Assembly (NCBI GenBank): GCA_963728565.1 | Contig: CAVSLC010000017.1 | Span: 1-60,179, forward strand | DNA length: 60,179 nt | From: an uncultured delta proteobacterium | GTDB taxonomy: Bacteria > Desulfobacterota > Binatia > UBA9968 | Direction of reading: 5' to 3' | Part shown: positions 1-60,179 of the stretch, one piece after another | How positions within the stretch are numbered: the stretch's first letter is position 1 | How the letters are laid out: each line of letters begins with the position of its first letter | Program-made: the position numbers and the translations under genes | The notes under the pieces: model-generated | What the model saw: the letters and a program-made list of their open reading frames with translations, nothing else | Database searches by the model: none | Told to the model about the DNA's origin: nothing

Positions 1-9
1 GAGAAACTT

Positions 10-2145
<2,136 letters not shown>

Positions 2146-2213
2146 TCATCCCTTATCCCATGGATGACCTTTGCACATGAAGGTAGGACGATCCTTACCT
2201 CTGCTGGCGGCTC

Positions 2214-2251
2214 CGTACTCCCGTTATCGCAGCAACGATAACGGGAGTACG
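2214..2251. terminator. Perfect 16-bp hairpin between convergent genes; probable bidirectional terminator or REP-like element
   Basis: CGTACTCCCGTTATCG-cagcaa-CGATAACGGGAGTACG. Confidence 0.6.
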
Positions 2252-2293
2252 TTCAAAGCCTTGAAATAAACGCGGCGGGTAATCACGACTAAG

Positions 2294-3119
2294 CTAGTTT
2301 GGCGGTCGTGTTGCGGATCTCAAGTAGTCAACTGGCTTGCGTGCAAAAAAGTTCACCCCCTGCACGTAAAGATCTATTGATAATTTGGCTTTGGCGGAGG
2401 TGCCTTCGTAACAATCGAAGCGCTCGACGATCCTGCCGTCGGCGAAACCAATTTGAGCACACAGCTGGTAAAGCTCCGCCTCCGGCAGAGCCCCGCCGAT
2501 TCAGGCGGCCCACAGATCGACATCGCTGCGCGCCGCCAGCGACAGCTCTCGCTGCACGACGACATCGGCCAGATAGAAGCGGCCGCCGGGACGCAGTACA
2601 CGATAGATCTCGCCAAACGAGCGAAGCTTGTCGGCGGATCAGATTGAGCACGCCGTTGGAGATAACGACATCGATGCTGTCGCTATCGACCGGCAGCTCT
2701 TCGGCCATGCCGCGCCGAATTTCAATGTTTTCCCAGAGGCCGGCTTTCACGGCGGCGCGCTTGGCGCGCTCGATCATGGCCGGCGTCATGTCGACGCCGA
2801 TGGCGCGACCTGTCGGGCCGGTTCGTCGCGCCGCCAGGAGTAAGTCCATGCCGGCGCCGCAGCCGACATCCAGGATCGTTTCTCCAGGCTCGATCGGCCC
2901 AATTCTCTGGGGATTGCCGACGCCGGCAAACGCTGCGGTGGAGTCCTCGGGAATTAACGCCAGTTCATGCGCATCATACCCCAGCGTTTGTGCGGCGTAG
3001 TGCGAGCCCCGATGAAAATGAAAGTTTGCTCCTGGCTCACGCGCCACCCGGTCGTACTCCGCTCGCACGAGCTGGCGCAACTTATCGACATTGAAGCCTA
3101 CCGGACATGTGGTAGCCAC
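2294..3119 (-). CDS. ArsM/AS3MT-like class I SAM methyltransferase; probable selenoprotein (UGA at 2503-2501) with one extra base near 2638
   Basis: LDVGCGAGMD and IGVDMTPAM SAM motifs, then DVVISNGVLNL. Removing one base gives DKLRSFGEIYRVLRPGGRFYLADVVVQRELSLAARSDVDLWAA-UGA-IGGALPEAELYQLCAQIGFADGRIVERFDCYEGT...VNFFARK to TAG at 2296-2294. Confidence 0.85.
2470..2494 (-). promoter_or_regulatory. Candidate bacterial SECIS element
   Basis: mRNA reads UGA-AUCGGC-GGGGCUCUGCC-GGA-GGCGGAGCUUU: a 10-11 bp stem with a small G-led apical loop beginning about 18 nt after the UGA. Confidence 0.75.
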
Positions 3120-3264
3120 GTGCTTATCTCCTTTCCGGGTTCGTGATCCATATTATTGCTTTGCCGATCCGCACGGGTCTCTCGCGGAGCGTAACCATAC
3201 GAAATGGCCGTGTAGATCAGCGCAAGCGCCAGCAGTAAAAATTCTTCGACGATCATGGTCGTGC

Positions 3265-3921
3265 TCATACAATGTCAGGCGGATGCCTGGAATTGGTTGA
3301 TTTTTTCGATGCCAAAGAGCTTCTTTTTCTGATTAGCTTCGATGCGCCTGGCTTTCGCAGCATCGGAAACAACGGCGGCGACGAGCCGACCTGAACTGTG
3401 CCGAGCAGCTCAAAGCCGTGCCGCTCATACAGCCGGAGGCTCTTAAGGCTCGTTGATTCCAGGTAAGCGAGTTTACCGTCTGCATCGCAGCGCGCCAACG
3501 CATGTTGCAGCAACGCCGAGCCATATCCTTTACCTTGTTGCTCCGGATCGACGCCGATCATGGGCAGATACCAGTGCGGCTCGGCCGGATGGTTACCGTC
3601 CATCTGTTCGAACAGCGCGAAGACGCCCGGCTGATCGCGCTCGGGAACGCTATGCCGCAGCAGCGTAAAGAGCGCGTCGTCGTCGGGATGGATACCCGGT
3701 GGGAGCCAGAGCGCCGCGGCTGAATAGCCGTCCACAAAATCCGCGCTTCGATGCTCGAAGGCAGCGCCGGCAAAGGCTTTGACGAAGCTGGGAAGATATT
3801 CCCAGTAATGCTGTGAATCAGGATACATCCAGCGTGCCACCGGGTCGGCGCTAAAGGCTCTCACTATGGCGCTGACGGCGGCATCCTGTTCGGCTGTTCC
3901 GACATTTTTGATCGTAATCAT
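3265..3921 (-). CDS. GNAT-family N-acetyltransferase
   Basis: AALWLPPG, HWYLPMIGVDPEQQGKGYGSALL (motif A), AYLES, LYERHGF. Start placed at ATG 3921 behind a GGAGAG RBS. Confidence 0.9.
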   Translation of the reverse strand: MITIKNVGTAEQDAAVSAIVRAFSADPVARWMYPDSQHYWEYLPSFVKAFAGAAFEHRSADFVDGYSAAALWLPPGIHPDDDALFTLLRHSVPERDQPGVFALFEQMDGNHPAEPHWYLPMIGVDPEQQGKGYGSALLQHALARCDADGKLAYLESTSLKSLRLYERHGFELLGTVQVGSSPPLFPMLRKPGASKLIRKRSSLASKKSTNSRHPPDIV

Positions 3922-4045
3922 TGCTTCTCTCCGTTTGGAATTGACGGACACTACGAAGGACAAGAAGCGCACCAGTTCTAGAGCTTCCCTCAGCGCTTGT
4001 TCCTTTCTGCGTCATGTGCTTCGTAGTGTAATCGTAAATACCCTT

Positions 4046-4618
4046 TCAACTTTCGACCTCGAGCTTGGCGTCGAGCCGCACCGGCTGCGAAACATTGAAG
4101 TAGTTCGGCGAGGTCTTAATTACGTTCTCATGGATCTCGCGAAACTGCTCCGGTGTGCCGTTGCCGGCGATGTGCACCACGTACTGGAGCGATTCATACC
4201 CGGCCTTGACTCTCGGGTCGATGCCAAGAAATCCGCGCAAGTCGAGCTGGCCGGTTGTCTCGATTTCGAGCTTAGTCAAAGTGATTCCATTGACCGCCGC
4301 GCCCGCCACATAGCCGACGGTGATGCAGGCGTTGAGCGCCGCCATCAGCAGCTCCTGCGGATTGGCAGAGGTGTTCTCGCCTAATAGCTCGAGCGGCTCG
4401 TCCGCGTTGATTGTGAAGCGACGTTTGATCTCCTTGCCGCCGAGCTTGTAGGATTCGACAGCCGTTTGCGAGCGGGTTTGTCCTTTCCAGCCGGTCTTGA
4501 CCTTGAATTCAACGATCCCTGTTGACGGATCCTTCTTCACCTCGTCAATGACGCCATGCAAGGCATCGACATCGAGCCCGTTCACAGTACCGATTTTTTT
4601 TGCTTCAAGTGCAGACAT
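4046..4618 (-). CDS. OsmC/Ohr-like protein with a single Cys
   Basis: ADEPLELLGENTSANPQELLMAALNAC, G.LDLRGFLG; the second-Cys position reads TSPN. Confidence 0.9.
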   Translation of the reverse strand: MSALEAKKIGTVNGLDVDALHGVIDEVKKDPSTGIVEFKVKTGWKGQTRSQTAVESYKLGGKEIKRRFTINADEPLELLGENTSANPQELLMAALNACITVGYVAGAAVNGITLTKLEIETTGQLDLRGFLGIDPRVKAGYESLQYVVHIAGNGTPEQFREIHENVIKTSPNYFNVSQPVRLDAKLEVES

Positions 4619-4668
4619 GGTAAAACTCCTTCTTGATTATGGTTTGTTGCGTTATGGTTTGTCTTTAA

Positions 4669-5580
4669 TTAGCAGAACGCCGGGGCCATAGCCTCAATCT
4701 GCTGTTTTGCCTCCGGCTTGATCGCCTCCACTGTAGCCAGGAAGTTCGGGTGGGTCATGCCCGTGCCTAGATACGTCCAGCGCATTCCCTTGAGCACCGC
4801 GTCTTTGACCTGCTCGCGCTCGCCCTTGGACAGGTTTCTCCCCGTTGCCTGGACGAAACTCTCCACGTCAAATTCAGCCTGCTGCCCGATCCCCTGGTCG
4901 ATAAACGCGCCGATCTCGCCGTACTCTTGAAAGGCCTGGTCGATCTCCTTAGCTGTCGAGCGCGCCACGATCTCCTCGACCATCAGCGTGTCGAGCTTGG
5001 TGTGCTGCGACTCCTCCAACCAGTGGTGCTTGAGCAGGCTCTTGAACTGCGGGTCGAGATCCTGGCTGTCCCGCACCCCTTCGATGTAGTGGCGCAAGGT
5101 GATCCACTCGATGTGCAGAATCGCGATGCCGGCCCCCAGCGGGCTATGCGACAGCACGAAGCGCTTGACGTCTTCAGCCGGGCCGATGAATTCACACTTG
5201 CTGCCGAAGCCTTCCTCGAACTCCTGCTTGAAGCGCTTGAACAGGTGGATGTGCTTGGCCTCTTCGCCGGCAAACTGCAGCAGCGCGCGCACGCGGTAGT
5301 CGTCGCCGGAAAGCTGCGGCCGCGCATGATCGACCACATAGGGAAGAATGAACTCTTCGACCAGGCCGAACATGGACAGATACTCGTGGCCGCGGATCTG
5401 ATTGAGTGTCAGTTGCTCTTCGGCCGTGAGAAACGACAGCTGCTTTACCTGGGCCAAGGACTCGGGCATGAACGGCTTATCAAAGTCGAGCTTCTTGTCA
5501 CCGCCGATTAGATCCTCCACTCTCCAACCGATTCGCTCCGATGCCGCCAGTGCCGTCTGATACGAGTAATTGTGTTGCAT
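4669..5580 (-). CDS. Ferritin-like (AurF-like) diiron-carboxylate protein
   Basis: Paired E...ExxH motifs: VEEF, GEEAKH, HIEW, LEESQH; GGAGA RBS. Confidence 0.8.
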   Translation of the reverse strand: MQHNYSYQTALAASERIGWRVEDLIGGDKKLDFDKPFMPESLAQVKQLSFLTAEEQLTLNQIRGHEYLSMFGLVEEFILPYVVDHARPQLSGDDYRVRALLQFAGEEAKHIHLFKRFKQEFEEGFGSKCEFIGPAEDVKRFVLSHSPLGAGIAILHIEWITLRHYIEGVRDSQDLDPQFKSLLKHHWLEESQHTKLDTLMVEEIVARSTAKEIDQAFQEYGEIGAFIDQGIGQQAEFDVESFVQATGRNLSKGEREQVKDAVLKGMRWTYLGTGMTHPNFLATVEAIKPEAKQQIEAMAPAFC

Positions 5581-5617
5581 GATTCATCTCCTTTCAAAGT
5601 TCGTTAACAGCCCTTAG

Positions 5618-5634
5618 AGCAGCTAGCGTGCCAG
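5618..5634 (-). promoter_or_regulatory. Sigma-54 (-24/-12) promoter
   Basis: Minus strand CTGGCACGCTAGCTGCT = GG-N10-GC, about 40 nt upstream of the ATG at 5580. Confidence 0.85.
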
Positions 5635-5699
5635 CAGACCCAGCTCGACTTGTTAAACAATTGTCGGCACTTAGAGAATGTGCAGCAGCGTCGCAACGT

Positions 5700-5750
5700 G
5701 TGAGATCTCACGACTCGCGAGATCTCACGTCGCCGGTTGTGAGATCTCGC
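5700..5750. promoter_or_regulatory. Three palindromic GYGAGATCTCRC sites; candidate upstream activator sequences for the adjacent enhancer-binding protein
   Basis: GTGAGATCTCAC 5700-5711, GCGAGATCTCAC 5717-5728, GTGAGATCTCGC 5739-5750; 65-115 bp upstream of the -24 box. Confidence 0.75.
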
Positions 5751-5900
5751 GTATCTAATCGGGTTCCGCAGTAGAGATTAACAATGTGTACTGATCAAGG
5801 GGGAGCCCGGAGGAGCGAAGGCACAGAGCGAATAAATTACGATGGCCGTCTAGGTGCTTGGTTCAGGGCTGCTAAGTTTCAGGAGTCCGCTGCCGCAGAC

Positions 5901-7856
5901 TCATCTCGGCCGCTGGATGCCCAGAGCGCGGATGCGGGAGTTAAGAGTAGACGGATTGATGCCGAGCATGCTGGCGGCGCCGTCCCTGCCGGCTACACGC
6001 CAGCCCGATGATTCGAGAGCGCGCAAAATGTTCTCTCGCTCCATTTGCTGAAGCTCGCGAATCGGTAGAATTCGCCGCGCCTGCTGCATCACGCCGTCCA
6101 CGGCCGGTACCGTTTCAGCAGCGACCTCCAAGGGGATTTCCGGCAGAGCCCGGTCAAGGTTGATAGACCCATCCCGGGAGGTAATCACAGCCCGCTCAAT
6201 CACATTCTGCAAGTTCGCGCACATTTCCCGGCCAGGAATAAGCCTTCAACCGTTTCTTGATCTCTTGTGAAAGAGGCTCGATGCGCTTACCCATTCGCTG
6301 CGCGAATTTAGCGGCAAACTCCGATGCCAGGATCACGACATCTTCGTTTCTTTCACGCAATGGCGGCACACTGATCGGAAATACGTTCAAACGATAGTAC
6401 AGGTCCTCACGAAAACGCCCTTCGCGTATCGCTTTTTTGAGATCGCGGTTGGTTGCCGCGATAACACGCACATTCACTTTGCGCAGACTGGGAGCCGCCC
6501 GACGGGAGTGAATTCGCCTTCCTGTAAAACCCGCAACAGCTTAGCCTGTAAATCGAGCGAAAGCTCGCCCACCTCATCGAGGAAAATCGTGCCGCCATCG
6601 GCCAAAGCAAAACATCCCTCGCGTCTCTGCGTCGCGCCGGTAAAGGCGCCCTTCTCATGCCCGAAAAACTCGCTTTCCATGAGCGCGGCTGGGATCGCGG
6701 CGCAGTTAATCGTGATCAGGGGCTTGTCGGCGCGGCGGCTGGCGCCGTGAATCGCCCTGGCGATCAATTCTTTGCCGGTGCCGGTTTCGCCAAGAACCAG
6801 GACCGTGGTGTCGCCGACCGCGACTTGCTCGACATCCTCCAGCACCGTTTTAAGCGCGGCGCTTTGCCCGATAATTTGCTCAAAGCCGCCAAGCTTGTTG
6901 AGCGCTTCACGCAGATATTCGGCTTCCGCGGTGAGAGAGTTAATTTTCCGGTCGGCTTCGAGCCGCTCATTGATGTTTCTCAAGATAACCGTGTAGAAGG
7001 TTTCCCTGCCGATTTCGAAGCACGAGATGGTGGCTTCCGCTGGAAACTCATTACCGCCGCTCGCCACTCCGCGTAATCCGCCCGGAACCCATGCAGAGCG
7101 GCGTTCCGGCGGGCACGGCTTGAACTCATCGATAAGCCTTAAAATTGTTTGATAACTCTTGGTTGAAACGAACCGACTGAATTCATCACCAACCGCCTGC
7201 CGCGCCGGACACTGAAATGCGTGCTCGGCGGCGGGGTTCACCCGGGTCACTTTGAGATTCTGATCAAGCTCGATAATCGCATCCATGGCGCTGTCAAATA
7301 AGCGCCGTAACTTCTCCTCGCGTTCTCGGAGCTGTTTTTCAACGCTTTGCCGTTGCAACTCGGCCGCGGCTCTGGCGGCAAAGATTTTAAATAGAGCCTG
7401 AACCTTGGGCTCTTCTGGAATTGGCCGTCGATCGATCACCGCAAGATGGCCGAGAATTTTGCCATCGACGTCTTTCAAAGGCATTCCCAGATAACTCACC
7501 GCGTTGATCGCGATTATGTCCGGATCGTCTGGAAAGAGTTTAAAAAGATTATCGGGAAAATGAACTATATCGGCGCTGTCGATCACTCTTTCACAAGGCG
7601 TGCCGGCAATATCGGTTTCATAATCTTGTATCCACTTCCCGTCCATCCAAAAGGCAAGGGCGCGCAGCCGGCGGCGTTCCTGGATGTATTCAGTGACCCA
7701 TGCGCCATGAGTGTTCAACGCTCGCGCCAGATTTTCAACTAGCGCGGCAAAAAACCGCTCGCCGGTCTCATTTGCGGTGCCTTCAAGTATAGTGCGAAGC
7801 GCGGACTCTTCATTCAGCTCAGCAAGGGGGGAAATTGCAGGGTCATGATTGATCAT
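5901..7856 (-). CDS. Sigma-54 enhancer-binding protein (GAF-PAS-AAA+-HTH, FhlA-like); two frameshifts near 6480 and 6200
   Basis: [49 protein letters not shown] and C-terminal [16 protein letters not shown], spread over three frames. Confidence 0.93.
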
Positions 7857-8010
7857 AAAAACACCTCGGCGGCCCTTGGGGATCGTAATACAGCCTGGGC
7901 TGCCTGGACCTCAGAACAGCCGTAATATCCGGGACCGACTTGCTTGTGTCAAGCGCCAGAACTGCCGTCTAACAGCGCTCAATCGGCTGGATCAGAACCT
8001 TGAACCGTAA

Positions 8011-8879
8011 TCACCGGCTGGTAATCGTCACGATGCCTGCGAACATGAGAAGCGCGCCGAAGACGATGCGCCGGTTGACCGTTTCCACTTTGCGCAGGAA
8101 AAGAACGCTCAAGAGCACGGTAAATAGCGGTGTGGTATTCAAGAGCGGAATAATCACCGACAACTCGCCTCTGCCTAAAGCGACAAAATTGAGGACTTGA
8201 GCCGCCGTTGCCACGCAGCGCCGCGGCGAAAAAAAATGAAAAACCCTGGCGTTCCATGCGCAGCGACTGGGCTCTGCCGGTAATCAGCACAAAAATCAAA
8301 AATAGAATTAGCGATACCGTGGTGACGATCGCTACGGCAACAAACGGATCGGGTAGAATTTTCAGTCCCTGCTTGCGCAAGCTTTGCGAGATAGCGGAAA
8401 CCAACGCCGCAGCTGATCGGGAAAGCGGTATCAAGAAGTCGCCACTTTGCCGCGCCGTCGTGCTGGCCGGAAATCAACCAGAGACTTGTCATAATCAGTA
8501 TCGTGCCCATATAAACCAGTGCGCCGGGCTCTTCGTGCAAAAAACTCACGCCAATAATCGTCGCAAATAACGGCTCAGTGCCGCGCAGCGGTCCGGCGCG
8601 AGCGACGCCGATTCGGGTAATGCCTTCATAGAACAGGGCTCGCGCCAGCAAAGGTTGCACGCAACCGCTGATGACGAAATAGAGCATCGCCGGCGAGGAC
8701 AGAAACTCGAGCGAGGTGGTGGCAATCAGGTAGCTCCACATGCAGGCGGTGGAGACCGCGAAGCTCATCAACATCGCCGCGAAGATATTCGATCGCCGTA
8801 AGCCCAGCCGGACCAGAACAGAATCGGAGGCCCAGCCCATGGCGGAGAAAATAGCTGTGATTTCAGCAAGTAGAGACAT
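8011..8879 (-). CDS. EamA/DMT family transporter (frameshifted near 8420 and 8215)
   Basis: Two hydrophobic repeats ending FLHEEP and PLFTVLLSVLFLRKVE...G. Confidence 0.8.
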
Positions 8880-9050
8880 GGGCGCGCCAAGATGCGGGAC
8901 GGTCCAGATAAGCCCACGTCCTGATTATTTGCAACCGCAAAAATTCGTGAAGCGCCGTGTTTCTTCGATCGTGTATTGCACAATAGCGACGACCTGACCT
9001 AGAATCGTGCCCGGTAGCCACGGAACAACCAACAACTAACAGGAGGAGTT

Positions 9051-9500
9051 ATGGAAAACGGCAAACAAACCGAAGCAAAAGTGGTTAAGCTGCGAACTCA
9101 ACTGGTAAAGGAAGGGCACACGCGCAACCTGCTGGCGGAAACAGATTTAATGACATTGCGTATCCATTGCTACGCCCCGGGCATCGGCGAGAACGCGCTC
9201 CACTCCCACACCAAAGAGGATCATATTTTCCTGGTTCTTGAAGGAACCGCTGAATTCAACACCGGGCGCGACGGCAAAACCGTTCTCAACGCGAGCAAGC
9301 ATCAAGCGATCGTTCTTCCGGCGGGTTGCTACTACCAGTTTCGCAATTCCGGAGATACCCCTCTGGTGATGACTCGAATCGGCGCCGGTCCGGACAAACA
9401 GGATCAGCGTCTTAACCCGGACGGCACACCGATTCCTGGAAGAACTCACGAGCAAGGCGCGGCCAAGCCGGTGCTGATTGAAGGAGCTTTTTTCGAATAG
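9051..9500 (+). CDS. Cupin-domain protein
   Basis: ENALHSHTKEDHIFLVLEG and LPAGCYYQFRN; AGGAGG RBS. Confidence 0.88.
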   Translation: MENGKQTEAKVVKLRTQLVKEGHTRNLLAETDLMTLRIHCYAPGIGENALHSHTKEDHIFLVLEGTAEFNTGRDGKTVLNASKHQAIVLPAGCYYQFRNSGDTPLVMTRIGAGPDKQDQRLNPDGTPIPGRTHEQGAAKPVLIEGAFFE

Positions 9501-9582
9501 TGTGATGGGATTTACAGAAGGCAATTACCCGCAGAAACCCAGACCGGAACCGCGGCATCGCGGCGATGCCGCAGTTCATTGT

Positions 9583-9789
9583 TCAAGCTATTTTCATGCG
9601 CTCGATGGTAACCTGAAGCTTCCTCAGCTCGGTCACCAACGATTCGTGCTTCAGCCGGTGCCGCGCAAGATGCGGCTTCAAAAGTGAACTGGGATAAATC
9701 TTGGCGCCACACTCGACGCACTTTGCCGCATCCAATTTCTTGTCGGCAATTGATATCGCCACCCGGTCGCTCGCCAGTGCTGTTCGCAT
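9583..9789 (-). CDS. 68-aa protein with a C2H2 zinc-finger signature and C-terminal helix
   Basis: AAGGAG RBS and ATG at 9789; CVECGAKIYPSSLLKPHLARH = C-x2-C-x12-H-x3-H. Confidence 0.7.
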   Translation of the reverse strand: MRTALASDRVAISIADKKLDAAKCVECGAKIYPSSLLKPHLARHRLKHESLVTELRKLQVTIERMKIA

Positions 9790-9827
9790 GTGCAGTCTCC
9801 TTGATTGAAAAGTTGGAACGGTCATTG

Positions 9828-9844
9828 AGCAATGCTGATGCCAA
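9828..9844 (-). promoter_or_regulatory. Sigma-54 promoter of the zinc-finger ORF
   Basis: Minus strand TTGGCATCAGCATTGCT (GG-N10-GC). Confidence 0.7.
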
Positions 9845-10050
9845 TAGCATCTTGCGAATTCACGCAAGCGGTGATGCGGGTTTTTGATTCCGTTAACGTT
9901 AGATCCGGTTCTTCCCCTGCTCGATCTGACAGTAATCGTATGACATCCTGACAACCTGTCACGATTGGATGCCGGCCGCGATTCCGCTGATAAAACGCGG
10001 ATGCAGTTACCGAAAATGGGGATCGGCTGGGGGCAGATGCGCGGCGGCGC

Positions 10051-11028
10051 TCAGGAATGAGCCAATAACTTCTTCACCGATTGGACAATTCGCTTCTGGC
10101 CAGGGAGAAATTCTTTCTCCAATGCCGGGCTGGCGGGAACCGGCGCGAACGGCGCCGCGACACGCAGAATTGGCGCGTCCAAATAGTAAAGCGCATGTTG
10201 TTGAACTGCAGCGGTAATCTCCGCGCCCACCCCGCCCTGTTCCACGGCTTCGTGCGCGACAACCATGTGCCCGGTCTTTCTGACCGATTCGACAATAGTT
10301 CCGATATCCAGAGGTGAAACGCTGCGCGGGTCGATCACCTCCGCGGAAATTCCGCTGGCGGCCAATTCATCGGCTGCCGCCAATGCCGTGCCCACCATAT
10401 TTGCCAGCGCGACAATAGTGACTTGTTCTCCGGCATGCAGAACCGCCGCCTGGCCGATCGGCACCAGATGATCATCGTTCGGCACGTCGCCGCGGCCCCA
10501 GTACAAACCACGATGCTCAATAAAGACCACCGGGTTGTCGTCGCGAATGGCGGCCTTGAGCAGCCCTTTGGCGTCTGCGGGATTTGACGGCATCACAACC
10601 TGCAATCCCGGAACATGCGCCAGCCACGACTCCAGGCTTTGTGAATGATGCGCGCCCATGGCGCCGCTGATGCCGCATTGCACCCGCACAGTTAACGGAA
10701 TCGCGAGCTGGCCGCCGGACATGTAATAGAGCTTGGCCGCGTGATTAACCAGTTGATCGAGAGCGAGCGTGATGAAATCGATGAACATGATCTCAATCAC
10801 CGGGCGCAATCCTGCCGTAGCGGCGCCAATGGCCAACCCCATGACCGTGCCTTCGCTGATCGGCGTGTTGACCACGCGTTGGGTCCCGAAATCTTCCGCC
10901 AATCCTTTGGTGACGCCAAACGGTCCGCCGAGTGAAACGTCTTCGCCGAAAACGTAAACCGCCGAGTCGCGGCTCATCTCTTCGTGAAGTCCGGCGCGAA
11001 TCGCTTCTAAAAAAGTCTGCTCTGGCAT
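10051..11028 (-). CDS. 2-oxoacid/acetoin dehydrogenase E1 beta subunit
   Basis: FGEDV, NTPISE, GLRPVIEIMFIDF, GAHHSQSLE, EVIDPRSVSPLD; start trimmed to MPEQTF. Confidence 0.93.
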   Translation of the reverse strand: MPEQTFLEAIRAGLHEEMSRDSAVYVFGEDVSLGGPFGVTKGLAEDFGTQRVVNTPISEGTVMGLAIGAATAGLRPVIEIMFIDFITLALDQLVNHAAKLYYMSGGQLAIPLTVRVQCGISGAMGAHHSQSLESWLAHVPGLQVVMPSNPADAKGLLKAAIRDDNPVVFIEHRGLYWGRGDVPNDDHLVPIGQAAVLHAGEQVTIVALANMVGTALAAADELAASGISAEVIDPRSVSPLDIGTIVESVRKTGHMVVAHEAVEQGGVGAEITAAVQQHALYYLDAPILRVAAPFAPVPASPALEKEFLPGQKRIVQSVKKLLAHS

Positions 11029-11110
11029 ATTAGATTGGTTTCCAATGTTGAAGAAGAGCTTGCTACTTCCACACGGGTTTCGTCGACGACATTGTCCCGG
11101 ACCCTGGGAA

Positions 11111-12103
11111 TCACCTAAAAAAGGGTTGAGAGTTAATTGTCGTAACTTGAGTCGCGACTTCCTCACTGGCTGGCCACGATGATGAGAGGGAAAAGCCGGC
11201 GGCTTCTTCAACCCGGGCGCGGGCTTCAGATTCAATCGCTTGAAGTCCCTTGTCTGTGATCATTTTCTTGCTTTTTAGCAGGCGCGCGAATCTGGCAATC
11301 GGATCTTTCTTCTTCCACTCGGAAAGTTGCGACAACTCTCGATATTTGGCGGGGTCGCCTTCATAATGGCCGCGCAGCCGATGCGTTAAACATTCGATAA
11401 ATACCGGTGCTTTGCGTGCGCGTGCGATCTCGAGCGCCTTGCTTGTCGCCGAACGCACGGCTAAGAGATCGTTGCCGTCCACCGTGCTGCTGGGAATCTC
11501 ATAAGTCTTTGCATGCTGCGCCAACCGCTCGACCTTCGTATGCGCCGATAACGGTGTGAACTCCGCATAACCATTGTTCTCGCACACGAAGATCACCGGT
11601 AACTGCCACAAGCTGGCGATGTTCAAAGACTCATGAAACGGACCCGCTTGGCCGGCGCCATCGCCGAAAAAAACCACGGCGACTTGGCCTTGTTTTTTTT
11701 CTTTGGCGGCGAATGCTGCGCCGAGCGCCAACGGTATCGTTCCACCGACCACCCCGGTGGCCGTGATGAAGCCCGCATCCAGCGCGACGATGTGCATCGA
11801 GCCGGCCTTGCCGCCGCAGTAGCCGGTGGCTCGACCGGCGATTTCCGCCATCAGCCGATTGACATCCGCTCCTTTGGCCAGGGCGTGACCGTGAGAGCGA
11901 TGCCCGCCGAATACGAAATCGTTCTGGCGCAGCAAACCGCAGACGCCGACCGCAACCGCTTCTTGGCCGATGCCCAGGTGAAGCAGGCCGACAATCTGCC
12001 TTTCGGCGTAAAGCGCCGAGACCTTTTCCTCAAAAGCGCGAATCAACCACATGCGCCTTAGGAGATCGACGAGATCCTTTGAGCTTTCTTGTTTGCTGGC
12101 CAT
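11111..12103 (-). CDS. 2-oxoacid/acetoin dehydrogenase E1 alpha subunit
   Basis: HLGIGQEA, HRSHGH, GSMH, GDGA...ENN TPP motif, RLRGHYEGD. Confidence 0.93.
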   Translation of the reverse strand: MASKQESSKDLVDLLRRMWLIRAFEEKVSALYAERQIVGLLHLGIGQEAVAVGVCGLLRQNDFVFGGHRSHGHALAKGADVNRLMAEIAGRATGYCGGKAGSMHIVALDAGFITATGVVGGTIPLALGAAFAAKEKKQGQVAVVFFGDGAGQAGPFHESLNIASLWQLPVIFVCENNGYAEFTPLSAHTKVERLAQHAKTYEIPSSTVDGNDLLAVRSATSKALEIARARKAPVFIECLTHRLRGHYEGDPAKYRELSQLSEWKKKDPIARFARLLKSKKMITDKGLQAIESEARARVEEAAGFSLSSSWPASEEVATQVTTINSQPFFR

Positions 12104-12292
12104 GATCAGGAGCTGAGTGAAAACTAATGTGGAATCGGATAAGACGATCTCACCACGGAGGACATGTAGGATTCAGAATTTCATCGGCTTTAACTGTGAG
12201 CTCTTCGCAGTTAACTGACTAGTCTGATCGGTCGACGCTCTGCTGCGCCGAATACCTGCTACTGGCATTGATACCGTTATCGGCCAAGAAGC

Positions 12293-13264
12293 TTATGCCA
12301 CCGCTGCGCGGATCGCATCAACGATGCGATCGTCTCGCGGGCCGATGTATTCTTCCAATGGCGGGCTGAAGGGCACCGGCACATCCAGAGTGCAGACTCG
12401 GCGAATGCGCGTCTTCAACTTATCGAAACCGCTCTCGGCTATGCGCGCGGCGATTTCGGCAGCGACTCCGCAACTCTGATGCGTCTCGTCGACGAGCACC
12501 ACGCGATGGGTTTTCTCGATTGAGGACAGGATGGTTGCCAGGTCGAACGGCACCAGCGTCCGCGGATCGATGACCTCGACGTCGATGTTCTCTTTGGCCA
12601 GCTGGTCGGCAACTTTGAGACAGCGCTGAATCGTGTATGAGGTTGCGATCACCGTCACGTCGCCGCCCTTGCGTTTGATGTCTGCGACACCGAATGGAAT
12701 CGGCTTTTCGTCTTCGGCAACTTCACCGCGCACGTCCAGAAGCTTAACGTGATCGACAAAGATCGTCGGGTTGTCAGTGGAAACGGCTGTCTTGAGCAGA
12801 CCTTTAACATCGCGCGGCGTAGATGGAAGCACGATCTCCAAACCAGGCACATTCCACAGCATCGCCTGGGGGCTGCCGGAATGCTGTGCCGCGCCACCGC
12901 CGCGGAGTCCGTGAAATATATGGAAGACCACCGGCACCCGGGTCTGGCCACCCGACATGTAATAAGCGTTGGCCGCTTCATTGGCGACTTGCGGCCACGC
13001 CTCATAGATGAAGCTACCGGTGCTCAGATCGACGATGGGACGGAGACCGGCCATCGCCGCTCCCGTGGCCAGCCCGCAGAAGCCAAGTTCGGAAATAGGC
13101 GGCGAGATCATGCGCTCCCGGTATTTCTGCAGAAGGTTCTGATAGACGTGGCGGTGCGGGCTCAGGCTCAGGAACGTGCCATTGATCAAGTGCACTCGCC
13201 CATCGCCGGCCATAATTTCGTCCAATGCCTCGAACTTCGCTTCGTAATAGTTTAGCTCTCTCAT
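12293..13264 (-). CDS. Divergent E1 beta subunit
   Basis: PISELGF, GLRP, AAQHS, EVIDPRTLVPFD. Confidence 0.9.
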   Translation of the reverse strand: MRELNYYEAKFEALDEIMAGDGRVHLINGTFLSLSPHRHVYQNLLQKYRERMISPPISELGFCGLATGAAMAGLRPIVDLSTGSFIYEAWPQVANEAANAYYMSGGQTRVPVVFHIFHGLRGGGAAQHSGSPQAMLWNVPGLEIVLPSTPRDVKGLLKTAVSTDNPTIFVDHVKLLDVRGEVAEDEKPIPFGVADIKRKGGDVTVIATSYTIQRCLKVADQLAKENIDVEVIDPRTLVPFDLATILSSIEKTHRVVLVDETHQSCGVAAEIAARIAESGFDKLKTRIRRVCTLDVPVPFSPPLEEYIGPRDDRIVDAIRAAVA

Positions 13265-13413
13265 ATAAGGTCCTCAGGCTGCTCTTGGAAAAGATGGATT
13301 ATGAAAGCTGAAAACTGACTTCCGATTTCAGATTTCCGCTTTCATCCTTGTAACTCGCCCGTCTTGCATCTGGGTCTTTTTGAACAGCCTGTCAACATTT
13401 CCTCGAAGTTAAA

Positions 13414-14433
13414 TTAGGCGAAGAAGTCGCGCTCTGCTTCTTCGGGTTTCGGATAGGGGCTAGCCACCGCAAACTCGAAGGCAGCGCCGATTTCGGTTTT
13501 GACTTGCTGTTCCATGCCGGCGATCTCTTGACGGCTGGCGTGATTCGCATCCACCAATTCGCGAATGTAAATCAGCAACGGATCGCAGGTGCGGTACCAT
13601 TCGCGCACTTTCTCGGGAACGTTGCTGACATCCCACGCCAGCGAGCTATCGGTAGGCTGCGCCACTGCCGGCCAGTTGGTCTCGCTGCCTGGCCAGCGCA
13701 CAGTCTGCGCCTCGACAAATTGCGGCCCTTCGCCGTGGCGAATTTTTTCCACTGCTTGGGAAATTGTTGCATGCACAAGCCCGGAATCCAGGCCATCGAT
13801 CTGCTGCGCGGGAATTTTGTAAGCCGCCGGTAAGTCGGTTAAAGGATAAGCCGCCATGGATGAGGACTGCGCCGCCGCCGTGGCACGACCGCTGCCATAC
13901 TTGCCGTTGTTCTCGCACAGGAAGAGCACCGGCAATTTGTAGAGTGATGCCAGATTGAACGCTTCCGGCGCCGCTCCTTCCTCCAACGCGCCGTCGCCGA
14001 ACAGGCAAACCGTAATCCGGCCGTTCTTTAGCGCCTTGGCGGCGTAAGCCGTACCGGTCGACAGCGGGATTATACCGGCCACCACTCCCGAGCTATGAAG
14101 AAATCCCAGAGAGGGCGCCACCGAATGGAAGGAGCCGCCTTTGCCTTTGTTGAGGCCGTCGGCGCGTCCCAAAATTTCGGCGCACAACCGTTTGGGGTCA
14201 GCGCCGCGCGCCAATAAATGGCCGTGGTTCCTGTGAGTAGTGAAGAGATAATCATCTGCACCTAGGCAGGACAACGCCGGCACGCCGGTGGCCTCCTGGC
14301 CGATGTACAAATGATAGTGACCGCTGAAAACACCCCGGTCATGCAGCGGCACCAGATTTTCTTCAAAATGACGGATCGTGAACATCCGCCGGCACAAATC
14401 CAATAACGCCTCGCGCGGTAAATTGGGTAACAT
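13414..14433 (-). CDS. Divergent E1 alpha subunit
   Basis: HLYIGQEA, HRNHGH, GKGGSFH, GDGA...ENN; start trimmed to MLPNLP. Confidence 0.9.
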   Translation of the reverse strand: MLPNLPREALLDLCRRMFTIRHFEENLVPLHDRGVFSGHYHLYIGQEATGVPALSCLGADDYLFTTHRNHGHLLARGADPKRLCAEILGRADGLNKGKGGSFHSVAPSLGFLHSSGVVAGIIPLSTGTAYAAKALKNGRITVCLFGDGALEEGAAPEAFNLASLYKLPVLFLCENNGKYGSGRATAAAQSSSMAAYPLTDLPAAYKIPAQQIDGLDSGLVHATISQAVEKIRHGEGPQFVEAQTVRWPGSETNWPAVAQPTDSSLAWDVSNVPEKVREWYRTCDPLLIYIRELVDANHASRQEIAGMEQQVKTEIGAAFEFAVASPYPKPEEAERDFFA

Positions 14434-14540
14434 GAGCCTGAGATAATCAAAAGGCTTTGCTTTGTCAATGTCGAATGATTGACAACATTTTGATATCGCG
14501 ACTATATCCGGATAGATGAAGTGCTCAGGAGGGATCATCG

Positions 14541-15539
14541 ATGGCTCGTCATAGGATGTTCGTGTCGCTCAGCATCTGCTTTATAAGTCTTTTCATGGTT
14601 ACTTCGTCGCTTTTCGCTCAAAGCAAATCGCTGAAAAAGATTCATGTGGGTGTGCCGGCAATCAGCATGGGCAATATGATCATCTTTTTCACCAAAGAGG
14701 CGAAGCTGTTCGAAAAGCATGGACTGGATGCGGATGTCGTCGTTATGAGCGGCTCGGGGATTTCTTCGCGAGCATTGGTCGGTGGCAGTGTGGAAATATC
14801 ACCGATTGCCACGCCTACCGTGATGCTTTCGGTAGTGGCTGGATCGGACATGGTCATTCTCGCCCATACCATGCCCGGCGTGATTCAGTCGATGATGGTG
14901 CGGCCCGATATCAAGAAAGACGAAGATCTCAAAGGAAAAATCATCGGTGTGACCACCTTTGGCTCCCTCACCGATTTTCTTGTGCGTCATCTTGCCAAAA
15001 AGAAAGGCATGAACCCTGACAAGGATTTTGCGCTGCTGCAAACCGGCGGCGACGCTGAAAGACTCATCGCGCTCAGGCAAGGCAAAATCCATGCGGCGAC
15101 TCTTTCCCATCCGGCATTCATTCTCGCGCAACGAGCCGGCTTTGTACCGTTGTGGGACTTTTTCAAAGAAGTTGACTATCCGTGGAGTGAGATTGTGTCG
15201 CGGCGATCGACGATACAAAGGGACCGCGATCTGATCATGCGCTACATGAGGGCGCATATCGAAGGCATCGCCTTATTCAAAAAAGATCCTGATTTGGCCA
15301 AGAAAGTTATCAAGAAGACGCTACGTCTGGATGACGACGGCCTGGCCCAGGAGTCTTGGGAGGTCTTCGCAAAGTACCGCCTGGCGGCGCCTTATCCAAA
15401 TACAAAAGGGATGAAGACAAGTTACGAATACGTTGCCGCGACCCGGCCGGACGTTAACAAATACAAGCCCGAAGAGTTCGTCGATGCGAGCTTCGTTGAA
15501 GAACTCGACAAGAGCGGATTCATCAAAAAGCTCTACTGA
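14541..15539 (+). CDS. NMT1/SsuA-like ABC substrate-binding protein
   Basis: Signal peptide; LFEKHGLD, DLKGKIIGVTTFGS, FVDASFVEEL. Confidence 0.87.
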   Translation: MARHRMFVSLSICFISLFMVTSSLFAQSKSLKKIHVGVPAISMGNMIIFFTKEAKLFEKHGLDADVVVMSGSGISSRALVGGSVEISPIATPTVMLSVVAGSDMVILAHTMPGVIQSMMVRPDIKKDEDLKGKIIGVTTFGSLTDFLVRHLAKKKGMNPDKDFALLQTGGDAERLIALRQGKIHAATLSHPAFILAQRAGFVPLWDFFKEVDYPWSEIVSRRSTIQRDRDLIMRYMRAHIEGIALFKKDPDLAKKVIKKTLRLDDDGLAQESWEVFAKYRLAAPYPNTKGMKTSYEYVAATRPDVNKYKPEEFVDASFVEELDKSGFIKKLY

Positions 15540-15555
15540 AGATGCTCCAGCGAAA

Positions 15556-16495
15556 ATGAAAGTCAGAATCGGGATAACTCTCGGGCAACTTCTAGGCAAA
15601 GATAGAAAGCCCGAGGAGATTCTCGGCTTTGTCGATCATCTCGAGGCTTTGGACGTCGATTCTTTGTGGGTCAGCGATCGCCTGGTTTCTTCCGCTCTGT
15701 CGCTCGAACCGATCACTTTTCTTTCCTATATCGCCGGACGGCTGCCTCGTATGAAGTTCGGCACCAGCACCTTGGTGCTGTCGACCCGCAACCCGGTGAT
15801 TCTCGCCAAAGAACTAGCGACATTGGATTTTATCTCGCAGGGCCGTTTTTTTCCCGCGGTGGGACTCGGCAGCGATGACGCTAAAGATTTCGCCGCTGTA
15901 GGTGTCAGCAAAAAAGAGCGAGCTCCACGTTCGGATGAAGCCATCGTTTTGATGCGACGCTTGTGGACTGAAGAGAACGTCAGCTTCGACGGAAAATTCT
16001 ATTCCGTCCAAGACGTGACGATTACGCCAAGGCCTTGGCAGAAAGGCGGCCCGCCGATTTGGATCGGCGGGCGGAGCGAAGCCGCGTTGCGCCGTACCGG
16101 ACGCCTAGGCGACGGGTGGCTTGTATCCGCGGTCTCTGCCGGGGAAGTTGCTGCGGGGATCAAAGGCATTCGCGCCTACGCTTCTGAAGCCGGTCGGGCG
16201 GTGCCGGAAGATCACTACGGCGTTTTGCTGCCGTTTTATTTCGCGCACAGCGCCGATGAAGCGTATGAACGCGCTAAGAAATCAATTCGTCCGCGTCCGG
16301 ACCGGTCGCCATTGGAATATCGCGGCCCTGGGCACGCCCGAACAAGTGCGTGAAACAATCCAGCAATACCTCGAGGCGGGCGCAAGCAAATTTGTTATGC
16401 GCCCCTGCGGGCCTTTTGAAGGGTGGCGAGAGCAGGTTGGAGTACTTGCGCGGGAAGTGATTCAGCCACTGCAGACCCCGGAAACATTAGGATGA
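15556..16495 (+). CDS. LLM (luciferase-like) flavin/F420-dependent oxidoreductase; frameshift near 16325
   Basis: SLWVSD, RNPVILAKELATLD, PPIWIGG, RLGDGW; C-terminus ALGTPEQV continues in another frame. Confidence 0.88.
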
Positions 16496-16737
16496 ACCCC
16501 GGTTTTCGCCGGGGTGACATCCCCAGCTATGAGCATTCCCTCTCGTTCGTTCAGCAATTTATCCGGATTACAGGAGCCAGGAGGAGTAAGCGCGCCAGAC
16601 CAGAGGCCGCGCCGGCCTTTTTTGGCGCTTGGCTCGGCAGGCGCGCCTTTCACGAGCGCGGACTTTATTAATCGGATGAAGGCCGGTTCACGCCATACGC
16701 GGATTGCGCTTAGTCCGGAGGGCTTGCTCCTCGATCT

Positions 16738-17736
16738 CTATTGATAATGCCGATTGGTTACCAGGACCGCAGCGCCGATAATATTACCCGATCGCAATTT
16801 CTCTAGAGCTTCATTGGCCTGTTCCAAGGGGAAAGTTTGCACCTCGACGCGTACGGGAATGCGCGCCGCAAGCGGCAGAAACTCTTCGCCGTCGCGGCGG
16901 GTCAAATTGGCAACCGAACAGATCGACCGTTCCTGCCACAGAACAGAATAGGGGAAAGACGGGATGTTACTCATGTGAATACCGCCGCAGACTACGGTTC
17001 CGCCTTTTTTAAGCGCGCGCAGAGCTTGCGGCACGAGCTCGCCCGCCGGTGCAAAGATGATTGCGGCATCAAGCTTCACCGGCGGAAGCTCGCTGGAGCT
17101 TCCGGCCCAAACGGCACCGAGCCCGAGCGCAAATTTCTGTGCCGCGTCATCGCCGGGCCGGCTGAAAGCGTAAATCTCGCGGCTCTGATACTTTGCCACC
17201 TGCGCGATGATATGGGCAGCGGCACCAAAGCCGTAAATTCCCAGCCGCTTACCATCGCCGGCCTTTACCAAACTGCGGTAGCCGATCAATCCGGCGCACA
17301 TCAGCGGCGCGGCTTCCGTATCACTGTAGGAATCCGGAATGGCAAAACAAAAGCGCGCATCGGCGACGGCATACTCGGCGTAGCCGCCGTCGAGGGTGTA
17401 GCCGGTGAAACGCGCCTGGTCACACAGGTTCTCGCGGCCGGATCGGCAAAACTCGCAGACATCACAGGTCCAACCTAACCAGGGGACGCCAACCCGATCA
17501 CCAACCTTGAAACGATTTACCCCTTCGCCGATTTTCTCCACCACGCCAATGATTTCATGCCCGGGGATCAAAGGCAGCTTGGAGCCGTTTAGTTCGCCGT
17601 CGGCGATATGTAAATCGGTCCGGCACACGGCGCAGGCTCGCACCCGGATCAAAACTTGTCCGGCGCCAGTTTGCGGAAAAGGCAGCTCTGCCGAGCGCAA
17701 CGGCTCGCCGGCTTTGTGGAAAAGCATCGCGCGCAT
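16738..17736 (-). CDS. Zinc-dependent alcohol dehydrogenase (AdhP-like)
   Basis: CRTDLH, GHE, CxxCxxC-x7-C structural Zn site, GIYGFGAAA. Confidence 0.93.
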   Translation of the reverse strand: MRAMLFHKAGEPLRSAELPFPQTGAGQVLIRVRACAVCRTDLHIADGELNGSKLPLIPGHEIIGVVEKIGEGVNRFKVGDRVGVPWLGWTCDVCEFCRSGRENLCDQARFTGYTLDGGYAEYAVADARFCFAIPDSYSDTEAAPLMCAGLIGYRSLVKAGDGKRLGIYGFGAAAHIIAQVAKYQSREIYAFSRPGDDAAQKFALGLGAVWAGSSSELPPVKLDAAIIFAPAGELVPQALRALKKGGTVVCGGIHMSNIPSFPYSVLWQERSICSVANLTRRDGEEFLPLAARIPVRVEVQTFPLEQANEALEKLRSGNIIGAAVLVTNRHYQ

Positions 17737-17987
17737 AGGCTCAATCTATTCCTCTCGGCGGTGGTTTAGAAGCCCGCGGACTGCGCGGGCAGGCAATGAT
17801 TACCGAGCAAGAGATCTACTGCATTTGAAACTTGGTCAAAGCAGGCGTATGCACCTGAGTTAACGGGCTTCACCAGGCATCTTTGCGAATGCGAAAAAAT
17901 CGCGGCAGTGAATATTACTGGCAATTGCGACTGCGTTATTATTTAGCAGCAATCATTAACAACCGTCAGGGCTAGAGGGAAAAAATC

Positions 17988-19034
17988 GTGAAGTTACTAT
18001 TGGTCACGCTCGGTGTTCTCATGGTACTGGCCACCGTGCTGCCGTTTTTGAAGAAAGATGAATGGTGGATCAGAATCTTCGATTTCCCTCGCTTGCAGAT
18101 TACTTTGATAATTGCTGCGGTCTTTGCCGCGTACCTGCCCCTTAGAGGCAACTCCATCGCCGATTATGGGTTTCTCATCGCATTGATACTATGCCTAGTC
18201 TATCAGGGCTACATGATGTTTCCCTACACGCGGTTGTCGCCCAAACAGGTGCAATGGAGCAAGAACCCGGCGCAAGAGTCGAGCTTCAGTCTGCTGTTTG
18301 CCAACGTGCTGATAGAAAACCATAACGCAGCTCGCTTGAAAGAAATTATCAAAAGAGCTGATCCTGATCTGATCTTGACTGCGGAAACCAACGACTGGTG
18401 GCGGGAACAACTAAAGGAATTTGATCAGACACATCCGTACGTCGTCGCGCAACCGCAAGACAACAGCTATGGAATACTCCTTCAATCCAGACTCGAATTG
18501 ATAAATCCGCAGGTCAAATTCCTGGTCCAGGACGACATACCTTCCATCCATACGCGAGTCAAATTGCGGTCAGGAATGGAAGTTGAGCTACGTGGGCTTC
18601 ATCCGCGGCCGCCGGTTCCAGAGGAGGATGGCAGGTCAACCGAACGCGATGCGGAGCTGCTTGTGGTCGGAAAGGAAGTCAAAGGGAAAAAGGATCCCAT
18701 CGTGGTTTTGGGCGATTTAAACGATGTGGCGTGGTCGAGAACTAATAATTTGTTTCAGGACATCAGCGGACTATTAGATCCACGAATCGGGCGCGGCTTT
18801 TATCATACCTTTCATGCCAAATACCCGTTCATTCGATTTCCGCTGGATCACTTCTTCCATTCGAATCAGTTTCGCTTGGTGGAACTCCGACGGCTGCCGT
18901 ACTTCGGTTCAGATCATTTCCCGGTTTATATCAAGCTAAATTACGAGCCGGATGCCGAGAAGGAGCAGGAAGAATTGCACGCCGATCAGTCTCAGAAAAA
19001 AGAGGCCGAGGAGAAGATCGACGCCGCCGTCTGA
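17988..19034 (+). CDS. Membrane-anchored endonuclease/exonuclease/phosphatase (EEP, YafD-like) protein
   Basis: N-terminal TM helices; ANV, LGDLND, PLDH, GSDHFP. Confidence 0.9.
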   Translation: MKLLLVTLGVLMVLATVLPFLKKDEWWIRIFDFPRLQITLIIAAVFAAYLPLRGNSIADYGFLIALILCLVYQGYMMFPYTRLSPKQVQWSKNPAQESSFSLLFANVLIENHNAARLKEIIKRADPDLILTAETNDWWREQLKEFDQTHPYVVAQPQDNSYGILLQSRLELINPQVKFLVQDDIPSIHTRVKLRSGMEVELRGLHPRPPVPEEDGRSTERDAELLVVGKEVKGKKDPIVVLGDLNDVAWSRTNNLFQDISGLLDPRIGRGFYHTFHAKYPFIRFPLDHFFHSNQFRLVELRRLPYFGSDHFPVYIKLNYEPDAEKEQEELHADQSQKKEAEEKIDAAV

Positions 19035-19119
19035 ATGGCTAAAGAATCACGCGCCGACGGAGTCCGCCAGTAAGTTCACCGCTGATAGGCTGGCTTCAAA
19101 AAATCAATTTCACACGCTG

Positions 19120-19599
19120 ATGGAAATCCGTCACTTAGAATCCTCCGATTTTGATTTTGTGTCCGAGGTTGTCGATGAATGGTGGGGAAGTCGGCCTGTG
19201 CGCGGCTTACTGCCGCGTCTCTTCTTCGAGCACTTTCGCCCTAGCAGCTTCGCGCTTGAGACCAACGGCGCGATCGAGGGATTTTTGGTGGGTTTTCGAT
19301 CTCAGTCATCACCTACCGTCGCGTACATTCATTTTGTCGGTGTTTCACCGTCTTGCCGCGGACGGGGTTATGGGCGGATGCTTTACGAGCGCTTTTTTGA
19401 AGTAGTCGCCGGCATGGGCTGCCAGGAAGTGCGCTGCATCACGTCGCCGCTCAATAATGGCTCGATTGCTTTTCATCGACGCATGGGGTTTGAAATCCTT
19501 CCTGGTAACGGAAAACTAGACGACGTTCCGGTTACTTTTGACTATGCCGGCAAAGGCCAGCATCGAGTGCTCTTCCGCAAAAAATTAACGAATTCTTGA
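19120..19599 (+). CDS. GNAT-family acetyltransferase
   Basis: AYIHFVGVSPSCRGRGYG, SIAFHRRMGF; start at ATG 19120. Confidence 0.88.
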   Translation: MEIRHLESSDFDFVSEVVDEWWGSRPVRGLLPRLFFEHFRPSSFALETNGAIEGFLVGFRSQSSPTVAYIHFVGVSPSCRGRGYGRMLYERFFEVVAGMGCQEVRCITSPLNNGSIAFHRRMGFEILPGNGKLDDVPVTFDYAGKGQHRVLFRKKLTNS

Positions 19600-19730
19600 C
19601 TCCCCTCCGGCACAGATTCCAACTGCTCTACTCTTAAGAGCGAATCAGAAGGCTGATGGGAGGAAACCAGTAGCGCTAGCATTGACCGGGCCCGGCGTAA
19701 GAAATGAAAATATTCCGGATTTAGGGCAGA

Positions 19731-20039
19731 TTAGTCCAGATCGATATCTTTTATAGGCTTGGTGATCGGCTCTTCTTTTGCCTTCTTGAACAACTCTTGA
19801 AACTTGGCTTCCAGAACCTTGGATTTATTTTTTTCGGCAGAAGCAATCTGTTGGTACTTTTCGTCTCGCTTGGTGGCTTCAGCCTTGACGTATTGCACGG
19901 CATCCTTCAGATGTTCTACCAACTGCGCTTTCGGCGGCATTTTATGATCGAGAACGGCTTGAAGAACTGGATCAATCGTCAGTGTCGCGCTGCAACAAGG
20001 ACAGATCACAGTGATGTTTGCGGTCTCTTTCTCAGCCAT
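19731..20039 (-). CDS. Small hypothetical protein with N-terminal CPCC and helical C-terminus
   Basis: GGAGGGG RBS; VICPCCSATLTID...PIKDIDLD. Confidence 0.75.
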   Translation of the reverse strand: MAEKETANITVICPCCSATLTIDPVLQAVLDHKMPPKAQLVEHLKDAVQYVKAEATKRDEKYQQIASAEKNKSKVLEAKFQELFKKAKEEPITKPIKDIDLD

Positions 20040-20086
20040 TACTACCCCTCCCACTTTTCATCATTCTGCAGAAGCACTCCAACGGA

Positions 20087-20164
20087 GATTTTGGATTTGG
20101 ATTGCGGATCGGGTTCGGAGTTTGAAATCAATCAAAATCGCCAATCAAAATCCGCAATCAAAAT
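20087..20164. repeat. Intergenic inverted array of short ATTTTGG/CAAAAT-type repeats
   Basis: ATTTTGGATTTGGATTGCGGAT ... ATCAAAATCCGCAATCAAAAT. Confidence 0.6.
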
Positions 20165-20167
20165 GCA

Positions 20168-20536
20168 TTATCCCCGTAGTTCGATCTGCTCCCCGTCGGG
20201 CCCGGCGAAAACGACCCGACGCCAGCCTTGTTCTCGCGCTTCCCGAGCGGCAGTATCATGGGGCGCGCGAACTAATTGGACGCCATTTTTTTGCAACGCT
20301 TCGACGGTCTCATCGAAGTTATCGGTTTCCAAGCAAAAGTGAAAACCACTCATGGCGCCATCGGATTTATGGGTCAGCTCCAACACCGAATCTCCCAATT
20401 TCAGATACGCGATCTGCATCCCTCCTGTGGCGGCATGCTGGAAGTAGTGCTTGAAGCCAAAGTGTTTTTGGTAGAATTCGATGGAGCGGCCAAGATCTTT
20501 GACGTGGATCGCTACATGGTCGATGCGCTTGAACAT
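20168..20536 (-). CDS. VOC/glyoxalase family protein
   Basis: IDHVAIHV, LEL, HFCL, GPDGEQIEL. Confidence 0.9.
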   Translation of the reverse strand: MFKRIDHVAIHVKDLGRSIEFYQKHFGFKHYFQHAATGGMQIAYLKLGDSVLELTHKSDGAMSGFHFCLETDNFDETVEALQKNGVQLVRAPHDTAAREAREQGWRRVVFAGPDGEQIELRG

Positions 20537-20708
20537 ACTGTGCTCCTTAGCGGAAGGATAGCCTCGGAGTGCGACGGTTTGCAAGCGAGTGAAAAAGCGC
20601 CGGCGAGAGAGTAAGCTAAAGCTATGTTAAGCTGCTGGTTGTGAATTCCGCTTCTGCTGACTGTTATGAAGCCCAGGAAAATGAGAAATGTTAGTAGACT
20701 TTCAATGT

Positions 20709-20830
20709 AGGCTGCTCAAAAAGATCTCAGAAGCGAGGCGCGCGAAGTTCGGCGAGCTAAGGCGTACGTTTTAGTACGTTGGAGCGAGCCGGGCACGCGC
20801 AACGAAGCCTATGAGTTTTTTCAGCAGCCT
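20709..20830. mobile_element. MITE-like repeat, copy 1
   Basis: Terminal inverted repeats AGGCTGCTCAAAAA / TTTTTCAGCAGCCT and an internal CGTAC..GTACG palindrome; related to copies at 29902 and 52246. Confidence 0.7.
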
Positions 20831-20845
20831 TACCAGGCTGATGGG

Positions 20846-21532
20846 ATGCCCATTTTTCGACTTGTCGACGAACCGATTTTCCCGCCGCCCGACTATGCCG
20901 ATCCTAGCGGGCTCCTCGCGGTGGGCGGCGATTTATCGAGTGAGAGGCTGCTGGAGGCTTACCGGCTGGGCATTTTTCCATGGTATTCCGACGATCAGCC
21001 GATTCTTTGGTGGTCGCCGGACCCGCGCTTTGTACTGCAGCTGGAAGAATTCCATATCTCAAGGAGCTTAAGAAAGACGCTGCGGCAGAGTATTTTCCAG
21101 GTTACGATCGATCGGGCCTTCGACGAAGTCATCGCTGCTTGCGCTAACGTGCCGCGCGTGGGCCAGAGCGGCACCTGGATCACTCCGGAAATGCAGCAAG
21201 CTTATAGCAATCTCCACGGGCTCGGTTATGCGCATTCCGTGGAGACCTGGTTCGATGGCAAGCTGGCCGGCGGAATCTATGGCGTTTCTCTCGGCAGAGC
21301 ATTCTTCGGCGAGTCGATGTTTCACCGCAAAACCAACGCCTCAAAGGTGGCGCTGGCCGCTTTGGTTGAAAAGCTGAAACGCTGGAGTTTTCATTTTCTT
21401 GATGCGCAGATGACCACCGAGCACATGATGCGTCTGGGCGCGACAGAGGTTTCCCGACGCATTTTCTTAAAGCAGCTTCGTTTGGCGTTGGAGCATCCCA
21501 CCAGACGCGGCAAATGGCGCATCGAAGACTAG
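20846..21532 (+). CDS. aat: Leucyl/phenylalanyl-tRNA--protein transferase
   Basis: GLLAVGGDL, AYRLGIFPW, WWSPDPR, AHSVETW, FFGESMF, ASKVAL. Confidence 0.96.
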   Translation: MPIFRLVDEPIFPPPDYADPSGLLAVGGDLSSERLLEAYRLGIFPWYSDDQPILWWSPDPRFVLQLEEFHISRSLRKTLRQSIFQVTIDRAFDEVIAACANVPRVGQSGTWITPEMQQAYSNLHGLGYAHSVETWFDGKLAGGIYGVSLGRAFFGESMFHRKTNASKVALAALVEKLKRWSFHFLDAQMTTEHMMRLGATEVSRRIFLKQLRLALEHPTRRGKWRIED

Positions 21533-21548
21533 CTGCGTGCTGAACAGG

Positions 21549-22085
21549 TCATTGACGTTGCCCCGGTGGCTCGAGCTTCTGAAGGACTGCCGAGAAAGAT
21601 TTCTCTGAGGGAAATTCCACGATCAATAGAACCACCGCCAGCGCCGACAATAGATACTGGTCGAGCAAAAAGCGGCCCATCAACGCCAGAATCATACCGT
21701 ACACCGCAATCGCTTCGATAATGGCAAAGAGCACGATCTTGCGGGTGACGTAAGTCGAAACCACCGCGGCGGCGCGCTCTTCATTGGCGCCTTTGTACCC
21801 TTCCAACGCACGCAGCCGTTTGCTCTTCTTGGCGTCGCGCAGCACTGCTTCCGGCGCCAGATAACGCTTCCAGTAAACGTAGTAGCCGAAATCAATCAGC
21901 GCGAGAAGCCAAAACACGGCTCTGGCGGCGGCAGCATAAGAAAACCCGCGTGCGAAATCGGGATTCGCCAACAGGTGACGTGAGATGAAAAGGTAGATGG
22001 CGATGGATATCACAAAGAAACTCCAGATGATGACGGCCGCGCCGCGCTGGTCCAGCAATATTGTTTTGAATTCGGGACGAATCAT
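21549..22085 (-). CDS. Hypothetical membrane protein (about 4 TM segments)
   Basis: 178-aa ORF with four hydrophobic stretches. Confidence 0.75.
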   Translation of the reverse strand: MIRPEFKTILLDQRGAAVIIWSFFVISIAIYLFISRHLLANPDFARGFSYAAAARAVFWLLALIDFGYYVYWKRYLAPEAVLRDAKKSKRLRALEGYKGANEERAAAVVSTYVTRKIVLFAIIEAIAVYGMILALMGRFLLDQYLLSALAVVLLIVEFPSEKSFSAVLQKLEPPGQRQ

Positions 22086-22307
22086 TCGGCTAATATCCTC
22101 GTGCGGGTCGATTTAGTTCTTCCTTCTAACTTGCCGCGAAGGTCTCGACCCGGCTGATAGAGTACGCGATTACATTATTCTTCCGCGCATTTCCTGTCCA
22201 TGGAAAAGGTAGAGCCATGCAGTGGCGGAGTCCAAACAGCGCGCGCGTCTTGTCGGATAAAAGCTGCGATGCTATAGCGGCAAAAGCGATTCTGTACTGG
22301 AGGCGAA

Positions 22308-23900
22308 ATGGCTGAATTCGATATTGTCATTCATGGCGGGCAGATAATCGACGGCACTGGCAACCCTTGGTTCTATGCCGATATCGGAATTAGCAATGGG
22401 AAGATCGCCGCCGTCGGTAAGATCAACCCGGAGGCTGGCCGGCGCGCCATTTCGGCGAAAGGCTTTGTCGTGAGTCCCGGCTACATCGACATGCACACCC
22501 ATAGCGATCAGCCCGTGATCGCCGACGGCAATGCCGAAAGTAAAGTGCGCCAGGGAGTGACCCTCGATATCATCGGCGAGAGCCAGACGGTGGCGCCGCT
22601 AGAAGGCGCAGTGCTCGAAGAATATCGACTCGAGCACCGCCGGCGCAATGGCATCGAGGCCGACTGGAAAACTTTCACCGATTATTTCAACAGGCTGATG
22701 AAGGACGGGACTTCCATCAATGTGGCTTCCGGCGTCTCGCCTCAGCAGGTTAAGCGGGTGGTATGCGGCTTTGAAGAACGGCCTGCCAGTGCCAGTGAGC
22801 AGGAGAAGATGAATCGCCTGGTGGCCCAAGCCATGGAGGAAGGCGCTCTCGGGCTCACCGCTGCATGGCATGCAAAAGGCCCTGAGAGTCCGGAAGAAGT
22901 TGTCGAGATGGCCAAAGTGGTCAAGCGCTACGGCGGCTACTACGGCGTTCACGTCGGCAGCGAAGGCTTCGATATGATGGAAGAGCTGGCGAAAACGCTG
23001 CGCATCGCCCGGGAATCCAGAATTCCAATCCATGTTTATCACCTGAAGATGCGAGCAAAGGCCAATTGGGGGCGCATTCGCCAGGTTATTGAACAACTCG
23101 AGGAGGCGCGCCGCGAAGGGCTGGAGATTACCGCCAATCAATATCCCTACACCGCCATGCAGCATCCCTGGCGCAGGCTGTTTCCGCGCTGGGTTCAGGA
23201 TGCGCCGGTTAACGAAACGATATCGCAGTTTAAGAGCGCGTCGTTTCGCGAGCGAGTCATGAATGATCCTGAGTTTGATCAATACGTCAACGAGCATGGC
23301 GGTTGGGAAGGCATCGTCGCGGCGCGCTTGGACACCGAGCAGCTGAAGCCTTTCGAAGGTAAAACCATCGCCGAGATTGCCAAAATTCGCGGACAGGATC
23401 CGGTGAGCACATGCTTCGACATGATCTACGAAGAGGGCGTGTTCATCCACGGCGTGCACCACACCATGTCGGAAGAGGACGTCAAAACGGTCATGCGGGT
23501 ACCGTGGGTGTCGATCGGTTCCGACGGCAGCGCTTTGAATCTCAAGTTTCCCGGGAAGCCTCATCCGCGCAGCTTCGGCACCAACCCGAGAGTGCTGGGC
23601 AAGTACACGCGAGAGGAGAAAGTGCTCGCGCTCGAGGATGCCGTGCGCAAGATGACTTCTCTGCCGGCGCAAGTTCTCGGCTTGAAAGATCGAGGTTTGT
23701 TGCGCGATGGCTATTGGGCCGATGTGGTGGTGTTCGATCCCGATCGGGTCGCCGACATGGCCACCTACGAAAATCCCAAGCAGTACCCGAAAGGCATCGA
23801 TTACGTTTTGGTCAATGGCGCACTCGTTATTGACAACGGCCATCATACCGGCGCCCGGCCCGGTAGGGTTGTGTACGGGCCGGGAAAACGGGACGGGTGA
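22308..23900 (+). CDS. N-acyl-D-amino-acid deacylase (D-aminoacylase) family amidohydrolase
   Basis: IIDGTG, PGYIDMHTHSD, IGSDG, PHPRSFGT, AVRKMTSLPA, DRGLL, ADVVVFD. Confidence 0.92.
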   Translation: MAEFDIVIHGGQIIDGTGNPWFYADIGISNGKIAAVGKINPEAGRRAISAKGFVVSPGYIDMHTHSDQPVIADGNAESKVRQGVTLDIIGESQTVAPLEGAVLEEYRLEHRRRNGIEADWKTFTDYFNRLMKDGTSINVASGVSPQQVKRVVCGFEERPASASEQEKMNRLVAQAMEEGALGLTAAWHAKGPESPEEVVEMAKVVKRYGGYYGVHVGSEGFDMMEELAKTLRIARESRIPIHVYHLKMRAKANWGRIRQVIEQLEEARREGLEITANQYPYTAMQHPWRRLFPRWVQDAPVNETISQFKSASFRERVMNDPEFDQYVNEHGGWEGIVAARLDTEQLKPFEGKTIAEIAKIRGQDPVSTCFDMIYEEGVFIHGVHHTMSEEDVKTVMRVPWVSIGSDGSALNLKFPGKPHPRSFGTNPRVLGKYTREEKVLALEDAVRKMTSLPAQVLGLKDRGLLRDGYWADVVVFDPDRVADMATYENPKQYPKGIDYVLVNGALVIDNGHHTGARPGRVVYGPGKRDG

Positions 23901-23976
23901 AACGCGGGTCCGCATTTAAAAGTTAGAGGCGAATTCATTTGCAAACACGTCGGGCTTCCTGAATGAGGAGCATGGC

Positions 23977-24783
23977 ATGGCAGCGCCGCTGATTTCGGAC
24001 ACGTGGGAACGGGGCGATCCTTATGAGCAGTATGTCGGCCGCTGGAGCCGCCGAGTCGCGCCGCAGTTCCTCTCGTGGTTGAACATTCCTGCCGGGCGGC
24101 GCTGGCTCGATGTTGGATGCGGTACGGGAGCGCTAAGCGCGGCGATTCTCGACCAGTGTGCGCCGGTATCGGTAATCGGCGTCGAGCCTTCGGAAGGTTT
24201 TCTCGATCTGGCCAAGGCGCAGCTAGGGAATCGGGTACTGCTTCGGCGCGGCAGTGCTGCGGAGATACCGCTGGATGACAGGGCGGTTGATGTTACGGTT
24301 TCGGGATTGGTCTTGAACTTCGTTCCACATGGGCGCGCTGCTGTGAGCGAGATGGCACGGGTAACCGCATCGGGGGGTACGATCGCGGCTTACGTCTGGG
24401 ACTACTCGGGAAAAATGGAGCTGATGCGCCACTTCTGGGATGCAGCCGTCGAGCTCAATCCAGAGGCAGCGAAGCTCGACGAAGGGGTTCGCTTTCCAGT
24501 GTGCCGTCCCGAGGCGCTCAAAGAACTTTTTGCCAGCGCAGGCCTGCGCGGAGCCCAGGTGACGGCAATCGACATTCTGACGAGCTTTGCCGGTTTCGAA
24601 GACTATTGGCGGCCGTTTCTCGGCGGACAAGGACCGGCTCCGGCGTATGCTATGGCGCTCGATAACAGGGCGCGTGCGCGCCTAGCCGATCTCATAAGAG
24701 GGCGCCTCCCGTTTCAGGCTGACGGTTCCATCTTGTTAACCGCTCGGGCTTGGGCAGTGCGCGCGGCAGTCGCGGCGAGCTAA
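23977..24783 (+). CDS. Class I SAM-dependent methyltransferase
   Basis: YEQYVGRWS, WLDVGCGTG, SGLVLNFV, AAYVWDY. Confidence 0.92.
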   Translation: MAAPLISDTWERGDPYEQYVGRWSRRVAPQFLSWLNIPAGRRWLDVGCGTGALSAAILDQCAPVSVIGVEPSEGFLDLAKAQLGNRVLLRRGSAAEIPLDDRAVDVTVSGLVLNFVPHGRAAVSEMARVTASGGTIAAYVWDYSGKMELMRHFWDAAVELNPEAAKLDEGVRFPVCRPEALKELFASAGLRGAQVTAIDILTSFAGFEDYWRPFLGGQGPAPAYAMALDNRARARLADLIRGRLPFQADGSILLTARAWAVRAAVAAS

Positions 24784-24949
24784 GCATGTCAACCGCTCAA
24801 CTCATGATTCAATTCTTGGCCGCCTTTCCACGCCTGTTGCCGTTAACCGACGCATCGAACTGCGGCTGTATAAACACCGAACACCGTCCGTTCAGATTCA
24901 TCTGACGTTACGATTTCGATTAGAACTGTGTCGTTAAATCGATTTCGAA

Positions 24950-24979
24950 TTGACCGGCCGGCTATCGGTTAGATATAAC
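24950..24979 (+). promoter_or_regulatory. Candidate sigma-70 promoter
   Basis: TTGACC-N18-TATAAC, 30 nt upstream of ATG 25009. Confidence 0.4.
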
Positions 24980-25008
24980 AGCGATACTATCTGCTCGGAG
25001 GTCCCCCT

Positions 25009-26136
25009 ATGCGCTATATCGATGCCGACGGTCATGTCGAAGAAAACCCCGCGACCTTCGATGACAAGTATCTTGATCCGGCCTTTCGCCCGGTGCGCCC
25101 GCGGGTGGTAAGGGATAACGAGCTGGTTTACTGGTCAATCGACGAGCAGCTGTTTCCGCGCCGCGTCGGACGCGCCTGCAATAATCTGGGCACGCCGACC
25201 AACTATGAGGGCAAGCCATCGATCCACACGATGGGCAAACCCGAGAGCATCCCTTGCATGGAGTTGAGCGATCTTAAAGCGCGGCTCGACATTATGGACG
25301 AAGAAGAAATCGCGGTTCAGGTGCTGTACACAACATTATTTCTTGCGTATCCCTTAAGCTCCGATCCGCGGCTGGTGACCGCGCTCTGTTCCTCCTATAA
25401 CCGCTGGCTCGGCGACCGCCTGGGCAATCATGAGCGGCTTAAATGGGCGGCGGTGGCGAACCTGGATGAAGCAGATCAAGCCGTAAGACAAGTTCGGGAA
25501 GCCAAGCGGCTCGGCGCTTCGGCAGTGATGGTTCTGGGCACCGCGGGGGATCGCCAGCTCGATCACCCGTCGCTGTTTCAGTTTTATGAGACCTTGTGCC
25601 AGGAAAAACTTCCGTTAGCCGTTCACGTCGGTTGGGCCTGTCCATCGATCAACAATCTCTATTCGCATATCTATCCCTCCGGCGTAGTTGCATTTCATTT
25701 CCCCGTTCTCATGGCGTTTGCCGCGCTGATTAGCGGCGGCGTTCTCGACCGTTTTCCCGATCTCAAAGTGGTTTTCTTGGAAGCCGGCTCCATGTGGGTC
25801 CCCTACATGATCGATCGGCTCAACCACCGCTACCAAAACCAGGGGAAAAAACTTGCGCAGTTTCTGCCCCAGACCAGGCCCATCCAGCAATTGCCGGTCA
25901 TGGATTACATCAAGAACGGCAATCTCTTCTTCAGCGCCGAGCTGGAAGATTTCATCCTGCCGCAGGTGCTGGACTTGGTGGGAGAGAAGCAGGTGGTCAT
26001 GGGAACGGACATGCCCCACGGCGACCGCGAGCGCTTCGCCGCGCGCCACCTGCGAGAGAGAAAAGATTTAAGCGCCGCGGTCATGGAAAATATTCTGCAA
26101 AATAATCCGGCGCGGCTTTATAGCTTGGGGGTTTGA
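25009..26136 (+). CDS. Amidohydrolase_2 family (decarboxylase/hydratase-like)
   Basis: IDADGH, AVHVG, FLEAG, MGTDMPHGD, NPARLY. Confidence 0.9.
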   Translation: MRYIDADGHVEENPATFDDKYLDPAFRPVRPRVVRDNELVYWSIDEQLFPRRVGRACNNLGTPTNYEGKPSIHTMGKPESIPCMELSDLKARLDIMDEEEIAVQVLYTTLFLAYPLSSDPRLVTALCSSYNRWLGDRLGNHERLKWAAVANLDEADQAVRQVREAKRLGASAVMVLGTAGDRQLDHPSLFQFYETLCQEKLPLAVHVGWACPSINNLYSHIYPSGVVAFHFPVLMAFAALISGGVLDRFPDLKVVFLEAGSMWVPYMIDRLNHRYQNQGKKLAQFLPQTRPIQQLPVMDYIKNGNLFFSAELEDFILPQVLDLVGEKQVVMGTDMPHGDRERFAARHLRERKDLSAAVMENILQNNPARLYSLGV

Positions 26137-26509
26137 GGCGCGTGTTTGCGCAAGCGTAAGTGATCCGTCGAGTGGGATTCCGCGATACCGTGTGCCGAAC
26201 GCTCCCGAACAACCGGGTGGAAGCGACTTCGGGTAACACGCGCCGTCGACGCTTTGCGCGTCATCAAAGCGCCTCACCTTGACGGTTCGGCTGCAATCTG
26301 TTCCTTGGAGGGTAGGATGATCCAGGGTCTGCAGATGCTATGTGGCGTTGTTCTCCTGGGCGGTGATCACCGCGGGGCAGACATGGGGTGCTGAGGCCAT
26401 CGACATTCGGCTGCAGAGCGGAACCCGCTCGAGGAGCGCCGGCGCGACCAACTGCGCCGTTTGCTGCGCACATACGACCTGCACAAATCGCTCTTTACAC
26501 CCGCCGCGC

Positions 26510-26596
26510 CGCAAGAAAGGCCTACAGCGGACTTCCCCCGGCGTCCGCTCTTGCGTCGCTCCCGGCTTGGCTAGCGGCTGAGGCCCGGCGTTAGGT
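26510..26596 (+). mobile_element. Degenerate attC site
   Basis: L'' GGCCTACAG vs L' CTGAGGCC (extra base), R' GTTAGGT at 26590-26596; R'' eroded. Confidence 0.6.
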
Positions 26597-26627
26597 TCAA
26601 GCGGCCCGCAAACTTGAATCCTCGGGT

Positions 26628-26648
26628 GGTATGAAGAATCGTCATACC
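26628..26648. promoter_or_regulatory. Candidate toxin-antitoxin operator palindrome
   Basis: GGTATGA-agaatcg-TCATACC just upstream of the antitoxin RBS. Confidence 0.65.
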
Positions 26649-26660
26649 TGGAGGTGAGTG

Positions 26661-26903
26661 ATGGGCAGATCCAAGGTAGCGATTTCTTTAGACGAGTCCA
26701 CCCTTAATCGTCTTGACAAACTAGTTCAGAAGCGAGTTTTCCCCAATCGCAGCCAAGCCATCGAGGAAGCCGTAGCGGAGAAACTCGCACGGCTGGAGAA
26801 AAGTCGTCTCGCTCAAGAGTGCGCGAAACTTGATCCGACATTCGAGAAAGCACTCGCGGAAGAAGGGCTATCCGAGGACTTAGAGGAATGGCCCGAATAC
26901 TGA
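26661..26903 (+). CDS. CopG/ribbon-helix-helix antitoxin
   Basis: KVAISLD...[12 protein letters not shown]; overlaps the toxin start. Confidence 0.88.
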
Positions 26904-27225
26904 GGGGGAGATCCGGTGGGCCGACTTGAATCCGGTACGAGGGCGAGAACAAGCCGGACAACGTTCAGTTTTGATTCTAAGCCAGGACGTTTTCAATGAA
27001 CGCTCCGGAACGGTGATCGCCGTTGCTCTCACCAGTCAGCCGCAACGCGCCGGCTTTCCTTTAACGCTCGAACTTCATGCGAGGCGACTTCCAAAGAAGT
27101 CATGGGTGAAAATCAGCCAAATCCGAACGCTCGCGGTCGAACGGATAGGAAAGGTGATTGGTCGCGCGTCTCCAGAGGAATTGGCTCAGGTCGTTGAAGG
27201 ATTGAACGAGATTATTGGAACCTAA
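26888..27225 (+). CDS. PemK/MazF-family mRNA interferase toxin; one G missing in the G-run near 26906
   Basis: MARILRG(E)[32 protein letters not shown]. Confidence 0.88.
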
Positions 27226-27267
27226 CAAACGGCTTGATCCGATTGCGGCTCAGCCTCTGCTTTAGGT
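27220..27267 (+). mobile_element. Short attC closing the TA cassette
   Basis: R'' ACCTAAC (exact complement of GTTAGGT at 26590), GGCTTGA/TCAGCC, mutated R' TTTAGGT. Confidence 0.6.
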
Positions 27268-27283
27268 GCACAAGGGAGTTCGC

Positions 27284-27730
27284 ATGTCCGAAATGAAAAC
27301 TGGTACGCGAGGAAACCTACAGGCGCTAATCCTGTTCGGGACATAACGGCGTACGTTCTTGTGGTACTAGTAAACGGTGGCGCAATATTGGCGCTGCTTA
27401 CATCTGTTGGGAAGCTGCAAGGCAAAGTAGTCCGTATAGCGGCACCCTGGAATTCTCGTTGCATGCAGCACTCCTTTTGGTGTTTTGCTCACCGGACTTA
27501 TTTCCTTTCCAACGAGACTCCGGCGCGGTCGCTATCACGAAAGATGAAGATTTCGTGCATCTTGTGGCGAAATAGCCTTTGGCTATCTTTGATTGCGGCA
27601 TTGAGACCGGCTTATGCGATTGACCCGAGATCATATGCACGACCGCGCCCCCATCTTGCGGTAGTCCAAGTTCATCGAGGCCCAGCCAACCGCCCGCCAT
27701 CAATGGAGCCGCTAAGCTCGAAGAACTATT
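27284..27730 (+). pseudogene. Degraded cassette-type membrane-protein gene
   Basis: GGGAG RBS and ATG directly after the attC; fragments EETY.ALI and LVNGGAILALL. Confidence 0.4.
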
Positions 27731-27799
27731 GATCCGGAGTACGCTTTTCGGTAGCGTTCACGCCAACTCATTCAGCCGAAGGAGGCATTGTCAGTATAT

Positions 27800-28717
27800 A
27801 TGGAGAGAAAGAAAGCCAGTGATTTCGATCCCCAATTACTTAGTCTATTCCACCGATACGTGCATGGCGGCATCAGCCGCCGCGAGTTTTTAGATGGCGC
27901 GGCCAAATTCGCCATTGGCGGCCTGACCGCCACGGCTCTCTGGGACATGCTCCGGCCCAACTATGCGTTGGCGCAGCAAGTGGCCAAGGACGATCAGCGC
28001 ATCAAAGCCGAATATACGATGTATCCCTCGCCTAAAGGAAACGCGTCGGACGGCAGCATGCGCGGATTACTCGCGCGCCCGGCAAGCGGCGAAAAATTTC
28101 CTGCCGTGCTGGTGATCCATGAAAACCGCGGCTTGAACCCCTATATCGAAGATGTCGTGCGGCGCTTGGCCGTTGCCGGTTTCATGGCCTTTGGGCCGGA
28201 CGCGACCTGGCCTCTTGGCGGTTATCCGAGCGTCGACAAGTATGGAGCCGAAGCCGATGAAAAAGCGGCAGCCATGCAAAAGCAGCTCGACGGTGGAAAA
28301 ATCACCGAGGACTTTGTCGCAGCCGCGGAGTTCCTGCTGCAACATCCGCAATCGACCGGCAAGCTCGGCGCCGTCGGATTCTGCTTCGGCGGCACTATGG
28401 TAAACAGGCTGGCTGTGCGGATGCCGCAACTTGCGGCCGGCGTTCCCTTTTACGGCGGCGCGCCGGCGGTTGAGGACGTCCCGAAGATCAAGGCCGCTTT
28501 GCTGTTAAACTTTGCCGAGCAGGATCCCAACGTCAACAAGAGGTGGCCCGAATACGAAGCCACGCTTAAAGAAAACGGCATCAAGTACGATGCGTATATT
28601 TATCCCAAGACCAACCACGGCTTTCACAACGACACGACGCCGCGGTATGACGAGGCCGCGGCCAAACTGGCCTGGCAACGCACCATCGATCATTTCAACA
28701 AGACGTTGAAGGCGTGA
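27800..28717 (+). CDS. Dienelactone hydrolase family protein (YghX-like, twin-Arg motif)
   Basis: SRREFL, HENRGLNPYIEDV, GFCFGG nucleophile motif, HGFHNDTTPRY. Confidence 0.92.
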   Translation: MERKKASDFDPQLLSLFHRYVHGGISRREFLDGAAKFAIGGLTATALWDMLRPNYALAQQVAKDDQRIKAEYTMYPSPKGNASDGSMRGLLARPASGEKFPAVLVIHENRGLNPYIEDVVRRLAVAGFMAFGPDATWPLGGYPSVDKYGAEADEKAAAMQKQLDGGKITEDFVAAAEFLLQHPQSTGKLGAVGFCFGGTMVNRLAVRMPQLAAGVPFYGGAPAVEDVPKIKAALLLNFAEQDPNVNKRWPEYEATLKENGIKYDAYIYPKTNHGFHNDTTPRYDEAAAKLAWQRTIDHFNKTLKA

Positions 28718-28972
28718 TCGGATCGCCTTGTGAGAGGCCGGTACAGCGAAAACCGTCATTGACGATGAACGGGTTTGGACGTTTCAAACGTCGAACCCGT
28801 TCGATATGTGCCAGGCATTCAATAGTTTCAGACAAACAGATCAGCGCAGGTTGCGGTTGAAATAAACCCACTCACCTGAGTCCGTTGTACTATCTCAGCC
28901 GGTCGAAGGCGCGAACCGGTCTTGACCCCAAGCCGAGTTGTCGCAGAGCACATCAGCCTCGCAGGTCATTTA

Positions 28973-29001
28973 TTGACAGCTATTGTGGGATTCGGTAGCG
29001 T
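28973..29001 (+). promoter_or_regulatory. Candidate sigma-70 promoter
   Basis: TTGACA-N17-TAGCGT upstream of 29050. Confidence 0.4.
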
Positions 29002-29049
29002 CTGCTACGCATCTTGCGCATCGCAGGACCTTTTTAGTCAGGAGAGATA

Positions 29050-29901
29050 ATGGATATAAAGCCGGTCAAAAGCGGCAAGGTAAATGTCGACGGCGTCAAT
29101 CTCTATTACGAGCTTTATGGCCAGGGAGATCCGCTGGTGTTGATTGCCGGTACCGGCATCAGCCTGGCGCCGTGGCGCATCGCTCAAGTGCCTGAGTTCT
29201 CCAAGCACTATCAGGTTTTGATTTACGATCATCGCGGGCTTGGCCGCAGCGATAAACCGGACGTTCACTACTCTACCCGGCTTTTCGCCAAAGACTGCGC
29301 CGGCTTGATGGATGCGCTGGGTATCAAAAAGGCGCACGTCATGGGGCATTCCATGGGCGGTCGGGTTGCCCAGTGGCTGGCTCTGGATTATCCCGAGAAA
29401 ATCCGCAGCCTTGTGCTATCCGGGAGCGGTTCGGGAAAATACAGCGAGCTGCTCGAAGACTATCCGCGCGGCGTGCCGCTGGATGCGGCCCTGGAAATGA
29501 TCGAAAAGGGCTATGAGAAATACCAGCACGACCATTGGGGTCCCGGCTTTATGTTCAGCGAGCAGTTTATGAAAGAGCATCCGGACGTCGTGCAAAAGTA
29601 CCAGGAGCTGATCGTCGACGAGGTTCCGCCTTTGAAGTGCTATCTGCGCCATGTGGTCGCGCGGCAGTGTCATGAGACCACCGACATCGTCGACAGAATC
29701 AAGGCGCCGACTTTGGTCATAGTCGGCAGCAAAGATACCCATGAAGGCGGCACCGGCAGTCACGTCGATTCGGCCAGAGCGCTGGCAGACAAAATTGCCG
29801 GCTCAGAGTTTGTTCTGGTCGAGGGCGGCAGGCACGGCTACTTGCGAGAAATGCCGGAAAAGGGGCATCCGCCGATCATCGACTTCCTGCGACGCCACTA
29901 A
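29050..29901 (+). CDS. Alpha/beta-fold hydrolase
   Basis: DHRGLGRS, GHSMGG, PTLVIVGSKD, GRH. Confidence 0.92.
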   Translation: MDIKPVKSGKVNVDGVNLYYELYGQGDPLVLIAGTGISLAPWRIAQVPEFSKHYQVLIYDHRGLGRSDKPDVHYSTRLFAKDCAGLMDALGIKKAHVMGHSMGGRVAQWLALDYPEKIRSLVLSGSGSGKYSELLEDYPRGVPLDAALEMIEKGYEKYQHDHWGPGFMFSEQFMKEHPDVVQKYQELIVDEVPPLKCYLRHVVARQCHETTDIVDRIKAPTLVIVGSKDTHEGGTGSHVDSARALADKIAGSEFVLVEGGRHGYLREMPEKGHPPIIDFLRRH

Positions 29902-30029
29902 ACAGGTTGACCAAAAGATCTCATATGCTTCGTTTCGCTCGATCGCCTCACGTCAACGTACTGAAACAGTACGCCTCCGTTTGTCGCTTCGTCGCGCGCC
30001 TTGCCTCTGAGACCTTTTAATCAACCTGT
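29902..30029. mobile_element. MITE-like repeat, copy 2
   Basis: ACAGGTTGACCAAAAG / CTTTTAATCAACCTGT ends; shares the ATATGCTTCGTT...CAACGTACTG..AGTACGCCTCC core with the copy at 52246. Confidence 0.7.
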
Positions 30030-30119
30030 ACTGAAAGTGAGTGAAGCCGAAAACACGACCTTGTTCCCAGGGAGAGATTATTTTGGATCTCTATAGAGAT
30101 CATGAGAGCTAGGTGACAC

Positions 30120-31406
30120 GTGAACAAACAAGAGATTATCGACAAACAGAAAAAGTATCTTTTTTCCTGTGTCGCCACCTATTATGACCAGCCCCTGGTG
30201 ATCGATCATGCCAAAGATCATTACGTCTATGATGCCGACGGCAAAGAATTCCTGGATTTCTTCGGCGGCATTCTCACCGTAAGCGTCGGCCACTGTAACG
30301 AGCGGGTCACCAAAGCTGTCGATGAACAGAGCCATAAGCTGCAGCATATGTCGACATTGTACGCCAACGAGCCGCAGGTTCAGTTGGCGGAGAAGCTGGC
30401 GCAGATTACCCCGGGCAGATTGGAAAAGTCTTTTTTCACCAATAGCGGCACCGAAGCCAATGAGACCGCGGTATTGCTGGCGCAGATCCATACCAAGTGT
30501 CAGGACGTCATCACTCTGCGCCATAGTTACAGCGGCCGTTCGTATCTGGCGCTCAGTCTGTCGGCGCAATCGAGCTGGCGTCTGACGCCGAACGTCGTGC
30601 CCGGCGTGCACCATATCGCCAATGCCTACTGCTACCGTTGTCCCTTCGGACTGACCTATCCGAGCTGCAATATCAAATGCGCTACGGATATCGAAGAGGC
30701 GATTCAAACCATGACATCGCAGGGGCGGATCGCCGCGTTCTTGGCCGAACCGATTCAAGGCGTCGGCGGCTTTATTACGCCACCGAAAGAATACTTCAAA
30801 GAGATTGTCGGCATCGTCAAGAAATACGGCGGGCTTTTCATTTGCGACGAGGTCCAGACCGGCTGGGGCCGTACCGGCGGCAAGATGTTCGGCATCGAAC
30901 ATTGGGGCGTCGAACCCGACATCATGACCTTCGCCAAAGGCATGGCCAACGGCGTACCGATCGGGGCAACCATTGCAAGCCCGGAAATCGCCGACAGTAT
31001 GCAAGGCAACACGATTTCAACTTTCGGCGGCAATCCGGTCACATGCACCGCCGCCCATGCCACCATCAGCGTGATTGAAGAAGACAACCTGGTGGAGAAT
31101 GCCCGCGTGATGGGCAACCGGTTGCGCGAAGGTTTGAATGCACTACAGGACAAATACCCGATCATCGGCGATGTGCGCGGCATGGGCTTGATGCAAGGAA
31201 TGGAGCTTGTCGGCGAGAAGAAAAAACCGGATGCCGAGAGCACGAAGCGGCTCATGGAGTTGACCAAGAACCACGGCCTATTGCTGGGCAAAGGCGGAAC
31301 CTATGGCAACGTCGTACGGATATCACCTGCCCTGAACGTCAACAATGACCAGATCGATCAAGCGCTCAAAGTGCTGGATCAATCCTTCTCCCAACTGGGG
31401 CTTTGA
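30120..31406 (+). CDS. Class III PLP aminotransferase (AGXT2/GabT-like)
   Basis: NSGTEANE, AEPIQGVGG, DEVQTGWGRTG, FAKGMANG, TFGGNP. Confidence 0.95.
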   Translation: MNKQEIIDKQKKYLFSCVATYYDQPLVIDHAKDHYVYDADGKEFLDFFGGILTVSVGHCNERVTKAVDEQSHKLQHMSTLYANEPQVQLAEKLAQITPGRLEKSFFTNSGTEANETAVLLAQIHTKCQDVITLRHSYSGRSYLALSLSAQSSWRLTPNVVPGVHHIANAYCYRCPFGLTYPSCNIKCATDIEEAIQTMTSQGRIAAFLAEPIQGVGGFITPPKEYFKEIVGIVKKYGGLFICDEVQTGWGRTGGKMFGIEHWGVEPDIMTFAKGMANGVPIGATIASPEIADSMQGNTISTFGGNPVTCTAAHATISVIEEDNLVENARVMGNRLREGLNALQDKYPIIGDVRGMGLMQGMELVGEKKKPDAESTKRLMELTKNHGLLLGKGGTYGNVVRISPALNVNNDQIDQALKVLDQSFSQLGL

Positions 31407-31454
31407 TCGTCTGCCGGTGAATTCCCGAACGGCCTGTTCTCAATGTTCTAAAAG

Positions 31455-32453
31455 ATGAACACTCTGAGCCGCAGAATACTCGGTGCGATACCGGTCTTAC
31501 TGGGCATTTCGTTTCTGGTTTTCATGCTCATGCATATCGCTCCGGGAGATCCGGTATCGTTGCTCCTCGGCGACGATGCCACGCCGGCGGATATCGAACA
31601 GACCCGTCGCGAGTTAGGCCTCGACCAGCCCCTCCTGGTGCAGTATTGGGATTTTTTGTCGCGCGCGGTTCGAGGCGACTTCGGCAGATCGCTCAAGTTT
31701 AACGAACCTGTGATGAAGTTGGTTTTTGAGCGGCTACCGGCCACGATAGAGCTTGCTTTTATCAGTTTGATTGTCGCCATCATTATCGCCGTACCCCTGG
31801 GCGTCTACTCCGCTATCAAACACAACTCGCTCTTTGATCATGCCGGGATGAGCGTTGCGCTTATCGGCGTTTCATTACCCAATTTCTGGCTGGGAATTAT
31901 GCTGATCTATTTTCTCGGGGGACAACTCAATCTGTTGCCCGTCGCCGGACGGATTGAGTACGGCATCGAGGTGAAGCCGATCACCCATCTCTATCTAATA
32001 GACAGCCTGATCACCGGAAATTTTACCGCCTTTTGGAGCGCGCTCCAGCACCTTCTGATGCCGGCCTTTACCCTGGGCACGAGCCTGGCCGCGATTGTTA
32101 CCCGGATCTCGCGTTCGAGCGTTCTTGAAGTTATGCGGCAGGATTTCATTACCACCGCACGGGCCAAGGGGTTGAGTGAAAAAGACGTCATCTGGCGGCA
32201 CATATTGCGCAATGCGATGATCACGATTGTGACCATTCTCGGTCTCCAGCTAGGCGCTCTGCTGAATGGTTCCGTGATCACGGAAACCGTGTTCTCATAT
32301 CCCGGCATCGGCGAATTGTTGATTCAGTCGATCTCAGCCCGAGATTACAAGCTAACGCAGGTGCTGATTTTGTTCTTCGCGGTTATTTACTTCGTGGTGA
32401 ATTTACTGACCGATTTTCTCTATAGCTGGATCGATCCAAGGATAAAATTCTGA
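31455..32453 (+). CDS. Peptide/nickel ABC permease (DppB-like)
   Basis: PGDP, LGLDQP, TARAKG, ITETVFSYPGIG, DPRI. Confidence 0.95.
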   Translation: MNTLSRRILGAIPVLLGISFLVFMLMHIAPGDPVSLLLGDDATPADIEQTRRELGLDQPLLVQYWDFLSRAVRGDFGRSLKFNEPVMKLVFERLPATIELAFISLIVAIIIAVPLGVYSAIKHNSLFDHAGMSVALIGVSLPNFWLGIMLIYFLGGQLNLLPVAGRIEYGIEVKPITHLYLIDSLITGNFTAFWSALQHLLMPAFTLGTSLAAIVTRISRSSVLEVMRQDFITTARAKGLSEKDVIWRHILRNAMITIVTILGLQLGALLNGSVITETVFSYPGIGELLIQSISARDYKLTQVLILFFAVIYFVVNLLTDFLYSWIDPRIKF

Positions 32454-33292
32454 TGATCGGCTTAAAGCATTTGAAGATCTGGGTCGGCGGCATTATTTTG
32501 GCGGCCCTCTTCGTTTGCGGTGTCGCCTCACCTCTGTTGGCGCCGCATGATCCACAGGCGCAAACGCTCGAAGATCGGTTGCGGCCGCCGCGCTGGGCCG
32601 AGAATGGTTCACCGGCCTATTTGTTGGGCACAGACAATCTGGGCCGGGATATCCTAAGCCGGATCATCTATGGGTCCCGCATCTCATTATTGGTCGGCGC
32701 CGCAACCGTCATCTTTGCGGGTTTGATCGGTTGCACCTTGGGAGCGGTCGCGGGTTACTTCGGAAAACTTGCCGACGATATCGTCAGCAAAATCTCCGAA
32801 ATTTTTCTCGCCTTTCCATTTCTGCTAATCGCCATAGCCATCATGGCCTTCCTGGGACAGGGCGTGGTCAACCTCATCATGGCGCTCATGCTTAGCCGCT
32901 GGGTCCAATACTGCCGCGTCGTACGCGGCGAGGTGCTGTCGTTGAAGGAGCGTGATTTTGTCACGGCGATCAAGGCCCTGGGCGGTCGAGACGGTTATGT
33001 TCTGCTCCGTCACGTGGTGCCGAATACGGTTGCCAGCATCACCGTGATCGCAACCTTCGCCATGGCAATCGTTATCATATCCGAAGCGAGTTTGAGCTTT
33101 CTCGGACTCGGCGTGCCGGCGCATATCCCAACCTGGGGCTCGATGCTGAGCGAGGGCAGGAGTTATATCAATCGCGCTCCATGGCTGACGATTTTCCCGG
33201 GTCTGGCCATTTTTATCACGGTATTTGGCATCAATCTTTTAGGAGACGGCTTGAGAGATATCTTCGACCCGAAATTGCGCAGACAGAGATAA
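32453..33292 (+). CDS. Peptide/nickel ABC permease (DppC-like)
   Basis: LGTDNLGRD, EASLSFLGLG, PTWG, GDGLRD. Confidence 0.95.
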   Translation: MIGLKHLKIWVGGIILAALFVCGVASPLLAPHDPQAQTLEDRLRPPRWAENGSPAYLLGTDNLGRDILSRIIYGSRISLLVGAATVIFAGLIGCTLGAVAGYFGKLADDIVSKISEIFLAFPFLLIAIAIMAFLGQGVVNLIMALMLSRWVQYCRVVRGEVLSLKERDFVTAIKALGGRDGYVLLRHVVPNTVASITVIATFAMAIVIISEASLSFLGLGVPAHIPTWGSMLSEGRSYINRAPWLTIFPGLAIFITVFGINLLGDGLRDIFDPKLRRQR

Positions 33293-33318
33293 CAACAGTC
33301 CGGATCTAGGAGGATCGA

Positions 33319-34857
33319 ATGGCTAGTAGAAAAACCGATGTCAGCCGTAGAAAGTTTTTGAAGAGGAGCGCCGCCTTGGGTGTCGGGGCAACGGTATGGC
33401 CAGGATTGTTGCGCCGCGCGTCGGCGGCCTCACGGGACCGCGTCGTGATTTATCACAGCAGCGTCGCCGATTCGATTCATCCTTATAATCATAGCTCCAG
33501 CCCGATCTATGGGAACTGGCAGCATGTCATCGAGCCGCTGGTGGAGCTGGATTACGACAAAAAAGAGTACGTCGGTGTCCTCGCCGAGTCATGGGAGTTT
33601 CAGGGCAAGCAGTGGGTGTTCAAGCTGCGCCAAGGCGTCAAATTTCATAACGGCGCTCCACTGACGTCCAAGGATGTGGCGTTCTCGATTGAGCGGATGC
33701 GAGATGAGAAGGGCGGCAGCTTGCAGGCGCCCAACTTCAAGGATGTCACGGAGGTGCAGACGCCGGACGATCAAACCGTCGTGTTCGTGACCAAACAACC
33801 ATTGGCGATTTTCTTGGATCGCTTGGAGAACCGTTTCATTCTCAGCAAAGTCGCCGGGGATAAGTTCGGCGATCAGCTCTATCAAAACCCGATCGGCACG
33901 GGTCCTTATAAGTTCGTCAGCTATCAGCGCGGCGGCAACATGGTGTTTACCCGCAATGACGATTACTGGGGAGGCAAGGCAGCGATCAAAGAAGTAGTTT
34001 TTCGCAAAGTGACGGAAGAAGCGGCCCGATTAGCGGCGTTGGAATCCGGTCAGGCGGACTTCATCAATAATGTTCCGGTACATGAGGTTGCCCGCTTCCA
34101 AAAACACCCCCGCGTAAGAATCGACAAGTTAGAAGGGTTGAGAATGTTTTTGTTGGCGATGAATGTCGCGCATAAGCCATTCGACAACAAACTGGTTCGC
34201 CAGGCGGTCAACTATTCCGTCGATGCGCCTGCTATCGTCAAGAATATTTTCGACGGCATCGGCTACCCGCTCAACGGGCCGGTCGGCTCCAATGTCATCG
34301 GCGCGGATCCGAAACACAAGCGTTATCCGTACGATCCTAAGAAAGCACGAGAGCTTCTCGCGCAAGCGGGATATACGGACGGCTGCGATGTTCAGCTTTA
34401 TTACTCACCCGGGCGTTATCCCAAAGACCGCGAAGTTTGTCAGGTGGTTGCGGCGCAGATGGTGAAGGGCGGTTTCAGAGTCGAGTTGATCTCGCAAGAG
34501 TGGGCGCTTTTTTGGGACAAGACGGGGGTCAACGGCGGCAGGTTGCCGTTCTACTACATCGGCCGCGGCTCGCTCACGGACGCTGACACGCTTTACGATC
34601 AGTACTTCCGAACCGGCACGACGAAGCGCACGAATTACAGCAATCCGGAACTGGACAAGATCATCATAGAACAGCAAAAAACAGCGGACCCGAAAAAACG
34701 GATCGCGCTGTTACAGCAAGCCGGGAAGATCATCATGGAAGAAGCTCCCATGGTGCCGCTCTACAATTTAGCCGACATCTATGGTGTCGCTAGAAATGTC
34801 GTGTGGAAAATGCGGCCGGATGAAAAAGTTCTCGCTTGGGATATGAAAATCAAGTAA
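33319..34857 (+). CDS. Family-5 ABC substrate-binding protein, Tat signal (paralogue 1)
   Basis: SRRKFLK, LAESW, VKFHNG, GTGPYK, VRQA. Confidence 0.93.
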   Translation: MASRKTDVSRRKFLKRSAALGVGATVWPGLLRRASAASRDRVVIYHSSVADSIHPYNHSSSPIYGNWQHVIEPLVELDYDKKEYVGVLAESWEFQGKQWVFKLRQGVKFHNGAPLTSKDVAFSIERMRDEKGGSLQAPNFKDVTEVQTPDDQTVVFVTKQPLAIFLDRLENRFILSKVAGDKFGDQLYQNPIGTGPYKFVSYQRGGNMVFTRNDDYWGGKAAIKEVVFRKVTEEAARLAALESGQADFINNVPVHEVARFQKHPRVRIDKLEGLRMFLLAMNVAHKPFDNKLVRQAVNYSVDAPAIVKNIFDGIGYPLNGPVGSNVIGADPKHKRYPYDPKKARELLAQAGYTDGCDVQLYYSPGRYPKDREVCQVVAAQMVKGGFRVELISQEWALFWDKTGVNGGRLPFYYIGRGSLTDADTLYDQYFRTGTTKRTNYSNPELDKIIIEQQKTADPKKRIALLQQAGKIIMEEAPMVPLYNLADIYGVARNVVWKMRPDEKVLAWDMKIK

Positions 34858-34927
34858 GCGTTCTTCAATGCTGAAACTCTATGCGCACTCTTTGCCGCTC
34901 TGCTAGTCGGGCCGACGGGAGGGCACC

Positions 34928-36460
34928 ATGCCTTCGAACGAACCGGTGATGAAACGAAGAACGTTTCTCAAGCGAAGCGCCGTCGCCGGGCTTGGCGTTG
35001 TCGCGAGCAGCGCTTGGCCGCGGCTCGTTTTCTCAGCGTCCAGAGAACGGCTGATGATTCTGAGCAGCATTGGTTTGGACGCCCTTCACCCCTATGCGCA
35101 CAGCTCCGGTCCACAGTATGGCATCTGGCAACATATGATCGAGCCGCTGGTGGAAGTCGACTACGGGAAAAAAGATTACTATGGCGTCCTCGCTGAATCA
35201 TGGAAATTCCAAGGCAACAGTTGGGTGTTTCGGCTCAGGAAAGGAATTCGTTTTCACGACGGCTCGCCCTTTACCGCTCAAGACGTGATCCACTCCGTCA
35301 CTCGCATCAAGAATGACAAGCGGAGCCTGCAAAAGTCGAACTTCGACGACTTGACTGAAATTAAAGCCCTCGACGATCACACCGTCGTTTTCACCACGGC
35401 GCAACCCAATGCCGTTCTGCTCGATCGATTACAGAACCGCTTTATCCTCAGTAAGATCGCCGCGGAGAAATACGGCGAGGAAGTCGATCAACGTGCGATC
35501 GGCACCGGCCCTTACAAATTCGTCAGCTGGCAGCGGGACGGTAACCTCGTCATGACGCGCAATGACGAGTATTGGGGCTCCAAGGCCGCTATCAAAGAAA
35601 TCGTCCTGAAAAAAGTTGGCGAGGATGCCGGGAGGATCGCGGGGCTGCTGGCCGGACAAGGTGATGTCGTCAACAATGTTCCGGTGGAAGATATCGCCCG
35701 CTTGGATAAACATCCGCGGGTACGCGCGGAAAAAGTCGAAGGCCTCAGAATGTATTTCTTGGCGATGAACGTCACGCACAAGCCCTTCGATAACAAGCTC
35801 GTGCGCCAAGCGTTCAACTATGCCGTCGACCCGACCGCCATCATCAAACATATCTATGAAGGCAACGGTTACGTGATGAGCGGACCCCTCGGCGCCAACG
35901 TGATCGGTTACGATCCCAAGGTCAAGCGCTATCCCTACGATCCGAAACGGGCCAAGGAGCTACTCACTCAAGCAGGCTTCGCCGATGGTTTGGAGATCAA
36001 GCTGCATTTTTCGCCGGACCGTTATCCTAAAGCGAAAGAAGTCTGCCAGGTCATCGCCGATCAGTTAGCCAGGGCAGGTGTAAAAACTGAGCTCGTCTCT
36101 CAAGAGTTCGCCATCTTCTGGGGGTCGGACGGAGTCAACGGCGGCAAAATTCCTTTTTACTACGTGGGCCGGCCGGCCATTGATGCGGATACGGTTTACG
36201 ATCAATATTACCGATCCGGAAGAACCAAGCGGGTCGGCTTCCACAACGCAGAGGTCGACCGGCTGATCGACGAGCAGCACCAAACCGGCGATCAAAAAAA
36301 GCGGGTCGCGCTGCTGCAACAGATAGGCCGCATTCTAATGGAAGAGGCCGCCTTGGTGCCGCTATACACCTTGGCGGAAATATACGGTGTCGCACGCAAC
36401 GTGATCTGGAAGGCGCATCCGGAGGAAAAAGTTTTGGCCTTCGATATGAAAATTCGCTAA
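34928..36460 (+). CDS. Family-5 ABC substrate-binding protein, Tat signal (paralogue 2)
   Basis: KRRTFLK and the same family motifs. Confidence 0.93.
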   Translation: MPSNEPVMKRRTFLKRSAVAGLGVVASSAWPRLVFSASRERLMILSSIGLDALHPYAHSSGPQYGIWQHMIEPLVEVDYGKKDYYGVLAESWKFQGNSWVFRLRKGIRFHDGSPFTAQDVIHSVTRIKNDKRSLQKSNFDDLTEIKALDDHTVVFTTAQPNAVLLDRLQNRFILSKIAAEKYGEEVDQRAIGTGPYKFVSWQRDGNLVMTRNDEYWGSKAAIKEIVLKKVGEDAGRIAGLLAGQGDVVNNVPVEDIARLDKHPRVRAEKVEGLRMYFLAMNVTHKPFDNKLVRQAFNYAVDPTAIIKHIYEGNGYVMSGPLGANVIGYDPKVKRYPYDPKRAKELLTQAGFADGLEIKLHFSPDRYPKAKEVCQVIADQLARAGVKTELVSQEFAIFWGSDGVNGGKIPFYYVGRPAIDADTVYDQYYRSGRTKRVGFHNAEVDRLIDEQHQTGDQKKRVALLQQIGRILMEEAALVPLYTLAEIYGVARNVIWKAHPEEKVLAFDMKIR

Positions 36461-36514
36461 AAAATTGACTAGGCAATGCTGGTAGACATTACAACTGCCA
36501 AGTGGAGGAATCGA

Positions 36515-38047
36515 ATGAGTTCAAAGGCTAAGGGCATCAAGCGCAGGGATTTTCTCAAAACAGGGGTGCTGGCCGGCCTGGGCGCGGCGCTGGGCGGTTC
36601 GTTGATCAAGGTGAGCTATGCCGCTTCCAGAGATCGGCTGACCGCGCTCAGTAGCATCGGCTTGGATTCGCTGCATCCGTACGCCCACAGCTCGAGTCCC
36701 CAATACGGCATCTGGCACAACATGATCGAGCCGCTGGTGGAAGTGGACTATGGAAAAAAAGAGTACTACGGCGTGCTCGCCGAGTCATGGGAATTCCAGG
36801 GCCAGAAGTGGATTTTCCGCCTGCGCAAGGACGTGCGTTTTCATGACGGCACTCCCTTCAGCGCCAAAGATGTGATTCATTCGATCAACCGGATCAAGAA
36901 CGATAAGCAGAGTTTGCAGAAGGAAAATTTTCGAGATGTCACCGAGATGCAAGCGCCCGACGATCTTACGGTGGTTTTCACCACTGAGATCCCCAATGCC
37001 GTCTTCTTAGATCGGCTGCAGAATCGCTTCATCGTCAGCAAAGCGCTGGCCGATGCCAAAGGAGACCAAGCCGATCAAACGCCAATCGGCACCGGACCAT
37101 ACAAGTTCGTCAGCTGGCAACGGGACGGCAATTTGGTCATGACCCGAAACGATAATTACTGGCGCACCAAGGTCGCGGTCAAAGAAATCGTCTTGCGCAG
37201 AGTCAAGGAAGACTCGGGACGGGTTGCCGGCCTGCTCTCCGGTCAGGGCGACGTCATCAACAATGTTCCGGTGGAAGAGCTCTCCCGATTTGAGAACAAT
37301 CCTCGAGTACGGGCCGAGAAGGTCGAAGGCGTGAGAATGTATTTTCTCGCGATGAATGTGACGCACAAGCCGTTCGACAACAAGCAGGTGCGGCAAGCCT
37401 TCAACTATGCGATCGATCCCAGAGCGATTATCAAACACATCTATGAGGGCAACGGTTATCTGATGAACGGACCTCTGGGCTCCAATGTGATCGGTTTCGA
37501 TCCCAAGATGAAGCGTTATCCGTATGATCCGAAGAAGGCCAAGGAACTTTTATCGGCGGCAGGCCACGGCGATGGTTTGGAAGTGAAGCTCTATTTTTCA
37601 CCGGACCGTTATCCCAAGGCGCGGGAAGTGTGCCAGGTCATAGCCGATCAGCTCGCTAAAGCCGGTGTCAGGGCCGAGCTGGTGTCACAAGAGTTCGTTA
37701 TCTTCTGGGGCAAGGAAGGAGTCAATGGAGGGAAGCTGCCGTTTTATTACGTCGGGCGGCCCGCCGCGGATGCCGATACCGTTTACGATCAGTATTTTCG
37801 TTCCGGCGTCAGTCCACGGATTCAGTACAAGAATCCTGAATTTGACAAGCTCATCGACGAGGAGCAGAAGACCGGCGATCCGAAAAAGCGGGTCGCGCTG
37901 TTACAACAGGCGGGGCGTATCTTGATGGAGGACGCGCCGTTGGTGCCGTTGTACACGTTGGCGGAAATCTATGGTGCGGCGCGCAACATCGTTTGGAAAG
38001 CGCGGCCGGACGAAAAGATTCTGTACGCTGAGATGAAAATCAAGTGA
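36515..38047 (+). CDS. Family-5 ABC substrate-binding protein, Tat signal (paralogue 3)
   Basis: GGAGG RBS, KRRDFLK. Confidence 0.93.
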   Translation: MSSKAKGIKRRDFLKTGVLAGLGAALGGSLIKVSYAASRDRLTALSSIGLDSLHPYAHSSSPQYGIWHNMIEPLVEVDYGKKEYYGVLAESWEFQGQKWIFRLRKDVRFHDGTPFSAKDVIHSINRIKNDKQSLQKENFRDVTEMQAPDDLTVVFTTEIPNAVFLDRLQNRFIVSKALADAKGDQADQTPIGTGPYKFVSWQRDGNLVMTRNDNYWRTKVAVKEIVLRRVKEDSGRVAGLLSGQGDVINNVPVEELSRFENNPRVRAEKVEGVRMYFLAMNVTHKPFDNKQVRQAFNYAIDPRAIIKHIYEGNGYLMNGPLGSNVIGFDPKMKRYPYDPKKAKELLSAAGHGDGLEVKLYFSPDRYPKAREVCQVIADQLAKAGVRAELVSQEFVIFWGKEGVNGGKLPFYYVGRPAADADTVYDQYFRSGVSPRIQYKNPEFDKLIDEEQKTGDPKKRVALLQQAGRILMEDAPLVPLYTLAEIYGAARNIVWKARPDEKILYAEMKIK

Positions 38048-38099
38048 CCCGACGAAATCTATCTCGGCGGCGCCACAGGTGTTACTGGAAAGGGTTGTA

Positions 38100-39632
38100 A
38101 TGAATTCGCGATCAAAAGAACCCACTCGGCGAGATTTTCTGAAGCAGGGAGCTCTGGGCGGATTAGCCGCATTGATCGGGGACCCTCTGCTAAAGGTGAG
38201 TTTCGCGGCGACAAAAGAGCGAATAACTCTCTTGAGTAGCGTCGGCCTGGACACCCTCCATCCCTACGCCTACACGTCGGGTCCGCAGTACGGCATTTGG
38301 CTGCACATGATCGAGCCTCTGGTGGAAGTCGACTACGCCAAAAAACAATACCGCGGCGTGCTCGCCGAGTCATGGGAATTTCAAGGCACCCGATGGGTTT
38401 TTCGCTTGCGCAAGGGAGTTCGTTTTCACGACGGCACGCCGTTTACGGCGAAGGACGTCATTCATTCGATCAACCGGATCAAAAACGATAAACAGAGCCT
38501 GCAAAAGGAAAATTTTAGAGACCTGACGGAAATGCAAGCGCCGGATGATCACACGGTGGTCTTTACCACCGAAATACCTAATGCGGTCTTTCTCGACCGT
38601 TTGGACAATCGCTTCATGATCAGCAAGGCGGCCGCGGACAAGCACGGCGACCAGGCGGATCAGTACCCGCTGGGCACCGGGCCGTACAAGTTCGTCAGTT
38701 GGCAGCGCGATGGCAATCTGGTGATGACGCGCAATGATCAATACTGGCGCGCGCCGGCGGCGATCAAAGAAGTCGTCTTGAAGCGAGTAAAAGAGGATGC
38801 CGGTCGGGTCGCCGGGCTATTGGCCGGACAGGGCGATGTCATCAACAACGTGCCGGTGGAAGAGCTCTCGCGTTTCGCCAACAATCCGAAAGTCCGCGCC
38901 GAGAAGGCCGAAGGCGTGAGGATGTACTTTCTCGCTATGAACGTCACGCACAAGCCCTTCGACAATAAACAGGTGCGCCAGGCGTTTAACTACGCGGTCG
39001 ATCCAACGGTGATCATCAAGCACATCTACGAGGGAAACGGCTACGTCATGAATGGGCCGCTTGGCTCCAACGTGATTGGCTTCGATCCCAAGATGAAGCG
39101 CTATCCGTACGATCCGAAGAAGGCCAAGGAGCTTCTCGCCAGCGCCGGTTTTACCAACGGTTTGGACGTCAAACTTTATTTCTCGCCGGACCGTTACCCC
39201 AAAGCACGTGAAGTTTGCCAGGTTATCGCCGATCAACTTGCAAGGGTTGGCGTCAAGGCCGAGCTTGTTTCTCAAGAGTTCGTGATCTTTTGGGGTAGAG
39301 AAGGAGTCAACGGCGGAAAGCTTCCCTTTTATTATGTCGGCCGCCCGGCCATCGATGCCGACACGGTTTACGATCAGTATTATCGTTCCGGAGTCAGTAA
39401 GCGGGTCGAGTACAAAAATCCAGAATTCGATAAATTGATCGACGAAGAGCAAAAGACCGGCGATCAGAAGAAGCGGGTCGAGCTGTTGCAACAAGCGGGG
39501 CGTATCTTGATGGAGGATGCGCCATTGGTGCCTCTGTATACACTCGCCGAAATCTACGGCGTTGCCCGCAACGTCGTTTGGAAGGCGAGACCGGATGAAA
39601 GAGTCCTCAGCGTGGAGATGAAAATCAAGTGA
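38100..39632 (+). CDS. Family-5 ABC substrate-binding protein, Tat signal (paralogue 4)
   Basis: TRRDFLK; near-identical blocks shared with paralogue 3. Confidence 0.93.
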   Translation: MNSRSKEPTRRDFLKQGALGGLAALIGDPLLKVSFAATKERITLLSSVGLDTLHPYAYTSGPQYGIWLHMIEPLVEVDYAKKQYRGVLAESWEFQGTRWVFRLRKGVRFHDGTPFTAKDVIHSINRIKNDKQSLQKENFRDLTEMQAPDDHTVVFTTEIPNAVFLDRLDNRFMISKAAADKHGDQADQYPLGTGPYKFVSWQRDGNLVMTRNDQYWRAPAAIKEVVLKRVKEDAGRVAGLLAGQGDVINNVPVEELSRFANNPKVRAEKAEGVRMYFLAMNVTHKPFDNKQVRQAFNYAVDPTVIIKHIYEGNGYVMNGPLGSNVIGFDPKMKRYPYDPKKAKELLASAGFTNGLDVKLYFSPDRYPKAREVCQVIADQLARVGVKAELVSQEFVIFWGREGVNGGKLPFYYVGRPAIDADTVYDQYYRSGVSKRVEYKNPEFDKLIDEEQKTGDQKKRVELLQQAGRILMEDAPLVPLYTLAEIYGVARNVVWKARPDERVLSVEMKIK

Positions 39633-39914
39633 CGATGAGGTGATTGAGTTACCATAATCGTCATCAAATCGCCATGATAGTTCCTGGGTACGTCGTGATT
39701 TGCGCTTTCGCCGGAGTCAAACCCGCGGTTCTAATTGGTGCACCGCCGCGGGCCGGCCTTGCCCGCGATAATGAACAATGACTAGATCAAAAATCTCCTG
39801 AGGAGAACTTGATCCCCAGCAGTTGCTGCATTGTTGACCGCAAGATCTGACCACAATCCTCCTGCAGCACACGGGCCACGAGATCAGGTCATATTACAAG
39901 CCCGCTTTCGGAGC

Positions 39915-40721
39915 CTAATTCATCTTGAGCAGCCGCTTGATATTGCCCGCCATGATCAGGCGGAGATCTTCGATCTTGAGCTTTAAGTGTCTCTGCGCGT
40001 GCTTGACGATTTTCTCGATCTCCCAATCCATCGGATTGAACGGATGATCCGAGCCGTATAGGACCCGATCGGGTCCGGCCCACGAAATCGACTCGCAGAA
40101 GAAAGGCAGCCAGCCCACGCCGGAGCTGTCCATGTGGACGTTTTCGCAGCGCTTGGCGATCTCGACGACCTCACGCACCCCTTCGACCAGACCCGAATGA
40201 CCCATGATGATCGGCAGCTTGGGGAAATCTCTGGCCACTTCGCCGATCCTTTTGGGACTGGCATCCTCGCCCAAGCCGCAGTGAAAGAGGACCGCGAGCC
40301 CGTGGTGCTGTGCCGCCTCCATCAGCGGATAGACCTTCTCTTTGTCGTTTGCCGGGCAGTGTTCGATCAGCGGATGAATTTTGATCCCCTTGAGGCCCAG
40401 CTTGATACCTTCCTCCAGCACTTTAAGGGTATCCTTCGGACCGTTTCCCGGACTGAGCCTCATGAAACCGTGAATCCGTTCCGGGTGCTGTTTCATTGCG
40501 CCGGCGATGTACTCGTTGGTCTCCCTGTAATCCGACGGCTCTCCGATACCGATCGCGAAAGTTACGACTCCGTCCACCCCGGCGTCGTCCATCGATTGCA
40601 GCATGTCCTCAGCCATGAACTTCATAATCGGCGGGATCTGATGTATGGCGAGCTTTTTTCTTGCGCCCATATGAGAGTGCGCATCGACGACTTCGATTCG
40701 CTCTCCTTCGACGTTGATCAT
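39915..40721 (-). CDS. Amidohydrolase_2 family metallohydrolase
   Basis: VDAHSH, GIKIHP, LFHCG, MGHSG, YGSDHP; GGAGG RBS before ATG 40721. Confidence 0.9.
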   Translation of the reverse strand: MINVEGERIEVVDAHSHMGARKKLAIHQIPPIMKFMAEDMLQSMDDAGVDGVVTFAIGIGEPSDYRETNEYIAGAMKQHPERIHGFMRLSPGNGPKDTLKVLEEGIKLGLKGIKIHPLIEHCPANDKEKVYPLMEAAQHHGLAVLFHCGLGEDASPKRIGEVARDFPKLPIIMGHSGLVEGVREVVEIAKRCENVHMDSSGVGWLPFFCESISWAGPDRVLYGSDHPFNPMDWEIEKIVKHAQRHLKLKIEDLRLIMAGNIKRLLKMN

Positions 40722-41113
40722 AGATACCTCCTTCTTCTGGCGTTGAAGGAAACGTATCGAATCGAGAGTTTCCTGTCCAGACGATTCTGCAGTCGATATG
40801 CCGGGCACAAGGCTTCTCCGCCGATACGCAACAGCGGCATAAGATGTCGCGATCTGATGTGTCGGGTTGTCGGTGACCAAGAGAAATAAAGCGCAAAGAG
40901 CGCGCCCTAGGTTCCTTCGGGTGGCGGATGCAATCCCTGTAATAACCTCCCCGTGCGTCACGCACCGCATCGCTGCAATTGCCAAGCTTGAGCATGGGAG
41001 ATATTGTTGCAAACGGACTTTCGTTGGATGTCCCGATATGTTTAATCAAAACCGTGCCGGAGAGATGAAAGCGGTATAACTCACAATCGTGATTCCACTT
41101 TCGCGGAGGTTCT

Positions 41114-42184
41114 ATGAAAATAGATAATCGCATTGGCGTCCGCGCATTGGCGCGCTCCCTGCTGATCGTGCTCTTATTATGCATCTCTGCGGGCCAGGCT
41201 TTTTCACAGGCCGACTTCTACAAAGGAAAAACCATCAGGATCCTCCGCGGCGGCGGGCCCGGCGGCTCGGGGGAGTTCCAGACCAGAGCGCTGATGCGCG
41301 TGCTGGAAAAGCATATCCCCGGTCATCCTAATTTGCTGCTTGTCTTCGTCTCCGGCGCGGCCGGCAGAAAAGCCGCCAACATGATTTATAGTTCAACACC
41401 GCCGGACGGACTGACTATCGGATCCATCGGCGCCGGACTCGTGGTTGGGCCGATTCTGGGCCTTCCCGGCAGTCAATACGATCTGGATAAATTTATTTAT
41501 CTCGGCTCGACGGATTCCGGCGATCCTTACGTCTTCTATACCAAGGCTGATGCGGGCTGGGATAATCTAGCCAAGCTGCAAGCGGCGAGCGGCGTGCGCT
41601 TCGGCGCCCACGCCGTCGGCCATCCGGTCTATGTCACCGGACGCATGGTGGCGTATCTGCTCGGCTTGAAGGACCCAAGATTCGTCACCGGCTTTACCGG
41701 TCCGGAGATTTACATCGCCATGGAGCGCGGCGAGCTGGATGCCCACGCCACCGGCGCCGCCCGCTTTGTCATAGAGAAGCCGGAGTATATCGAAAAGAAG
41801 CTGGCGCACCTCCATGCGACCCTGACTGTGCCCAAAGGCCGCCATCACCCGAAATTTGCAAATCTGCCGGAGTTCGGGAGCTTTGCCAAATCGGATCGAG
41901 AACGGAAGCTGCTCGATATGTTCCGCGCGTTCCAGTACCCGCGCTGGCCTTTCATCTTTCCTCCGGGAACACCCCAAGAGCCGGTGCGAATCATTCGCGA
42001 GGCGATGCGCAAGTCATTTGCCGATCCGGAATTTCGCGTCGAATTTACCAAGCTAATGGGCGACCCGCCCGCGCCTCTAAGCGGCGAAGAAGTGGAGCAG
42101 GCGATCAAAGAATTGCCACGCGATAAGGAGGTGGTCGAGCTCTATAAACAGATGGCCGGCGGCGGTCCGCTGCCCGCTCGCTGA
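41114..42184 (+). CDS. Tripartite tricarboxylate transporter (TctC/Bug) substrate-binding protein
   Basis: DFYKGKTI, GPGG, HIPGHP, PDGLTI, MERGE, PPGTP. Confidence 0.88.
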   Translation: MKIDNRIGVRALARSLLIVLLLCISAGQAFSQADFYKGKTIRILRGGGPGGSGEFQTRALMRVLEKHIPGHPNLLLVFVSGAAGRKAANMIYSSTPPDGLTIGSIGAGLVVGPILGLPGSQYDLDKFIYLGSTDSGDPYVFYTKADAGWDNLAKLQAASGVRFGAHAVGHPVYVTGRMVAYLLGLKDPRFVTGFTGPEIYIAMERGELDAHATGAARFVIEKPEYIEKKLAHLHATLTVPKGRHHPKFANLPEFGSFAKSDRERKLLDMFRAFQYPRWPFIFPPGTPQEPVRIIREAMRKSFADPEFRVEFTKLMGDPPAPLSGEEVEQAIKELPRDKEVVELYKQMAGGGPLPAR

Positions 42185-42198
42185 TTGTTTTCTAATAG

Positions 42199-42365
42199 CG
42201 CAGGCTTCAGGCTAAATAAACGAAACCGCGGCGTGAAGTCCTAAATAGACCTTCCCACGTGCACCCTGGTGCAGATGGGGAAGTTGACGTGACCCGAGTT
42301 CCTGCTGGACGTCAACACCATCGGTAATCCATAAGGGGAATCGAGATAAAAACCCCCTGCCTGCG
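42199..42365. ncRNA. Unassigned structured intergenic element
   Basis: Ends pair (GCAGGC..AGG / CCTGCCTGC) and enclose hairpins TTCCCAC-TGCACC/GGTGCA-TGGGGAA and GTTGACGT/ACGTCAAC. Confidence 0.35.
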
Positions 42366-42378
42366 GGACGGTTTGAAT

Positions 42379-42975
42379 CTAAAAAGTTTGTATTAGTTCC
42401 TGCAGCCGCTCCTTCGCCGATTGCAAAATCGGTGAGCCGTCGCCGACCAGTAAAATATCGAAATCGAGTGCCAGCAGTGCACGCGCACTTTCGCGAAAGC
42501 GCCGCGGATCCTCCACTACCTTGTCGGGCAGAAGCTTGCATTTCCCCGGCGGATCGCCGACAACCGCATCGCCAACGAGCAGGATTTTTCGCTCTGGCCA
42601 GTGAAGCACGACTTCTCCCGGCGACTTCCCGGGCGCACCGACGACCACAAACGGGCCAACCTTGTCGCCGATCTTCAACTCGTCATCGAGTTCCGCGCCC
42701 TCGCCGCGCGCGTGCGGCGCATCGGCGGGATGAATCGCCGTGCGCGCGCCGGTGCGGGCACGAATCTTGTTGGCGGCCCGCGAGTGATTGCGGTTGGTGA
42801 TCAGGATGCGCGCGACACCCTGCCGCGCTATTTCCTCCAAATCTTCCTCGCTCGGCTCCACCGGATCGACGCATAGATTGCCTTCAGCGTGCCGGATAAA
42901 GTGCCCGTTGAAATTGTAGCCGTGCGGCTCCGAAAACCAGGGCCAACTGTAGATACCTGTCAGGATCTCGCGCAT
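42379..42975 (-). CDS. MBL-fold protein lacking canonical metal ligands
   Basis: LITNRNHSR (in place of HxHxDH), PGKSPGE, LVGDA, LVGDG. Confidence 0.8.
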   Translation of the reverse strand: MREILTGIYSWPWFSEPHGYNFNGHFIRHAEGNLCVDPVEPSEEDLEEIARQGVARILITNRNHSRAANKIRARTGARTAIHPADAPHARGEGAELDDELKIGDKVGPFVVVGAPGKSPGEVVLHWPERKILLVGDAVVGDPPGKCKLLPDKVVEDPRRFRESARALLALDFDILLVGDGSPILQSAKERLQELIQTF

Positions 42976-43626
42976 CGTTTCTCCTAGAGCTTGTTTCCCT
43001 CAGTGCCCGCTTCAACCGGGCTTCCTATTTCGATCTGCGACCGCGATTCGCCGCAAATAGTCCATCTCAATCAGATCGACCGTCGCGTGTCTAGCCCACG
43101 AGCTTACCTTCTCTTTTCTTTATGCGGCGCAGTTAAGCGCGTAGTTGGAACGTTGAAAGAGTTGTGGGGTTTTACAACAAAGGCGCACACCGAATCAGGT
43201 GGCTTGAACGAAAGACGCTCGCTCAATCCAATCTATCCCTGGACGAGCAAAAAGATCTAGTTGTGTTTATGGAAGCGTTAACCGGTCAACTTGCGCCAGA
43301 CGCAACGACTCCGCCGAAATTGCCGAAGTAAAAAAGCAGTTGGGTGAGAGGCGAACCAAAAAGCGGGCAGCTTCCGTGCGAGGCAGTTTCCGCTAGTTCC
43401 AAGTTATTGTTTTCTTAGATTATGGGTAGCTCAGTAAGGAGCACGCCAGAATCGTACTTCTTTCCCGGCTGCGATTACGTTCCGCTCCCTCCTAAGGACC
43501 CCAATAAAATCTGGAATAACCCGCGCTCCATTATGGTGCATTTTGGTAGGTGTGTTCGTCTGTTCTCGGACAGAAGGCGGACATGACTGCAAAGTTCAGT
43601 GAAGGAGAAATCAGTTCAATCTCAAA

Positions 43627-43680
43627 GGCGAACGCGAAGGCTGAGGAACGCGCAGCGCCTCCTCAAGCCGATGGTTAGCG
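43627..43680 (-). mobile_element. attC site of cassette 4
   Basis: Minus strand: CGCTAAC-catc-GGCTTGAGGA...TCCTCAGCC-ttcgc-GTTCGCC; the toxin stop codon lies within R''. Confidence 0.8.
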
Positions 43681-43977
43681 ACGGCTGGAGCGGTCGCGCC
43701 AATAGCCCGGACGACGGTGTTGGTGAGCGACGGCAACGAGGTAGACGTAATCTTTCCAAACACGATAAATAATGTCGTAGGGAAAACCAGAAACGATCCG
43801 CTTACGGAAATCACTACCGAGCGGGGCGCCCGCCTCTGGTCGGTCGGAAATTCGTTCCGCCATCTGCTCGACGGCCGACAAAAATCGGAGACCGAGTCCA
43901 TCGAGCCGAGCCTCATAAAACTCGACTGCTTCGCGCATCTACGCCCGAGCTTCCGGGTGGAAGATGATCTCCTTCAC
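43675..43977 (-). pseudogene. RelE/ParE-family toxin with an in-frame TAG at codon 13
   Basis: GTG 43977 overlaps the antitoxin stop: VKEIIFHPEARA*MREAVEFYE...FPYDIIYR...VAVAHQHRRPGYW. Confidence 0.8.
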
Positions 43978-44210
43978 GACCGCTTGTTCCGCAACTCAGC
44001 AAAGACTTCACCAGCGGGGATACCTTGCACAACTCCGTCGCGCAGTTCTTGAAACCGCCGCTCCGCTTCTTTTATCCAGAGTTTTTCGATCTCCTCGGGC
44101 GACTCCGTAAGCCCTTCCAGACTCGATAGTAGCCGCACCGCAAGCCGTGCACGATCCTCGGGCGGCAAACCCAATGCGTCCTTCTCAATCTCGGGTAAGG
44201 AATGCGCCAT
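43974..44210 (-). CDS. Addiction-module antitoxin (TIGR02574-like)
   Basis: ALGLPPEDRARLA..LL.SL...WIKEAERR....G...IP.EV. Confidence 0.88.
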   Translation of the reverse strand: MAHSLPEIEKDALGLPPEDRARLAVRLLSSLEGLTESPEEIEKLWIKEAERRFQELRDGVVQGIPAGEVFAELRNKRS

Positions 44211-44253
44211 ATGATTCTCCTAGTCGGTCACGATAGCACGGGATTGGAACTCT

Positions 44254-44310
44254 CGCTAACGTACGGGTGAGAGGCGCGTGCTCGCGTCCTTCTCAACCCA
44301 ATGGTTAGGC
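44254..44310 (-). mobile_element. attC site of cassette 3
   Basis: Minus strand: GCCTAAC-catt-GGGTTGAG...CTCACCC-gtac-GTTAGCG, with an extra base in L''. Confidence 0.88.
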
Positions 44311-44352
44311 CTGCTCTCTCGATGCAACCGGTGTAGCTGCCGCCGGATCGTC

Positions 44353-44755
44353 CTATGTTCCCGAAAGACTATCGATCAGTGTGTTCGTTCTGTGTTCGAT
44401 CCGCTTTCGTCTCCAGAACGGAATGAACAGGCGTCCTGTCGTGGCAATGGGTGACCACCCATCACTGTCGAGGGATTCCACGGTCCACTTGACGGGGTGA
44501 TCGCCTCGGAATGTAATCTCGAGTCGGCAGCGACGCGAGAGACCGAAGCCGAAGCATGCGATCGCCTCGTCTTCTGTTTCAAAATGCTCATGCCAGCCAT
44601 CGACGGACACGTTGAATTCGCTTCCATCGACCTAAAGTGTCACAGGAAATCCCTCCTGCGTGGAGCGGAAGGACTCTGAGTGAGCTCGCTGCCTCTTCAA
44701 GTCGAGCCTGTGGATAGCGCTCGAGCTTCGAACGCACTTTATCGAAGACGCTCAT
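44353..44755 (-). pseudogene. Cassette hypothetical gene, disrupted by a frameshift and an in-frame TAG near 44633
   Basis: ATG 44755 immediately after GTTAGGC: MSVFDKVRSKLERYP... joins ...DGWHEHFETEDEAIACFGFGLS...PFWRRK. Confidence 0.65.
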
Positions 44756-44762
44756 GTTTAGT

Positions 44763-44856
44763 GCCTAACCGCTTGCCTTCAGCCGGCGTCGAGGAGCGAC
44801 GCGGCTATGGACCGCAGGCGAACGTTGTGACGGTCGGCTGCAAGGCATTGTCGGAA
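44763..44856 (-). mobile_element. attC site of cassette 2 (R'' mutated)
   Basis: Minus strand: TTCCGAC-aa-TGCCTTGCAGCCG...CGGCTGAAGGCA-agcg-GTTAGGC. Confidence 0.8.
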
Positions 44857-44881
44857 AGCCTGCTCCATGGCCTACGAAAAA

Positions 44882-46241
44882 TCAATCGTGAAGCACCGGA
44901 GCCCGCGCTCCTATCCCGTACCAATCCACTCGCCGGGTGGCATACATGATCGAGGCGAGGATTAAGAAGAGGCCAACCGATCCAAAGAGGAGAGCGTAGT
45001 CCTCGTTCATAAGAAGGATATAGAGGTATGCATATAGGGTGGAGACGGCACCTACGACGACAAAAGCACGCTTAATATGATGCAGCACGACTACGGAGTA
45101 TCCGGCGACCATCGCGACGACCGCGATACTTGCAACCGTATATGCCAGTGGGAAACCAAGGTGCTCTGAAAGCGAGAGCTCCAACAGATAGAAGAGACAG
45201 AGCGCTCCGCCGAGCATGAGGTACTGAATCGGATGGACGCGTACACCGGCCAATACCTCAATGAGCCAGAGCGTGGCGAAGGTCAGAAGGATGAAGAGCC
45301 CTGCATACTTCACGCTCCGCTCCGCCATGCGGTAGTGATCTACCGGATTCACCAGCTCGACTCCGAAGCGCGAGCCGTCGATCTCTTTGCGCATCCCCAC
45401 TTCGGCCTTCCACGCCTGAGGATAGTTACGGCCGAGAAACGGAATGGCCCACTTCGCTTTGAATGCAGCCTCCGACACGGATCGCTCGACGGGGAGCCAG
45501 TTACCTTGGAAGCTTGGATGGCCATAGTTCGACTGGAGTTCGACGGTAGTGTTTTGAGCGAAGGGCGCGAGGTAGACGCCAAGGCTCCCATTGAGAGAGA
45601 GCGGGAACGAAAATTGCGCTCGCTGCGCTCCATCAGCGAGACCGACGACTGCGTGGATTCCCGTGCCGCCGTCTGTGAAGGCCCCGGTTCCGGGAAGGAA
45701 CGAGACCGGCTGGCCGTTCCATGTTACGGCGGTCTCTTGCTGAATGACACGCGCATCCGATATGCCGATCGCCAGCTGGGCGCGCTCCCAGGCAACCGCC
45801 GTAGGCTCAATCCCTATCTCTGAGAAGCTAGAACGTGTGAACTCACCTTCAAGCGTGAGATCCAGCTTGTAAACAGGTACCGAGTAGATGCCACGATAGC
45901 GAAGTTCGGAGTTGATTGACCCATGGACCCGGAGCTGCTGCGGTAGAAAGATTGCGTTCCGAGTTTCGGTGCGCGTGATCTGTTGGCCGGCCGCCGAAAT
46001 TTCGGTCCAGCGATACGCATATGGAACGACGAGCGCCGGGCCGATGATGAATTGGACGTTTCCCCACTTGGAGGAAACCTCGGTCACGGCGGCTTGACGT
46101 CTCTCTTGACGTTCCGAGACGAGGCCGCCGATCATCGCGATTGGAATTTGGAGCAGTAGCGCGAGAAGGCCCACAGAGAAAAGGCGCAGCATTTGGGAGC
46201 TGGCGAATTAAGGATATAAGCCTTTCGACCGAGTCGAGCAT
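44882..46241 (-). CDS. creD: Cell envelope integrity inner-membrane protein CreD (probable frameshift near the N-terminus; intact ORF from 46192)
   Basis: RYRGIYSVPVY, HPSFQG.WLP, FGVELVNPVDHYRMAERSVKY, HPIQY..G.AL..FYLL.LSLSEH, EDYALL.GS, MYATRRVDWY. Confidence 0.93.
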
Positions 46242-46262
46242 CAACTACGCCTCTCTCAAGCA

Positions 46263-46349
46263 ACCCAACATCATGAGGCTAAGCCGTGGCGAAAAAAGCG
46301 AGCCCCAAGGAGAGCGTTCTCGACATCAGTCTTAAGCCGCGAGTTAGAT
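46263..46349 (-). mobile_element. attC site of cassette 1
   Basis: Minus strand: ATCTAAC-tcgc-GGCTTAAG...CTTAGCC-tcatgat-GTTGGGT, 3 nt after the ORF stop. Confidence 0.8.
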
Positions 46350-46352
46350 ACC

Positions 46353-46742
46353 TTAGTTGATCCACTCATACCCTTCGACCCGAAGAACGCATTTACGGCC
46401 GTGCCGTTTCCGTTGAATGTTTTCGACCGCGTGTAAAACAGCGAATTGGAACGGTTCCTCTGTATCTGGAATCACGCGAAATGATACTCCGTTACTAGCG
46501 GCCCAGACAAACTCGGCAGTCGGAGTATCAAGCCGCCAGAAATAGTAAATCCACTTTTCGTTTTTGGCACGTCCGTCGGCCCCCTTACGCAATTCAAGCT
46601 CAATAGTACCAACAAACGGTTTGTCGACGTCGTTTGGACTGTAAATACCACGAACTGCCGCTTTGCGCGTCGCTAAGACCAGCGGGTATGCAGACATTGC
46701 TCTAACGCGTTGCCACTGATCCGCTAAACCCAACAGGTTCAT
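46353..46742 (-). CDS. Hypothetical cassette-encoded protein (129 aa; start uncertain)
   Basis: ORF fills the interval between GTTAGGC (46796-46790) and the attC. Confidence 0.6.
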   Translation of the reverse strand: MNLLGLADQWQRVRAMSAYPLVLATRKAAVRGIYSPNDVDKPFVGTIELELRKGADGRAKNEKWIYYFWRLDTPTAEFVWAASNGVSFRVIPDTEEPFQFAVLHAVENIQRKRHGRKCVLRVEGYEWIN

Positions 46743-46789
46743 TCATGACGAACCCTCGTCGTCGCTTCCTTCGCCCACATCACTTCTAT

Positions 46790-46845
46790 GCCTAACTATT
46801 GAGTATACTGCCGACTGTCCGGCGGTATATCACGTTTTCTCTTCG
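46790..46845 (-). mobile_element. Putative attI-like site heading the array
   Basis: GTTAGGC core with no matching RYYYAAC seen upstream; CAGTATA repeats nearby; no intI ORF adjacent. Confidence 0.5.
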
Positions 46846-47423
46846 ATTCCCCTAAGCACAAAACCGCCTGAAATATCCTCCGGTTGCTAGGATCTTGTCG
46901 AGGACATAATCCGGTAAACGCTGCCATTCTGGCAGTATATCCAGATATTGGCCCGCAGTATATCTAGGCGAGCTGCGATGCAGATCGTTGCAGGATTGAA
47001 CTGAACGACGCTTCAATTCAACTGGTTAATAAGGAGTGGCCCCTTGATGAGCAGTCTAATGGCTCTCCTCTAATGAGCGAACTCTAGGGTCTTGTAGCAC
47101 TACATCAGTCCCGTAAAACGACTGCGCTGTGTTAAATTCGCTGGTGCCATCTACCATCTGACCAATCGAGGTGAAATGGGGAGCGTACTTGATGAGTTGA
47201 CAAGCTTCGGTAGGTGAAAGCGATCAGTCAAGAAAGTGGGAGTAAGTGAGAGGCGAATTCGTGCGATTTTGTGACCGATGTATGATACTCGGAGGGGAGG
47301 TTCTGTATGCGAAGATATTTCTTGCCGGCGGCATCGCGCCACTGCTCTCGCTGCAGCGGTTGCTGGCGTTTGTCTACGTAGTCACTTACGTCGCTAATGA
47401 CGCCTCTATCGCCTACGCGGGAC

Positions 47424-49055
47424 TCAGTTCGGTCGTTCCAGAATCTTTTCCCTAGGCAATTCAAACCTAGCTATGGCCTCTCGGTTAGGACCGTTTCGCC
47501 GCAGCAGAACGAGCACGCTCTTGTCGAAGTAGACCGGTGCCCAGGCGGGATCGAGCAAGCGCCGGATCATAAACTGCTCGCCCCAGCTGGAGCGATCACG
47601 GTGATTGAAAAACAGCACGTTAAAGCCGTATGAGCTGCTTACGCTTTGCCACTTTTGTTCGTTCAGGTGAAGCGGTAAATAGACATCGGTGAAAAAGGCT
47701 GTGGGATATGCTTCCGGCCGATTATCGATGAAAACTCGTTGGCCCGGATAAAGAAAGTAGATTAGATATGCGCCCACGTCATAGTTGTTATAGATCGGTC
47801 CCTGCAGTTTTTCTTTGAGAAAAAACTCCGCCGCCGCATTATTCTCTGCTTCCAGTCCGACTCCTCTGGGCCCTCGGCCGCTGCTCAATAAATACGCCGG
47901 GTTGATCCAGATAAGTACGGCCGCGATCGCTACCAGGACACCCGAGATCTTGAGCACCGAAGGCGATGAGCTCGCTTTGCCGTCGCCCCCGGCAGAACTC
48001 TTCAAGTTCATCGCAGTCAACGGCACAGCAAAGTAACCGAAGAAAGCGAAGTTTCTGATCGCCCACCAGGCGAACAGTGAAAAAAACAAGCTCATTAGAA
48101 AATTCGCGACGGAAAGAGTCCGGGGCGCTTTGACTGCCGCATAGATCCAGCTAACGCAAAGCAAACCGAAAACGATGGCAAAGTAAGAAAAGGGAAGAAA
48201 CCGGATGCCCTCCTGCAAAACCGCGTGCACCGGGTAGTTCTCGATGACAGGAACTTGATAGCCCTTCAAGATGAGAAAGGGATAGAGCGCGCCGGTGACA
48301 CTCGATGGATTGAGGCAGGCCGCCAACAGGGTCAGGAATAAAGCCAGTGCCATAAATTTCACACGGACCCAATCGTCGCGATCCTTTTTACGCCAGAACT
48401 CAATCAAGCACTGAAGAAAAAACGCTCCCACCAGGAAAAAGCCGACGAAAAAATAGATATGCAGGTTGACCCAAAAGATTTGCAGTAGCGGCAAACAGAA
48501 CAGCCAGCGAAAACCGAGTTGTCCAGATTTGTAGCCCAGCAGAACATGGAGAAACAGACCGCTTAAAAAATAGCTGAACACCTCCGGTCTAACTTCGTGC
48601 CGGGTGATTAAAACCGGAAGAGCCAGCAACGTCAGCGGCGCGGCCAGCGAAAAAGAGCCGTACCTGACCGCGAGATCGAAAAACAGCCAGAGGGTAACCA
48701 GACTCAAGACGATAAATGCCACCGTCAATCCCGGGAAGCCGCTGACCTGTTCGATCAAGTAGAAGACAACACCGCTGCCCCAATGATGATTGACGAACGG
48801 ATGGTCAGGATAGGTATAGGAGTAAAGGTTATGCGTCGGGATCCGTAGATCCTGGACGAATAGCTGTCCGTTCTTTAGATGGCGCCCGAGGTCCCCTTTG
48901 GTCAGATCAGCCTGGTGAGCAAGAAAAGTTCCGTAAATTAACAGAATCAGTGCAGTGACGGAGAGCTGAAAAAAGAGCGGCTGCTTTTCCGGTTTTTGCT
49001 CTTTGGTGGTTTTAGCTGTGCCGGTCTGCTTTCGCGTGGATCGTTTTTTCGCCAT
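47424..49055 (-). CDS. Polytopic membrane protein, possibly GT-C-like
   Basis: DLGRHLKNG, VNHHWGS, RPEVFS, WVNLH, NPS, YDVGAYL, VFIDNRPEAY; many TM segments. Confidence 0.75.
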   Translation of the reverse strand: MAKKRSTRKQTGTAKTTKEQKPEKQPLFFQLSVTALILLIYGTFLAHQADLTKGDLGRHLKNGQLFVQDLRIPTHNLYSYTYPDHPFVNHHWGSGVVFYLIEQVSGFPGLTVAFIVLSLVTLWLFFDLAVRYGSFSLAAPLTLLALPVLITRHEVRPEVFSYFLSGLFLHVLLGYKSGQLGFRWLFCLPLLQIFWVNLHIYFFVGFFLVGAFFLQCLIEFWRKKDRDDWVRVKFMALALFLTLLAACLNPSSVTGALYPFLILKGYQVPVIENYPVHAVLQEGIRFLPFSYFAIVFGLLCVSWIYAAVKAPRTLSVANFLMSLFFSLFAWWAIRNFAFFGYFAVPLTAMNLKSSAGGDGKASSSPSVLKISGVLVAIAAVLIWINPAYLLSSGRGPRGVGLEAENNAAAEFFLKEKLQGPIYNNYDVGAYLIYFLYPGQRVFIDNRPEAYPTAFFTDVYLPLHLNEQKWQSVSSSYGFNVLFFNHRDRSSWGEQFMIRRLLDPAWAPVYFDKSVLVLLRRNGPNREAIARFELPREKILERPN

Positions 49056-49252
49056 GGTGACGGATTATTTCTGTTAACAGAGAACGGAAGGGCTTGGCGG
49101 GCTGTTCCAAACTAATTTAACGAGCCAGGCAAAGCAAACGGGTCACTCGTTATCCGGCCGCTCAACTAGGCACATTCTTAGATGGCGAGATTAGGGAACG
49201 AAGCGAAGGGTTGAACGTCAAAAGGTTGAACGAATACAGTGATTGACCCGTC

Positions 49253-50023
49253 TCACCCAACGGTTTCCCGGCGCGACCAGGGGAGGATGAGTTTCTCCGC
49301 CAAAATCACCAAGCCGTAAAGCGCCAGCGACATCACCACCAGATAGAGCAGCGCGGTGAAGGCCATCGGCGTGTTGAAATAGTTGTTGGCCGAGAGCACC
49401 AGATAGCCCAGCCCAGACCTTCCCGAGATGAACTCTCCGACGATCGCTCCGATGACGGCCAAAGAGATCGCGATCTTGCATCCGGCAAAAAGATAAGGAA
49501 GTGAATGGGGCAGGCGAATTTTCCAGAACAAGATCCAGCGACTTCTGGACATGGAACGAACCAGCTCGAGCAACTCCGGATCCATGTTGGTGAGCCCCAT
49601 GATGGTATTGAGCACGATCGGAAAGACTGCGGTGAGAAAGGCGTTGGCGATCTTCGATTCGATGCCGATGCCGATCCATACGACAAACAGAGGGGCGATG
49701 GCGACCTTCGGGAACGAGTTGAACATGATCAATCCCGGATAGAGCGTGTCACGCAGAAGCGGGAAGTGGACGATGCCGATGGCGCAAATGACGCCGAGCA
49801 CCAAAGCGAGAGCAAAGCCCATCACGCTTTCGTACAAAGTTACCAGAGTGTGCGACAGCATCACCGGATTCTTGTCGACGATGACATCGATGATCTGAGA
49901 AGGCGCGGGCAGAAGCCAGTCCGGCACCTGGAGCAGCTTGACGAGCAATTCCCAGAGGAGGATCGCGCCGGCATAGAAGATAGTTCCGCGCGCGACTCTT
50001 CCGGCTTGAATCGCCTCAAGCAT
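49253..50023 (-). CDS. Nitrate/sulfonate-type ABC permease (SsuC/TauC-like)
   Basis: LPAPS, PKVAIAPLF, IRLPHSLPYLF, AIVGEF, GLGY. Confidence 0.92.
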   Translation of the reverse strand: MLEAIQAGRVARGTIFYAGAILLWELLVKLLQVPDWLLPAPSQIIDVIVDKNPVMLSHTLVTLYESVMGFALALVLGVICAIGIVHFPLLRDTLYPGLIMFNSFPKVAIAPLFVVWIGIGIESKIANAFLTAVFPIVLNTIMGLTNMDPELLELVRSMSRSRWILFWKIRLPHSLPYLFAGCKIAISLAVIGAIVGEFISGRSGLGYLVLSANNYFNTPMAFTALLYLVVMSLALYGLVILAEKLILPWSRRETVG

Positions 50024-50786
50024 CGGCTTCCTCCCACAGGCAGCGCCGGATGCGGCTGCTAAAATGGATGAACCCAGCAGTGTCTTTGATGAAGATCTGA
50101 CGTGGTCGTGGGAGATCGACCGTAAACGAGCCCAGGACCGTTCCAGGTCGCGAAGACATCACCAGTACCCGGTCGGACAGCATCACTGCTTCGTCAACGT
50201 CGTGGGTCACGAACAAGACGGTGCTTTTCCACTCTTCCCACAATCGGAGTAGCTCAAAACCCATTCTCTGCCGGGTCAGTGTGTCGAGCGCCCCGAAAGG
50301 TTCGTCCATCAAAAGCAGCGAAGGTTCGGCGACGAGCGCGCGGCAGAGGGCAACCCTTTGCTGCATGCCGCCGGAAAGCTCAAACGGATATTTGGTGAGG
50401 AAATCCGCCAGACCGGCGGTATCGAGGAGCCGGCGCGCTTTCTTCTCATATTCTTTTCGATCGAGCCGGTAAATCTCCACCGGCAGCAACACGTTATCCA
50501 GCACCCGGCGCCATTCCAACAGCAGCGGCTTCTGGAACATGAGGCCGATATCGCTGCGAGGTCCATCCAACTCGCGATCTTCGATCGTGATTAGGCCGCT
50601 GGTCTTGGAAAGAAGGCCCGCAAGAATTTTCAGCAAGCTCGACTTGCCGCAGCCGCTTTGGCCGACTATGGAAACAAACTCGCCGCGGGCCACGGTGAAG
50701 GAGATGTCGCGAAGCGCTTCGACCTCACTCCCATCCCTGGACCGGTATAGCTTGGAAAGCTGTTCGACGCGGATTGATTCGGGCAT
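50016..50786 (-). CDS. Nitrate/sulfonate-type ABC ATPase (SsuB/TauB-like)
   Basis: GQSGCGKS, LSGGMQQR, MDEPFGALD, VTHD. Confidence 0.94.
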   Translation of the reverse strand: MPESIRVEQLSKLYRSRDGSEVEALRDISFTVARGEFVSIVGQSGCGKSSLLKILAGLLSKTSGLITIEDRELDGPRSDIGLMFQKPLLLEWRRVLDNVLLPVEIYRLDRKEYEKKARRLLDTAGLADFLTKYPFELSGGMQQRVALCRALVAEPSLLLMDEPFGALDTLTRQRMGFELLRLWEEWKSTVLFVTHDVDEAVMLSDRVLVMSSRPGTVLGSFTVDLPRPRQIFIKDTAGFIHFSSRIRRCLWEEADA

Positions 50787-50851
50787 GCTACGTGGGAGAA
50801 ATGCTTAGATGTTATTTTGCGAGTCTTTCCTCGTTGCATGAAGATTCAGCG

Positions 50852-52178
50852 CTAACTCCCATCCTCCTTCGTAGCGCGCCGTTCACGCCATTCACGGGTG
50901 GGGTCATCGTCAGGGTCGGGGGTTTCTTGCGCCGGGCGCACTTCTTCCGGCACATTTCGCAGGTTCACTCGGATGCGCGTCCAGGTGGACGAGCGGCCGC
51001 GCATGGAGTCGATCAGCACGTCATCCAACGCGAGAAGCGCAGCCACTTCGGGATGTTTCCTATTCCATCTTTCCAGACCGGCGAGGGCTGCTTCTCTGCT
51101 TGGAGAATTCGCGACCACCAGAAGCGGCGCCCTGGTCCTTGGCTTCTTGACGATCGTTTTTTTCGTCGCCGAGCGCGCGCGCGAAGGCTGCACACGCGGC
51201 GCTTCGCCCTCCATCTTACGAAAGTGTGGCGGCCACGGTGCATCGCCAAGCCCTGCCGCCTCGTCTTCTGCCGCGAGCTCGAGCAGCTTCTCAAGCGAGC
51301 CCGCCGCGGCATCGATCTGCGCGTGTGGATCACCGAGCTCGGCCAAGCGCTTGGGAACGGTGAGCACCGTGAACTCGGCGGGATTGCAATCGGGAACTTC
51401 GTTCCAGCTAAGTGGTGTGGATACCCGAGCATCGGGAAGCGGACGCACCGAATACGCAGAGCAAGTGGTACGGTCTTTGGCGTTCTGGTTATAATCGAGG
51501 AAAACGCCGTGCCGCTCCTCCTTCCACCACTTCGAGCTGGCCAGAGTCGGTAGGCGCCGCTCGACGGCGCGCGACAATGCCAGCGCGGCGCGGCGCACCT
51601 CGAGGAACCTCCAGCGCGGTTCGATCCGAACATTGACGTGCATTCCCCGTGAGCCGCTGGTCTTGGGCCATCCACGAAGCCCCATCTCCTCGAGAAAAGA
51701 TTTCACCTCGAGCGCAACACGGCGCACGTCCTCCCAATCAACGCCGGGAATTGGATCGAGATCAACGCGCAACTCGTCCGGATGCTCAAGATTGCCGGAA
51801 CGCACCGGGTGGGGATGTAGTTCGATGCAACCCAGGTTCACAATCCACGCAAGTCCCGCCGCGTCATCGACTACGACTTCTTCCGCTTTGCGTCCCGACG
51901 GAAACGACAACGTCACCGTTCGCAACCACGGGGGCCGATTGGCGGGGGCGCGTTTCTGATAGAACGCCTCGCCTTCCGCGCCATCGACGAAACGCTTGAG
52001 AACCAGGGGGCGATCGCGGATCCCGGCCAGAGCCCCCGGACGCAACCGACAGATAGTAGCGAACGAGATCGAGTTTCGAGAGTTTGGTCTGCTTGGAAAA
52101 ATAGGGTTTGTCGGGGTTGGTCACTCGGACCTCCCGTCCCTCGATTGACAGAATTTCGACTGAGTGGTTCTTTGTCAC
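50852..52178 (-). CDS. Stand-alone LigD-type polymerase/primase-polymerase (AEP) domain protein with C-terminal extension; frameshift near 52040
   Basis: VTNPDK..F, KLDLVRYY, FYQKRAP, PDELRVDLDP, KTSGSRGMH, LDYNQNAKDRT..SAYSVR. Confidence 0.9.
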
Positions 52179-52245
52179 CGAATTACCTTCGTGAGCGCGA
52201 TTGGCCCGCGTCTATGAAGCTTAACAGTTCCGCCGAGTCAATCTA

Positions 52246-52371
52246 GCAGACTGCTGAAAAAGACCCATATGCTTCGTTGCCGCTCAATCGCCTCGCTGCA
52301 ACGTACTGTAAGTACGCCTCCACTCGTCGATTTTCGCGCGCCTCGCATCTGGATCTTTTTGAGCAGCCTGC
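52246..52371. mobile_element. MITE-like repeat, copy 3 (inverted relative to copy 1)
   Basis: GCAGACTGCTGAAAAAG ... CTTTTTGAGCAGCCTGC. Confidence 0.75.
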
Positions 52372-52619
52372 AAAGGCTTTTTTCAGACCCTGCTAGACTT
52401 CGTCTCCCTACTGCAGCTTGCCCCACCTCGAGTCAATCGACCGGCTGCGGCTATTGTGAGGGTCATCCGCCGAAACCGTCGCTCCACAATTGTGACGTTT
52501 TGAGGTTGCGTTATCGTTCGCTCGAGATGCGCTACAAAGGACAAAACAAACCGCTCGTTATATTCTCCCATGCGGGATGATCTTCCATCAAGCCTGCGCA
52601 AGCCGGAAAGGATACCGTC

Positions 52620-52910
52620 ATGGCCCAAGTCAGCGGAAGTCATCTTATCTGCAGAGCGCTCAAACTCGAAGGCGTCAAGAATATCTTCGGCCTCGCCGGC
52701 GACCCTATTCTGCCGCTGCTCGACGTGATGTCCGATCAGGACTTTCGCATCATCGACACGCGCCACGAGCAGGGCCGCCGTGCATATGGCCGACGCCTGG
52801 GCGCGGCTCACCGAACAGTCGGGCGTTTGCCTGTACACGACTCCCGCCTTTGCCAATGCCATCTCCGGGTTGACCAATGCGCTGCGCACCGAAGAGCCGC
52901 GGTGCTAAGC
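52620..52910 (+). pseudogene. Truncated N-terminus of a ThDP-binding (acetolactate synthase-like) enzyme
   Basis: LKLEGVKNIFGLAG, TRHEQ, then a frameshifted HMADAWARLT; ends after about 95 codons. Confidence 0.8.
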
Positions 52911-53100
52911 AGATAATCTTCGCTGACGCATTGATCCGGTGTTCCTTCTGCTACTTGATTGACTGCCTAGTGGATCGGAGGACGAATTTGGTTTATCAAT
53001 TGCCCAGTGCATATGTCACCGTCGTGCAACTTGGCTTTCAACCGCGTTACTCTTTTCTTATCGAGGAAATTGCGATTACTATTTCAACGAGGATACGCCT

Positions 53101-54228
53101 ATGAGTGAAAAAAATGCGCCTTTTCGCGCCGACCACGTCGGCAGCTTGCTGAGACCGCCGGAACTGTTGAGCGCTCGTGAGCAGCATCTGGGAGGAACTC
53201 TATCGAGCGCCTCGCTGCGGGAAATCGAAGACCGCTGCATTCGCGACGTAGCCAAGCTGCAGGAAGAAATCGGCCTGCAGGGCATCACCGATGGCGAATA
53301 TCGCCGCACCATCTGGCATGCAGATTTTTTGCGCCAGATCAAAGGCGTCAGCGTCAAGGAAGGCGTCGCCGACGGCGGTGGCGTTGCTCGCAAGTTTCAG
53401 TCGGGTGGGCAAGAAATCGAACGGTCACCGACCCGGTTTTATACCACAGGCCATCTTGAGCGCAGCCGGGGGATTGAGACCGACAATTTTAAATACTTGG
53501 CCTCGGTGACTACTCGCACGCCAAAGCTGTGCATTCCATCGCCGACAATTCTGCACATGCGCGGCGGACGCGACGCGGTCGACAGACAGGCGTACCCTGA
53601 CATGGAGCGTTTCTACAGTGACCTGGCGCAAGTCTATCGTGAAGAGATTGGCGCGCTGGCGGAGCTCGGTTGTACCTATCTACAACTCGACGATCCCAAC
53701 ATGGCCTATCTTTGCGACGAGAAGATGCGCGAAGGCGTGCGCCGCATCGGCGAGGACCCGAACCAGCTGCCGCGCATATACGCAAAACTAATTAATGACT
53801 GCATCGCAGACCGGCCGGCAAATATGACCGTATGTATGCATATCTGCCGGGGCAACTTCCGCAGCGCCTGGGCCGCCGAGGGGGGTTACGATCCGGTGGC
53901 TGAGATTCTATTCAACGAATTTAAGCTTGACGGTTTTTTTCTCGAATACGACTCCCCTCGAGCCGGGAGTTTTTCACCGCTCCGCTTTGTCCCCAAACAA
54001 AAAAAGATCGTCCTCGGACTGGTGACAAGCAAAAGCGGTGAAATGGAAACCGCAGACCAAATCAAACGGCGCATCGACCAAGCAGCCCAATATGTACCTC
54101 TTGAACAGCTCGCGCTCAGCCCTCAGTGCGGCTTCTCGAGCACAGTCTTGGGTAATAACATCAGCGTCGATGCCGAGGTTGCAAAGTTATCGCTGGTCGT
54201 ACGAGTGGCCAGTGAGGTTTGGGGCTAA
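53101..54228 (+). CDS. Cobalamin-independent methionine synthase II family (single-barrel MetE-like) protein
   Basis: RADHVGSLLRP, TDGEYRR, Zn ligands HICRGN, FLEYD, SPQCGF. Confidence 0.92.
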   Translation: MSEKNAPFRADHVGSLLRPPELLSAREQHLGGTLSSASLREIEDRCIRDVAKLQEEIGLQGITDGEYRRTIWHADFLRQIKGVSVKEGVADGGGVARKFQSGGQEIERSPTRFYTTGHLERSRGIETDNFKYLASVTTRTPKLCIPSPTILHMRGGRDAVDRQAYPDMERFYSDLAQVYREEIGALAELGCTYLQLDDPNMAYLCDEKMREGVRRIGEDPNQLPRIYAKLINDCIADRPANMTVCMHICRGNFRSAWAAEGGYDPVAEILFNEFKLDGFFLEYDSPRAGSFSPLRFVPKQKKIVLGLVTSKSGEMETADQIKRRIDQAAQYVPLEQLALSPQCGFSSTVLGNNISVDAEVAKLSLVVRVASEVWG

Positions 54229-54229
54229 C

Positions 54230-54513
54230 GTTGGGGCCGATGTCGATATTGGAGTTATTCCGGATTTGAAAATATCGTAGAACTCCTTAGCCAGTTGTTT
54301 TGATTGGTTCACCAGCGAAACATCGGTAGTAATGATATTCAAGCCGCGGGTGAGCTCGGCGGGCTCAGGCGGCACATCGGGACGTGAAGGAATGCGGCTA
54401 CGCCCGCGCATCATGGTTTGCGCCTCTTCTGAGAGCAGAAAATCGACAAACAGGCGGGCGGCATTAGGATTGGGAGCGCGCGCCGTCCCAGGGGCTCTAT
54501 AGAGGCTAACCAT
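54230..54513 (-). pseudogene. C-terminal remnant of an ABC substrate-binding protein (AfuA-like)
   Basis: APNPNAARLFVDFLLSEEAQ...RIPSRPDV; no N-terminal part present. Confidence 0.6.
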
Positions 54514-54813
54514 TGAGTGACTTCGATTAGAGACCGATAGGCCTGTACATACTCGAGAGACATCGCCTTGCCACCGCTAGCTCCTCTGCGGTTGGCTCGT
54601 CAAGAAAATTATGCCGTGAAGAGCAGGTGGTCAGCACCAATGTAACAGCTATCGCTGCACCATCGGCACACCAGCAGCTCATATTTCTGCTGCCAGTTCA
54701 GTCTAAATCACTAGCGGTGAAGCGAAAGCCTCACATTGAAAACGTGAGCTTATTGATGTTGAAAACCGCAGCATCCCGTTTAGCAGGCCTGCCGATGAGT
54801 AGCTGCTGAGAGC

Positions 54814-55032
54814 TTAATCGGCGGATTTTTTCGGCGGGTACGGGAGATCGCGATTAGCATCCTTGATCGGCGGCGGGACATCTCCCGATAAACCATCGAA
54901 GTCGGCCTCGCCGGAAGAATGGTGAACGACCGCCCCATCACCTGGCTGCGGCCCCCTCTCTCCTCCCCAACTACGCCCACCCCAACCGAAGATACGCGAG
55001 AAGAAATCTCCTATCGCTTGAAATGTTGCCAT
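54814..55032 (-). CDS. 72-aa hypothetical protein
   Basis: GGGGAGG RBS and an upstream sigma-54-like box. Confidence 0.55.
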   Translation of the reverse strand: MATFQAIGDFFSRIFGWGGRSWGGERGPQPGDGAVVHHSSGEADFDGLSGDVPPPIKDANRDLPYPPKKSAD

Positions 55033-55111
55033 GGTAATCCTCCCCGAATAAGACTAGCTCTGCTGAGGGTGAAGCCAAGACCGATTCCCGTCCTTCATCC
55101 ATAAGGAAACC

Positions 55112-55127
55112 AGCAACGTCCATGCCA
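55112..55127 (-). promoter_or_regulatory. Sigma-54 promoter candidate
   Basis: Minus strand TGGCATGGACGTTGCT (GG-N10-GC). Confidence 0.6.
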
Positions 55128-55370
55128 TTAAAGAAAGTAAGTCGGGGACGCTGAGGGGGAGATCTCCAACGTCCATTTATCTGATTAATGAAGAGGAATT
55201 TCAAAAATGGGATTCGGTAGGGGCTTTGGAATCGGTCAGGTCGCATCATCCCTGTCCCAACTCTAAGATCGGCAAATGGCTGTTGACGCTTCCCGGCTTC
55301 GTATATTGTTGCGGGCCAGTGTTTTAGATTTTCATTTGACGCGGCCTCTCGGCTTACGTAGCTTCTTCGG

Positions 55371-56627
55371 ATGAGAGACCAAAGCCCGGGATCCATTCAC
55401 AATCCCTACCGGAAGGAGGCAGGCCAACGCTGGCGCGCGCTCGTCTATCTATCCATTGCTGAATTATTTGCGCTCTCACTCTGGTTTAGCGCCACTGCCG
55501 TGCTTCCAGCGCTCTCGAGCGAATGGCAGCTCAGCGATAACGGCCGGGCGGGACTCACCATCGCTGTCCAGGTAGGCTTCATCATCGGCACGCTCCTGAG
55601 CGCGCTCGGCAATCTGCCCGATATCTACTCTCCCCGCATTCTCATGGCGATCAGCGCCGCCGTTGGCGCAACGGCGAACGGCGCGCTGGCTCTATGGGTG
55701 GACAATCTTGCACCGGCTCTGGTCTTGCGCGTTATCACGGGTATTTGCATGGCCGGCGCCTACCCGCCGGCCATGAAGATTATGGCAACCTGGTTTCGCG
55801 ACGGCCGCGGCGTCGCGATGGGAATCTTGATCGGCGCTCTTACGGCTGGTTCGGCGATTCCGCATCTGATTCGCGGCGCCACCGACCTTCCGTGGCGCCA
55901 GACTCTGCTGGCGTCGTCACTGCTGGCGGTATTGAGCTGTGTGATCATCTTGGTCTTAGTCAGGGATGGCCCTTACCGATTTCCACCCGCGCGGTTTGAC
56001 ATTCGCATGGCCGGCGCCATTTTTCGCGAGCGTGGATTGCGGCTCACGTGCTTCGGCTATTTCGGACACATGTGGGAGCTATATCCGATGTGGGCATGGA
56101 TCGGAGTTTTTCTTGCCGAAAGCATTCAAATCCAAGGCGCCAACGATTACTTCGGCATGCATCCGAGTGTTGCGGCCTTTCTTGTGATCGCGATCGGTGC
56201 GCTCGGCTGCTATATCGGCGGAGTGGTATCGGATCGTTGGGGGCGGACAACTCTTACGATGGCCGCCATGGGTTTGAGCGGTCTCTGCGCCCTCCTCATC
56301 GGTTTCACCTTTGGAGGTCCTCCCGGTGTCACTCTCGCCATAGCTATTCTATGGGGCATTACTGTCATTGCCGATTCGGCTCAATTCTCCACCGCGGTCA
56401 CTGAGCTTTCGCAGCCCGCCTATGTCGGGACAGCGCTGACGATTCAGACTTGCGTCGGCTTCGCTCTCACAGTGGCGTCGATCTGGATGATTCCCGTAGT
56501 CGTCAGCTGGGTAGGATGGCGCTGGGCATTCGCCGCGCTGGGTGTGGGACCCTTTCTGGGCGTGGCCGCCATGGGCCGCCTCCGTGACCTTCCGGATTCA
56601 TTGAAACTCGCGGCGGGCCGGCGCTAA
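55371..56627 (+). CDS. MFS transporter
   Basis: About 12 TM segments; LWFSATAV, YPPAMK, GYFGHMWELY, SDRWGR, ADSAQFS. Confidence 0.92.
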   Translation: MRDQSPGSIHNPYRKEAGQRWRALVYLSIAELFALSLWFSATAVLPALSSEWQLSDNGRAGLTIAVQVGFIIGTLLSALGNLPDIYSPRILMAISAAVGATANGALALWVDNLAPALVLRVITGICMAGAYPPAMKIMATWFRDGRGVAMGILIGALTAGSAIPHLIRGATDLPWRQTLLASSLLAVLSCVIILVLVRDGPYRFPPARFDIRMAGAIFRERGLRLTCFGYFGHMWELYPMWAWIGVFLAESIQIQGANDYFGMHPSVAAFLVIAIGALGCYIGGVVSDRWGRTTLTMAAMGLSGLCALLIGFTFGGPPGVTLAIAILWGITVIADSAQFSTAVTELSQPAYVGTALTIQTCVGFALTVASIWMIPVVVSWVGWRWAFAALGVGPFLGVAAMGRLRDLPDSLKLAAGRR

Positions 56628-56699
56628 CTCGCAAGGGCCACGGCAAAGTATTTCCCGGAGCGACATCAGATGGACGCAGGGCGGCATAGGACTTATGTG

Positions 56700-56900
56700 C
56701 GAATTCGAAGCACAAAGTCCAAAGCTCGAAGTAATTCGAAGACCCGAACATAGGTAGACAATGTCCAACCGAGTTGGATCCATTCGGAGGTTTGGCTTTT
56801 ATGCTCGAGATTCATTTAGCTGCTGTATTGTTTCGGATTTCGTGCTTCGGATCTCGGATTTGTTGCGCGGTTTCGAATTCGGAACTCGGGAACTCATATT
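56700..56900. repeat. Intergenic inverted array of degenerate 7-mer (TTCGGAT/TTCGAAG-type) repeats
   Basis: TTCGAAGCACAAAGTCCAAAGCTCGAAG ... TTTCGGATTTCGTGCTTCGGATCTCGGATTT. Confidence 0.5.
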
Positions 56901-56911
56901 TACCAGGCGTG

Positions 56912-57703
56912 CTAACCTTGGATGGAAAAGGAATGGCTCAACACGATCAAGACTCCGGATGCGAGTAAAGCCACACCGACGGGAGCGCTCAGCCTGCGGC
57001 CCCAAGGCATGTTTTTCTCCATTGCCATAAGCGCGCCAAGGGCCAGCATCCAACCGACATTGCCGATGCCGACAGCGAACATCAAGAGCATCAAGGCCCA
57101 GCAGCAGCCCACACAAAAGACCCCATGATGGACTCCGAGCAAGAGCGCGTTTCGGTGTTCATGCCGGCCGCGCCAGTGTTCCATGACAAAACTCAAAGGC
57201 GCTCGGCATTTGTCCAGACAGCGGTATTTGAGCCCGGTGAACTGAAAACCGCCGGCCAACAGCAGCGTGCCCGCTCCAATGACCCAGCCGTTGGTGTCGA
57301 GCCAACGACTGCGTTCTACAGCTTGATGCAGTAGCCAATCGGCTGAATGGGCGGCAATGCCGAAGACCAGCCAAACACTTAGATAGCCGGTAATCACCTC
57401 GATCATGAGTTGCCGTCGATCCGGCCGGCGCATGATCAGGCGGCGAAATATCTCGAGCAGTGGCAAGGCGGTCGGCAACATCATCGCCGCCGTCATCAGG
57501 ACCCAGCCAACCAGGTAGAGCACGATAGCGAGAACGGCCGATCCGCCGAGGCCCAACTCGCCCAGATCTGCATGATGGAGATAGCGGCCATACGGTGAGC
57601 GATCCCAGATCCAGAGAATCAGCCATGCCACGCCGATCAACGAGCCCATCAGCCACAGGAAGAGTCGACGATCAGCAGCGGGGCTTATGCGCAGAGCTTG
57701 CAT
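56912..57703 (-). CDS. DUF2182 metal-binding integral membrane protein
   Basis: W.LMTAAMMLP, Q.T.LK..CL..CR.P, G.FCVGCCWALM. Confidence 0.9.
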   Translation of the reverse strand: MQALRISPAADRRLFLWLMGSLIGVAWLILWIWDRSPYGRYLHHADLGELGLGGSAVLAIVLYLVGWVLMTAAMMLPTALPLLEIFRRLIMRRPDRRQLMIEVITGYLSVWLVFGIAAHSADWLLHQAVERSRWLDTNGWVIGAGTLLLAGGFQFTGLKYRCLDKCRAPLSFVMEHWRGRHEHRNALLLGVHHGVFCVGCCWALMLLMFAVGIGNVGWMLALGALMAMEKNMPWGRRLSAPVGVALLASGVLIVLSHSFSIQG

Positions 57704-57849
57704 AACGGGCTGGGGAAAGCCGCAAACAGGAAACGATTATCACACCCAGTTAGAACAGGAATTTTTCGCGCAAAGACGCCAAGATAAGCGAAGCTTCCGC
57801 AACTTTGCAGCCTGCCGTGAGCAGGTTACTGTTGCATTCCCAACCGGCA

Positions 57850-58452
57850 TCAGCCTTCAAATACAAACTTTCCCTGAATCGCGTTGTGATCCTTAAGGTC
57901 GATGCTTTGGCCCAATTTAGGATTGTCCATCTTGTATTTGGTTGCCTTGGCAACGTATGCCGGTGAGCCGGGAATGGTCGAAAAAACCGAATCGTGGAGC
58001 GTTGTCACATCACCGTTAGGACCGCGGAAAGGTTCCATCTCACAATCCGCGACATTGCCGATCCGCAGGGTTCCCTTGCCTTCCTCAACCGTGAAGGTGA
58101 TGGGCGAGCGCTCAACCGCGACTACTTCGCCGATCAATTGGAAAAGGTCCGCCAGCGGGCCGCCCTGCTTGCCGGTGTAAACACTGAGCAGCGCATCTTC
58201 CTGTTCTTTCGTCGCCGCTTGATCGATATGGACCACCGCGCGCCAGTTGCCTTTGAGTATGTTTCCCGGAACGTGCGCAGTGAAACCCATCGTGAGCCCG
58301 GATACGTCTACACCATCGATTTTCCCTCTGTCAAAATGATGCGCAACCACGGTGTCGCAAGTGCCGTTGTCCGGATCGACCCCGATCCAACAGGGGCAGA
58401 GCACCTCGCAATTGCAGACTTCGAGAAGACTTCCCTCGAGTTTGTAAGCCAT
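57850..58452 (-). CDS. DUF1326 domain protein
   Basis: EVCNCEVLCPC...C, G.IDGVD.SGL, PGN...GNW, G..GGP; adjacent to its usual DUF2182 partner. Confidence 0.9.
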   Translation of the reverse strand: MAYKLEGSLLEVCNCEVLCPCWIGVDPDNGTCDTVVAHHFDRGKIDGVDVSGLTMGFTAHVPGNILKGNWRAVVHIDQAATKEQEDALLSVYTGKQGGPLADLFQLIGEVVAVERSPITFTVEEGKGTLRIGNVADCEMEPFRGPNGDVTTLHDSVFSTIPGSPAYVAKATKYKMDNPKLGQSIDLKDHNAIQGKFVFEG

Positions 58453-58830
58453 ATGCATTCCCCCTTCGATTCAGCTGGCTCATTCCCCGAATTTGGACGA
58501 AATAATTCTAAACGTCGCTTAGTAGAGTCTCGAATGAGTGTCAAGTGAAAAAAGCGACTCAATCTACTGGACTGCCACGATGCCGGTTTTACCGCTCGCC
58601 GCCGCAGCCCTGCCCTGGAACATCAAGGGGAAGCCGCATGAAATCTTAGTTACGGCGAATCGCCACAGGATTGCTGTTCAGCACATTTTTAAGCCGGCAA
58701 ATGTCTGTCGGTTTTGCTTGCTGAACCTAGCCCGAGGATTTCACGACGTCGGCGCGGATCACCTGTTGCAGCAATCAGATTGCTTTTTTCAGCGGCGCTG
58801 TGCGATGTCTTAGTCATTCAAGGAGGGCTT

Positions 58831-59826
58831 ATGAAAGGCACGTTGATCATTGGTGCTCTCGCCGTCTTACTTTTGGTCCCGCAGCAGGCGCCCGGACAAG
58901 AGCCGCTTAAATTGATTTACAGCCAATTTACCATGACCAACTCCGCGACTTGGTTTGCGCGCGAGGCTGGGCTCTTCGAGCGCCACGGCTTAAACGCGGA
59001 CCTGATCTACGTGGACTCCGCGCCGGCGGTGCAGGCGCTCACCGCCGGCGCAGCGCCTCTGGCGACGATGTCCGGAGGCCTGGCGGTTGGGCCGTATCTG
59101 AACGGCCTTGACTTGGTCATGCTGGCGGGCTGGTGCAATTTAAACTCCTACCAGCTTATGACTCGTCCCGAGATCCGCCGCCCTGAGGATCTGCGCGGAA
59201 AAGTGATCGGCATCGGGCGCTACGGCGCCGCCGCGGACTGGGCATTGCGATTGATTCTTCGCAAGCTCGGAATCAATGAGAATAAAGATGTACAGATCAT
59301 TCAGGCAGGCGGCGGCGGACCGGCGACTCGCCTTGGCGCCATGGAAGCTAAAAAGCTTGATGCTACGGTGCTCGACTCGCCGCAAACCGTGCAGGCCCGC
59401 CGCTTGGGGTTTCGCGCCCTGGCTGACGGCGTCGAATTGGGTATTCCATTTCTACAAGGCGGGCTGGTGACCCGGCGCGCTTACGTGAAGGCCAATGAAG
59501 ACACGGTTCGAAGAACTGTTCGAGTCATCGTCGAAGCGATCCACTATGCTAAAAGCAATCGCGAAGCAGCGCTGAAGATCATGCAAAAATATCTGCGCGT
59601 GCAAGACCGCGAAGCCCTGGAAGACGCCTATGAGTCGTTCGTCGTAAAACAGTTCCCGCGGGTGCCGTACGCCGCGCCCGCCGCCGTCGAGATTATCTTC
59701 GAACTCGCCGCGGATCGCGACCCGCGCGCCAAGAGCGCCGATCCTAAAGGGTTCGTCGACATGCGTTTCGTCCGCGAGATAGAGCAGAGCGGCGCCATCG
59801 ATAAGCTGTACGCCCAGACGCGCTAG
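58831..59826 (+). CDS. NMT1/SsuA-like ABC substrate-binding protein
   Basis: AAGGAGG RBS, signal peptide, GLFERHGL, DLRGKVIGI, FVDMRFVRE. Confidence 0.87.
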   Translation: MKGTLIIGALAVLLLVPQQAPGQEPLKLIYSQFTMTNSATWFAREAGLFERHGLNADLIYVDSAPAVQALTAGAAPLATMSGGLAVGPYLNGLDLVMLAGWCNLNSYQLMTRPEIRRPEDLRGKVIGIGRYGAAADWALRLILRKLGINENKDVQIIQAGGGGPATRLGAMEAKKLDATVLDSPQTVQARRLGFRALADGVELGIPFLQGGLVTRRAYVKANEDTVRRTVRVIVEAIHYAKSNREAALKIMQKYLRVQDREALEDAYESFVVKQFPRVPYAAPAAVEIIFELAADRDPRAKSADPKGFVDMRFVREIEQSGAIDKLYAQTR

Positions 59827-60134
59827 CCTGGAGCCGAGTGTAGAGTAACCATCGAAGCGGGCGCCGATCATTCGCCACGGTTTGGGCTTTCGTCGGGTTG
59901 GTGCGATGCGATTAGTTGAAAATTTGCCGTGCTTTGCCGATGCTAGCCGTGAACCGGGAATTGCTCATCGCAAATATTTTTGGTCGAGCGCGACTTGATG
60001 ATGACGGTGGCAAAATCGCCGGATATGAATTTTTTCTATTCTTTCCCCCAAGTATTAAAGTATTATCAGACACGTTAAACGTCAGTTGCTTAGATGGGTG
60101 ACCATTGAAAACTTAAGATAAAGGAGAACGATGC

Positions 60135-60179
60135 ATGGCGAAGAAGGCAACCACAAAGAAGAAGTCGGCGGCGAAAAAA
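60135..60179 (+). CDS. Partial Lys/Ala-rich ORF running off the window
   Basis: AAGGAG RBS; MAKKATTKKKSAAKK. Confidence 0.5.
   Translation, partial: MAKKATTKKKSAAKK

Follow-up and report, generated by a model that had tools for sequence, protein, structure and literature searches.

Comparative evidence that an in-frame UGA in an ArsM-fold methyltransferase gene of a soil bacterium is probably read as selenocysteine

In the DNA stretch analysed here (the window, 60,179 nucleotides from an uncultured delta proteobacterium), a methyltransferase gene on the minus strand runs into an in-frame TGA, and the frame stays open behind it. Does this codon end the protein, or is it translated, and if so, as which amino acid and in what kind of enzyme? 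The first-pass annotation, made from the sequence alone, had proposed an ArsM-like methyltransferase with selenocysteine (Sec) at a conserved cysteine. Our analysis agrees with this proposal: the UGA column is that of Cys224 in CmArsM, and both the Sec machinery and a hairpin behind the UGA are present. Taking the selenoprotein reading and the family placement together, we consider it very likely that the locus is a genuine selenoprotein gene and that its product is a single-domain SAM-dependent methyltransferase of the ArsM fold. The argument turns on the following features:

2294..3119, minus strand: gene for an ArsM-like SAM-dependent methyltransferase, very likely a selenoprotein; assigned from the reading below, NCBIfam and Pfam matches, and ArsM as the closest solved sequence and fold
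2501..2503, minus strand: in-frame UGA, very likely read as Sec (residue 206); lies at the CmArsM Cys224 column, in a UxxG motif (U-I-G-G)
2473..2491, minus strand: SECIS-type hairpin with the conserved core GCUCUGCC-GGA-GGCGGAGC; loop at 2481..2483, stem extending over 2470..2494 in the window
2640, no strand given: one extra, frame-shifting base, private to this assembly and missing from orthologues and from contigs of other samples

The gene extends from a GTG start (3119..3117) to a TAG stop (2296..2294) and has 274 codons if the extra base is skipped. Translation of the window from the GTG gives MATTCPVGF...VISNGVLNL, and there the frame breaks. Past the break, the +1 frame continues as SADKLRSF...DLWAA, meets the TGA and goes on as IGGALPEAELY, remaining open for 68 codons beyond the TGA to the TAG at 2296..2294; the frame that the first-pass annotation had described, DLWAA-TGA-IGGAL with 68 further codons, is thus present in the sequence. 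In full, the +1-frame stretch is SADKLRSFGEIYRVLRPGGRFYLADVVVQRELSLAARSDVDLWAA, followed by the TGA at 2503..2501 and then by IGGALPEAELYQL. The 274-residue product matches the Pfam class I methyltransferase domains Methyltransf_31, Methyltransf_11 and Methyltransf_25.

Reading the gene in this way requires a one-base frame correction, which had initially been placed near 2638 and marked for a check against sequencing reads. Such a correction is needed, and the orthologues put it at 2640: the window has AATCT[G]ATCC where all 11 of them have AATCT-ATCC and read NLSADK or NLSPDK without a break. These orthologues are the loci L013-L023 of 11 related genomes with 71-92% DNA identity to the window; the L016 genome is unpublished. 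The base also lacks a counterpart in short-read contigs from three other soil metagenomes (X1, X3 and X4), and the X1 contig differs from the window in only one other letter over 145 nt; a further run, X2, offers no usable coverage of either 2640 or the TGA. At the TGA column, the other-sample contigs show no difference among the rows listed, and the constancy of the TGA rests on the orthologues instead. Moreover, a public 205-amino-acid protein, P0012, has an intact frame and only two substitutions relative to our reading of the window. The extra base could nevertheless be real in this strain, so that the family would consist of selenoproteins and this particular copy would have died recently. 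The assembly as given is frameshifted, and the neighbouring catalase gene (1205-1806), intact in the 92%-identical genome G001, is broken in the window, where it shows eight further small indels relative to G001, several of them of 1 base, which might reflect local gene decay. Against a dead copy stand the absence of the base from all 11 orthologues, from the contigs of three other samples and from the 205-residue form, as well as the otherwise undamaged state of both halves of the gene. In addition, the comparison with G001 places all coding indels within the first 2.7 kb of contig C17 (base 1 of the window is base 1 of this contig) and none in the GNAT and OsmC genes farther in, the pattern of a faulty consensus at a contig end. 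Since the indels cluster at the start of C17, a poor consensus at the contig end is the most likely cause. We therefore regard the extra base as likely to be a consensus or assembly error, and recent death of this copy as improbable. As the frameshift shows, the first few kb of contig C17 should not be trusted for indels.

With the frame restored, the codon at position 206 has to be interpreted. In the simplest case, the UGA is an ordinary stop that terminates a truncated methyltransferase of 205 amino acids, and the open frame behind it is a relic. This is how gene callers treat it: they end the protein at the UGA, and the public annotation of the subfamily copies is a 205-residue protein ending at the Sec codon under the NCBI name 'methyltransferase domain-containing protein'. 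Among the 120 protein matches listed, 51 are such truncated forms, ending exactly at this column (about 205 amino acids), 54 have Cys there, and 15 have G, S, R, L or W. Yet the 56 codons past the UGA, down to NFFARKP (IGGALPEAELY...IVERFDCYEGTSAKAKLSKDLYVQGVNFFARKP), are conserved as protein across genomes of 72-93% DNA identity and in more distant clades as well, and only the tail after ARKP varies. The part behind the UGA also aligns with the C-terminal part of solved ArsM and with the Cys homologues, which among the listed matches are 261-268 residues long and come from Gammaproteobacteria, Thermodesulfobacteriota and others. Finally, a co-varying hairpin behind the codon, described below, goes with TGA only. 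The probability of an ordinary stop therefore appears negligible. For annotation this has a practical side: dozens of copies from soil metagenomes and metagenome-assembled genomes (MAGs) are recorded as 205-residue proteins, and a dedicated model would mend these records.

The codon column itself points in the same direction. TGA is found in 10 of the 11 related-genome orthologues, the remaining one (genome G020) having TCA for Ser. With one genome per GTDB species, the best 80 genome loci include 23 with TGA, and Cys occupies the Sec column in the loci L045-L047. Of 80 metagenome loci, at least 43 have TGA (40 recognized by pattern and three by eye), 15 have Cys and one has TCA, the other 21 loci not having been parsed. 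The alignment of homologues at this column, which had been suggested as a check at the outset, thus gives TGA or Cys, with strong conservation beyond. The close relatives are labelled Candidatus Binatia (in older records Deltaproteobacteria or Syntrophobacter), and MAGs with more distant Sec forms bear the labels Myxococcales, Gemmatimonadales, Anaerolineales, Acidobacteriota, Longimicrobiales and Verrucomicrobiia. The pairing of Cys and TGA at one column is a criterion for Sec according to the accessible part of a 2026 review (PMC13188914).

In the window, the stem of the hairpin comprises 11 bp, and its GGA loop starts 17 nt after the UGA. Its inner 8 bp alone are conserved in relatives, and this conserved stem starts 9 nt after the UGA. 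The initial description of a 10-11 bp stem with its GGA loop about 18 nt past the UGA accordingly holds for the window, with 11 bp, and is to be shortened to 8 bp for the relatives. Bacterial SECIS elements, as described for bSECISearch, lie just 3' of the UGA and have a small apical loop that contains a G. Folding energy alone is weak evidence for such an element: folding of the single sequence gives z = -1.66, and 12 of 200 shuffled sequences fold as well. It is the comparative data that lift the hairpin far above chance. First, in all 24 TGA genes aligned (the window and 23 loci), nucleotides 13-20 counted from the U of the UGA pair with nucleotides 24-31, and the GGA loop is invariant; 97.4% of the cells of this alignment are paired, as compared to 32-54% in slid registers. 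Second, two pairs change in a compensatory manner among these genes: two genes of the Myxococcales type have C-G in place of G-C, and five genes of one distant clade have U-A in place of C-G. The resulting covariation score is 0.231 versus 0.155 for shuffles, and none of 500 shuffles reaches 0.231. The covariation comes only from the deeper clades, the alignment of the nearest clade containing no compensatory change in the stem. Third, of the 40 parsed metagenome TGA genes, 35 form all 8 pairs and five form 7 of 8; the 15 Cys genes form 2-6 of 8, and the hairpin is absent in all three of the closest Cys homologues. Finally, when synonymous codon entropy is compared over 187 windows of the gene in 14 close orthologues, it is lowest for the stem-loop codons 210-216, with 0.43 bits versus a mean of 1.12 bits. 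The proposal of a SECIS-like hairpin 3' of the UGA is therefore well founded: the element tracks the TGA genes and is missing from close Cys forms. A search of positions 2000..3400 against Rfam returned no family at E values up to 1. As a side observation, two metagenome TGA genes have a third compensatory variant together with a GUC loop.

A Sec codon is of use only to a cell that can decode it, and here the genome is well equipped. The genes selA, selB and selD lie side by side on contig C28, all of them above curated cut-offs, and ARAGORN detects a tRNA-SeC with the anticodon tca on contig C25. The set selA, selB, selC and selD, for which the first-pass annotation had recommended a search, is thus represented by the three protein genes and the tRNA-Sec. 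The selD gene of the same genome is itself interrupted by a single in-frame TGA (motif AAG-U-AAK). These findings bear on the idea that the UGA is read through without Sec, as a reassigned codon or by a near-cognate tRNA, yielding Trp, Cys, Arg or Gly. The idea draws on the fact that G, S, R, L and W are tolerated at the column in relatives. However, selA and selB have no internal stops, so that there is no sign of a genome-wide reassignment of TGA, and the Sec machinery in the genome is complete. The position of the hairpin and its small loop containing a G are as in bacterial SECIS elements, and the pairing of Cys and TGA at one column is the classic signature of Sec. Read-through with another amino acid is therefore very improbable. 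Conservation behind the UGA, the Sec/Cys pair, the hairpin and the machinery make up the comparative pattern by which bacterial selenoprotein genes are usually recognized. In the preferred reading, codon 206 (UGA at 2503..2501) would be decoded as Sec by SelB and tRNA-Sec, directed by the 8-bp hairpin with the GGA loop.

What kind of methyltransferase, then, would contain this residue? The closest solved proteins are CmArsM, CrArsM and human AS3MT (E = 1e-29 to 1e-22). An AlphaFold2 model of the 93%-identical orthologue L032, calculated with the TGA read as Cys and from an alignment of 35 sequences, has a pLDDT of 91.5 and a pTM of 0.91; its best fold match in the PDB is CmArsM (4fr0), with a TM-score of 0.75 and an rmsd of 2.3 over 226 columns. 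The protein thus shares the SAM-binding core and the Cys224 position with canonical ArsM/AS3MT enzymes (CmArsM 4fr0/4kw7, human AS3MT 8xt7), but it has Val at Cys72, Gly at Cys174 and Sec at Cys224. The alignment to CmArsM makes this visible: FYGCGS (Cys72) stands against FAGVGN, SNCVCNLS (Cys174) against SNGVLNLS and LYGECLGGAL (Cys224) against LWAA-U-IGGAL. The two substituted cysteine motifs that had been noticed in the window, GVGNP and SNGVLNL, are borne out by the solved protein. Cys72 (in GCGNP) of ArsM/AS3MT is needed for the first methylation. The metalloid site of ArsM is the Cys174-Cys224 pair, and the minimal BlArsM also needs both residues, as stated in the accessible parts of two papers (PMC6138428, PMC6950371). 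The window protein has the class I fold of these enzymes but neither the Cys174-Cys224 pair nor Cys72. Without the metalloid pair it falls outside the arsenite methyltransferases proper, and on these sequence grounds canonical arsenite methylation by this protein is doubtful. Elsewhere in the genome, which is 80.6% complete so that absence is not proven, no canonical ArsM exceeds the cut-off.

The protein belongs to a subfamily with recognizable marks: an N-terminus MAxxCPxGF that contains Cys5, the motifs GVGNP or GTGNP and SNGVxNL, the Sec/Cys motif [DE]LWxx[U/C]I[GA]GAL(P) and, in most members, FDC[YF] with Cys236. At the Cys224 position, members from soil Binatia and several other phyla have Sec, and Cys is found elsewhere. 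All 23 genome loci and all 40 parsed metagenome loci with TGA are of this GVGNP/SNGV type. In the 50 canonical ArsM loci among the 80 genome loci (GCGNP, SNCVINL and the third Cys), Cys is found at all three sites and TGA in none, a sample that was drawn by patterns of the window protein and says little about canonical ArsM in general. Arsenite methyltransferases are defined by three cysteines, two of which are missing from the subfamily; environmental surveys that count 'arsM' by homology may therefore include genes with a different function.

ArsM-type selenoproteins with a UxxG motif are already known: they have been in print since 2007 and are covered by NCBIfam models. According to the accessible part of PMC13188914, the 'Arsenite methyltransferase' NF008823, with UxxG and one Sec, is an experimentally verified selenoprotein, for which Fomenko et al. 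2007 is cited; the same source lists three more UxxG families from Haft & Tolstoy 2025, namely methyltransferase/UXPK-star, ArsM/DUF2284 and ArsM/AhpD. In the Global Ocean Sampling (GOS) selenoproteome, 'arsenite S-adenosylmethyltransferase' is represented by 8 sequences with Sec and 245 with Cys, as given in the accessible part of PMC2398784. Measured against the four NCBIfam models, the window protein stays below the cut-off in each case: 226 bits versus 263 for NF008823 (PRK11873), 203 versus 460 for NF047649, 200 versus 575 for NF041536 and 210 versus 510 for NF041537. Four relatives (an orthologue, representatives of two other Sec groups and one Cys form) reach 203-230 bits with NF008823 and are likewise below every one of the four cut-offs.

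The comparison to these known groups defines the position of the window protein. (i) With the NF008823 selenoprotein, as far as its published description goes, it has in common the ArsM type, a single Sec, UxxG in the form U-I-G-G, and the pairing of the Sec with a cysteine of the Cys224/Cys206 type; it scores below the cut-off, however, and its lack of Cys72 and Cys174 equivalents may be a further difference from the published example (WP_011987699.1). (ii) With the UXPK-star family NF047649 it shares SNGV, that is, no Cys174, and the UxxG Sec. True members of this family (L198-L200, from three genomes that belong to the same phylum) have SNGVFNL and W[YF]Q-U-IGGA; they also have FCGVGNP, and their C-terminal tail, U-x-P-K-stop, holds a second Sec. 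The window protein, by contrast, reads FAGVGNP, continues after NFFARKP in a variable tail, contains only one Sec and has the N-terminal cysteine of MAxxCP. (iii) The AhpD- and DUF2284-domain forms, NF041537 and NF041536, contain by their descriptions the same methyltransferase domain with Sec at UxxG, and the fusion forms L202, L205 and L206 have SNGV and U-[IE]-GGA. They are fusions with a second redox domain and a further Sec (CxxU in the case of AhpD), whereas the window protein has a single domain and an OsmC-like protein is encoded separately near its gene. Since NF047649 and the AhpD-fused forms combine SNGV with UxxG, the design with no Cys174 and Sec at UxxG is already curated; what is uncurated is the single-domain, single-Sec group with the N-terminal cysteine. 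(iv) The H2S and methanethiol S-methyltransferases MddH and MddM, considered by description only, are assigned to the UbiE family, and the accessible text on them makes no mention of ArsM, arsenite or selenium.

The genomic neighbourhood offers a second view of the function. Upstream of the methyltransferase gene, the window contains:

3098..3268, minus strand: small ORF of 56 amino acids with one hydrophobic stretch, directly upstream and overlapping the gene start; no Pfam family
3265..3972, minus strand: GNAT acetyltransferase gene, immediately upstream; neighbour kept in 10 loci
4046..4618, minus strand: gene for an OsmC-like protein; neighbour in 7 loci, including distant Sec clades
4669..5580, minus strand: gene for a 303-residue protein, weakly AurF-like (diiron family, below the Pfam cut-off); neighbour in 11 loci

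Similar small peptides are encoded upstream in the relatives L013, L016 and L017. In the 7 loci with an OsmC-like gene it lies on the same strand; two of these loci are from a distant Sec clade, with the gene 132-147 nt upstream. In Binatia, the order of the genes is sigma-54 activator (GAF-PAS-AAA-HTH_8), weakly AurF-like protein, BBE-type FAD oxidase, SnoaL-like protein, OsmC-like protein, GNAT, methyltransferase and EamA exporter. The exporter is found in 8 loci, 50-186 nt downstream where there is no overlap with the match, and in this group the methyltransferase frequently has a MAPEG protein and a convergently oriented catalase close by. Among these conserved neighbours no ars genes were seen, and none points to a particular substrate. 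As judged from its gene content, the Binatia neighbourhood looks like a stress or detoxification cluster.

The first-pass annotation had further suggested a role of the Sec as main nucleophile and, possibly, a substrate other than arsenite. This fits with the missing Cys72 and Cys174. It is tempting to speculate that the selenolate of Sec206 would hold a soft substrate, such as a metalloid, a chalcogenide or a small thiol or selenol, beside the methyl group of SAM. Alternatively, Sec206 might resolve an oxidised intermediate by forming an Se-S bond to Cys5 in the N-terminal arm or to Cys236, in analogy to the cysteines in the disulfide-cascade model of ArsM. Such a bond could be re-reduced by a partner, for example the neighbouring OsmC-like protein, and the methylated product may leave the cell through the adjacent EamA-type exporter found in relatives. 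In the AlphaFold2 model the N-terminal arm (residues 1-10) has a pLDDT of 68, and the arm with Cys5 is presumably mobile. Three observations would favour a redox partnership. First, curated relatives have an AhpD domain or a second Sec tail fused to the same SNGV/UxxG methyltransferase. Second, an OsmC-like protein is encoded nearby. Finally, of the 13 assessable proteins without Sec or Cys at position 206, 3 have also lost Cys5, as compared to none of the 51 forms with Sec and 2 of the 53 with Cys, relatedness not being controlled in these counts. The mechanism as a whole, with a soft-substrate or Se-S redox role of Sec206, re-reduction by a partner and export, we infer only tentatively, and it is somewhat more apt to fail than to hold.

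A still more speculative view concerns the subfamily. The GVGNP/SNGV proteins may constitute a separate enzyme family, distinct from the arsenite methyltransferases, in which a lone Sec or Cys and the N-terminal cysteine arm replace the cysteine triad of ArsM. Their methyl acceptor would be a soft compound other than arsenic, such as selenide, tellurite, sulfide or a small thiol, or another reactive species, and they would work in a sigma-54-controlled stress cluster of soil Binatia and other phyla that comprises the OsmC-like protein, GNAT, the EamA exporter, the BBE-type FAD oxidase and catalase. We rate this broader idea as rather unlikely. If it were true, those close relatives that have Gly, Ser, Arg, Leu or Trp in place of Sec would point to a second, chalcogen-free function.

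Such replacements are seen in the protein tree (FastTree on the N-terminal 205 columns, 119 rows). The Cys-only clade of 50 rows is split from the clade of the window with full support. In the Sec clade of 69 rows, U is found in 52, G in 6, S in 3, R in 3, L in 2, W in 1 and C in 2. The Sec column is thus replaced in 17 of 69 rows, a share that is inflated because truncated proteins rank below full-length ones in the match list, and the whole tree requires at least 14 state changes at this column. At the DNA level, a replacement is seen in one of 24 assessable close metagenome loci and in one of the 11 related genomes. The genome with the Ser form, G020, still keeps SelA, and one metagenome locus with TCA (Ser) at the column has retained a perfect hairpin; residue 206 therefore does not seem indispensable for keeping the genes open. 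The variation at this column speaks against a strictly required catalytic Sec. A possible parallel to the loss of Sec is the shift from Sec to Thr, Arg, Gly or Leu in SPS1. For biochemistry, the subfamily offers a natural series of Sec, Cys and other residues at one active-site position, with which the role of the chalcogen in ArsM-fold enzymes can be addressed. The residues that replace Sec, i. e. G, S, R, L, W and C, are exactly those with sense codons one mutation away from TGA.

Among close relatives, Gly, Ser, Arg, Leu, Trp or Cys stands in place of Sec at the Sec column (listed protein matches P0004-P0036 and the loci L020:536-604 and L125), and each of these six residues lies one base away from TGA. 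The genes concerned are intact in all other respects. In the related genome G020, which has Ser at this column, SelA is still present, and at L125, also with Ser, the SECIS-type hairpin is still perfect; in the hairpin of L020 the stem survives three changes and the loop reads AGA. A different variant is found in the metagenome contigs L143 and L145, where the methyltransferase genes read DLWTG-U-IAGALQ and the hairpin has the stem GCUCUGCA/UGCAGAGC with a GUC loop in place of GGA. This variant represents a further compensatory change in the hairpin.

The genome G000 itself encodes the Sec machinery on two different contigs:

C28:35212-39495, selA-selB-selD cluster (L001, L003, L010)
C25:176054-176148, tRNA-SeC

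As selD contains an in-frame TGA of its own (motif AAG-U-AAK), it is a second selenoprotein of G000. In the same phylum, the ArsM-like genes of L202, L205 and L206 have Sec at the UxxG motif and are fusions whose AhpD-like part carries a CE[PL]U motif, and there are many more ArsM-like matches with one to three in-frame TGAs each.

Two conserved neighbours accompany the methyltransferase, neither of which has a Pfam match:

window 3098-3268, minus strand, small ORF directly upstream of the methyltransferase and overlapping its start
L033:7435-8082 and five other loci, 215-aa protein (MDSREFAKTLEKQVADF…), cluster 7 of the neighbour comparison

The small ORF, also upstream in L013, L016 and L017, encodes about 40-56 aa with a single hydrophobic stretch (…EEFLLLALALIYTAISYG…), and in the six loci the 215-aa protein is encoded downstream of the methyltransferase, at a distance of 1.2-2.6 kb.

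The contig C17 starts with a further gene:

window 1-2145, plus strand, large-subunit (HPII-type) catalase gene, broken over at least three frames

Compared with the related genome G001 (92% identical), in which the catalase copy is a single uninterrupted frame, about eight small indels, all within 1205-1806, split the frame. The pattern suggests either a poor consensus where the contig begins or a gene in decay.

Follow-up and report, generated by a model that had tools for sequence, protein, structure and literature searches.

The window analysed here, a stretch of 60,179 nucleotides from an uncultured delta proteobacterium (Binatia; contig CAVSLC010000017.1), carries what we tentatively read, at a little short of an even chance, as an undescribed inducible detoxification cassette in which a stand-alone N-oxygenase-type enzyme is accompanied by interchangeable helpers. 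Its five genes all lie on the minus strand, in the order that an earlier note had proposed from the letters alone and that ORF calls and a domain search of the window recover: a sigma-54 activator, a diiron protein, an OsmC-fold protein, a GNAT acetyltransferase and a methyltransferase, with intergenic gaps of 320, 50, 124 and 145 bp, respectively. The constant core consists of the activator, its promoter and the diiron gene; the five together do not form a fixed pathway. Searches of the literature and databases found no described pathway that matches the cassette, in keeping with the note, which had not recognised a characterised one.

Compared with the intact relatives L018 and L012, the window copy carries single-base insertions near 6212, 6488 and 6498 in the activator gene and near 2640 in the methyltransferase gene. 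To judge from sequence comparison, these are most likely assembly errors, since the relatives lack them, those at 2640, 6488 and 6498 are absent from public-run contigs (among the matches listed), and the flanking catalase and EamA genes are hit by similar indels. The host assembly comprises 4.5 Mb and is 80.6% complete. The flanking catalase gene is convergent and is found only in the closest kin (three close loci).

The activator gene (5901..7856, minus strand; in three pieces here due to the extra bases) encodes a protein of the type GAF-PAS-AAA+ (GAFTGA)-Fis-type HTH, with Pfam matches to GAF, PAS_8, Sigma54_activat and HTH_8. Its intact relatives are 640–680 aa long (about 650 aa) and contain GAFTGA, so that the AAA+ domain with GAFTGA and the C-terminal HTH of sigma-54 enhancer-binding proteins are both present. 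Of 29 aligned rows, which include two unrelated ATPases, 27 keep the GAF residues C88, H99 and H137. A sigma-54 -24/-12 promoter box (5619..5633, minus strand) is located upstream of the diiron gene. Three putative palindromic activator sites with the consensus RYGAGATCTCRY lie about -120 (5739..5750), -98 (5717..5728) and -81 (5700..5711) from the -24 box. The box is found 5′ of the diiron gene in 33/34 close loci, each with two to three palindromes near these positions, at a conserved spacing. A matrix built solely from the relatives' sequences picks out this layout a single time in the 4.5-Mb host genome, at the present site, and not at all in one shuffled copy of that genome. The layout persists in L004, L006, L019 and L031, where the fetched flank showed no activator gene. 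These features support the proposed self-contained sigma-54 unit, in which the activator would bind the palindromes. No rpoN match is found in the 80.6% complete host assembly, and rpoN is present in 24/24 family relatives. The activator resembles the GAF-containing sigma-54 activators NifA, NorR and FhlA in its AAA+ domain with GAFTGA, its Fis-type HTH and its palindromic sites 80–120 bp 5′ of a -24/-12 box. Unlike them, it has its own palindrome and its own GAF-PAS input, and it scores far below each equivalog cut-off (only a window piece was scored).

The sole constant target gene (4669..5580, minus strand) encodes a 303-aa ferritin-like diiron protein that is most likely of the AurF/CmlI 3-His N-oxygenase type, as suggested by its predicted fold and by the spacing of its ligands. 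Its structure model (pLDDT 96.8) aligns with CmlI at Z 19.9 and with AurF at Z 19.5 (rmsd 3.7–3.8 Å over 265–275 residues), whereas the next family reaches 15.9, about 4 Z lower, and the rubrerythrin, Mn-catalase and Dps folds only 7.7–9. Against this assignment, Foldseek ranks the R2-like ligand-binding oxidase (R2lox) first by E-value and AurF 35th; by TM-score, AurF is the highest among the matches listed (0.64). The predicted ligands, E75, E107, H110, E158, H186, E190 and H193, were assigned by sequence spacing, with reference numbering from the DnfA/AurF literature. They agree in spacing with the DnfA set as given in the excerpted text of PMC9478400 (E88/E123/H126/E182/H209/E213/H216), and all seven positions of this 3-His/4-Glu set (E..ExxH..E..HxxxExxH) are filled in 79/103 aligned rows of the family. 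The 3-His/4-carboxylate mode is described, in the part of PMC12101540 available, as largely unique to N-oxygenases. The second-sphere acids E106 and E189, which correspond by spacing to AurF D135 and D226 in the excerpted literature, favour the same reading. The protein thus resembles the AurF/CmlI N-oxygenases (2JCD, 5HYH; PF11583) and the hydroxylamine oxidase DnfA in fold and in ligand spacing. Unlike them, it is only 10–12% identical to AurF and CmlI and falls under the Pfam cut-off (PF11583, 22.3 bits against a gathering score of 29.6; 66/103 family members match at E ≤ 0.001). Its gene also has different neighbours: an OsmC, GNAT, methyltransferase or FAD oxidase gene, and neither natural-product scaffold genes nor a DnfB-like linked reductase or ferredoxin. 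No ferredoxin-motif ORF is present among ORFs of at least 90–100 aa in the 178 loci scanned, a size limit that shorter ferredoxins would escape, which leaves the electron source of the enzyme unexplained. Likewise, no biosynthetic scaffold gene recurs among the neighbour clusters listed around the diiron gene. The branch is large (1,301 representatives at 50% clustering, E ≤ 0.001), and its gene often adjoins a sensor or regulator gene whose type varies among loci. The protein would be expected to load iron and to N-oxygenate its substrate. The AurF/CmlI 3-His type is therefore a more precise label than the earlier ferritin-like diiron enzyme. It favours an amine or hydroxylamine for the core enzyme over the thiol, chalcogen or metalloid substrates of the earlier note.

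Around this core, the cargo is variable. The full set of five is found in only 4/35 close loci, and OsmC, GNAT and methyltransferase genes are all missing within the fetched flank in 11 of the 23 close loci with full flanks (the methyltransferase in 14), so the fixed oxidise/reduce/acetylate/methylate pathway of the earlier note is not supported. The commonest downstream partner is a FAD/berberine-type oxidase (15/35 close loci); EamA (8/35), DsrE-like (6/35) and acyl-CoA-dehydrogenase-like genes (3/35) also occur. Many loci, including most tree tips, contain the diiron gene without OsmC, GNAT or methyltransferase partners, which counts against the detoxification cassette. The predicted co-occurrence of the genes in other genomes is nevertheless real. 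Across 41 genomes, which are kin that overlap with a set of 80 loci and are not independent, 11/12 OsmC places and 8/10 GNAT places adjoin the diiron gene, and the remainder lie on contig pieces with the methyltransferase. The OsmC, GNAT and methyltransferase orthologues are thus dedicated almost only to the cassette. The GNAT-diiron-OsmC arrangement recurs in Acidobacteria, and OsmC adjoins the diiron gene in Nostoc and Novosphingobium. In a diiron clade of about 32% identity, OsmC partners recur as well, and a Cys-form methyltransferase lies directly 3′ of the diiron gene in 9/80 loci.

The last gene (2294..3119, minus strand; split by the extra base near 2640) encodes an ArsM-like class I SAM methyltransferase with a core of about 262 aa, as indicated by a Methyltransf_31 match (E 1.2e-21), an alignment with CmArsM and the presence of class I SAM-binding motifs. 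Its in-frame TGA (2501..2503, minus strand; W-A-A-U-I-G-G, a UxxG motif) aligns with CmArsM Cys224 and is followed after 10 nt by a candidate bacterial SECIS hairpin (2473..2491, minus strand) with an 8-bp stem and a GGA loop. On sequence evidence, this TGA is a selenocysteine codon, because it is kept in 10/10 close orthologues with a conserved frame continuing behind it, because the site is TGA in 12 aligned rows (the window being one) and Cys in 8/8 distant homologues that cover it, because the hairpin is confined to TGA forms (-8.6 to -13.6 kcal/mol in 12/12, compared with 0 to -4.4 in 8/8 Cys forms), and because the host genome has selA, selB, selD and tRNA-Sec. The stem shows one two-sided change, in L201; within 11 close sequences, it is 95.5% paired with no two-sided change, and it lies inside conserved coding sequence. 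The earlier suggestion of a selenoprotein methyltransferase is hence supported. The enzyme belongs to the sequence family of ArsM/AS3MT (CmArsM; NF008823) and of the UxxG selenoprotein forms NF041536, NF041537 and NF047649, and shares Sec at the Cys224 position with the UxxG forms described in the portion of PMC13188914 at hand. It differs from the latter in having one Sec and no fused AhpD, DUF2284 or UXPK domain, falls below all four cut-offs, and lies outside any ars operon.

It is unlikely that the cassette serves metalloid methylation and oxidation, in which the C5/U206/C236 enzyme would methylate As(III), Sb(III), Se or Te and the diiron enzyme would oxidise the toxic trivalent methylated product. 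The best solved relatives of the methyltransferase are indeed arsenite methyltransferases, with Sec placed on Cys224, and the host assembly has no second strong match to the ArsM family (142 bits, then 65 and 59). C5, U206 and C236 are conserved, C5 and C236 in nearly all homologues, and the methyltransferase-diiron pair is found in both deep clades. The Sec-methyltransferase also sits badly with an amine theme, and paralogues of it adjoin metal(loid) genes: one faces an ArsI/CadI gene (above cut-off) near a CzcA pump, and another follows an SBF-family transporter, which we take to be of the Acr3 type. However, the equivalents of CmArsM Cys72 and Cys174 are V and G, which breaks the arsenic-binding pair Cys174-Cys224 named in the excerpt of PMC6138428. 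At most two of the four cysteines at CmArsM 44, 72, 174 and 224 are present in an alignment that spans the last three, where at least three mark an ArsM in the accessible text of PMC5552862. The intact relative L018, read through the TGA, scores 220.8 bits against the NF008823/PRK11873 cut-off of 263, no ArsR, Acr3, ArsC or ArsH family is among the recurrent neighbour clusters listed, and the methyltransferase is missing from the 14 full-flank loci noted above. Equally doubtful is a widespread, undescribed pathway of heteroatom detoxification, in which the diiron enzyme and the methyltransferase would act in turn on the same natural toxin, be it an organoarsenical, an organoselenium compound, a thiol or a hydroxylamine. 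Here the Cys5/Sec206/Cys236 centre would replace the ArsM cysteines, the OsmC protein would replace the ferredoxin usual for AurF-type enzymes, and the GAF domain would sense the compound. Such a domain is a repeated feature of the diiron gene's neighbours, where it occurs in activators as well as in histidine kinases.

The OsmC-fold protein (4046..4618, minus strand; 190 aa; PF02566) has C98 as its sole cysteine, as the earlier note had seen. C98, S170 and P171 are kept in 24/24 aligned sequences, and, as candidates for the catalytic Glu and Arg of the peroxidases, E89 is invariant and R66 occurs in 22/24 (alignment positions only). The nearest structure is 2OPL, a hypothetical protein that shares this Ser-Pro. 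As in Ohr/OsmC peroxidases, 2OPL and the OsmC-related (seleno)protein NF041052, the fold is OsmC and the first Cys lies in the usual helix. Unlike the peroxidases, whose catalytic Cys pair is about 60 residues apart in the excerpt of PMC5384416, it has Ser-Pro at the resolving-Cys site in all 24 sequences, which makes a reducing step doubtful; for NF041052, it scores 46.2 bits, where the cut-off is 95. The absence of this pair also speaks against a quite improbable alternative, a general oxidant or electrophile stress toolkit in which the diiron protein is a sink for peroxide or reactive species and not a substrate oxygenase. That idea is consistent with the OsmC fold itself, the conserved GAF Cys88, a catalase beside the window locus and three close loci, a DJ-1/PfpI gene adjoining one locus, and an RclR-like Cupin_6 AraC regulator family in 12/98 loci (one member scoring 106.8 against a cut-off of 400). 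It is opposed by the third His, a mark of substrate N-oxygenases in the available part of PMC12101540, by the low rubrerythrin, Mn-catalase and Dps fold scores, and by the restriction of the convergent catalase to closest kin.

The two single reactive Cys/Sec centres, together with the DsrE-like and acyl-CoA-dehydrogenase-like genes, the latter resembling DszC and SfnB below cut-off, could also point to thiol or persulfide handling, with S-methylation at Sec, then S-oxygenation by the diiron enzyme, and with the sulfur carried by OsmC and DsrE-like proteins. This is very unlikely: FadE16 and HsaA score higher than the weak DszC/SfnB matches, no sulfide-oxidation genes are among the recurrent clusters listed, and the GNAT acetyltransferase is left without a role. 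The latter (3265..3921, minus strand; PF00583) has puromycin N-acetyltransferase (7K09) as its nearest relative of solved structure, which it matches over its full length (E 3.3e-17). This proximity to an amine-inactivating resistance enzyme favours the detoxification cassette; the similarity is distant, and the substrate is not transferable. Least probable of all is a biosynthetic role, with a minimal cluster that would convert a primary amine metabolite to its nitro, nitroso or azoxy form, protect the host through the GNAT and export through EamA, since, for all that AurF and CmlI are themselves biosynthetic enzymes in the excerpted literature and the cargo has typical tailoring folds with EamA downstream, no scaffold-building gene recurs among the clusters listed, cargo content and order vary among close kin, and many loci consist of regulator and diiron gene alone.

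In the ligand-inducible detoxification cassette as we propose it, the GAF/PAS region of the activator would sense a small molecule, or a reactive product of it, and the activator would bind the three palindromes and open the sigma-54 promoter. The first target, the stand-alone AurF/CmlI-type enzyme, would use O2, most likely to oxidise a toxic amine or hydroxylamine at its nitrogen. Amine N-oxygenation usually yields a more reactive product, which fits poorly with detoxification. The downstream genes, presumably co-transcribed, would be drawn from a common pool for parallel or clean-up roles and not for ordered steps. The GNAT enzyme may cap amines by N-acetylation, the ArsM-like enzyme may methylate a soft nucleophile at its Sec/Cys centre, and the one-Cys OsmC-fold protein may be a thiol partner or a trap for the reactive product. 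Other genomes fill the helper slot with a FAD oxidase gene, an EamA exporter gene or one that resembles DsrE, SnoaL or an acyl-CoA dehydrogenase.

The cassette is a real switchable unit of soil bacteria, with a changing set of helpers of which one contains selenium, and its job is most likely the disarming of a small toxic molecule. It brings to light a large uncharacterised AurF/CmlI-type branch that lies outside natural-product clusters and has no linked reductase. Its compact activator-promoter unit, with an operator fully mapped as predicted sites, offers a handle on inducer and substrate through a reporter strain. The ArsM-like Sec/Cys subfamily without the arsenic-binding Cys pair may be annotated too readily as arsenic methylators in metagenomes from soil; alternatively, it may reveal a different route to metalloid methylation.

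The five genes that the earlier note had described as co-oriented all lie on the minus strand, running from position 7856 to 2294. They encode a sigma-54 activator (7856–5901), a diiron protein of AurF/CmlI type (5580–4669), an OsmC-fold protein (4618–4046), a GNAT protein (3921–3265) and an ArsM-like methyltransferase (3119–2294). Compared with the intact relatives L018 and L012, the activator and methyltransferase genes of the window are broken by single extra bases at about 6498, 6488, 6212 and 2640. We read these breaks as probable assembly errors, since the extra base is absent at 2640, 6488 and 6498 in public-run contigs and similar single-base indels occur in genes adjoining the cassette. 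An HPII-type catalase gene (144–2145) is split by several single-base indels relative to its relatives, as is the EamA gene (7979–8879), which lies on the upstream side of the activator. The contig is indel-rich, so its broken ORFs should not be taken for pseudogenes. We do not count the catalase, EamA, cupin and E1 genes on the flanks as cassette parts: they are shared with close kin only and lie outside the promoter unit. Two successive 2-oxoacid dehydrogenase E1 alpha/beta-like gene pairs are found at 10051–14538, and the ORFs of at least 230 aa include neither an E2 nor an E3 gene (first pair alone scanned), while at 31455–39632 peptide ABC permeases are followed by four similar tandem substrate-binding proteins of 510–523 aa. 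Positions 1–12500 gave no Rfam match, and a scan for sigma-70 promoters and terminators gave results at chance level. The nearest relatives are recorded as Candidatus Binatia or as uncultured delta proteobacteria, and the public runs containing the cassette stretch are mostly soil metagenomes.

Upstream of the diiron gene are a −24/−12 box (5633–5619, minus strand) and three palindromes (5700–5750). Upstream regions from 34 of the 37 closest loci were compared. L002 was excluded because it duplicates L001, and L036 and L037 because a different gene lies upstream and there is no such promoter. The box is present in 33 of the 34. Every one of these also has palindromes with the consensus RYGAGATCTCRY, two or three in number, near −120, −98 and −81. 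When the host genome was scanned with matrices derived solely from these relatives, the layout appeared a single time, at the cassette itself, and one shuffled copy of that genome gave no match. An activator gene beside a −24/−12 promoter with palindromes, as originally proposed, is confirmed, and the absence of a second promoter of this type from the host indicates that there is no wider regulon. The layout is also kept in loci L004, L006, L019 and L031, where the fetched flank showed no activator gene. The GAFTGA motif of the activator is intact, and its GAF residues C88, H99 and H137 are conserved in the alignment of true orthologues. The GAF domain matches only generic GAF clusters in the Atlas and nothing in the PDB, and the PAS region has a weak match to FixL; these matches point to no particular ligand. 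No rpoN was found in the host assembly, which is 80.6% complete; all 24 family relatives examined have the gene. The cargo genes (OsmC, GNAT and methyltransferase) are covered by contigs from two RNA runs, and individual contigs reach across the OsmC–GNAT and GNAT–methyltransferase gaps; these are contigs of relatives rather than transcripts, and DNA carry-over is possible. The activator gene is poorly covered, which is given no weight here. Elsewhere, the host has a paralogous PAS-GAF sigma-54 activator (G000:C5:199004–201394), with a GAF domain 43% identical to that of the window activator, near UbiD-like decarboxylase, cupin dioxygenase and TenA/PqqC-like genes (named by eye). In metagenome locus L176 (2613–4655) and similar loci, a hybrid histidine kinase adjoining a distant diiron clade has a related GAF domain with the same TPC motif, which hints that the two sensor types may share an inducer.

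The genes do co-occur, in recurrent pairings and not as a fixed set of five. From one-per-species genomes, the best 80 of 205 relatives were kept. The 35 loci closest to the window cassette contain the activator in 28 cases, a FAD/berberine-type oxidase in 15, OsmC in 12, GNAT in 11, the selenocysteine (Sec) methyltransferase in 10, EamA and a second ferritin-like gene in eight each, and a DsrE-like gene in six. All five window genes occur together in only four of the 35, and 11 of the 23 close loci with full flanks lack all three of OsmC, GNAT and methyltransferase. The other 45 of the best 80 loci include OsmC in 14 and GNAT in eight, with neither the activator nor the Sec-methyltransferase in any. 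Cargo order, and even OsmC subtype, differ between loci. Viewed from the cargo side, linkage to the diiron gene is tight: across 41 genomes (the host and 40 kin, overlapping the neighbourhood loci), it adjoins 11 of 12 OsmC places, 8 of 10 GNAT places and, at an identity of at least 65%, 8 of 12 methyltransferase places. The remaining places are on short contigs or next to a contig end. The diiron–cargo pairings also recur across phyla, with a GNAT–diiron–OsmC order in Acidobacteria and OsmC beside the diiron gene in Nostoc and in Alphaproteobacteria, among them Novosphingobium pentaromativorans US6-1. A second diiron clade, about 32% identical, was surveyed in 80 metagenome loci, the best of 557 hits; 45 of the 80 had flanks of 700 bp or more on each side. 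Here, the gene immediately downstream of the diiron gene encodes a Cys-form methyltransferase in nine and OsmC in three, and a related GAF region is nearby in 13, belonging to a histidine kinase in the one looked at. In a quick-method tree (177 rows reduced to 110 by dereplication at 85%), used for its two deep clades only, both clades have OsmC and methyltransferase neighbours. Seven long ORFs join diiron and OsmC domains. Five of them were looked up, and each is a singleton confined to one contig; several contain out-of-frame stretches, so the joined ORFs are treated as adjacent genes rather than natural fusions. In the acidobacterial locus L221 (G502:C2:1056000–1071000), at least two activator-like genes separate the diiron gene from a divergent OsmC gene.

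The diiron protein is predicted with confidence (pLDDT 96.8). A comparison of this model with 48,161 representative chains ranks CmlI (Z 19.9) and AurF (Z 19.5) highest, followed by ribonucleotide reductase R2 (Z 15.9) and R2lox (Z 15.8). Foldseek placed R2lox first by E-value and gave AurF the top TM-score among the matches listed (0.64). Seven predicted ligands (E75, E107, H110, E158, H186, E190 and H193) are all kept in 79 of 103 aligned rows, and their spacing fits the motif reported for DnfA, AurF and CmlI (PMC9478400). A three-His mode is described as largely unique to N-oxygenases, CylC halogenases having three His too (PMC12101540). Nevertheless, identity to AurF and CmlI is 10–12%, the Pfam score is below cut-off, and no ferredoxin-motif ORF was seen near the diiron gene among ORFs of at least 90–100 aa in the 178 loci scanned; the protein therefore looks like an N-oxygenase by its putative metal site yet is not assigned to the AurF family. 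PDB searches with the sequence or its profile returned nothing significant. In six Acidobacteria (loci L042, L043, L045, L050, L052 and L053), the diiron gene is followed, a few genes on, by one for a sarcosine-oxidase-like FAD protein (identified by eye), which fits an amine theme. The second ferritin-like protein of the eight close loci (L004:11612–12259, L019:8304–8951 and six more) has 215 aa and ExxH motifs, and matches neither Pfam nor NCBIfam.

The methyltransferase was noted as a probable selenoprotein, and the Sec reading of its in-frame TGA (2503–2501, minus strand) is well supported. All 10 close orthologues keep the TGA and read on for about 55 conserved residues behind it. Its position aligns with Cys224 of the arsenite methyltransferase CmArsM; all eight distant homologues covering the site have Cys. 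Just behind the TGA, all 12 TGA forms have a hairpin with an 8-bp stem and a GGA loop (−8.6 to −13.6 kcal/mol); in Cys forms it is at most weak (0 to −4.4 kcal/mol). One two-sided hairpin change occurs, in locus L201, and none within 11 close sequences; the stem itself falls within conserved coding sequence. For Sec insertion, selA, selB, selD and tRNA-Sec are present in the host. Sec-ArsM-like proteins are already described, UxxG forms being listed in PMC13188914, so Sec itself is not new here. Metalloid methylation–oxidation seems unlikely for the cassette. The arsenic-binding pair of ArsM is given as Cys174–Cys224 (PMC6138428), whereas the equivalents of Cys72 and Cys174 are Val and Gly, with Cys5 and Cys236 conserved in their place. 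The score is below the ArsM cut-off, and fewer than three of the four cysteines of the ArsM rule (PMC5552862) are present. In a model of the relative from L018 (8 sequences; mean pLDDT 62.8), C5, U206 and C236 lie in or beside low-confidence segments. More distant methyltransferase paralogues occur without a diiron gene. Two TGA-containing paralogues, 54–56% identical, are of this kind (L209:4940–6231 and L208:5069–7041); one faces an ArsI/CadI gene and is also beside a CzcA pump, and the other sits behind an SBF-family transporter.

Somewhat less probable than metalloid methylation–oxidation is a general oxidant or electrophile toolkit. The OsmC-fold protein has one Cys, as first suggested: all 24 sequences have C98, with Ser-Pro in the place of the resolving Cys, and the Cys pair given as the hallmark of the Ohr/OsmC family (PMC5384416) is thus absent. 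Its nearest structure, 2OPL, is uncharacterised. Thiol handling appears improbable for the cassette. The GNAT protein is nearest to puromycin N-acetyltransferase. A small biosynthetic cluster is the least credible reading, with cargo order and content shifting among close kin.

All cassette parts fall within known folds or are similar to them. Literature searches, with subscription journals largely outside their coverage, found no description of the cassette and no paper combining OsmC, diiron and AurF. We tentatively favour, at somewhat under even chances, N-oxidation of a toxic amine or hydroxylamine by the diiron enzyme, with the helper enzymes carrying out parallel or clean-up reactions; all of these chemical steps are inferred. 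N-oxidation leaves unexplained the electron donor, the lone OsmC Cys and the recurrence of a Sec-methyltransferase beside an N-oxygenase-type enzyme. The architecture is well supported and has the build of an inducible response unit, in which one sensor and one tightly conserved promoter would control a constant first gene, that of the diiron protein, together with exchangeable helpers.
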